In this document: positions 1 to 27,283 of the stretch, piece after piece
How the letters are laid out: every line of letters starts with the position of its first letter
Position numbering within the stretch: the stretch's first letter is position 1
Assembly: GCA_038208905.1 (NCBI GenBank)
Contig: JBBQYG010000043.1
Location: forward strand, 1-27,283
DNA length: 27,283 bases
Reading direction: 5' to 3'
Source of the DNA: Candidatus Sumerlaeia bacterium
GTDB taxonomy: Bacteria; Sumerlaeota; Sumerlaeia; SLMS01
Translations under genes and position numbers: made by a program
Notes under the pieces: model-generated
Told to the model about the DNA's origin: nothing
What the model saw: the letters and a program-made list of their open reading frames with translations, nothing else
Database searches by the model: none

Positions 1-1400
1 ACTGGCACGGTGGCTCCGACTGGAACATCGGCGCCCACGGGTACTTCTGCACCAACGATCACAGGGACGTCAGTGCCGACTGGCACGGCTGTTCCGACCG
101 GCACAGGTGGACCGACCGTTACGATCACGGGCACGGCGGCACCGACGGGAACGTCGGCGCCAACGGGCACCTCTGCTCCGACCGTCACAGGAACGGTGGC
201 ACCGACGGGAACGTCGGCTCCCACGGGGACTTCCGCACCGACGATAACTGGAACGGCGGCTCCGACTGGAACGGCGGCCCCCACGGGAACTTCTGCACCG
301 ACGATCACAGGGACTGCAGCGCCCACCGGCACGGCTGCTCCGACGGGTACAAGCGCACCGACGATCACTGGAACGGTGGCACCGACTGGAACGTCGGCGC
401 CCACGGGGACTTCCGCACCGACGATCACTGGCACGGCGGCACCGACGGGAACGTCGGCTCCGACGGGTACAAGCGCACCGACGATCACTGGAACGGTGGC
501 TCCGACTGGCACCGCTGCTCCGACAATCACAGGAACAGCAGCGCCCACCGGAACTTTCGTACCGACGATCACGGGCACTGCGGCACCGACGGGAACGTCG
601 GCTCCCACGGGTACTTCTGCACCAACCATCACTGGCACGGTGGCTCCGACTGGAACATCGGCGCCCACGGGTACTTCTGCACCAACGATCACAGGGACGT
701 CAGTGCCGACTGGCACGGCTGTTCCGACCGGCACAGGTGGACCGACCGTTACGATCACGGGCACTGCGGCACCGACGGGAACGTCGGCTCCCACGGGAAC
801 CTCTGCACCGACGATCACAGGAACGGCGCCGCCGACTGGAACGGCGGCGCCCACGGGTACTTCCGCACCGACGATCACAGGGACGGCAGTGCCGACTGGC
901 ACTGCTGCTCCGACGGGTACAAGCGCACTGACGGTTACGATCACGGGTACTGTTGCCCCGACTGGAACATCAGCGCCCACGGGTACTTCTGCACCAACGA
1001 TCACGGGAACGGTGGCTCCGACTGGAACGGCGGCCCCCACGGGCACCTCTGCACCGACGATCACTGGCACGGCGGCACCGACTGGAACCTCAGCACCGAC
1101 GATCACAGGAACGGCGCCGCCGACTGGAACAGCGGCCCCCACGGGGACTTCCGCACCGACGATCACCGGGACGGCAGTGCCGACGGGAACGTCGGCTCCT
1201 ACGGGAACCTCAGCACCGACGATCACAGGAACGGTGGCTCCGACTGGAACAGCAGCACCCACCGGCACCTCTGCACCGACGATCACGGGCACGGCGGCAC
1301 CGACGGGAACGTCGGCTCCCACGGGGACCTCCGCACCGACGATCACCGGCACGGCGGCTCCCACGGCAACCACGGCGCCGACCTCGACGCCCGATGTCAC
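1..1400 (+). repeat. Coding tandem repeat: 18-bp GT[SA]APT subunits within a roughly 60-bp (20-aa) unit
   Basis: ACGATCAC (T-I-T) recurs at about 60-bp spacing. Bases 1-134 are identical to 631-764. Confidence 0.95.
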
Positions 1401-2541
1401 CGGGACCGCTTCACCCACGCCCACGGCAACCGATACACCGACAACGGGGACGTTGACGCCGACGGGGACTCCGATCGTGGGGGCCGAGGTTTCGTTCGGC
1501 TTCGAGGAGTCCGCCGAAGGCTGGAGCTTCGGCTCCGTCGATTCCCTCTCCGCGCCGGATTCCTCGGTGGAGGACGGTTCCGTCAACCTGATCGCCACGA
1601 ATAACGCCAACTGCTTCGGCTTCTGGGAGTCCCCCGACTTCACCGTGGTGGACGAGGCGACCGACGTGGCCGCTGGCGGGCGCGCGATTCGCGGACTCAC
1701 GGGCACCGACTCACTCTATCGCACGACCTTCGTCGTCCGCACGGGCGTCGCCGATGCCTCCCAGGTGCCCACGCTGCGCGTGCGCTCCTCGTCGTTCGAT
1801 TTCCAGCAGAGCGACGTGATCGTGGCGACTTCGGTGGGCGACGGTTCCTACTCGCCGACGGCGGGCGGCGCCACCTATGTGCAGTACTTCACCCAGCCCG
1901 AGGGGCAGAACCAGTTCCGCCTCAACTTCGACCTGCTGAACTTCGACCCGACGGACGCCGCGGCGGGCAACCTGGAGCTCGAATCGGTGGTGGTGGAGGG
2001 CCTGGACCGCTCGACGCTCGTCAACGAGCAGGCCGTCGCCAGCTTCGCCTTCGCCGACAACGCCAACGGCTTCACCTATCGCTCGGCGGGCCTTGCGGAC
2101 CCGACGGCGACGGCGACGGGCCGCGGCCTGGAGCTGGTCGGCAGCGCCGCCGAGGCAAGCACCACCTTCGGCTACTGGGGCATCGAGACCGACGTCCCCT
2201 TCGTGGCCGGGCGCCTCTACCAGATCGCCTTCACCGTCTCCACGCCAGCCACGGTGGCCAACCGCGACGCGGTGCCCACGTTCCGCCTGCGCTACAACGA
2301 CAGCTCGCTGAAGGCCTCGGGCTACATCAATATCGAATCCGTGAACCCGTCCGTCCGCGTGCCGGTGGACAACACGCCCACGACGTACTTCCTGTACATC
2401 GCCACGCCGCCCCAGGTGGTCGGCAACACGTGGATCTTCAGCTTCGACTTCCTCCACGTGCCGGGCGCCGGAGACAGCAACGACCCGACGATTCCCGTGA
2501 CGCTGGAGAATCTGGAAGTGAAGTCGTTTGACGTTCCGTAA
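1..2541 (+). CDS. Mucin-like Thr/Pro/Gly/Ala repeat surface protein with two tandem C-terminal globular domains (5' partial)
   Basis: Frame is open from base 1 (T-G-T-V-A-P-T) to TAA at 2539-2541. About 480 aa of TITGTxAPTGTSAPTGTSAP repeats precede about 350 aa with strong GC3 bias containing two similar units (FGFWESP..LYRTTFVV..VPTLRVR and FGYWGIE..LYQIAFTV..VPTFRLR). Confidence 0.9.
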   Translation, partial: TGTVAPTGTSAPTGTSAPTITGTSVPTGTAVPTGTGGPTVTITGTAAPTGTSAPTGTSAPTVTGTVAPTGTSAPTGTSAPTITGTAAPTGTAAPTGTSAPTITGTAAPTGTAAPTGTSAPTITGTVAPTGTSAPTGTSAPTITGTAAPTGTSAPTGTSAPTITGTVAPTGTAAPTITGTAAPTGTFVPTITGTAAPTGTSAPTGTSAPTITGTVAPTGTSAPTGTSAPTITGTSVPTGTAVPTGTGGPTVTITGTAAPTGTSAPTGTSAPTITGTAPPTGTAAPTGTSAPTITGTAVPTGTAAPTGTSALTVTITGTVAPTGTSAPTGTSAPTITGTVAPTGTAAPTGTSAPTITGTAAPTGTSAPTITGTAPPTGTAAPTGTSAPTITGTAVPTGTSAPTGTSAPTITGTVAPTGTAAPTGTSAPTITGTAAPTGTSAPTGTSAPTITGTAAPTATTAPTSTPDVTGTASPTPTATDTPTTGTLTPTGTPIVGAEVSFGFEESAEGWSFGSVDSLSAPDSSVEDGSVNLIATNNANCFGFWESPDFTVVDEATDVAAGGRAIRGLTGTDSLYRTTFVVRTGVADASQVPTLRVRSSSFDFQQSDVIVATSVGDGSYSPTAGGATYVQYFTQPEGQNQFRLNFDLLNFDPTDAAAGNLELESVVVEGLDRSTLVNEQAVASFAFADNANGFTYRSAGLADPTATATGRGLELVGSAAEASTTFGYWGIETDVPFVAGRLYQIAFTVSTPATVANRDAVPTFRLRYNDSSLKASGYINIESVNPSVRVPVDNTPTTYFLYIATPPQVVGNTWIFSFDFLHVPGAGDSNDPTIPVTLENLEVKSFDVP

Positions 2542-2585
2542 GGGAAAAACGGGAAAGACGGAAACAGCGGGAAAGACGGAAAAAC

Positions 2586-2631
2586 AGGTGGGCGGGTGGC
2601 CGAAGGGGGTCACCCGCCCGCCTTGGTTGTT
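2586..2631 (+). terminator. Probable intrinsic terminator hairpin after the repeat-protein gene
   Basis: 16-bp stem AGGTGGGCGGGTGGCC (2586-2601) / GGTCACCCGCCCGCCT (2608-2623) with two G-U pairs, a 6-nt loop, then TGGTTGTT. Confidence 0.7.
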
Positions 2632-2705
2632 GACCATGCCACGTCGGCGCCGGAAGCATCGCAGCGCTCTTGGCAGTGCCACCTTGGGGACTCGTTCGAC
2701 CGCGC

Positions 2706-4250
2706 ATGGACTTTGCCGACTCACCTCGTCCCCGATGGCCCGTGGTGGTCGCCGTGGGATTCATGCTGGCGTTCACCGGGGCCGTGGGGGCGTGGGGGGC
2801 GCGGGCGAATGGATGGCATTTCGCGTATGCGCTGGATGACGCGTATATCCACCTGGCGACGGCGAGGAACTTCGCGGCGCACGGGGTGTGGGGTGTGACG
2901 CAATACGAGTTCGCGCCTGCCACGTCGTCGCTGCTGTGGCCGCTGCTGCTGTCGGCGATCCATGCCCTCACGGGCTGGCTGCTGATGGTGCCGCTGGCGC
3001 TCAATCTGGCGCTGGGGGCGGCGGTGCTGGCGGTGTGCGACCGCGTGGCGGGGTTGGCGAACGCGTGGGCGCGGCTGGCGTTGCTGCTCGCCATCGTGGT
3101 GTGCGGTCCGTTTCCGGTGCTGCTTCTTTCGGGAATGGAGACGATGCTCCACGTGCTGCTCGCCGCCCTTTTTCTCCATGCGGTTGCTGGCTTGATTTCA
3201 TCGGAGGAGTCGCCTTCGGCGAAACGGATCGCCATGGCGGCGACACTTGCCGCCGCACTGGTCGCGACGCGATTCGAGGGGCTGTTTCTTGCGTTTCCCG
3301 CGTGCGTGTCGCTGCTGTGGAGGCGTCGTTGGGTCGCGGGCATCGCGATCGGCGCGGCGGCGTGGGTTCCCGTGGCGGCGTTTGCTGCATACTCGATCCC
3401 GCGCGGAGGAATGTGGCTGCCTAATCCGGTGCTGCTCAAGAGCGCGAGCCTCGAGCCCGGCGCCTTCGCCCTGAACGCGCTGGTGGCGATGTGGCGGCTT
3501 CCGCTGATGGCGGTGCTGCTGGCGGGCGTCGTCGGCTGTTGGTGGATCGCGCGCGAGCCCGGTCACCGGGCACGGCTGGCGATCTTCGGCGCGGGGCTCC
3601 TGCTGCACATGCAGTTCGCGCGGACGGGGCACCTCTACCGCTATGAGGCTTATCTCGTCATCCTCGCGATGGCGCTGATCGCGCCGTTGATTCCTTGGCG
3701 GAACGCGCCGCGCCGCCAGGTTGTGGGGGCGGGGCTGATCGCGCTTCTTGCCGCGGTGCCGATGGCGGCGCGCGGGGGGAAGGGGCTGTTGCGCGGGGCA
3801 AACGCATCTATCGAGATATACGCCCAGCAGTGGATGATGGGATCGTTTTTGGCGGCGCACTACAACCGCGAAGTGGTCGCGGCCAACGACATCGGCGCCA
3901 TCGCGTTTCTCACCGATGTTCACCTGGTCGATCTCTGGGGGCTTGCGGACACGGCCGTGGCTCGCGCCAGGATGCGGGGAGAGTTCGACGGCGCGGCGAT
4001 CGGCGAGTACCTGCGCCGCCGCAACGCGCGCATCGCCGTCTGCTATCCCAACGCCCTCGGAGACCAGCACGGCATGATCCCCGTCGCCTCATGGACGATT
4101 CCAGCCGGGTGGGCCGTGCCGCAGGGGAAGGTTGCGTTCTTTGCCGCGGACGAGGCGGAGGCGGCGCGGCTGGATGCGAACCTTCGCGAGTTTGCGCCGC
4201 GTTTGCCGGCGCGCGTAGTGCAGCACTATGAACGAGGTGGGGCGAAGTGA
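2706..4250 (+). CDS. Polytopic membrane glycosyltransferase, GT-C fold (DDAY-type, arabinofuranosyltransferase/PMT-like)
   Basis: LDDAYIHLATARN after the first TM helix, then ATSSLLW, SGMET, TRFEG, many hydrophobic helices and a C-terminal DIGAIAF..VDLWGLAD motif. ATG 2706 preferred over TTG 2670. Confidence 0.8.
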   Translation: MDFADSPRPRWPVVVAVGFMLAFTGAVGAWGARANGWHFAYALDDAYIHLATARNFAAHGVWGVTQYEFAPATSSLLWPLLLSAIHALTGWLLMVPLALNLALGAAVLAVCDRVAGLANAWARLALLLAIVVCGPFPVLLLSGMETMLHVLLAALFLHAVAGLISSEESPSAKRIAMAATLAAALVATRFEGLFLAFPACVSLLWRRRWVAGIAIGAAAWVPVAAFAAYSIPRGGMWLPNPVLLKSASLEPGAFALNALVAMWRLPLMAVLLAGVVGCWWIAREPGHRARLAIFGAGLLLHMQFARTGHLYRYEAYLVILAMALIAPLIPWRNAPRRQVVGAGLIALLAAVPMAARGGKGLLRGANASIEIYAQQWMMGSFLAAHYNREVVAANDIGAIAFLTDVHLVDLWGLADTAVARARMRGEFDGAAIGEYLRRRNARIAVCYPNALGDQHGMIPVASWTIPAGWAVPQGKVAFFAADEAEAARLDANLREFAPRLPARVVQHYERGGAK

Positions 4251-5920
4251 CTGGTCGCATTCCCCGCGAGGTCCTGTGGCTCCTGATCGCCACGGCGATT
4301 ACTTTTGTCCCCTTCGCGTGGGCGGGATTCTTCTGGGACGACCGCATGGTGTTCCGCGAGGGCGGCGCCGTGGAGTCGCTGGCGACGCTGCTGGAGATCC
4401 CCTTCCGCCGCTGCATGCTGTTTCCGTCGCACGTCGAGTACGACTACTATCGGCCCGTGATCGACAGCCTTTTCGTGCTGGAGTACGCCGTGGCCGGGCG
4501 GACGCCGTTTCTGTATCACCTGACCAACTACACGCTGCATCTGGCGAATGTGCTGCTGGCGTTCGGGTTGCTGCGCCGCGTGCTGACGGGAACCCATGCA
4601 GGCATCGCGGCGGCGGCGGGCCTGGCTGTGTTCGCGCTGCACCCGATCCAGTCGGAGAGTGTGATGTGGATCGCTGCGCGACCCGGCGTCATCAGCCTGT
4701 CCTTTGGGCTGCTGATGATTCATGGGCTGGTCCGCATGGTGGAAGCGAACATCCCGGCGAGAGCTTGGCTATGGGGAGCGGCGGCTTGCAGCGCCTACTT
4801 CCTCTCGCTGATGTCCAAAGAGGTGGCGGTGGCGCTGGTTCCCGCATTGGTGCCACTGGTGCTGTTGGTTCCCCGCGAACGGAGAGTGCGGGCCATTGCG
4901 GCCATTTGTTCTCTGGCTGCCGTCACAGCGGCCTATCTGACGATCAATCGCGCGCCGGGCGGAAATCTGGGCGCAACCATCGAGACGCTCGGGCTGGGTG
5001 GCTATGCGGCGGCGGTGTTCCGCTTCTGTGCCTTCTATACGGGCACGCTTGCGTGGCCATTCGACATGATACCCAACTACCCGCTGTGGATCGACAAGAA
5101 GAGCGGGATGCTGCCGCTGGGCGTCGTCTCGATGCTGGCAGTTCTTGGCGTCGCGGGGTGGGCCTTTTCCACCCGCTCGCCACGGGGCATCGTGGCGGGC
5201 ACGGCGCTTGTGTATATGGGGGGCAGCCTCGTCCTGCCGACGCTGGGCGGGCAGTTCCAAGTGGCGGACCGCTATGCGTATCAGTCGATGCTGGGACTGG
5301 GCATCGCGGTGGCGGCGGGGATCTCTGTCGCGCTGGAACGCTGGCCGCGGGCCGACGGGCGCGTGGCGCGGGTCGCGGCGCTGGCGGCGCTCCTCATGGC
5401 GGCGATTAGCCTGCTTCAGAGTCTCCTCTGGGCGAGCGAGCGCGTGATGTGGACCCACGCGATCCGCGTCGATCCCAAGAACATGGACGCGAGGTTCGAC
5501 CTTTCCGACTATGCCATCGAGGCGGGGAACACGGAGCTGGCGGTGGAGCACTTGCAAGTTGGCCTCAGCGCCGGGCGGCCCTATTCCGAGAACTACCTCG
5601 CCTATCGCGCGCTGCTGCTGGGCCAGCTACTCGGCAAACTGGGCCGGGGTCAGGAGGCCTTCGCACCGCTCGAGATCGCGAAGAACAACGCCATGTTCTT
5701 CGGTCAGGCCACGGTTCTGGAGGCGATTATCCAGAACGACGCGGGGAACCGCGCCGAGTCGACGCGTCTGCTCGATTCGTTGCCGCGCGAGGGTCAGCCG
5801 TGGAACGTCTATCTGAGCGCCGCCTCCATCGCACGCGCTCAGGGCGACATGGAAAAGGCGCGGGAGTGGTACCGCCTTGCGCGGGCAAGCGGCGCGCCGG
5901 AGGACCGGAGCTACGAGTGA
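4247..5920 (+). CDS. TMTC-like GT-C membrane glycosyltransferase with C-terminal TPR repeats
   Basis: FFWDD, YYRP, YHLTNYTLHLAN, FALHPIQSESVMWIAAR, LMSKE and ADRYAY motifs, then W..AIRVDP and TPR-like helices. GTGA overlap with the upstream stop. Confidence 0.85.
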   Translation: MTGRIPREVLWLLIATAITFVPFAWAGFFWDDRMVFREGGAVESLATLLEIPFRRCMLFPSHVEYDYYRPVIDSLFVLEYAVAGRTPFLYHLTNYTLHLANVLLAFGLLRRVLTGTHAGIAAAAGLAVFALHPIQSESVMWIAARPGVISLSFGLLMIHGLVRMVEANIPARAWLWGAAACSAYFLSLMSKEVAVALVPALVPLVLLVPRERRVRAIAAICSLAAVTAAYLTINRAPGGNLGATIETLGLGGYAAAVFRFCAFYTGTLAWPFDMIPNYPLWIDKKSGMLPLGVVSMLAVLGVAGWAFSTRSPRGIVAGTALVYMGGSLVLPTLGGQFQVADRYAYQSMLGLGIAVAAGISVALERWPRADGRVARVAALAALLMAAISLLQSLLWASERVMWTHAIRVDPKNMDARFDLSDYAIEAGNTELAVEHLQVGLSAGRPYSENYLAYRALLLGQLLGKLGRGQEAFAPLEIAKNNAMFFGQATVLEAIIQNDAGNRAESTRLLDSLPREGQPWNVYLSAASIARAQGDMEKAREWYRLARASGAPEDRSYE

Positions 5921-5924
5921 GCCG

Positions 5925-6770
5925 CTATCGCGGCGAACCCTTGAAGAAGGAATAGACATCGCTCGCGGGCATGTCCTGGCGAAACGTCAGGACGCGATTG
6001 GTTCTATTGGGTTGAACCACCACCAGCGTCGGCACGCGCATCACGCCGAGGGCCTTCAGGACCTCGGCATTTTTCGGATCCTGGACATCGATGAAGTAGA
6101 TCGTCCGCGGGCCAAGAAGCGTCACCGCATCGGGATGCAGCAGGTAGCCGCGCTCAAAGGTCTTGCAGATATCTGTCGATTCCGAGCGCGCATAGATGAT
6201 GACGCTTCCCTTTTCCGCCAGTGTCTTCTGCGCGCCGAGCGGGCTGTAGGCCTGCCATTCGATGCGCGGGCGCGTTGGGGCGGGGGTCGCGCTTTTGGGA
6301 TCCGGCGTTGCGATCGGTTTCGCGGCCAGACTCCCCGCCATGCGCTCGGGCGGAAGCGGCCTGTCGGAGATGTTCTTGAGGTCTTCCACCTTGAGCTGCC
6401 AGCGCCCGCGATAGAGCTGCACTTCGCCGGTGGCGTACACATCGGTCCCGGGCTGTGAGAAGTTGGCGACTTCCAAGTTCTGGGGATTCCAGTAAACGAC
6501 CTCGAAAATCTTCGCTCCGCCATCGCTCAGCGTGATGATGTTGGGCGCGGTGTCCTTCCACGTTGGCTTGAAGTCGGCGACCTTCCCCTTCACCGACAGC
6601 AACTTGTCCTGCATCGAATGAATGACATCAAGTTGTTGAATCTCGTAGTAGCGGTTTTGATCAACGGACCCAGCGGTGGCGGGCGTGGGGGCCTGTGCTC
6701 TCCCCATGGCGAGCAACATTCCGATCAGAGTCATTGCGGCGAGGCACCGTCCAAGTTGCGGAAAACCCAT
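5925..6770 (-). CDS. Secreted protein with an OB-fold domain and a C-terminal thioredoxin-like domain
   Basis: Signal peptide MGFPQLGRCLAAMTLIGMLLAMGRAQA. OB-fold pattern VKGKV..ITLSDG..VVYW..VYATGEVQLYRGRWQLKV, a Pro linker, then Trx-like IIYARSESTDICKTFE..FIDV..LGVMRVPTLVVV. Confidence 0.7.
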   Translation of the reverse strand: MGFPQLGRCLAAMTLIGMLLAMGRAQAPTPATAGSVDQNRYYEIQQLDVIHSMQDKLLSVKGKVADFKPTWKDTAPNIITLSDGGAKIFEVVYWNPQNLEVANFSQPGTDVYATGEVQLYRGRWQLKVEDLKNISDRPLPPERMAGSLAAKPIATPDPKSATPAPTRPRIEWQAYSPLGAQKTLAEKGSVIIYARSESTDICKTFERGYLLHPDAVTLLGPRTIYFIDVQDPKNAEVLKALGVMRVPTLVVVQPNRTNRVLTFRQDMPASDVYSFFKGSPR

Positions 6771-6932
6771 CTGTCGATCTCCTTCGCGTATGCGGAAGAC
6801 CCAATGAACACGGGCACGCCGCCCGATCAAGTGAATAAGGAGTGACGAAAATGGGGATGGACAGATTGGAGCGCAGGGTGGTGATCGGAGGGATTCGGAG
6901 TGCGCACAAATAGAAAGCCCCCGCTCGCTGAA

Positions 6933-7472
6933 CTACGGGTCCACGCCCGTGCTTTCATTCTTAACATCGCCGACAGTGGCCTCGGCGGATTGCTTCTGAC
7001 CACGGAGGAATGCATATACAAGCGACGCGATCGTGCCGCCGCTGATGCATGTTCCAGATAGAGCCCCAGGCCATCCTCCGAGGGCGATAGCGAGAACGGC
7101 CGAAACAATCATGCCGAAGGCGGCTATCGTAATCGCGAATCGCTGTCCGCGCTTGTGAGCCTCGTGCTCTTTCTCGTTGTTCTGCCGGGCAATCGAGAGA
7201 ATTGCCTCCTGCTGGCTGGCGGCGATCTCCATGTCGCGCTTCTCCAGCGCTTGGCGATGCCTCGCCTGCTCCTCCGCCATCCTGAAAATCCTCTCGGCAG
7301 CGTCGGGGAGAACTTTGCCGTAAGCAGCTAGTATATCCGGTGGAGGAAGGGGGCCCGAAAACTCCGAGCGCTGAACGATTGTTTTCTGAGCAGGGATCAA
7401 TCCATGGCGATCCCCGCCCCGGGGCGACTCATCGCCGATCTTTCCTCGATTTCGTTGCTTACCGGACGACAT
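6933..7472 (-). CDS. DUF2335 family membrane protein
   Basis: FSGPLPPPDILAAYGKVLPDAAERIFRMAEEQARHRQALE is the DUF2335 signature, followed by a coiled coil, RGQ and two TM helices. ATG 7472 overlaps the upstream small gene. Confidence 0.85.
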   Translation of the reverse strand: MSSGKQRNRGKIGDESPRGGDRHGLIPAQKTIVQRSEFSGPLPPPDILAAYGKVLPDAAERIFRMAEEQARHRQALEKRDMEIAASQQEAILSIARQNNEKEHEAHKRGQRFAITIAAFGMIVSAVLAIALGGWPGALSGTCISGGTIASLVYAFLRGQKQSAEATVGDVKNESTGVDP

Positions 7473-7698
7473 CGTCTGGCGCTTTTGCCCGACGGATCTC
7501 CGCATCGAATTGGCCTGCGGCATCTTCGATATCCCGGCCAACAGCCCTCCAGTCGGACTCGAGCGCCTCGGCATCATTGCGCAGGAACTTGGGTCGATCA
7601 ATGGTGGGGATCGCGACCCTTACAGGTTGAGGAGAGAGAACCAGAGCGCTGCCGATTCCGGCCATCAGTGCGCTGTGCGAGCGACGCCGCGTGATCAT
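7459..7698 (-). CDS. Small hypothetical protein (79 aa), likely partner of the DUF2335 gene
   Basis: AAGGGG RBS-like sequence before ATG 7698, the motif DAEALESDWRAVGRDI, and a 14-nt overlap with the DUF2335 gene. Confidence 0.7.
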   Translation of the reverse strand: MITRRRSHSALMAGIGSALVLSPQPVRVAIPTIDRPKFLRNDAEALESDWRAVGRDIEDAAGQFDAEIRRAKAPDDVVR

Positions 7699-7737
7699 TT
7701 TTGAATCCCCCTTAGTGATTGCCGCCACCGCTCGCGC

Positions 7738-7765
7738 AGTATAAGGTTCCATATCCGCAGGTCAA
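7738..7765 (-). promoter_or_regulatory. Sigma70-type promoter for the small-protein/DUF2335 pair
   Basis: Minus strand reads TTGACC-16 nt-TATACT, about 40 bp upstream of ATG 7698. Confidence 0.65.
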
Positions 7766-7857
7766 CGCCCAACAGCTAATGTCACACTTTGCAAGGTTTC
7801 GGCCAGTCGATTCTCAGTCCCGACTTCACCTTTTCTTTGCCAGCGCTCCTGACCGCC

Positions 7858-10800
7858 TTACCCGCCCATCATCCCCGCGATCTTGCGGCGCGCCAGAAGT
7901 CCCAACCTGCGGCTGAACGCGCGGACGCGGTGCTCGGCGTTGCGGCCGATCAGGGGGGCTTCCGTGGTCATTCGCCAGTGGCTGGCACCGGCGATGCGGT
8001 CGAGGCCCGAATCCATGAGCGGGCAGGCGAGCACCGTGGAGGACGCGATCGCGCGGAACAGGCGGGCGGGCTCCAGAGGTATCCATTCCATCGAGAGCGG
8101 CGTGGCGCCGGGGAACTGGCGGAGAAGTTGCAGCAGCTTGCGGTGGTTCTCTGCGGGAATCTGGGAGAGATCGAGCGAGATGGATCCCACGCGGGCCGCG
8201 CGTTCCATCGCCTCGTCGAGGGGGACGAGGCTTTCGAGTTCGAGCTCCCACTGAAACGAATCGCGGGAAATCTTTCCCGTCAGCATCACGCGGCGCGCGC
8301 CGAGTTCCTCCGATGCCAGGCGCAGGCCCAGCTCTCCGCTCGCCCGCACCAGGACGCCGCCCACGTCGGCGATGACTGCGCCGGGACGCTCGCGGTCAAC
8401 TTCCGCGCCGGAGGGGACGCCATCGATGCACACAATGTGGCCGTCCATCTTCAGCGGCATGCGCGTGGGGTGCTGGACGCGGGCCTCGCGGAGGAAGTGG
8501 GAAATGGCGATGGGAGAGAAGTCCCCGATGACGACCCCGCAGGCCGATGCCTGCTCCGCGGCGAGGTCCAGCGGCTGGGTCGCGGCATCCTCGGGGCGTG
8601 CGTTCTCACGCAGCCACCATGCGCCGTCGCGGTCGAAGAAGGACAGTTCGTCCTCGGTGGGTGGCGCGCCGCCACGGCGCGCCTTCAGGATGGGGAAGAG
8701 TTCCTCAAGCTGCCCCGCGAGCTCCGCGCGCGTGGCGCCCAAATGGTCGAATGCCCCCGCGCGGAGGAGCAGGCGCAGGTGCGCGGGACGCAGGCGCGAC
8801 TTGTCGGTGCGATGACAGAGATCGGAGAGATTGCCGAACTGTAGCTCGCGCCGTTTCTCGGCGATTTCGGCGGCGGCGGCGGCGCTGAGACCGCGAATCG
8901 CGAGGAGGCCGGGGCGAATCGCGTCGCCCTCCACGCTCCAGCGCCACTGGGAAAAGTTGATGTCGATTTCCGCGATGCGGACGAGGCGCGAACGCATCTC
9001 CTCCAGCAGCGCCGCCGTGCGCCGCGAATCCCCCGCGGCCTGGCCCAGCGCGGCGGCCTGGAATGCCAGCGGGCGGTGAGCCTTGATGGCGGCGCACACG
9101 TGGCAGAGGAGGATCGAGGCGAAATCCGGGAGGTCGTCCCCGGCGATGTCGGGCCCTTCCTGCTTGAGAATCGCGATCAGCGAGTGCAGGTCGGCGGGCT
9201 GGCCCACGCGGAGGCGGCGGCGAATCGCCGGCGACTCAAGCGGCGGGATGCCGAGCGTGCGGCCCTCGCGAAGGAGCCGATAGGTTGCCGCGTCGTCGGG
9301 CGGGGTCTGGTCGGGGGAAAACGCGGAGTCGCCCTGCTGCCGGGCGAGTTCCGTGGATTCGCCGATCAAGTCCAGCAGCGGAGAATGCACATACGCCAGC
9401 CGCCCGTGACGCAGGCGGCCAAGCTCTTCCGATGTCCACTCCGAGAGAGCCACCAGCGGCGCGTCGTGGGCGTTGGAGACCAAGCGGCGCGGAACCATCG
9501 TCTCCATCGGCTCGACGGAGAATGTATAGACACCGGGCGCGGCGACGAGTTCGCGGGCGCGGCCTTCCATGCGGTGGACCAGCCACGCGAGCGCGGCATA
9601 GCTCTCGATGGGCTCGTCGGCGTCGGGTGTCCAGGTGGCGGGCTGGCTGGCGGCTTCCTCGCGGGCGCGCTGGAATGCGTCGCTGCGCGCGATGGAGGCG
9701 GCCCACTTGCCGTCGTGGCCCAGCAGCTCGGCGGCGCGCTCCAGGGCGTGCGATGTCTTCCACGGGCGCCACTCGCCCACGGCCAGGGCCTGCCCCTCGA
9801 AGAGGCGCTGCAGCGCGCCCACGGCGGCGGCCTCCTGGTTGGCGGGGATCGAGAGTTCCAGCAGCGGGAACGACCCCTTGCCCAGCCCCGCGGGGAGGGA
9901 GAACGGCAGGTCGAATTTCAGCGGGTCCAGCCGGGTCAGCCCCATCAGCGACGCGATCACCGAATTCGTGAACAGCCCGGCGCCGGGCCCGCGCTGCACG
10001 CCATCGTGCTCGAGTTCCTCATGGAGCCGGATCAGCGAGACGACCGCGTTGGCGAGGCCCGCCTCCACGATCTCCTGGAATTCGCGGTTGAGGCGTTCCT
10101 TGTAGCGTGTCGGCAGCTCGCCATAGCGATCCGTGGCGCGCGCGAATGAGGTGTTCCAGATGTAGGAGTCGGCATCGACGCCGCGGCCAAAGTTCCCTTG
10201 GGGGAAGCGGCGCTCCGGCTGGGGGAGCGCGAATCCCGCGCAGCGCTGGGCGATGGAGAGCGTGTTCTGAAGCGCGCCGGGAAAGGCGGCGAAGCGCTCT
10301 CCCGCGAGCGAGCGGGGGAGGAGGTGGCGGCGCTCGCCCACTGGGCGCATCAGGTCAACCAGGCGTGCGTCGGGGCCGCGGCCCGCGCTGGCGGAGCCGC
10401 TGAAGAACCGGAACACGGCGTCATCGGCGGCGTGGGCACAGGCGACTTCGGGAATGGCCACCGTTCCGAGGCCAAAGTGCGCCGCCACCACGTCGAGCAT
10501 CCGCGCCACGGGGGCGCCGTCGCCGACGGGATCGGGAAGCTCCAGATAAACGCGCTCGCGCCCGATCGACTCGGCAAGGGCGCCCAGCAGCGTTTCCAGC
10601 TTTTCGATCTCGCCGTCGCGGATGAGGCGCGTGATCTCGCCGCGCTCTCCGCCGAGGAGATAGACAAGGCCGCGGGGATCCTCGAAAAGGTCCGCAAAAG
10701 TCACATGGGGCGGGCGCGTGGGGGTTTCCGCCGAACGGCCGCGGTTGACCAGCTTGGCCAGGGTGCGCCAGCCGCGTTCGGACTCCACCAGCAGGCGCGC

Positions 10801-11064
10801 GCGATAGGTGGTGCCGCGATAGACGGCTTCGCCGCAGGGGAGTACCCCGATCTCGGCGCCGAAGAGAGGCCTCAACCCTGCCCGCGCCGCCGCTGCCGCA
10901 AAGGCCGGCGCGCGGCCCAGCGAGTTGACGTCGGTCAGCGCAAGGTAGCCTTGCTCGTCGCGCGCCGCCTCCCAGCAAAGCTCGTCCACCCGGGCGATGG
11001 ACTCGCCCAGGCTCAGTTCGCTGCGCGCGCCAAGATGAACAAAGGGGATGGGAGTTGCCGTCAC
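7858..11064 (-). CDS. dnaE: DNA polymerase III alpha subunit (DnaE) paralogue, divergent and predicted catalytically inactive
   Basis: Colinear with DnaE: PHP domain (FVHLGARSELS, ALTD, GAEI), YKERLNREFQEI, GLTRLDPLKFDLPF, KAHRP, HhH (GLLAIRGLS..AGAFD), an OB-like region and a C-terminal domain. Catalytic motifs are substituted (see findings). GTG start, no internal stops. Confidence 0.85.
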   Translation of the reverse strand: MTATPIPFVHLGARSELSLGESIARVDELCWEAARDEQGYLALTDVNSLGRAPAFAAAAARAGLRPLFGAEIGVLPCGEAVYRGTTYRARLLVESERGWRTLAKLVNRGRSAETPTRPPHVTFADLFEDPRGLVYLLGGERGEITRLIRDGEIEKLETLLGALAESIGRERVYLELPDPVGDGAPVARMLDVVAAHFGLGTVAIPEVACAHAADDAVFRFFSGSASAGRGPDARLVDLMRPVGERRHLLPRSLAGERFAAFPGALQNTLSIAQRCAGFALPQPERRFPQGNFGRGVDADSYIWNTSFARATDRYGELPTRYKERLNREFQEIVEAGLANAVVSLIRLHEELEHDGVQRGPGAGLFTNSVIASLMGLTRLDPLKFDLPFSLPAGLGKGSFPLLELSIPANQEAAAVGALQRLFEGQALAVGEWRPWKTSHALERAAELLGHDGKWAASIARSDAFQRAREEAASQPATWTPDADEPIESYAALAWLVHRMEGRARELVAAPGVYTFSVEPMETMVPRRLVSNAHDAPLVALSEWTSEELGRLRHGRLAYVHSPLLDLIGESTELARQQGDSAFSPDQTPPDDAATYRLLREGRTLGIPPLESPAIRRRLRVGQPADLHSLIAILKQEGPDIAGDDLPDFASILLCHVCAAIKAHRPLAFQAAALGQAAGDSRRTAALLEEMRSRLVRIAEIDINFSQWRWSVEGDAIRPGLLAIRGLSAAAAAEIAEKRRELQFGNLSDLCHRTDKSRLRPAHLRLLLRAGAFDHLGATRAELAGQLEELFPILKARRGGAPPTEDELSFFDRDGAWWLRENARPEDAATQPLDLAAEQASACGVVIGDFSPIAISHFLREARVQHPTRMPLKMDGHIVCIDGVPSGAEVDRERPGAVIADVGGVLVRASGELGLRLASEELGARRVMLTGKISRDSFQWELELESLVPLDEAMERAARVGSISLDLSQIPAENHRKLLQLLRQFPGATPLSMEWIPLEPARLFRAIASSTVLACPLMDSGLDRIAGASHWRMTTEAPLIGRNAEHRVRAFSRRLGLLARRKIAGMMGG

Positions 11065-11188
11065 GACCGCTCCGCCGCCGCGACCCCGCGGGGTGTGGAT
11101 GGCACTTTTCAGCGGTCATCCCTCCGAGGAGGGCACCATGTCAAGAAGGGGAAGCGGGGAAAAAAAAGAACGGTGGCAAGCGGGGGGA

Positions 11189-11686
11189 TCACGGCACGGC
11201 GGCGCCCTTTGTCTTTTCCACCCGGTACCGCCGGAAGGTTTCCTTCAGCAGTTCCGCGCAATCGGCCTCCAGCACCCCGGCCACAACCTCGACCTGGTGG
11301 TTGAATCGGCTGTTCTCCAGCAGGTTCAGGTCGGCACCACAGGCGCCCCAACGCGGATTGGCGGCGCCATAGACGAGGCGGGCGATACGGCCCTGTAGCA
11401 GAGCGCCCGCGCACATGGGGCAGGGCTCCAGCGTCACATAGAGCGTGGCGCCGTCCAGGCGCCAGTCGCCCTGGCGGGCGGCGGCCTCGCGGAGCGCCAG
11501 CACCTCGGCATGGGCCGTGGGATCGTCGAAGGTTTCCTTTCCATCGTGGGCGCCGCCCAGCAAGACGCCATCGCGCACGACGACGGCGCCGATGGGAACC
11601 TCTCCGCGAAGGGCGGAGAGGCGGGCCCAGCCCAAGGCCCGCCGCATCCAGTGGGCGTCCAGCTCCTCCGCTCCGGGCTGGCTCAC
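11189..11686 (-). CDS. tadA: tRNA adenosine(34) deaminase
   Basis: GEVPIGAVVV, DPTAHAEVLALR, WRL..ATLYVTLEPCPMCAGA and NHQVEV..GVLE..C motifs. The start overlaps the upstream stop (GTGA). Confidence 0.92.
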   Translation of the reverse strand: MSQPGAEELDAHWMRRALGWARLSALRGEVPIGAVVVRDGVLLGGAHDGKETFDDPTAHAEVLALREAAARQGDWRLDGATLYVTLEPCPMCAGALLQGRIARLVYGAANPRWGACGADLNLLENSRFNHQVEVVAGVLEADCAELLKETFRRYRVEKTKGAAVP

Positions 11687-13479
11687 AACGGCGGCTCGAT
11701 CCGGGCCACTGCGGACCGGGAAATGACCACGGCGCCGGAGCCCGTTGGCTCCAGAGTGATTGACGTGTCGGTGATCTCGGTCACGACGGCCTCCATCATC
11801 ATGCCCGATTTCAGGTACACCTTGCGCGTGATGGCCTCGGGAACAACGGCGCGTTCCTGGACCAGCGTGGGAACTGGGGTGGGTGTGGAAAACTTGAGCG
11901 GGCGGTTCTCAAGCGGATTGGTGACCACGACAGGGGTGGATTTAGTGCTGGGCGCCTCTGGCGGGGGGGGGTCCATGGGGCCAAACTGGCGGGATTCGCG
12001 CTCGCCCTTCAGAGGCTCGCCTGGGACGGGGCGACCCGAGGCGCCGGAGAATATCGTGTTGGGCAAGCTCGAATAAAACCCGCGCGAGGAGCCCCGGACC
12101 GGTTGTGCGTAGTGGCTGAGGATGGTTCCCAAGCCGCGCGAACGGGTGGTGCTAAACTGGTGGCTGAGGCCTTGAAGGAAGTTCTGGCCCCCGGAGACGG
12201 ATATCAGGCCGGCGGCGGGCCCCTTGTTTTTGTTCAGGAACGCCACCCACTCATCCAGAATATTGCCTTGGGCGCTGATTCGTTCGCTGATTTCAATGGT
12301 CAATTCATCAAGCCTGGAATCTTGACACCATGAAAGCCAGTCGGTCATGTGTCTGGAGTAGGACGGGGAATCGATCCACTGCTCCCAAGTGGCGGGCGGG
12401 GCTGCGCCACCGGTGCCGACCATCACCCCAACGCGGGTCCCGGGGCGGGCGCGCTGGATCGTGTCGCGGACGTCGCCGATTAGGTCCGACACGCGGGCGC
12501 GACGCCACGACGACCAGGTGGGATCGTCGGGAAGGGGGTTCCCCTGGCCGCCGACAACTCCGCGAAATCGGGAGACGGCCACGGGGCTGTAGCCCCATTC
12601 TGCCCCAGGATAGCCGACGCCGGTAAACAGATAGCCATCGGGTGCCAGCACGCTGTCGATTTCCTCCAGCACCCCCCTCAGATAGAAAACGGCGTCGGGA
12701 TTGCCCGGGTCCAGATGGATACGGTTGTCGGGGGCGACGATGGCGCCGGTGACGCTCTGGGCGATGAAGTCGGGCTGGTTTCCGAAGATATGGGTGGCGG
12801 CGGGCCGACTGCCCACGAGGGCGCTGTAGGAGGGTAGGAGCGAGACGACAGCGAAGATCTCGGTGCCGGGCGGGAGCGCGCGACGCAGTTCGGCGACAGG
12901 GTTGGGGAACGTGGGGTTGATGAACTGCATCGGCTTCTCGATGCGGGAGTCAAAGGCGACGCCAAAGGCCGTCCGTGCCTCGATATAGACGCGTGTGAAC
13001 CCGGCATCGCGGCAGTCCTTTGCCAGTTGCTGAATCTGCTCGACGGACTGAAAGCCGGCCTCGGTGGAAAGGACCATCAGGGCCTTGATCTCGCCCTGTG
13101 CGGCGGTGGGGGCGGTCGGCGGGGCGGTGGTGGGCGCGGCGGCGGGGATTGTGGCGGTATCGTCGAAAGGATTGGCCGGCTTGGCGGCCGGGAGGTCGAA
13201 GGGATTGGAGCCCTGGCCGGGGGCGGGCGTCGCGCTGAAGGGATCGGAGCCTGGGATCGGCGTGGGGACCGCCGTGGGCGGAAGGTCGAAGGGATTCTTG
13301 CCCGGTTCGGTCGATGGCGTGCCACCAAACGGATCGGTTTCCGGGGGCGGGGTAGCCGCGGGCTCCACAAAGGGATCAACGTCCTGTGACGGTGCCGAAG
13401 CAACGTGAAGCGGGAGGACGAGAAGCGCGGCGGCGGCCAGCCGAAGCCAACCGAAGCGGTGAGGTGCCCGTGATGCCAT
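11683..13479 (-). CDS. Secreted glycosyl hydrolase-like 10 (GHL10/DUF187) family protein with a Pro-rich N-terminal region and a small C-terminal beta domain
   Basis: Signal peptide and repeated [DN]PF motifs, then [52 protein letters not shown] and DWLSW, which match the GHL10 layout. Confidence 0.75.
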
Positions 13480-13576
13480 GAAGTTAAACCATCCCCATCG
13501 GCCCGGTCATCGGGCCCGGATTGCAAGGGTTTCAGGCTGTCCACGCCGGGCGATGCGTGCAAGGGGAAGCAGAAGC

Positions 13577-13729
13577 CAGGACGGTTCCGTTCCCGTGATA
13601 CTTCGTCGCCGGCCCGGTGTCGGCTCGGTCAACGCACAACAGTGCGCCTCCCTCGCCTCGCCGGTCCGCTTCTCGTCTGACGGGAATGGCCCTCGTCCTG
13701 ACCCACGGGGGAGGTACGGAATCGTCCTG
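13577..13729. other. Inverted-repeat element with two alternative 3' arms between the divergent GHL10 and purE genes
   Basis: Arm 13577-13597 is complementary to both 13680-13700 and 13704-13729. An internal hairpin CGCAC-AACA-GTGCG lies at 13633-13646. Confidence 0.5.
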
Positions 13730-13840
13730 AAGCCGAAGCGCCCGGCGAGCACTTTCCCTTTGAGGCGTCAGCCGGGGGGCGGCAATCTCGCAGTCTTCCG
13801 CCCGGACGCGGAAAATCAGCCCCGCGGGGAGGCACCGGCG

Positions 13841-14374
13841 ATGCCCGAGCCACTGGTTGGCATCATCATGGGGTCGGAGTCGGATTGGGAAACGATGGAG
13901 CACGCGGCGGAAACGCTGAAGTCGCTCGGCGTTCCCTACGAGGTGGCCATCGTCAGCGCCCACCGGACTCCCGACAAGCTCTTCGAGTATGCGGAGAGCG
14001 CGGAGGAGCGCGGCCTGGAGGTGATCATCGCGGGCGCCGGCGGCGCGGCCCACCTGCCGGGCATGTGCGCGTCCAAGACGCCGCTGCCGGTGCTCGGCGT
14101 GCCGGTGCAGTCGCACGCGCTTGGCGGGATGGATTCGCTGCTGTCGATCGTCCAGATGCCCGCGGGGATTCCCGTGGGGACGTTGGCGATCGGGCGCGCG
14201 GGGGCGGTGAACGCGGCGCTGCTGGCGACGGCGATCCTGGGGACCAAGACGGCGAAGTTCCGCGAGGCGGTGCGCGAGTACCGCGCCGCCCAGACGCGTC
14301 GCGTGATGGACACGCCAACGCCGGGGCGATCAACGTCGGCAAAGAAACCAACCAAGGCCAAGAAGGCAAAATGA
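13841..14374 (+). CDS. purE: N5-carboxyaminoimidazole ribonucleotide mutase
   Basis: [38 protein letters not shown] and [15 protein letters not shown] motifs. GGGAGG RBS before ATG 13841. Confidence 0.97.
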
Positions 14375-15510
14375 AGATCGGGATCCTGGGGGCCGGGCAG
14401 CTGGGCATGATGCTGGCCCAGGCGGGCCAGAAGATCGGCATGGAGTTCCGCTTCATGGACCCCGCGTCGGATATCGCCGCGCGCGGCCTGGGCGAACACG
14501 TGTGTGCGGCCTACGAGGACATCGACGCGCTGGAGCAGTTTGCGCGCGGGCTGGACTTCATCACATTCGAGTTCGAGAACGTCCGCATGGAGAGCGTGCG
14601 CTGGCTCGCCCAGCGCGTGCCCACGGCGCCATCGGCGGAGTGCCTGCGCGTGGCGGGCGACCGGCAATTCGAGAAGGACCTCTTCGCGGCGTGCGGAATT
14701 CCCACGGCGCCCTATGCGACGTTCTTCTTCCGCGACGAATACGACGAGGGCCTCCGCCGGATCGGCTATCCCGCCGTGCTGAAGACGCGGCGATTCGGAT
14801 ACGACGGCAAGGGCCAGCGCGTGATCCGCACGCCGGAGCAGGCCGAGGCGGCGTGGAAGGAACTGAACGGATTGCCGCTCTTTCTCGAGGGTTTCGTGGA
14901 CTTCGACCGCGAGGTGTCGCTGGTCTCCGCGCGCGATGCGAAGGGGAACACGCTGCACTATCCGCTGGTGGAGAACCATCACCGCGATGGCATCCTGCGC
15001 CTCACCTACGCGCCGGCGCCGGCGCTTTCCCCCGACTTGCAGGCGCTGGCGGAGGAGTATGCGCGCCGCGTGATGGAGAAGATGAATTACGTGGGCGTGC
15101 TGGCGATCGAGTTTTTCCAGGCGGGACGCCAGCTCATGGCCAACGAGATGGCGCCGCGCGTCCACAACAGCGGGCATTGGTCCATCGAGGGTGCCGCGAC
15201 GAGCCAGTTCGAGAATCATCTGCGCGCGGTGGCGGGCCTGCCGCTGGAGCCAACCAAGGCGATGGATTTCTCCGCGATGATCAACCTGATCGGAGAGATT
15301 CCCGACCTGGGCGAGGTGGCGAAGGAGCCCGACACATACCTTCACGACTATGGAAAGAAGCCCCGCGCCGGGCGCAAGGTGGGCCATATCACCGTGCTGG
15401 CGGAGACGCGCGGCGCGCTGGACCGGCGTATCTACAAGATCGCCGATCGACTGAAGGATCCCCGCTTCGACGACGTGATGGCGGGGCTGAAGACGCATGG
15501 CGGATGGTGA
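14371..15510 (+). CDS. purK: N5-carboxyaminoimidazole ribonucleotide synthase (ATP-grasp)
   Basis: [52 protein letters not shown] and YGK..R.GRKVGH motifs. ATGA overlap with purE. Confidence 0.97.
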
Positions 15511-17197
15511 CGCCGAATCCGCGGGGGGGACGCCGCGACTCGTCGCCGCGGCGACGTTCGCCACGTCCTTTTTGCCCGTGCTATTCGACTATCTGTCCGG
15601 CGGAAAGTGGCGGCACCTCCACTACCTAGCGGGCGACGCCTACTACTATCTGCTGATCGCGCGCAATGCGTGGCGCCACGGCGCGATCACCTATGATGGC
15701 GAGACGCCAACCAACGGGTTCCACCCGCTCTGGCAACTCACCGAGATCGCCGCGTTCCCGCTGGCGTGGGCTTTCGGCGACGGATATCTGGAGGCCGCGC
15801 TGCTGGGCGCGTTCTTCGCGACACTGCTGCTGGCGTCGGTGGCGCTCGCCGTCGTGGCGTGGGTTGCTTCGCGGCATTGCCCGCGCGCGGCATTCCTGCT
15901 TCCCGCGCTGCCGGCCGGTGTCTATACGGCGATGGCCTATCGCGACGCGGGTTCCCAGGCGACGCTGTGGATGCAGGCCAACGGGATGGAGAGCGCGCTC
16001 GGCATGGCGCTCTTCGCCGTGCTGCTGGTCCTTCTCTGCCGGGGGCCATTCCGCCTTGGCGCGACAGCCATGGGCACGACGCTGGGGCTGCTGGTGCTGA
16101 GTCGCCTCGATCTGATTTTCGTGCCACTGGCGCTGGGGATTGTCGCGCTGCCGGGCGCCATGAGGAGCCGGGCGGAGTTCCGGTCGCTCGCGATCACCAC
16201 CGCGGTCACGGCGGCCATTGTGGGCGCCTATCTGTTGGTGAACGTGGGTTACGCGGGGAGCGCTCTACCCGTCAGCGGCGCGGCCAAGACGACGTTCCCC
16301 GATCTGAATCCTGGCACCCTCGGGCGCGCGATCAACTACTTCGCGCAGCCGGAAATCCTGCGCGCGGACTACCGGAAGCGGACGGCGCAGCTGGTGATTC
16401 CGTTGCTGTTCGCGCTTGCATGGTTGATTGTATATCTTGCTATACAGTGGCGCGGGCGGGACGCACGCGCTACCATGTGGGGAAGGGCGCTGGTTGTCTG
16501 CCACCTCTCCGTGGTCCTGCGGCATGGATACGACCTGTGCTTCGTGCATGTGATTCACACGGACTACTGGTATTATCCGATTTCCCAAGTGATCGTCTTT
16601 CTTGGCGCGCTTTGGCTCGTGGAGCGCGCGCTCGGGCGATGGGCGCCGGGATTCCGGCCCGCGACCGCGCCCGCAGTGCTTGGCGTCTGCGCGTTGGAGG
16701 CCGTAGTCTTCATGCTAACGATCTGGCGAGAGCCCACGAACTACCCCTATGCGGCGTCACTGTGGGAGAGCCGCGAATCGATTGTCGCCCATTTCGGCGA
16801 CGCGCCGCCGCGAATGCTCGAGATGGAGGACGGAATCCTTGGATATACACTCGGATTTCCCGCGCTGTCTGCGACGGGGCTGAGCCTCGACCGCGAGGGC
16901 GCCGAGGCGCGGTCGCGCGGCGAGCTGCTCGATTACGCCTGGCAGCGGGGCTTCCGCACGCTGGCGATTACGCCGCGCTACCTGGATTTCGCCCGCGTCG
17001 CCGATGGGATGTCGGCGGAGCAGGCCACGACGCTGCTGCGCGGGCGATTCGACTGGATGCGCCGCGAGCGGGAGTACGGATTCGCGCTGGAGTACCTGTC
17101 GCAGGATGGCAGCGTCGCGTTCTTTGCGATCACGCAAGATGAGTTGCCGGCGAAACGGCAGAAAAAAGAAGTCACCACAGAGAACAGAGAGAAGTAG
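15497..17197 (+). CDS. Polytopic membrane glycosyltransferase, GT-C fold (DAY-type)
   Basis: GDAYYYLLIARN..YDGETPTNGFHPLW, NGMES, LSRLD and PVSGAAK motifs with multiple TM helices. 14-nt overlap with purK. Confidence 0.75.
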   Translation: MADGDAESAGGTPRLVAAATFATSFLPVLFDYLSGGKWRHLHYLAGDAYYYLLIARNAWRHGAITYDGETPTNGFHPLWQLTEIAAFPLAWAFGDGYLEAALLGAFFATLLLASVALAVVAWVASRHCPRAAFLLPALPAGVYTAMAYRDAGSQATLWMQANGMESALGMALFAVLLVLLCRGPFRLGATAMGTTLGLLVLSRLDLIFVPLALGIVALPGAMRSRAEFRSLAITTAVTAAIVGAYLLVNVGYAGSALPVSGAAKTTFPDLNPGTLGRAINYFAQPEILRADYRKRTAQLVIPLLFALAWLIVYLAIQWRGRDARATMWGRALVVCHLSVVLRHGYDLCFVHVIHTDYWYYPISQVIVFLGALWLVERALGRWAPGFRPATAPAVLGVCALEAVVFMLTIWREPTNYPYAASLWESRESIVAHFGDAPPRMLEMEDGILGYTLGFPALSATGLSLDREGAEARSRGELLDYAWQRGFRTLAITPRYLDFARVADGMSAEQATTLLRGRFDWMRREREYGFALEYLSQDGSVAFFAITQDELPAKRQKKEVTTENREK

Positions 17198-17222
17198 GCG
17201 GGAAGTGAAATCCGACTCGGTT

Positions 17223-18350
17223 TCATCCTGGCGCGCGCGGCAGGATGTCTAGCTTCATGCGGATGATCGTCGGGTCATCCGTCCATGACTCGGATGCGGT
17301 GCCGTATATCTGCGTGCGGTTTGTCTTGCTGAAGACGAGGTCGAAGGCCTCGCTGGAGAGCGTGACGCTTTCATCCGCCGAAGCCGCCAGCGCGATCATG
17401 GCCTCGGAGATGGCACACTCCTCCCACGCGGGCTGGCGTGTTTCCGCGAGTGTTCCACTGCCGCCCGCGCGGATCGACTTTCCCGCCACGGGATCAATCT
17501 TGCCGGAGTTCCCGTGGATGCGGTCGCCGTCGCCGAGGAGCGAAACCTCGATCCCCGTGCGTCGCAGGCCGTCGCGGCGCGCGCGGTTCGTCTCGACGAT
17601 CAGCACCGAGCGCGGGCCGATGGCCTCGATGGCGTGCGTGGCGAGGTCGACGGACATGGCGCGGGCCTCCTCCACGCCGAAGCCGCGCTTCTCTCCGGTG
17701 ATCTCCATCGCGGCCACCAGGCGACCGAGCCGCCCGCGGACGAGGAAGTGCTGATCGACGGTGCCGTAGGGAAAGAAGCCCATGCCTCTGTCCACGCGGA
17801 AGCCCTCCTCGAGATCGGTGGAGAGCCCGTTGAGAAGGGCCTCTTCGCTCGGGCCTCCGCGGATGCACGGGTCGCACATCATGGCGGCGCCGGCGGAACT
17901 GCCGGAGATGACGCCGCCGCGATCCAGCACGCGCCACAGCGCCGTATATGCAACGGTGTCGCCGGTGTCGGGACGGAAGGCGCGGATGATGCGCGACTGG
18001 TCTCCGCCGACAAAGAAGATGGCGCGCTTCGCCTCGATCTGGGCCGCCTTCGCGGGATCGGAGGCATCGGCGACGCTGTCCATCGGGATGTCGATCAGCG
18101 TGGCGGTGCCGCCGCGCTCGTTGAAATCGGCCAAGTGCTCGGGACCCGACTCCTCGGGAATCCCGCTGGCGGTCAGAAGGACGCCGATCGGCGCGCCGGG
18201 TCCGGCCAGCTCCATCACGCGGCCATAGATCGCATCGTCGTGGGGGCCGGGGTTTCCGCCCGCGATCACCAGATGGCCGTTGCGGGGCGCGGTGGCGCAT
18301 CCCGTCAGCATCGCAAGTGTCAGCGCGATCGACAGGCAGCGATTCAGCAT
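17223..18350 (-). CDS. cphB: Cyanophycinase (peptidase S51 family), predicted lipoprotein
   Basis: GHLVIAGG, TASG.PE, IFFVGGDQSRI, nucleophile motif GSSAGAAMM, VDQHF..RGRLGRL and GFGVEE. Lipobox LTGC after ATG 18350, with a GGAAGGA RBS. Confidence 0.85.
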   Translation of the reverse strand: MLNRCLSIALTLAMLTGCATAPRNGHLVIAGGNPGPHDDAIYGRVMELAGPGAPIGVLLTASGIPEESGPEHLADFNERGGTATLIDIPMDSVADASDPAKAAQIEAKRAIFFVGGDQSRIIRAFRPDTGDTVAYTALWRVLDRGGVISGSSAGAAMMCDPCIRGGPSEEALLNGLSTDLEEGFRVDRGMGFFPYGTVDQHFLVRGRLGRLVAAMEITGEKRGFGVEEARAMSVDLATHAIEAIGPRSVLIVETNRARRDGLRRTGIEVSLLGDGDRIHGNSGKIDPVAGKSIRAGGSGTLAETRQPAWEECAISEAMIALAASADESVTLSSEAFDLVFSKTNRTQIYGTASESWTDDPTIIRMKLDILPRAPG

Positions 18351-19375
18351 GATTCCTTCCTCTTCTTTCCCTTGGGGAGGCCGACTTGCTTGGCGAGATC
18401 GGTCGCGAGGGACTCCGGTATCAGGTCTTCCGTGGACTCCATGCCCAAGGCTTCCTTGGTCTTGAGCCATTCCTCGAAGATCGGATCGAGGAGTGCGATG
18501 AAATTGCGCACGCGCGGCGGCAGGTACTGCCCTTCGCGGACGAGGAGACCGACCTCGCTCTTCTTCACGAGGTCCTTGATCTCAACCGCCACCAGCCGGC
18601 GGCGCTGGCGCAGGGTCGCGGTCTCCGCGACGATGCCAACTCCGACTCCGGCCTCCACGTAGGCGGAGATGACCTCCGAATTGCTCGTTTCCATGACGAT
18701 GTTGGGCTTCTTGATTCCCGCGCGGCCCAGGGCCTCGTCCACCAGATCGCGGTCGCCGCGCACATCTGGTTCCAGAAGAATGAGCGGCTCGTTCTCCAGG
18801 TCCTTCATGGAAATCTCCCGCCGCTTGGCCAGCGGGTGCCCCGGCGGGGCGATCATGACCATGCGGCTCTTCTTCCAGAGGACGTACTCCAGCTCGGGGA
18901 CGTCGGGGCGGCGGGTGGAGATGCCAAAGTCGATGGTGCCCTCGCCCACCATTGTCTCCACCACCTCGGCGGGCGCGTTGAGCGCCGTGAGGGACACCGT
19001 GGGATTCTTCTGTCTATACAGCTTGATGGGATCCACAAGGCGGTGGATCAGCACGGTCTGGGTCGCGGCGAAGGTCACATTGCCGCCCTTGCCGTCGAAG
19101 AACATCCCCCGCCACTCGCGCATGCGCTGAAAGACCTCGATGGCCTCCTTGAGGAAGATCAGTCCCTCGCGCGTGAGCAGGACGGTGGAGCTTCCCTGCC
19201 GCTTGCGATAGAGCGACACGTTGATCTCCGCCTCGAGTTGCTTGATGCGGTACTGGATCGATTCCGGGGTGACATATTCCTCCGTGGGCGACTCGAAGTA
19301 GAGCGCCTCGGCGGCCTTCTTGAAGGTGCGGTGCCGGGCGACGTAGATGAGCGCCTGAAGCTGCTTGTAGTTCAC
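18344..19375 (-). CDS. LysR-type transcriptional regulator with an atypical HTH
   Basis: NYKQLQAL..VA..TFKKAAEAL..IKQLEAEI..LTREG winged HTH, and a substrate-binding domain (GTIDFGI, PPGHPLA, YVEAGVGVGIV). GAGGAG RBS 9 nt before GTG 19375. Confidence 0.9.
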   Translation of the reverse strand: MNYKQLQALIYVARHRTFKKAAEALYFESPTEEYVTPESIQYRIKQLEAEINVSLYRKRQGSSTVLLTREGLIFLKEAIEVFQRMREWRGMFFDGKGGNVTFAATQTVLIHRLVDPIKLYRQKNPTVSLTALNAPAEVVETMVGEGTIDFGISTRRPDVPELEYVLWKKSRMVMIAPPGHPLAKRREISMKDLENEPLILLEPDVRGDRDLVDEALGRAGIKKPNIVMETSNSEVISAYVEAGVGVGIVAETATLRQRRRLVAVEIKDLVKKSEVGLLVREGQYLPPRVRNFIALLDPIFEEWLKTKEALGMESTEDLIPESLATDLAKQVGLPKGKKRKESC

Positions 19376-19596
19376 GGTGACTGACTCCTCGGCCCGGATG
19401 GAAAAGCGATTGGGTCGATTCCGGGGGGCGAAGTGCAAAAGGAATTTTCGAGGTGTGATTGTCCATGGCGCCGGGCGAGGCGATTCAGGAGGCTACAATC
19501 CCCTGCAACAAAGAGGGATTCGCGATCGCGGTGGCGAGGGTGGGCCAAGAGCGAATCTTGGACAACCACGAAGAGATATTTGGTTTGCAGGGAGTC

Positions 19597-20817
19597 TCAA
19601 TGAGTGGGAAACTTACCCGCGCTTTCGCGCTTGAAGTCTTCCATGTCTTCAATGGGCACAGTGTCGGTGCCGCGCCATTCGGCATCGGGGGCCAGATCGC
19701 GCCAAAGGTCGATGTAGGCTTCGGCGATGGCGCCGATCTCGTGGGAACCGCGGGCGGAATCCCGCGCCGCCTCGGCGATGTCGCGGCGGAGATCGGCGTT
19801 TTCCACCAGTCGCAAGATGGCCGCCGCCATCGCCGCTGGATCGGCGGGCGGCACCAGCAGCGCCGTCTTGCCGTCGATCGCGACCTCGGGCACGTTGCCC
19901 GTGGCCGTCGCCACCACGGCGGCGCCGGTCGCCAGCGCATCGGGCACCGTCAGCGTGCAGCGGTTGGCGCGGCTGGGATACACGACGACGTCGGCGGTGC
20001 TGAAAAGCTTGGGCATCACCTCCGACACGTGGCCGATGAAGCGGACGGATTCGGCTAGGCCGCGCGCGGCGACGATCTCTCCCGCGTGCTCGCGCAGGGG
20101 TCCTTCGCCCACGATGAAGAGCCTTGCGGCGGGAACGCGGCGGTGGACCTGTGCCATCGCATCGAGGAGATCCAGCACGCCGCTCCCCTCTGTGAAGTCC
20201 GAAGCCGAAACGATCGCGGGAATGTCGGCCTCGATACCGAGGAGAAGGCGATAGCGCTGCTTGTTCTTCTCGGAGAGCGGGAACAACCCCACGGCGTCCA
20301 CCCCCGTGGGGATGACACGCATTCGCGCGGGATCAAGGCCGCGGGGCGCGAGGGACGCGCGGGTGGCGGCGGAAACGGCGACGAACGCGGCGACGCGGCG
20401 GCGGGTGCGACGCTCGCAGAGTGCCTGCCACGTCCGCCGCAGGATCGGGATCGAGGCGAAGTCGCAGGTATCGTAAATGACCGACACCAAGGGTATGTTG
20501 GCCCGCCCGCCCTGAAACCAGCGCGCCGCCAAATTGGGAAACGTGCCGTGGGCCTGGAGCAGGTCCGCCCGATCCGAGCGGGAGAGGAAGCGCTCCGCGG
20601 CCTCCCGCAGACGACGCGGCGAGCGCGATGCGTCGGCGGGGATCAAGGTGGTGCCGATGCCCATCTCGCGGAGCCGCTCCGAGAGGGGGCCGTCCTCGCC
20701 AAACGCGGCCACGCTCAACTGCAACTCGCGCATCGGCGACCACCTCAGGCAGAGGCGGTACAGATGCAGCCCGGGAACATCCTCCCGGAAGGAATCGAGT
20801 AACAGCAAAACCCGCAT
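19597..20817 (-). CDS. Glycosyltransferase family 4 (GT-B) protein, divergent
   Basis: MRVLLL, GPLSERLREMGI, FVAVSAAT, VIPTGVD, LFIVGEGPLRE, VRFIGHV, ADVVVYPS, VVATATGNVPEVAIDG.TALLVPPAD motifs. Confidence 0.85.
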   Translation of the reverse strand: MRVLLLLDSFREDVPGLHLYRLCLRWSPMRELQLSVAAFGEDGPLSERLREMGIGTTLIPADASRSPRRLREAAERFLSRSDRADLLQAHGTFPNLAARWFQGGRANIPLVSVIYDTCDFASIPILRRTWQALCERRTRRRVAAFVAVSAATRASLAPRGLDPARMRVIPTGVDAVGLFPLSEKNKQRYRLLLGIEADIPAIVSASDFTEGSGVLDLLDAMAQVHRRVPAARLFIVGEGPLREHAGEIVAARGLAESVRFIGHVSEVMPKLFSTADVVVYPSRANRCTLTVPDALATGAAVVATATGNVPEVAIDGKTALLVPPADPAAMAAAILRLVENADLRRDIAEAARDSARGSHEIGAIAEAYIDLWRDLAPDAEWRGTDTVPIEDMEDFKRESAGKFPTH

Positions 20818-20911
20818 GGCTTGCTCCCAAGAAAGGAGCATCCACAAGCGGCGGCAGGGTGGAACAGGAAAAAGAGCGCGTCGGTGACAAGCGTCACCAG
20901 CCCCGCGACCG

Positions 20912-20949
20912 AAAAACGAGATGCCCCGGGCTCGGCCCGGGGCATCTCG
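20912..20949 (-). terminator. Rho-independent terminator of the Hsp70-kinase gene
   Basis: Perfect 15-bp stem CGAGATGCCCCGGGC (20917-20931) / GCCCGGGGCATCTCG (20935-20949), followed on the minus strand by TTTTT, about 36 bp after the stop codon. Confidence 0.85.
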
Positions 20950-20985
20950 GAATAGACATTACAGGCCCGGCAGGGGGCACGTTGC

Positions 20986-23900
20986 CTACGGCCGCTTCTG
21001 CACGTTCAACGCGTCGAAGATTTCATCCACGGACTGGAAGCGGTCCCCGGCGTTCTTGGCGACGCACTTCATGATGACGGCCTGGAGGGCCGGCGAGACG
21101 CGGTCGGGGAGCGGCGGCGGCGCGGTGTGGATATGGTGGTATTCGATGTTGCCGAGGTAGAAGGGCGGGTGGCCGCTGGTCAGCTCGTACATCATGATGC
21201 CCAGGGAGTAGATGTCGGTGCGGGCGTCAACGCCCTCGCCGGTGATCTGCTCGGGGGCCATGTAGAGCGGCGTGCCGATGATGGCTGTGCCGCTCTTGGT
21301 GGAATCGTCGCCCTTGAGGATCTTGGCGATGCCGAAATCGGTCACCTTCACGCTGTTCTGCTTGGTGATCATGATGTTGGCGGGCTTGATGTCGCGGTGG
21401 ATGATGTTTAGTTTGTGGGCATAGGCGAGGGCGTCGCAGATCTGGAGGAAGAAATAGACGAGCTGGTCCTCCTGAAAGGAGGTGCGCTCGGCGAGGACGC
21501 GCTTGAGGTCGGTGCCCTCGATGTACTCCATCGAGATGAAGCGCTTGGATCCGCTCTCGAACATGTCGTGGATGCGGACGATGTACGGGTGGCTGAGTTT
21601 CTTCGCCGCGCGGGCCTCGCGCTTGAAGCGCTCGACGGCGCCCGGGTCGGAGCACAGGTAATCGTTGAGCACCTTGAGGGCGACGACTTCCTCAAGCGTC
21701 TTGTCGCGGGCCTTGTAGATGATACCCATGGAGCCGCGGTTGATTTCCTCGATGATGACGAACCGGGGATCGGAGAGGATCGCGGCCTTGGAGTGGTCGG
21801 TTTCGTCCTGCTGCATCTTGATGCGATAGCGCAGCTTCTTGATCTTGGCGGCGATGTCGCGGTAGTCCTCGCCTTCGGCGGCCAGGTGCTCGTACACGGT
21901 GAGGGAGTTGTTGAGCTGGCCGGTGTTCTCCATGTCGGTGGCGAGGCGATAGAGGATGTCGCGGATTTCCTCGTTCTGCTTGAGCTGCTTGAATTTCTGC
22001 CAGGCGAGGAAGTGCAGGTTCTTCTGCCAGTGGCAAAGGCCAAGGATCTTGAGGGCGCGGGTCTCGTAGGCCTGACTGGTCTGGAGCTCCTGGAGGAGTT
22101 CGATGGCCTCGTCCACGCGGTTGGCCTTGAGGTAGATCTTCACGAGCTTGAAGCGGGCGCCCATGTCGGCGGACTTTGAGACGCGGATCTTGTACAGACG
22201 CTCGAGCTCGGCGCTGTCCTTGTCCGACGGGTCGAGCTTGGTGGCGGCATCGAGGTCGTCGCAGGCGCCCTCCAGGTCGCCGGCGGCTTCGCGCAGGGCG
22301 GAGCGGTCGCGGCGGAGCGAGGCTGGATCGGGGAGGTTGGCAAGCGCCATGTCGAAGAGGGAGGAGACGTCTTCCTTGCGCTTTGCGCCATAGTTGCCAA
22401 CGAGGATCTTGAGGGCGGCGCGGGCACGCTCCGACTCGCCCGAGGCGATGAGCAGCAGGGCGCGGGCGCGGAGGACCGGGAAGCGGCCATCGGTGAGCCA
22501 GGGCTCGGCGGAAAGCGCGGCGATGGCCTTGGCGTAGAGTTCCTTTGCGTCCTCGGAGGCGTCGTTGTCGGCGGCGTAGTCCAGAGCGGAATCCACGACG
22601 CCGGGCCAGTCAACGTCCTCGCCAAGATCGCCGAGGCCACGGAGGTCCACCTCCCTGGTTTCCGGCGACTCCATGTGCATCTCCTGTGTGTCGCTCTTGC
22701 TGGACTGCGACTCATAGGTGGAGGTGAAGTCGTCCCGGCGGGGGGGATCCGCGGGGGGCATCGGCGGGGTAGCCGCCTTGTGCATGTCGGTCTTGGGGTT
22801 GGTGACGCTTTCCGGCGGGATGGGACTGAGGCCGGACCCAGGCGATCCATAGCGCCGCGGGGAGGGAAGCGACCTTACGTCGCTGTCGGAGGGGCGGGGG
22901 ATGTGCTCCGTGGAGGGCTGCGGCTGGGGTGCCTTGTGGGCGAGGGGGACGACCTCCGAACTCTTGTGGCTCGCCGGGGAAACCGGCATTGTAGGCGCGT
23001 TGCCGGGGGTGGCGTCGCCGAGGACGGCGAAGTTGTCGGGGGTGCGGGGCCGTACGCTGGAATCGGCCTTGTTGCTCCTGACCGAGGAGGAGTCGTCCTT
23101 CTTGAGTTCCTGAGGCATTTGGCCCGGCGGCGAGGACAGCTTGCGACCGCCACCGGTTGGCGCGGGGGCGCCGCCCTTGGTGGTGGAGCGACCGCGGCGC
23201 GCGCGCGCCTTCTTGCGGGATTTCTTTTCCGCCTCGTCCAGCTCGCTGTGGACGATCTTCAGCGTCTTGGCAGCGCCGGAGGCGAGTTCCTCCGCGGAGA
23301 TTTCCATCACGCCGTCTGCGTTGACGAAGAAGGTGACGCGGATGCGCGCGGATCCCTTGGGGGCGGCGGGAATGTCGGCCAGCGTGAACTTGCCGAGGCT
23401 GCGGTTTTCGGAGGCCTCCGCGCTCTCGCCCTGGAGGATGTGAACGTTGACGAAGGTCTGCGCCTCCTCGGTGGTTGTGAAATTCTTGGCGGCCTTGATG
23501 GGGATGGTGGCATTCTTCTCGATGATGCGGGAGAATTTGCCGTCCTTGACCTCGATGCCGAGCGAGTGGGGCGACACGTCCAGGAGCGTGACCTCCTGAA
23601 TATTGCCGCTGAAGACGCCGGCCTGCGTCGCCGCGCCCAGGGCCACCACTTCGTCGGGGTTGATGCCCTTGAAGGGCTGGAGCCCGAAGAAGTCCTCCAC
23701 CGCGTCCTGGACGAGGGGGATGCGCGTGGATCCGCCGACGAGGATGACCTTGTCCACGTCCTTCTTGGAGATGTGGGCGTCCTCGATGGCGCGCTTGCAG
23801 CAGCGGATGGTGCGCGTCACGAAGCTGTCGATCAGTTCCTCGAACTCGGCGCGTGAAATTTGGCGCTCAAGGTGAAGCGGCTGGCTGTTGCGATAGGCGA

Positions 23901-24747
23901 TGAAGGGGAGCGTGATCATCGTGGAGGAGGTGGTGCTCAACTCGCACTTGGCCTTCTCGGCCACCTCTTTCAGGCGGCGAAGGGTCACGGGGTCCTTGGT
24001 CAGATCGACGCCATGCTGCTCCTCGAATTCCTCCACGATCAGGTGGACAATCACGTTGTCCAGATCGTCTCCGCCAAGCTGGGTGTCCCCGGTGGAGCAG
24101 AGTACCTCGAAGGTCTTGTCGGAAATTTCCAGAATCGTCACGTCGAAGGTGCCGCCGCCGAAGTCGTAAACGGCGATCACCTCGTCCTCGCTGGTGCTCT
24201 TGCCGATGCCATAGGCGAGGGCCGCGGCGGTGGGCTCGTTGAGGAGGCGCAGGACTTCCAGGCCGGCAAGGCGGGCGGCCTCCATCGTGGCGGTGCGCTG
24301 GCTGTCGTCGAAGTTGGCGGGCACGGTGATAACGGCTTGGCGGACTTCCTGGCCAAGGTAGGCTTCGGCGGATTCCTTGAGCTTCTTGAGGACGAGGGCG
24401 CTGATCTGCTCCGGGCTGTAGCCGAAGCCGTTGATGTCGATGAGGAGCTTGCCTTCGTGATCGACGATGTTGAAGGGGAGCTGGCCGCCGCGCTCCTCGG
24501 CCTGCTCGAAGTCCATTCCCATGATGCGCTTGATGCTGCTGATCGTGCGCAGGGGATTGGTGGCTGCCTGGCGCCGCGCAATCTCGCCGACGATGCACTC
24601 GTTGTCGTCCAGGAAGGCGACCACGCTGGGAGTCTTGTTGGAGCCTTCCTGGTTGGGGATCACGACCGGCTCGTCGCCCTCGATAATGGCGACGACGGAG
24701 TTTGTGGTCCCTAGGTCGATGCCGATGATGCGCGCGTCTTCGTGCAT
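20986..24747 (-). CDS. dnaK: Hsp70 (DnaK-like) / Pro-Ser-rich linker / TPR / Hanks-type Ser/Thr kinase fusion protein (a DnaK paralogue, not the canonical chaperone)
   Basis: Hsp70 motifs GIDLGTTNS, TPSVVAF, NEPTAAALAYG, VYDFGGGTFDVTIL, LGGDDLD, VILVGGSTRIP and LLDVSP with a beta substrate-binding subdomain. Kinase motifs VALK, HRDIKPANI, KVTDFGIAK, GTPLYMAPEQ and DIYSLG. One continuous 1253-aa ORF. Confidence 0.93.
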   Translation of the reverse strand: MHEDARIIGIDLGTTNSVVAIIEGDEPVVIPNQEGSNKTPSVVAFLDDNECIVGEIARRQAATNPLRTISSIKRIMGMDFEQAEERGGQLPFNIVDHEGKLLIDINGFGYSPEQISALVLKKLKESAEAYLGQEVRQAVITVPANFDDSQRTATMEAARLAGLEVLRLLNEPTAAALAYGIGKSTSEDEVIAVYDFGGGTFDVTILEISDKTFEVLCSTGDTQLGGDDLDNVIVHLIVEEFEEQHGVDLTKDPVTLRRLKEVAEKAKCELSTTSSTMITLPFIAYRNSQPLHLERQISRAEFEELIDSFVTRTIRCCKRAIEDAHISKKDVDKVILVGGSTRIPLVQDAVEDFFGLQPFKGINPDEVVALGAATQAGVFSGNIQEVTLLDVSPHSLGIEVKDGKFSRIIEKNATIPIKAAKNFTTTEEAQTFVNVHILQGESAEASENRSLGKFTLADIPAAPKGSARIRVTFFVNADGVMEISAEELASGAAKTLKIVHSELDEAEKKSRKKARARRGRSTTKGGAPAPTGGGRKLSSPPGQMPQELKKDDSSSVRSNKADSSVRPRTPDNFAVLGDATPGNAPTMPVSPASHKSSEVVPLAHKAPQPQPSTEHIPRPSDSDVRSLPSPRRYGSPGSGLSPIPPESVTNPKTDMHKAATPPMPPADPPRRDDFTSTYESQSSKSDTQEMHMESPETREVDLRGLGDLGEDVDWPGVVDSALDYAADNDASEDAKELYAKAIAALSAEPWLTDGRFPVLRARALLLIASGESERARAALKILVGNYGAKRKEDVSSLFDMALANLPDPASLRRDRSALREAAGDLEGACDDLDAATKLDPSDKDSAELERLYKIRVSKSADMGARFKLVKIYLKANRVDEAIELLQELQTSQAYETRALKILGLCHWQKNLHFLAWQKFKQLKQNEEIRDILYRLATDMENTGQLNNSLTVYEHLAAEGEDYRDIAAKIKKLRYRIKMQQDETDHSKAAILSDPRFVIIEEINRGSMGIIYKARDKTLEEVVALKVLNDYLCSDPGAVERFKREARAAKKLSHPYIVRIHDMFESGSKRFISMEYIEGTDLKRVLAERTSFQEDQLVYFFLQICDALAYAHKLNIIHRDIKPANIMITKQNSVKVTDFGIAKILKGDDSTKSGTAIIGTPLYMAPEQITGEGVDARTDIYSLGIMMYELTSGHPPFYLGNIEYHHIHTAPPPLPDRVSPALQAVIMKCVAKNAGDRFQSVDEIFDALNVQKRP

Positions 24748-24839
24748 GGGTGGTTAGCTCTGCCGTGGTTCCCGGGGGGGAACGGGTCGGATGGGGTCTT
24801 CAGATGCTTCCCCCTGTGGGAGGGGATACTGCGACACAA

Positions 24840-24883
24840 CGCTGCCGGTGGAGAAAGATTACTCCACCGGCAGCGGATGTCAA
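24840..24883 (-). promoter_or_regulatory. Sigma70-like promoter overlapped by a perfect 14-bp inverted repeat
   Basis: Minus strand reads TTGACA (24883-24878)-16 nt-TAATCT (24861-24856). The inverted repeat is CGCTGCCGGTGGAG (24840-24853) / CTCCACCGGCAGCG (24862-24875). Confidence 0.6.
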
Positions 24884-24925
24884 AAGGGTTTGTACTTACC
24901 GCCGATCAGTCATCCGCATGCCCGA

Positions 24926-25762
24926 TCAGGTACCGATGTCTAGCAACAGGGCCTTGAGGGCCGAAAGGTCAGCCGCGTCGATGGTGGACGTGGATCCCAC
25001 CAGATTGGAATTCCCCATGGCGATGGGGTCGGCCGTGGGGGCGTTGGCGATGTACTCGATGATGCGGACAAGATCGGCTGCGTCCAAGGCGCCGTCGCCG
25101 TTGGAGTCGCCGAGGAACCTGCGCACGATGCGGAATCCGTCGAAGTCGGCGCCGCCCTGAGCCAAGTTCTTGAACCCGTTCAGGCCGTTGACCGTGGAGT
25201 CGCGGAAGCCGAGCGGGGCCGTGTTGCGCTTGGTGTTGTTGACCCAGATTTCCCAGCTCTTGGCGTCGAAATCGAGCTGGAGCGTGACCTTGTACCAGTT
25301 GTTGGAGACGAGCGAAATGCCAAGGCTGGTGGGCTCCGCGCCCGCCGCCTTGGTGCCGTCCCACACTTCGATGCCGTTTGTCTGGCCGAAGTGGACGATG
25401 GCGGAGGCCTCGGTGACGGGGTAGTTGGCGTTGGCGAGCGTGACGCTGCTGCCGGCGCCGCGGAAGTAGCCCTCCACCCACACGGTCTTGCCCGCGCGGG
25501 AGGTTTCCTGGGCGGTGAGGCTAAAGTCGAGGATGGCGCCGGAGCCGAGCTGGACGAACTGGCTGCTGGCCTGTGCGCCGCTGCCGCTCACGACGTTGAC
25601 GGGGGGATTCTCCACCGTCCAGTTGGGAAGGTTGGTGGGGAAGGCCCCCGCCGCGAAGCCCTCGTTTGATTCAAAGCCGCTTTGGTAAACGGGAAGGGCA
25701 ACCGCCCCCGCCGCCGCGATCATCGTCGCGCAGGCCCCTGCAACCGTCAGCAATGTCTTCAC
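24926..25762 (-). CDS. Secreted beta-sandwich protein with a C-terminal dockerin type I-like domain
   Basis: Signal peptide MKTLLTVAGACATMIAAAGAVA, a ConA/LamG-like WYKVTLQLDFDAKSWEIWVN segment, and dockerin-like LGDSNGDGALDAADLVRI..IDAADLSALKALLL. GAAAGG RBS before the GTG start. Confidence 0.8.
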   Translation of the reverse strand: MKTLLTVAGACATMIAAAGAVALPVYQSGFESNEGFAAGAFPTNLPNWTVENPPVNVVSGSGAQASSQFVQLGSGAILDFSLTAQETSRAGKTVWVEGYFRGAGSSVTLANANYPVTEASAIVHFGQTNGIEVWDGTKAAGAEPTSLGISLVSNNWYKVTLQLDFDAKSWEIWVNNTKRNTAPLGFRDSTVNGLNGFKNLAQGGADFDGFRIVRRFLGDSNGDGALDAADLVRIIEYIANAPTADPIAMGNSNLVGSTSTIDAADLSALKALLLDIGT

Positions 25763-25881
25763 GTTACTCGTTACCTTTCCCGACCGATTCGTATGGGAAT
25801 CCCTGCCCGCCCATCACGGGGAATGAGGGTAAACTTGGGGCGGAAACCGCCCGCTGGCAAGCAAAACGTCGCCAGCCAGAG

Positions 25882-26634
25882 CTATCTTTCCATTAGCTTC
25901 TCGAAAACCCGGGCATAGGGCGGCAATCCGTCGGAACTATTGCCATAGTAGTACCCATAGGTGACGGAAGATTCCCTTTCATCCGAGTTGCTTTGGTGAA
26001 CCACGCGCCCACCCACGCGTTCCGTTGCCACGATCGCATAGTCGATCTTCCCCGCAATCCGGCCGCGTGGCAGCCCCAGCAGGGCGGGAATCTGGCCCAG
26101 ATCGGCGATGCCGAACAAGTTTAGGCCATAGGAATAGCGGTACTGCCGCGTGCTCGCGCCGGACAATTCACCACGCACCACCAGATCGTACCGCCGCACG
26201 TCTGTCCCCGGCGAAAGGTCGCGCCACAGATCCACGCCATCGGCCACGCCTTGCTCCAGAAGCTGCCTGGCGGCGGCGCGTTCGACCGATTCCGCCAGCC
26301 CGCCAGAGAGGCCCGTTTCCCCCGCAAAGAGGAACCGCTCCCCCCAGGCAAACGCCGACTCGGGGAATTCGGTGCGGCGGTCGGCGACGAAGAAACTCGC
26401 CAGCCCCAGCACGGGGATCTGGCTGATGGCAAAGGCCTCGTTGGCATTAGCTCCGCGAACCCGCGCGTCACGGAACGGCATCACCAGCGCCCGGGTGCGT
26501 GCACTATTCCCGATCGACGAATGCGGCGGCTGCCCGCCCCCTGCCAATGGTGTTACCGATACCGCCCGGCACCCCCCGGCAAGGAACGCCGCCGCAATCA
26601 ATACGGATAGGAAAAGGCGACGAGTCGGAGACAT
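25882..26634 (-). CDS. Hypothetical lipoprotein
   Basis: MSPTRRLFLSVLIAAAFLAGGC lipoprotein signal, followed by VMPFRDAR and YDLVVRGEL alpha/beta patterns. Confidence 0.65.
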   Translation of the reverse strand: MSPTRRLFLSVLIAAAFLAGGCRAVSVTPLAGGGQPPHSSIGNSARTRALVMPFRDARVRGANANEAFAISQIPVLGLASFFVADRRTEFPESAFAWGERFLFAGETGLSGGLAESVERAAARQLLEQGVADGVDLWRDLSPGTDVRRYDLVVRGELSGASTRQYRYSYGLNLFGIADLGQIPALLGLPRGRIAGKIDYAIVATERVGGRVVHQSNSDERESSVTYGYYYGNSSDGLPPYARVFEKLMER

Positions 26635-26815
26635 GGGATGTCCTTGGGCGCGGGATCGAGACGTGCGCAGGATGGAGCGGGGGGGTGGAGACGGGCAATC
26701 ATGAAGGGCGGGTCGCGGGGATCGACTGGCGAAGGGCGTAGGTTGCCACCGCGATTTGGAGCCAAAGCCATCGTGCGCGAGCAAACCTTGGGGAAAGGCA
26801 GTGGCGCGCTTTTCC

Positions 26816-27012
26816 TTGCACCCAGATTCATCCGGGTGGGAACGGATCTGCAACTGTTGAGAGCGCGCTTTAGCGTGCTTTCTCCGGCGGGAAGTCGGTG
26901 ATGGGGACGAGTGGGCCCATTCAGGAAGCACGCTAAAACGCGCTTGGAATTATTACTTGGTCGGCACCCCCGGATAAATCCGGGGGCAACAAGTGGCCCG
27001 CTGAAGCGGGCT
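26816..27012. repeat. Nested palindromic REP/REPIN- or MITE-like element
   Basis: Layout A(26816-26840)-B(26861-26880)-B'(26926-26945)-A'(26964-26989), with A/A' and B/B' imperfect inverted copies, plus palindrome GCCCGCTGAAGCGGGC at 26996-27011. Confidence 0.6.
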
Positions 27013-27215
27013 GGGGACACTTCGAGTCGGCGCCTTGTATGATTTCTGCCACACCCACAGCGAAGCAGGCGGCGACACACCCTGAGAAAACACGTACTTC
27101 CCCGAAGTCGGATACGCGGCAGATGTCGGTTCTGCCCTCCCGGCCCCCCGCTTCCGCCCTTGCTCCCCACCGCCTATCCGCCGCGATGATCCGTCAAACT
27201 CCCACGGCGGAAAAC

Positions 27216-27283
27216 ATGCCCCTCGCCCAATACATCGACCGATTCCGTAAGCAGCGCCTGCTGGTGGTGGGCGACGCCATTGT
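27216..27283 (+). CDS. Start of a probable RfaE/HldE-type heptose kinase (PfkB family), 3' partial
   Basis: MPLAQYIDRFRKQRLLVVGDAI resembles the N-terminal F...r.LVVGD.mLD motif of RfaE domain I. Only 22 codons are visible, and there is an alternative in-frame ATG at 27186. Confidence 0.55.
   Translation, partial: MPLAQYIDRFRKQRLLVVGDAI

Follow-up and report, generated by a model that had tools for sequence, protein, structure and literature searches.

A phylum-wide family of polymerase-dead DnaE paralogues in Candidatus Sumerlaeota, probably non-catalytic derivatives of DNA polymerase III alpha

Polymerase paralogues that have lost catalysis are known from the Y, B and X families, and eukaryotic Pol epsilon carries an inactive C-terminal polymerase module of the B family fused to its active half. 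Among bacterial proteins, ImuB is described in excerpts of two papers as a Y-family polymerase that has lost catalysis, binds the beta clamp and scaffolds a mutasome (PMC6511836, PMC12926913), and excerpts of the latter describe bacterial PolX1 as having an inactivated polymerase site and an active PHP exonuclease. For the C family, our search of the literature, covering main texts, returned no published description of an inactive polymerase. Excerpts of one survey state that sequences without an intact active site were removed (PMC3919608), and those of a 2026 survey that strongly diverged sequences were discarded before tree building (PMC12926913). Here we analyze a C-family gene located in a window of 27,283 nucleotides (the whole stretch of DNA that was studied, contig JBBQYG010000043.1) from a Candidatus Sumerlaeia bacterium.

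The gene lies on the minus strand at 7858..11064, with a GTG start at 11064 and a stop codon at 7858-7860, and encodes a 1068-residue protein with zero internal stops. Translation, Pfam matches and an alignment to E. coli alpha all bore out the first-pass annotation, which had described an uninterrupted ORF colinear with Pol III alpha. Matches to PHP (residues 10-177), DNA_pol3_alpha (residues 304-536; just 42.6 bits), the finger domain (residues 564-632; profile positions 2-70 of 166) and HHH_6 (residues 695-782; 72.5 bits, the top-scoring Pfam domain) were all above the Pfam gathering scores. Among NCBIfam models the top match was the DnaE1 model NF004226 at 232.4 bits, below its curated cut-off of 1002, and the DnaE2/ImuC model NF004225, whose cut-off is 939, gave 149.8 bits.

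An AF2 model of the protein (pLDDT 90.6, pTM 0.87) matched Taq, Mtb and E. coli alpha in Foldseek (E 1e-49, TM 0.52-0.57), with its residues 3-794 covering E. coli alpha 1-910. Using VIA-align, structural matches to Pol III alpha had Z scores of 31-35 overall (2hpi: Z 35.2, rmsd 10.3, 782 aligned; 2hnh: Z 35.1, rmsd 7.4, 746 aligned), so the superposition on Pol III alpha that had been proposed as a check succeeded with the predicted structure. Similar to DnaE1 (E. coli 2hnh/5fku, T. aquaticus 2hpi/3e0d, M. tuberculosis 7pu7), the order PHP-palm-thumb-fingers-(HhH)2-clamp motif-OB-C-terminal domain is colinear. The PHP-like domain (residues 1-280, nt 10225..11064, minus strand) aligned to the E. 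coli alpha PHP domain (4gx8) with a Z of 29, and the (HhH)2, or beta-binding, domain (residues 695-782, nt 8719..8982, minus strand) was identified by its HHH_6 match and its conservation in the family. Downstream, the predicted structure contains an OB-fold domain (approximately residues 859-950, nt 8215..8490, minus strand; Z of about 10 to MCM and AspRS OB folds), followed by a C-terminal alpha/beta domain with an Arg-rich terminal helix (residues 951-1068, nt 7861..8214, minus strand) that is colinear with the C-terminal region of alpha; a weak third alignment stretch pairs residues 924-990 with E. coli 1046-1115. By homology and predicted fold (PHP, Pol3 core and (HhH)2 within a Pol III alpha fold), the protein belongs with the DnaE-type members of the C family.

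We then compared the polymerase motifs of the window protein with those of E. coli alpha (5fku), the canonical DnaE of its own genome and further canonical DnaEs. Active C-family polymerases have an Asp triad and complete fingers, and the window protein has neither. The GPGRGS nucleotide-binding loop is replaced by GPGAGL (residues 359-364, nt 9973..9990, minus strand), PD[FI]DxDF by PLLELSI (residues 400-406, nt 9847..9867, minus strand; D401 to L, D403 to E and D405 to S by alignment), and K[FM]DFLG by RLAYVHS (residues 555-561, nt 9382..9402, minus strand), in which the third catalytic Asp is absent by alignment; each of these replacements had been read from the letters by the first-pass annotation and was confirmed by alignment. 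The counterpart of E. coli D555 is A557 (MAFFT) or R555 (phmmer), and since no acidic residue lies between E547 and D565, the loss of the third Asp is robust to alignment shifts. E. coli D401, D403 and D555 are reported, in excerpts of PMC3919608, to be absolutely conserved across the C family. The claim that none of the catalytic Asp residues is kept as Asp therefore holds by alignment (L, E, S, and A or R), although the second catalytic position, being Glu, is still acidic. Acidic residues at the catalytic positions had been named as grounds for giving up the idea of a dead enzyme, and this one Glu, which is not conserved family-wide, is the only one.

The fingers are interrupted at a deletion junction (residues 635-651, nt 9112..9162, minus strand), which in the phmmer alignment replaces approximately E. 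coli 637-765, including RPGP, YQEQ and GFNKSH. The distance between RPGP and GFNKSH is 13 residues, compared to 114-118 in 10 canonical DnaEs, and approximately 105-130 residues of this segment are missing, as had been suspected.

The paralogue was present in 70 of the 75 Sumerlaeota genomes that we examined, as a single-stretch match above 600 bits in 67 of them and as fragmented copies in three more; the orthologues whose existence the proposal depended on are thus at hand. None of 54 family representatives (from 1.84 billion proteins) has the triad and all 54 are without the fingers segment, with 9-26 residues left, as judged from a fast MAFFT alignment in which divergent rows may be off by one or two residues; 10 canonical DnaEs aligned alongside them all read DDDD and have 114-118 fingers residues. 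Comparison of sequences thus shows that the window protein and its family lack the three catalytic Asp residues, the Arg and Ser of the GRGS loop, and the part of the fingers that binds dNTPs. In a tree (unrooted, built without a PolC outgroup, and with the family on a long branch), the paralogues formed a clade of their own, apart from all 35 intact DnaEs included and thus from both DnaE1 and the DnaE2-like third copies. Placement in a DnaE tree had been one of the checks asked for, and it separates the family from both. The sequences establish the family as a distinct, phylum-wide group of full-length DnaE paralogues in Candidatus Sumerlaeota.

Unlike DnaE1, which it coexists with, the paralogue has no Asp triad, an altered GRGS loop, shortened fingers and a depleted PHP site. 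A canonical dnaE elsewhere in the genome, which had been anticipated, was indeed found (C269), with PDIDIDF, KMDFLG, full fingers and 9/9 PHP ligands, and all eight Sumerlaeota DnaE1 proteins checked have the triad motifs, full fingers and nine of nine PHP ligands. The paralogue resembles error-prone DnaE2/ImuC, which works in ImuA-ImuB-DnaE2 modules, in that each is a second DnaE copy that is not the replicase and has a degenerate PHP site; in contrast to the paralogue, DnaE2 retains the triad and fingers, and the DnaE2-like third copies of some Sumerlaeota, which form their own clade, had both intact in 4 of 4 checked.

To evaluate selection, we estimated NG86 dN/dS for the paralogue and for DnaE1 in identical genome pairs and obtained 0.185 vs 0.177, 0.108 vs 0.096, and 0.426 vs 0.282, respectively. 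Across all estimates the paralogue ranged from 0.09 to 0.43, well below 1, and the dN/dS check that had been suggested thus gave values comparable to those of the canonical DnaE. Strain variation, drawn from contigs of three other studies, comprised 19 SNPs in the paralogue (13 synonymous and 6 non-synonymous), with zero indels among the variants listed. Purifying selection on the paralogue is as strong as that on the replicase DnaE1 of the same genome. A predicted polymerase fold, catalytic residues lost by alignment and purifying selection are the marks of an inactivated polymerase, and the paralogue displays all of them. The earlier suggestion that an intact but dead ORF points to selection for a non-catalytic role is supported by the orthologues, dN/dS, the SNPs and the predicted fold.

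PHP exonucleases have nine metal-binding residues (HHDHEH[C/H]DH), and the window protein reads HGEVERGEA vs HHDHEHCDH, keeping 3/9. This agrees with the earlier observation that the PHP ligands are mostly gone, but not with the reading of the HxH motif as GAR, given that the first His is kept (HLG). The whole order to which the window protein belongs likewise keeps 3/9 (H, E, E). Basal family members, in which the triad and fingers are already absent, keep 7-8 of the nine (G034 and G025: HHDHEHCNH; G036: HHDHERGDH; G041: HHNHEHCNH). Because basal members keep HHDHEHCNH or HHDHERGDH, the family ancestor was, judging from these sequences, probably polymerase-dead already with a PHP nuclease site that still worked.

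Clamp-binding peptides follow a QL[SD]LF-like consensus. In the window protein, the peptide ELSFF (residues 806-810, nt 8635..8649, minus strand) aligns with the canonical internal Q-x-S-L-F and falls in a predicted disordered linker (pLDDT <50 for 802-810), so that, as in known clamp clients, a clamp-type peptide would sit in an accessible flexible segment. Position 810 is F in 55 of 63 family members and position 809 is F or L in 58 of 63, and basal members carry QLQLFD, QNSLFD or QMTLFN; the leading Gln is absent in the clade of the window protein (DELSFF), which argues against the clamp reading. A complex prediction between the DnaN of the same genome (1-372) and the paralogue (650-835) scored 0.32 (runs 0.32, 0.00 and 0.37) compared to 0.00 for the best of 3 controls, with an inter-run agreement of at least 15% of contacts and a partner pLDDT of at least 62. 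Of 80 solved complexes, 58 passed the mark for such predictions, as did 2 of 110 mismatched pairs, and the passes at scores of 0.60 or lower comprised 7 of the 80 solved complexes and both mismatches. Since alpha-beta complexes have already been solved, the pass may stem from likeness to these, and the prediction lends weak support to clamp binding. The canonical DnaE1 of the genome retains its own clamp motif and would not need the paralogue for tethering, which also speaks against a clamp scaffold.

Consistent with the first-pass annotation, a Pfam scan of the window ORFs found no imuA or imuB, which distinguishes the locus from DnaE2/ImuC. With tblastn, 11 neighbours from the window produced a single weak match across 19 orthologue loci, and when ORFs of at least 90 aa within 8 kb on either side were clustered at 21 loci (setting aside the paralogue itself and its shadow ORFs), no cluster occurred in more than 5 loci; no replication/repair, imuA/imuB or Y-family neighbour was conserved across these 21 loci. 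The genome has lexA (C67), but the short palindromes upstream of it have nothing in common with those upstream of the paralogue, and SOS control was rejected. A promoter and terminator scan of 7500-11800 revealed nothing upstream of the paralogue gene.

Since a full-length dead copy is kept intact by selection throughout Sumerlaeota, it probably has a non-catalytic job, and based on sequence and modelling we favor a derivative of Pol III alpha that putatively binds the clamp and DNA. Such a protein would be unable to polymerise or proofread, could dock on the beta sliding clamp via the internal ELSFF peptide in its flexible linker, and may hold DNA via its retained (HhH)2 and OB domains, assisting replication or repair at primer-template junctions in a structural or regulatory capacity, with a logic like that of ImuB. 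Like ImuB, it is a polymerase paralogue maintained by selection that has lost catalytic residues and kept a clamp motif (here a candidate one); unlike ImuB, it belongs to the C and not the Y family, has an unrelated fold, and is without conserved neighbours, whereas ImuB and its partners are encoded together in a conserved operon. Conservation within the family is highest at residues 271-330 and 361-390, which surround the dead active site; the scaffold model leaves this unexplained, and a ligand or partner could still bind there. It is conceivable, at clearly lower probability, that the alpha scaffold was instead recruited, away from clamp and DNA, to bind a protein or small ligand at the former active site as a regulator or sensor. 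That conservation peaks around the dead site instead of in the clamp linker or OB domain, that replication/repair neighbours are not conserved and that the clamp complex prediction is weak would all fit this, but HhH is the best-preserved Pfam domain, a clamp-type peptide occupies the homologous position in those 55 of 63 members, the basal ones having canonical QLxLF, and, as working DnaEs too are most conserved in the palm, the dead-site conservation may be structural. We think it unlikely that the paralogue is a core, possibly essential non-catalytic replisome subunit ('alpha-prime') on a clamp or a clamp-loader arm beside DnaE1, organising or regulating the fork; here the inactive module of Pol epsilon, a dead polymerase fold kept as replisome architecture, offers an analogy only.

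Roles that keep a catalytic activity are less probable still. A PHP nuclease or phosphoesterase, acting as a trans-acting proofreader or repair exonuclease with the polymerase body only reaching clamp-bound DNA ends, would suit the basal members, which resemble PolX1 in that the polymerase site is gone and the PHP ligands are mostly kept, and has a precedent in bacterial PolX with its inactive polymerase and active PHP (PMC12926913, in excerpts). We consider it improbable, given that the PHP site of the window protein and its order, unlike that of PolX1 (an X-family fold), has degenerated as far as the non-catalytic PHP of the E. coli type, and that DnaE1 of the same genome already has a complete PHP site. 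More improbable yet is a nucleotidyl transferase whose active site is non-canonical and might, for instance, combine Glu403 with further residues: Glu does occupy the D403 position in most members of the order, and the palm fold is predicted confidently, but two of the three metal ligands are hydrophobic or absent, other members carry Gln, Thr, Arg or Ile at position 403, the window protein is without the Arg and Ser of GRGS, and the fingers residues with the dNTP-binding motifs are deleted in every representative. Finally, long spurious ORFs are common in GC-rich DNA and the NCBIfam scores are far under the DnaE cut-offs, as might be expected of a decaying pseudogene or chance ORF; the spread of intact orthologues through the phylum, dN/dS at the DnaE1 level and the excess of synonymous SNPs refute this reading, and the confident fold prediction also stands against it.

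A phylum-wide, strongly selected, full-length dead DnaE shows that selection can act on a function of the Pol III alpha scaffold other than catalysis, and makes the family a natural separation-of-function variant for studying the interactions of alpha with the clamp, DNA and partners. Should the doubtful replisome-subunit proposal be true, the paralogue would correspond, in bacteria, to the inactive polymerase lobe of eukaryotic Pol epsilon, and the textbook view of every C-family member as an active polymerase would fail for an entire phylum. Database entries for members of the family read 'DNA polymerase III subunit alpha' or 'PHP domain-containing protein'; the family corrects this annotation, and such genes, when counted as polymerases, inflate the inventories of uncultured phyla.

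The paralogue is encoded by an uninterrupted 1068-aa ORF (window 7858-11064, minus strand) that is colinear with Pol III alpha, as the first-pass annotation had read it: its four Pfam domains, PHP (residues 10-177), DNA_pol3_alpha (304-536; weak, 42.6 bits), finger (564-632; first 70 of 166 profile positions only) and HHH_6 (695-782), follow the canonical order. It scored 232 bits on the NCBIfam DnaE1 model (cut-off 1002) and 150 bits on the DnaE2 model (cut-off 939), and phmmer against PDB sequences matched it to E. coli alpha (5fku, E 9e-34), Taq alpha and M. tuberculosis alpha. We examined the motifs in two alignment sets, one of 29 family and 13 canonical sequences, the other of 20 members from across the class and 8 canonical sequences. 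Both place GPGAGL (residues 359-364) where canonical enzymes have GPGRGS, and PLLELSI (400-406) at PDxDxDF, giving D401 to L, D403 to E and D405 to S. The K[FM]DFLG position reads RLAYVH; aligners differ in setting the third catalytic Asp against A557 or R555, but there is no acidic residue between E547 and D565. The RPGP...GFNKSH fingers stretch is cut to 13 residues, compared with 114-118 in canonical enzymes. These changes had all been called from the sequence, and only the second catalytic position needs amending, Asp being lost there but replaced by Glu. The PHP ligands had been described as mostly gone, and 3 of 9 are left (HGEVERGEA vs. HHDHEHCDH); the HxH motif, thought to be lost entirely, keeps its first His.

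The checks suggested by that annotation (a canonical dnaE elsewhere in the genome, orthologues with dN/dS, and a predicted structure superposed on Pol III alpha) all spoke for a maintained, non-catalytic protein. A normal dnaE lies on another contig, C269, of the same genome (4.24 Mb, 301 contigs, 94% complete); it has PDIDIDF and KMDFLG, complete fingers and 9/9 PHP ligands. A word-indexed protein search returned 28 full-length relatives of the paralogue at 39-58% identity, those with names being labelled "PHP domain-containing protein" from Candidatus Sumerlaeia/Sumerlaeota; the next matches were canonical DnaEs at ~25% identity, with nothing between. Searching 41 related whole genomes revealed intact full-length paralogues down to 25% identity, always accompanied by a canonical DnaE of ~1160-1200 aa. 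With a family profile, 67 of 75 phylum genomes, one of them (G041) from a different class, gave a single-stretch match above 600 bits, and three more (G056, G017, G051) had contig-broken or split copies. The profile did not find it in G009 (75% complete), G035 (82%), G061 (66%), G071 and G074, but a C-terminal fragment from G035 did turn up in the 41-genome search. Six of the 67 profile rows contain one stop inside the match; since the G018 copy lacked a stop in the 41-genome search, at least some of these stops reflect match ends overrunning the stop codon.

We searched 1.84 billion representatives exhaustively with a profile and, from the best 150 rows, picked 54 family rows by eye, either continuous across the fingers junction or fragments of such proteins. 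In a fast MAFFT alignment, where individual columns could be misplaced for divergent rows, none of the 54 has the triad (E. coli D401, D403, D555), with at most one Asp at any of four positions, and the fingers segment measures 9-26 residues in all; the 10 canonical rows aligned alongside all read DDDD with 114-118 residues. Three family-specific peptides scanned against 185,579 species genomes hit 19 loci, 17 titled Candidatus Sumerlaeota/Sumerlaeia and two "bacterium".

Selection was measured as Nei-Gojobori dN/dS between congeneric genomes, alongside the canonical DnaE of the same pair. The ratios for paralogue and DnaE1 were close in the cleanest pair, g20 (0.185 and 0.177; dS ~0.15), and in g3 (0.108 and 0.096); g13, which is saturating, gave 0.426 and 0.282, and g17 yielded a value for the paralogue only (0.093). 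Near-identical DNA in contigs of three other studies differs at 19 positions in the paralogue (13 synonymous, 6 non-synonymous), with no indels listed. Together, the ratios and variants indicate that selection holds the dead paralogue about as tightly as it holds the replicase. A pseudogene is thus ruled out, given a normal dnaE elsewhere in the genome and an intact, phylum-wide and constrained paralogue, and we conclude that the paralogue is a selected, folded, catalytically disabled copy of Pol III alpha. One run-X2 contig (depth 7, otherwise identical) skips 59 bases within window 10914-10974, with 3 other letters between, which would frameshift the paralogue near codons 31-50; either an assembly artefact or a minority variant might account for it.

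In an unrooted tree (IQ-TREE quick, LG+G4, 58 rows), the 23 family rows grouped as a single clade (SH-aLRT 100), and a branch of 0.66 sets them apart from all 35 DnaEs with intact catalytic sites; the branch being long and the tree lacking an outgroup, the family is assigned to no donor lineage. Seven of eight Sumerlaeota DnaE1 fell in one starred clade among other DnaE1, with that of G074 beside it. A third DnaE is present in some Sumerlaeota genomes (L087 in G034, L088 in G039, L089 in G069, L090 in G027), and these copies group in a further clade with a Phycisphaerae sequence. Their DnaE1-model scores (619-795 bits) fall short of the cut-off, and they keep triad and fingers with a degenerate PHP; they are likely DnaE2-like, and the G027 copy (1362 aa) has an N-terminal extension.

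The polymerase site is absent from all family members, and basal lineages retain 7-8 of 9 PHP ligands (HHDHEHCNH in G034 and G025, HHDHERGDH in G036, HHNHEHCNH in G041); in the window's order these are down to H, E, E. On these sequences, the simplest reading is that the polymerase died first and the PHP site was lost later in the window's lineage, and the family ancestor may still have used its PHP nuclease. No RNase_T/DnaQ-family (PF00929) match was found in the paralogue's genome (94% complete), which, with 9/9 PHP ligands in DnaE1, agrees with DnaE1 proofreading through its intact PHP; proofreading here is presumably PHP-based.

An AlphaFold2 model from a 63-sequence family alignment (pLDDT 90.6, pTM 0.87) had Taq, M. 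tuberculosis and E. coli alpha as its top Foldseek matches (1100-1230 columns, E to 1e-49, TM 0.52-0.57). VIA-align superposed it on 2hpi (Z 35.2, rmsd 10.3, 782 aligned) and 2hnh (Z 35.1, rmsd 7.4, 746 aligned); model residues 3-794 cover E. coli 1-910, so that the fingers deletion shows in three dimensions, and OB folds match residues 859-950 (Z ~10). At the internal clamp-binding position, Q-x-S-L-F in canonical rows, the paralogue reads ELSFF (806-810); F810 is kept in 55/63 members and F/L809 in 58/63, and basal members have QLQLFD, QNSLFD or QMTLFN. This peptide lies in the model's only long low-confidence linker (802-810, pLDDT <50), as expected for a docking peptide. We then predicted a complex of the genome's own DnaN (23-row alignment) with paralogue residues 650-835. 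It scored 0.32 (runs 0.32, 0.00, 0.37; best of three controls 0.00), with contact agreement between runs of at least 15% and partner pLDDT of at least 62. The same mark was reached by 58/80 solved complexes and 2/110 mismatches, with scores of 0.60 or less at the mark in only 7/80 solved complexes and both mismatches. As alpha-beta complexes are already solved, a passing prediction may reflect likeness, and it lends weak support to the putative contact. DnaE1 retains its own clamp motif, so the role of the paralogue is not simply to tether it. In the window's own family, that DnaE1 motif lacks the leading Gln (TEDLF/EADFF; C269 and G002 L048); other Sumerlaeota have Q-x-x-[LM]-F.

We propose that the paralogue would dock on the beta clamp through ELSFF, hold DNA with its (HhH)2 and OB domains, and serve at clamp-loaded DNA in an accessory, non-catalytic role, a logic that would parallel ImuB of the Y family. 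Weighing against this proposal, the complex prediction is weak, and neither conserved gene neighbours among orthologue loci nor an SOS-type signal was found. The best-conserved family stretches are residues 1-60, 271-330, 361-390, 601-630 and 661-780, and the strong conservation around the dead site exceeds what a pure scaffold would need.

PMC3919608 calls D401, D403 and D555 absolutely conserved in the C-family, its survey having excluded sequences without an intact active site. PMC12926913 defines four C-family groups and dropped strongly diverged sequences ahead of tree building; in the text examined, the only inactive members it describes belong to the Y, X and B families or concern PHP or DnaQ domains. 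Literature searches, covering article text, returned nothing on Sumerlaeota DNA polymerase III and nothing relevant on inactive or dead DnaE. This inactivated polymerase paralogue is the first phylum-wide, full-length C-family case that we could find.

Immediately downstream, the paralogue is followed by genes for a DUF2335 membrane protein (6933-7601, minus strand) and for a protein of 301 aa whose OB fold is of the tRNA_anti-codon type (5925-6830, minus strand), neither found beside paralogue orthologues; the patch 5925-7601 is lower in GC (0.60 vs. ~0.67) and may be an inserted segment. Just upstream, on the same strand as the paralogue, are genes for a tadA-type tRNA adenosine deaminase (11189-11686) and for a secreted GHL10 glycosyl-hydrolase-like protein of 598 aa, rich in Pro and Thr (11683-13479); the two share 4 bases, and the adjacency is not conserved at orthologue loci. 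Elsewhere in the window, a 1253-aa ORF (20986-24747, minus strand) joins an Hsp70/DnaK-type ATPase (7-509, 631 bits), TPR repeats (~800-910) and a Ser/Thr protein kinase (998-1238, 197 bits) in an unusual chaperone-kinase architecture.

Follow-up and report, generated by a model that had tools for sequence, protein, structure and literature searches.

Bacterial Hsp70 controls stress responses by titrating transcription factors, and eukaryotic Hsp70 is a separate partner that controls stress kinases. In the pairs DnaK–sigma32, BiP–IRE1/PERK and Hsp70–HRI, the occupancy of the chaperone by unfolded protein controls the signalling output. Hanks-type kinases can be joined to a TPR domain, as in PknG, where this domain lies C-terminal to the kinase, and in other soluble kinase+TPR proteins.

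The combination of Hsp70 and kinase on one polypeptide is itself already known. A "Kinase + HSP70" protein of Pirellula (gi 32474490) was catalogued in 2005 by Krupa and Srinivasan (PMC1262709), and HSP70+Pkinase clusters exist in Planctomycetota and Actinomycetota. These proteins are known from sequence only, and no functional study of an Hsp70–kinase fusion was found in the literature. Another group of relatives, the DnaK "derivates" of complex bacteria such as Myxococcus and Anaeromyxobacter, has been reviewed (PMC13580251). They are extra Hsp70 paralogues beside a canonical DnaK, with the lid deleted, domains added and function unknown, and many have lost the linker or the peptide basket. 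The text of the review describes no kinase fusion, the word "kinase" occurring there only in the title of a reference.

The Sumerlaeota protein described here shares the ATPase domain, the interdomain linker and the beta domain with canonical E. coli DnaK (2kho, 4b9q, 7kzu), but it lacks the helical lid and the C-terminal tail, has changed arch residues, has no dnaJ or grpE next to its gene and has about 740 additional residues, which include a kinase. It resembles the DnaK derivates in being an additional, lid-less paralogue with added domains, but it retains both linker and basket. Its kinase has the fold and motifs of PknB, PknA and Stk1, yet it is C-terminal and soluble, without a transmembrane helix or PASTA domains. 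PknG and the TPR-kinases of Nitrospirota, Acidobacteriota and Myxococcota likewise combine a soluble Hanks kinase with a TPR domain, but none of them has an Hsp70. In the Pirellula, Planctomycetota and Actinomycetota fusions (790-930 aa), the order is reversed, with an N-terminal kinase, a C-terminal Hsp70 and no TPR domain between them. The chaperone-titration switches have no homology to the fusion beyond Hsp70 and the kinase fold, and the likeness is one of proposed logic; their chaperone and effector are separate proteins, whereas here they are covalently linked. The first-pass annotation, made from the sequence alone, took DnaK to be normally free-standing and bacterial Hanks kinases to be usually N-terminal. 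This background needs qualifying in view of the 2005 entry and of C-terminal kinases behind TPR arrays, a layout that is common in other phyla as well as in this genome. Its statement that no protein of this architecture is known to have been characterised agrees with the literature found.

An Hsp70–kinase gene of the Sumerlaeota

The window, the whole 27,283-nt stretch of DNA analysed, carries on its minus strand (20986..24747, stop codon included) a single open reading frame of 1253 amino acids that begins with ATG and is free of internal stops. As first described, this frame joins, from the N to the C terminus, a lid-less Hsp70 of DnaK type, a disordered linker, a TPR-like domain of 14 helices and a PknB-like Hanks kinase. 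A transmembrane helix is absent, as had been noted (highest 19-residue Kyte-Doolittle mean 1.2), and the protein is most likely soluble and cytoplasmic. An intrinsic-terminator-like hairpin (20917..20949, minus strand) with a 15-bp stem, 12 G-C pairs and a T run lies 37 nt past the stop codon, which bears out the claim that the gene has its own terminator. Another hairpin (24840..24875, minus strand, 14-bp stem) stands between the stop of the upstream gene (24926) and the start of the fusion gene and is probably the terminator of the upstream gene; locus L022 has a hairpin at the equivalent place with a different stem sequence. The candidate promoter of the first-pass annotation was not recovered, as a sigma-70 scan of 20500-25300 returned no promoter-like site. 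By eye, a perfect TTGACA (24883-24878) just before this hairpin is accompanied by only a weak -10. Neither DnaJ nor GrpE was found among the 26 window ORFs scanned, in agreement with the earlier observation, and the seven J-domain and three GrpE matches of the genome all lie on contigs other than that of the fusion gene. Comparison of 17 loci revealed no conserved neighbour, and no J-protein, phosphatase or substrate gene was found conserved beside the fusion gene.

The source genome is a draft of 301 contigs, and a haloarchaeal cluster of a different Hsp70–kinase protein contains split records of 723 and 485 aa. Both facts would suit an artefact in which an assembly chimera, a missed stop or a frameshift had joined two genes. 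However, both halves lie in a single reading frame in all 18 loci fetched from other Sumerlaeota genomes, one of them in the single-contig genome G066. Independent runs also yielded contigs that cross the linker: one of 4620 nt from run X1 covers 21379-24950, and one from another study (X2) covers 22437-23649, across the beta domain, linker and TPR domain. In addition, both Pfam domains occur together in more than 100 proteins of 1150-1317 aa in the databases. These findings refute a chimeric junction for practical purposes and leave the artefact a negligible probability.

The fusion is real and ancient, with both enzymatic halves under purifying selection. An orthologue is visible in about 62 of 75 Sumerlaeota species genomes, and the one genome of another class (G074) forms the first branch of the fusion tree. 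The gene is inherited vertically across most of the phylum and is near-core. The automatic annotation "molecular chaperone DnaK" conceals a whole family of signalling proteins.

The Hsp70 module

The nucleotide-binding (ATPase) domain, which is of the actin-like type, comprises residues 1-384 (23596..24747, minus strand). It is followed by the interdomain linker EVTLLDVSP (residues 385-393; 23569..23595, minus strand; family consensus EVVLLDVTP), which had been recognised before but placed at 23573-23595, and by the beta substrate-binding domain (residues 394-509; 23221..23568, minus strand). The corresponding linker of E. coli DnaK is DVLLLD (PMC13580251). The Pfam HSP70 match (PF00012; 631 bits against a cut-off of 20.6) extends over residues 7-509, or profile positions 1-507 of 599, and thus spans the ATPase domain, linker and beta domain and leaves the lid uncovered. 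The Hsp70 had been called complete; this holds for the three parts just named, but the helical lid is missing here and across the fusion family. In an AF2 model of an orthologue, beta strands occupy 385-495 and only a short helix follows the beta domain. At the arch positions, the residues of E. coli DnaK are replaced (Met to Lys401, Ala to Thr426).

When aligned with E. coli DnaK (2kho), the module retains catalytic, allosteric and pocket residues. It keeps the hydrophobic linker between the domains, Pro143 paired with Arg151, and the Arg167/Asn170/Thr173 surface, which is the J-domain site of canonical DnaK. Across 96 orthologues, D11, K73, E171, D195 and G197-D202, which we take to be the Hsp70 catalytic and phosphate-binding residues, are invariant or nearly so; K73, P143, R151, R167, N170, E171, T173, D195 and G197-D202 are invariant, as are L388, P393 and the pocket residues F423, Q430 and V433. 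Mean identity to the window protein among 17 orthologues is 0.63 for the ATPase domain and 0.64 for the beta domain. Superposition of the P0049 orthologue model on DnaK in the ATP state gives TM scores of 0.79-0.90 (rmsd 4.6-5.0). Judged by its residues, the N-terminal module is an intact-looking, DnaK-derived Hsp70 that has lost its lid.

The canonical DnaK equivalog TIGR02350 scores 680 bits, below its cut-off of 822.55, and NF001413 scores 689 bits, above its cut-off of 648. The genome encodes five full Hsp70s, including a separate canonical one with a lid (893 bits), to which the fusion Hsp70 is 51% identical. In the tree, the fusion Hsp70 domains of 12 genomes form one clade (99/97) apart from the canonical DnaK clade (95/94). 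Because of this separate clade and the separate canonical protein, the fusion Hsp70 is regarded as a dedicated paralogue, distinct from the housekeeping DnaK. Studies of lid-less DnaK lead one to expect that loss of the lid weakens client retention. Such a loss is compatible with a fast sensor and equally with a mere tether.

Linker, TPR-like domain and kinase

Directly past the beta domain lies a conserved Arg/Lys-rich stretch (residues 507-522; 23182..23229, minus strand), which leads into the disordered linker (residues 510-712; 22612..23220, minus strand). The linker contains 15% P and 14% S (S+T+P, 36%) and nine S/T-P sites. In 96 orthologues, the region corresponding to window residues 500-745 measures 136-310 aa (median 207), and mean identity over residues 510-740 is only 0.17 (17 orthologues). 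Apart from the basic stretch, only a short linear motif can be aligned, N-F-A-V-L-G-D-A-T in the window (residues 572-580; 23008..23034, minus strand) and F-x-x-[LVI]-x-[DE]-T in the family. The Phe is present in 78 of the 96 orthologues, L, V or I at +3 in 85 and D or E at +5 in 57. The full pattern matches 46-47 of them, where shuffles lead one to expect 3-4, and about one fifth have the motif absent or degenerate. Acidic residues follow it, and its pLDDT in the P0049 model is below 50. It is a candidate cis-ligand.

The TPR-like helical repeat domain (residues 716-958) and a connector helix (965-990) occupy 21778..22602 on the minus strand. The AF2 model of residues 705-1253 contains 14 antiparallel paired helices in this domain (pLDDT about 90), confirming the region proposed earlier (22610-21830, residues 713-972). 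Pfam TPR models give only sub-threshold matches at 798-912, the best being TPR_9 (27.2 against a gathering threshold of 35). The fold search was run on the TPR domain and kinase together, and kinase matches filled the resulting lists. Mean identity of the domain to the window is 0.40 (17 orthologues). A Trp-rich block at about 897-940, which includes W907 and W916, is found only in the fusion family. The "Y-[RK]-D-V" helix ahead of the kinase and the final TPRs are homologous to those of the TPR-kinases of 690-800 aa.

The PknB/PknA-like Ser/Thr kinase domain (residues 995-1248; 21004..21765, minus strand) belongs to the RD kinases and has a conserved Thr1150 in its activation loop. Pfam Pkinase (PF00069) matches residues 998-1238 with 197 bits (cut-off 31.7). 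The motifs reported at first are present and conserved, namely the VALK Lys1025, HRD (1117-1119), DFG (1137-1139) and APE, together with the Gly loop; across 96 orthologues, no change is seen in the Gly loop, K1025, E1044, HRD, KPAN, D1137/G1139 or GTPLYM-PE. The kinase domains of 17 orthologues have a mean identity of 0.65 to that of the window. Fold comparison with the PknB kinases of S. aureus and M. tuberculosis gave Z scores of 30-31 (4eqm, Z 31.0, rmsd 1.9, 247 residues; 1mru, Z 30.1) at 35-38% identity. The Stk1/PknB model NF033483 reaches 298 bits, below its 450-bit cut-off, with the kinase part alone matched. By its motifs, the C-terminal module is an intact-looking Hanks-type Ser/Thr kinase.

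Possible roles of the fusion protein

A functional coupling of Hsp70 and kinase is the natural reading of a real, ancient fusion with purifying selection on both halves. The product is most likely a chaperone-coupled kinase, for whose Hsp70 part we infer either client-load sensing or substrate recruitment. Tentatively, and with rather less than even confidence, it may be a single-polypeptide Ser/Thr kinase with Hsp70 as the input of a client-titration switch. Hsp70 is placed at the input-domain position because the TPR-kinase cassette occurs in paralogues of the same genome and in the TPR-kinases of the other phyla with other or no N-terminal parts; the genome's paralogues carry a beta-propeller-like region or long TPR arrays there. 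In the resting state, a segment of the protein's own linker, possibly the conserved motif, would sit in the lid-less beta domain or else in the TPR domain and so hold the kinase monomeric or inactive. In a cycle dependent on ATP, unfolded clients loaded via a J-protein encoded elsewhere would be its competitors for the Hsp70 site. The freed kinase would then trans-autophosphorylate its activation loop and linker and phosphorylate downstream targets. Such a protein would be a one-component bacterial counterpart of the BiP–IRE1/PERK or DnaK–sigma32 titration switches. The first-pass annotation had likewise suggested that Hsp70 could gate the kinase. However, the AF2 models show no fixed contact between modules (full-length orthologue, pTM 0.53; TPR-kinase part of the window protein, pTM 0.49), and the motif is modelled with low confidence and is not universal. 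The acidic residues after it differ from the basic flanks that DnaK-type binding sites favour, and the gene neighbourhood offers no context.

The same facts fit just as well a protein whose Hsp70 is a substrate-recruiting arm without influence on kinase activity, a reading that we consider somewhat unlikely. Hsp70 would capture extended or unfolded client segments or partners in the chaperone network, and the tethered kinase would phosphorylate what Hsp70 holds, marking it for sorting or degradation or tuning co-chaperones. The intact peptide-binding pocket and ATP-cycle residues agree with this, as do the long flexible tether without a predicted fixed interface, which suits a "fly-casting" kinase, and the protein-binding scaffolds at the same N-terminal position of the paralogues. 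On the other hand, recruitment leaves the conserved linker motif and basic stretch without a reason, it has no known substrate, and loss of the lid implies short client dwell times. A precedent is the human oncogenic DNAJ-PKAc fusion, in which the recruitment of Hsp70 to a kinase brings a gain of function (PMC6533061).

The relation could also be inverted, with the chaperone as the output and the kinase autophosphorylating the linker or Hsp70 to tune a dedicated holdase or an Hsp110-like partner of canonical DnaK. The S/T-P-rich linker would provide sites, Hsp70s are known to be regulated by phosphorylation (PMC13215673), a canonical DnaK is kept alongside in the genome, and a 2026 review proposes an Hsp110-like partner role for DnaK derivatives containing the nucleotide-binding domain (PMC13580251). 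The fusion, unlike those derivatives, retains linker and basket, and the occurrence of the TPR-kinase cassette with other N-termini suggests that the kinase is the shared output, which makes this arrangement unlikely.

The first-pass annotation also considered phage as a trigger, in which case Hsp70 would detect foreign protein and the kinase would start abortive infection. The kinase does match the PADLOC PD-T4-6 and mad6 models (E 1e-80 to 1e-86) as well as NCBIfam MADS6 and PglW, and some predicted conflict systems include Hsp70 components (PMC7159879). However, all these defence-model matches are limited to the kinase domain (residues ~993-1248), the NCBIfam scores are far below their cut-offs (145.7 against 460 and 75.7 against 990), and none of six neighbours scanned has a PADLOC match. 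No neighbour is conserved across 17 loci. Vertical inheritance of a near-universal gene, with G074 branching first, is unlike patchy, mobile defence genes, and an anti-phage role is very improbable.

Hsp70–kinase fusions of other layouts occur in several phyla, including Planctomycetota, Chloroflexota, Actinomycetota and one haloarchaeon, and their Hsp70 domains take at least four different positions in the tree. Those of Planctomycetota and Actinomycetota branch elsewhere, so these fusions arose independently, and the recurrence argues for a general functional link between Hsp70 and kinases. A natural and anciently conserved fusion may serve as a "Rosetta stone" for a direct prokaryotic chaperone-to-phosphorylation link, hinting at a tie between the folding state of proteins and phosphorylation signalling; with one protein, two ATP sites and a tether, it is a compact system for studying how client occupancy of Hsp70 becomes a signal. 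In a more far-reaching and doubtful form of the input reading, the Sumerlaeota protein would be a one-polypeptide sensor of proteotoxic stress, whose ATP-driven Hsp70 holds its own pseudo-substrate motif until unfolded proteins free it and turn the kinase on. It would then correspond, in a bacterium and with covalent wiring, to the unfolded-protein-response kinases, and the independent fusions would mark a so far unrecognised, general Hsp70-to-Ser/Thr-phosphorylation axis in prokaryotes. In eight of ten kinase-bearing fusions scanned, the HSP70 match ends at profile position 500-535, so that most of them are lid-less as well.

Architecture of the fusion protein and its gene

The fusion gene (window 20986..24747, minus strand) lies on a 27.3-kb contig of about 66% G+C (C43) in a 4.24-Mb draft genome of 301 contigs. 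It is an uninterrupted ORF with an ATG start, encoding 1253 aa in which Pfam recognises HSP70 (residues 7-509, 631 bits) and Pkinase (residues 998-1238, 197 bits). Between these lie 14 paired helices (residues 716-958) in an AF2 model of residues 705-1253 (pLDDT 85, 23-sequence alignment). This confirms the single-frame fusion of Hsp70, TPR-like region and kinase proposed by the first-pass annotation, which placed the interdomain linker motif, helical region and kinase correctly to within a few codons. The Hsp70 has its ATPase domain, interdomain linker and beta domain but lacks the helical lid. The Pfam match covers only profile positions 1-507 of 599, the NCBIfam DnaK models match to about position 510 of 596-625, and the absence of the lid follows from there being nothing but a short basic helix past the beta domain.

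The Hsp70 residues were mapped by alignment to E. coli DnaK (PDB 2kho). Those that have catalytic or phosphate-loop roles in Hsp70s (D11, K73, E171, D195 and G197-D202), the allosteric pair Pro143/Arg151, the surface that J-domains contact in DnaK (Arg167/Asn170/Thr173), the interdomain linker and the peptide-pocket residues (F423, Q430 and V433) are invariant or nearly so in 96 aligned full-length orthologues. E. coli DnaK has other residues at the two "arch" positions above the peptide channel (Met where this protein has Lys401, Ala where it has Thr426). The linker EVTLLDVSP corresponds to the E. coli DVLLLD given in a review (PMC13580251). Modelled by AF2 (mean pLDDT 82, 96-sequence alignment), the 1181-aa orthologue P0049 has a confident Hsp70 to residue ~500, followed by a 140-residue segment of pLDDT <50, a confident all-helical domain and the kinase. 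Its Hsp70 fits the ATP-state, domain-docked DnaK best (7kzu, 4b9q; TM 0.79-0.90), whereas the fit to the ADP-state 2kho is poor (rmsd 17.6).

Across the 96 orthologues the linker region is 136-310 residues long (median 207). Ala, Pro, Ser, Arg and Glu are abundant in it, and its sequence hardly aligns at all (identity 0.17). Two elements of it are notable: a conserved Arg/Lys-rich stretch directly after the beta domain, and the motif F-x-x-[LVI]-x-[DE]-T (window residues 572-580), in which Phe is kept in 78 of the 96 orthologues, L/V/I at +3 in 85 and D/E at +5 in 57. A simple regular expression matches 46-47 of the 96 linkers, where shuffled linkers would give 3-4. The motif is a candidate for an intramolecular ligand, bound either by the beta domain or by the TPR-like domain. 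In the full-length P0049 model it is docked on no domain and has a pLDDT <50; one other nine-residue stretch, 535-543, alone reaches ~62.

The TPR matches of the Pfam scan (residues 798-912) are all sub-threshold. A connector helix (residues 965-990, of low confidence at its end) leads to the kinase, and AF2 predicts no fixed TPR-kinase orientation for residues 705-1253 (pTM 0.49, low connector pLDDT). Structure searches with this joint model returned lists filled by kinases. The kinase has its nearest structural matches in PknB of S. aureus and M. tuberculosis and in PknA (Z 30-31; 35-38% identity); the PknB-type NCBIfam model matches residues 993-1248 with a score below the family cut-off. 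It is an RD kinase whose activation-loop Thr is conserved in the 96-orthologue alignment. A Trp-rich block at about residues 897-940 is found only in the fusion family when compared with its TPR-kinase relatives. Judged by sequence conservation, the Hsp70 and kinase halves are both intact, and purifying selection acts on each.

The protein is cytoplasmic and its gene stands alone, with no partner genes beside it. As first annotated, it has no membrane helix (highest 19-residue hydrophobicity window 1.2) and no GrpE or J-protein gene next to it. A strong terminator-like hairpin 3' of the stop codon bears out the terminator attributed to the gene; the candidate promoter fared less well, a scan for sigma-70-type promoters having returned none for the gene.

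Upstream, at window 24840-24883 (minus strand), a perfect TTGACA directly precedes a hairpin with a 14-bp stem, 51 nt past the stop of the upstream dockerin-like gene. The same place in L022, a locus of the same family, carries TTGACT and an 11-bp hairpin of different stem sequence. The element could act as terminator for the upstream gene, or as an operator that overlaps the fusion gene's promoter.

Distribution and descent in Sumerlaeota

A protein search found both HSP70 and Pkinase in more than 100 proteins, 1150-1317 aa long; those named belong to Sumerlaeota/BRC1 and are annotated merely as "molecular chaperone DnaK". When the TPR-kinase part was used as query against 75 species genomes of the phylum, 59 gave a match of at least 47% identity, the frame being open (1155-1368 aa) for 46 of them and shortened for 13. 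All 16 loci fetched, from 16 genomes and at least 11 families, are single ORFs of 1149-1336 aa with the Hsp70 N-terminal and the TPR-kinase C-terminal.

Among the 16 genomes without a strong match, G074 (from another class) and G010 also have one-frame fusions, and G037 has an Hsp70 part that is 71% identical but in a short frame. The total is about 62 of 75 genomes; since these are relatives, such counts do not represent independent events. From at least some genomes the fusion is truly absent: G069 (a single-contig genome), G072, G014 and G064 have Hsp70s of 587-664 aa only, and in G012, G018, G022 and G028 the best matches are TPR-kinase paralogues without Hsp70. This closer check covered the genomes named, with the other five of family f16 outside it.

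The fusion is ancient and a dedicated paralogue. In a maximum-likelihood tree of 27 Hsp70 domains, the 12 from fusions form one group (support 99/97), within which the genome of the other class branches first; canonical DnaK (95/94) and two more sets of paralogues group apart from it. This topology indicates that the fusion happened once, close to the root of the phylum, and has descended vertically since.

The draft genome encodes five full Hsp70s, the canonical one being 51% identical to the Hsp70 of the fusion, together with seven J-domain matches, three GrpE matches and at least 33 Hanks kinase domains. On contig C83 (8084-11849), an Hsp70 paralogue in a 592-aa frame has genes for a GrpE (9851-10303) and for a J-domain protein (11688-11849) beside it. 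The cluster looks like a dedicated paralogous chaperone operon, and the orthologues of its Hsp70 form a long-branched clade in the 27-domain tree.

Relatives of the cassette and other Hsp70-kinase fusions

Two paralogues in the draft genome, of 1732 aa (C5:9202-14400, or L020:1202-6400, minus strand) and 1408 aa (C29:119-4345, or L021:119-4345, plus strand), end in the TPR-kinase cassette of the fusion (34-40% identity); where the fusion has Hsp70, they have long TPR arrays and/or a beta-propeller-like region. TPR proteins of 690-800 aa with a C-terminal kinase from Nitrospirota, Acidobacteriota and Myxococcota have their last repeats and pre-kinase helix in common with the fusion. Four such loci (L047, L050, L052 and L086), from Nitrospirota, Marinacidobacterales and Myxococcales, encode soluble proteins with an N-terminal TPR/SNAP-like array and the "Y-x-D-V" helix of the Sumerlaeota cassette. 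C-terminal-kinase TPR proteins of this kind are a widespread family. These relatives without Hsp70 imply that Hsp70 and linker were added onto a pre-existing soluble TPR-kinase, in the place that protein-binding scaffolds take in the relatives.

A scan of genome contigs with alignment A3 found an Hsp70 upstream of the kinase at one of 79 loci among the matches listed, which is weak evidence for the absence of this layout outside the phylum because the scan used generic kinase patterns. Searched with a profile, 1.84 billion cluster representatives yielded about eight full-length members of the fusion family, plus fragments, and fusions of other layouts: Hsp70-N/kinase-C proteins of 805-1205 aa without TPR between (seven checked), one Chloroflexota protein with TPR past the kinase, and kinase-N/Hsp70-C proteins of 823 and 928 aa. 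Four two-stretch matches were rejected as eukaryotic tandem Hsp70s without a kinase. A language-model atlas contains HSP70+Pkinase clusters in Planctomycetota and Actinomycetota.

The example from the haloarchaeon Salinigranum halophilum (P0165, an "Hsp70 family protein" of 1205 aa whose kinase is C-terminal) needs care, since the gene model is annotated both fused and split: its 90% cluster includes separate records of a 723-aa Hsp70 and a 485-aa kinase from the same species. The stretch between its domains holds a second beta-domain-like segment.

The Hsp70 domains of the other layouts fall at no fewer than four separate places in a midpoint-rooted FastTree phylogeny with SH-like supports, which suggests that Hsp70-kinase fusions arose repeatedly and independently. 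The lid is also missing from 8 of the 10 kinase-bearing fusions scanned, as their HSP70 match stops at profile position 500-535. The linker motif is not a common feature of eight Hsp70-N/kinase-C proteins of other layouts, two of which have chance-like matches.

The first-pass annotation knew of no characterised protein with this architecture. The HSP70+kinase combination itself has been catalogued since 2005, when "Kinase + HSP70" was listed for Pirellula, with no experiments in the part of the paper available (Krupa & Srinivasan 2005, PMC1262709). As far as its available sections go, a 2026 review of DnaK paralogues describes lid-less derivatives with added domains and function unknown, without mention of a kinase (PMC13580251). 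The accessible portions of two Sumerlaeota genome papers do not mention the fusion protein (PMC8092238, PMC10866078). The main text of a Planctomycetota kinome paper does not mention Hsp70/DnaK, and its supplementary domain tables may list such architectures (PMC11032199). The literature on Hsp70-kinase proteins yielded only the human DNAJ-PKAc oncoprotein, and in the openly available main texts no functional study of an Hsp70-kinase fusion was found, as first supposed. The phylum-wide lid-less Hsp70/linker/TPR/kinase family, its linker motif and the recurrence of such fusions appear to be new, no description having been found.

Possible function and genomic surroundings

We infer that client binding by the Hsp70 is coupled to kinase output; the originally proposed gating of the kinase by the Hsp70 is plausible. 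A sensor acting by titration is tentatively favoured, since the allosteric machinery is retained, loss of the lid fits rapid sampling, the Hsp70 sits in the cassette where an input domain would be, and the linker holds a conserved motif. The Hsp70 might instead serve as a module recruiting substrates, a less probable reading that fits nearly as well. A chaperone or co-chaperone regulated by the kinase also fits nearly as well as the sensor and is rated as rather unlikely.

Sensing of foreign peptide from phages, and with it a defence role, is very improbable: the fusion does have PADLOC matches, but these are limited to its kinase domain, its neighbours have none, and no neighbour or partner gene is conserved across the 17 loci compared. 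The neighbours in the window are a GT4 glycosyltransferase, a LysR regulator and the dockerin-like protein, whose gene is shared by three close loci only. That the gene is an artefact, through a chimeric junction or a missed stop, is hardly conceivable given the one-frame orthologues and the contigs that cross the linker. Near-identical DNA occurs in 20 public runs from 16 studies (freshwater, sediment and microbial mat), with no RNA runs on record among them. A 4620-nt contig of run X1, which may be the source sample of the window, spans 21379-24950, and a contig of X2, from a different study, spans 22437-23649, a stretch that starts in the beta domain, crosses the linker and reaches the TPR domain. 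Contigs end at 21366-21408, in the HRD region, with a depth spike there that is explained by the presence of the same words in other kinases.

One base at window 24774, outside the ORF and 27 nt upstream of the start codon, is absent from the contigs of three of the four runs compared (X1, X2 and X4).

Elsewhere in the window, a 1068-aa DNA polymerase III alpha-like ORF (7858-11064, minus strand) has unusually weak Pfam scores (PHP 72, DNA_pol3_alpha 43 and HHH_6 72 bits), as might be expected of a divergent polymerase of the DnaE/DnaE2 type; upstream of it, 11189-11686 encodes a TadA-like deaminase. Long ORFs of 349-846 aa at 1-5920 (+), 15497-17197 (+), 17223-18470 (-) and 25882-26931 (-) match no Pfam family at E <= 0.001, or sub-threshold TPR only, and some may be shadow frames of high-G+C sequence. 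At 6001-8000 the G+C content dips to 0.60, compared with 0.65-0.72 on either side, in a region that encodes an OB-fold protein at 5925-6830 and, at 6933-7601, a DUF2335 membrane protein.
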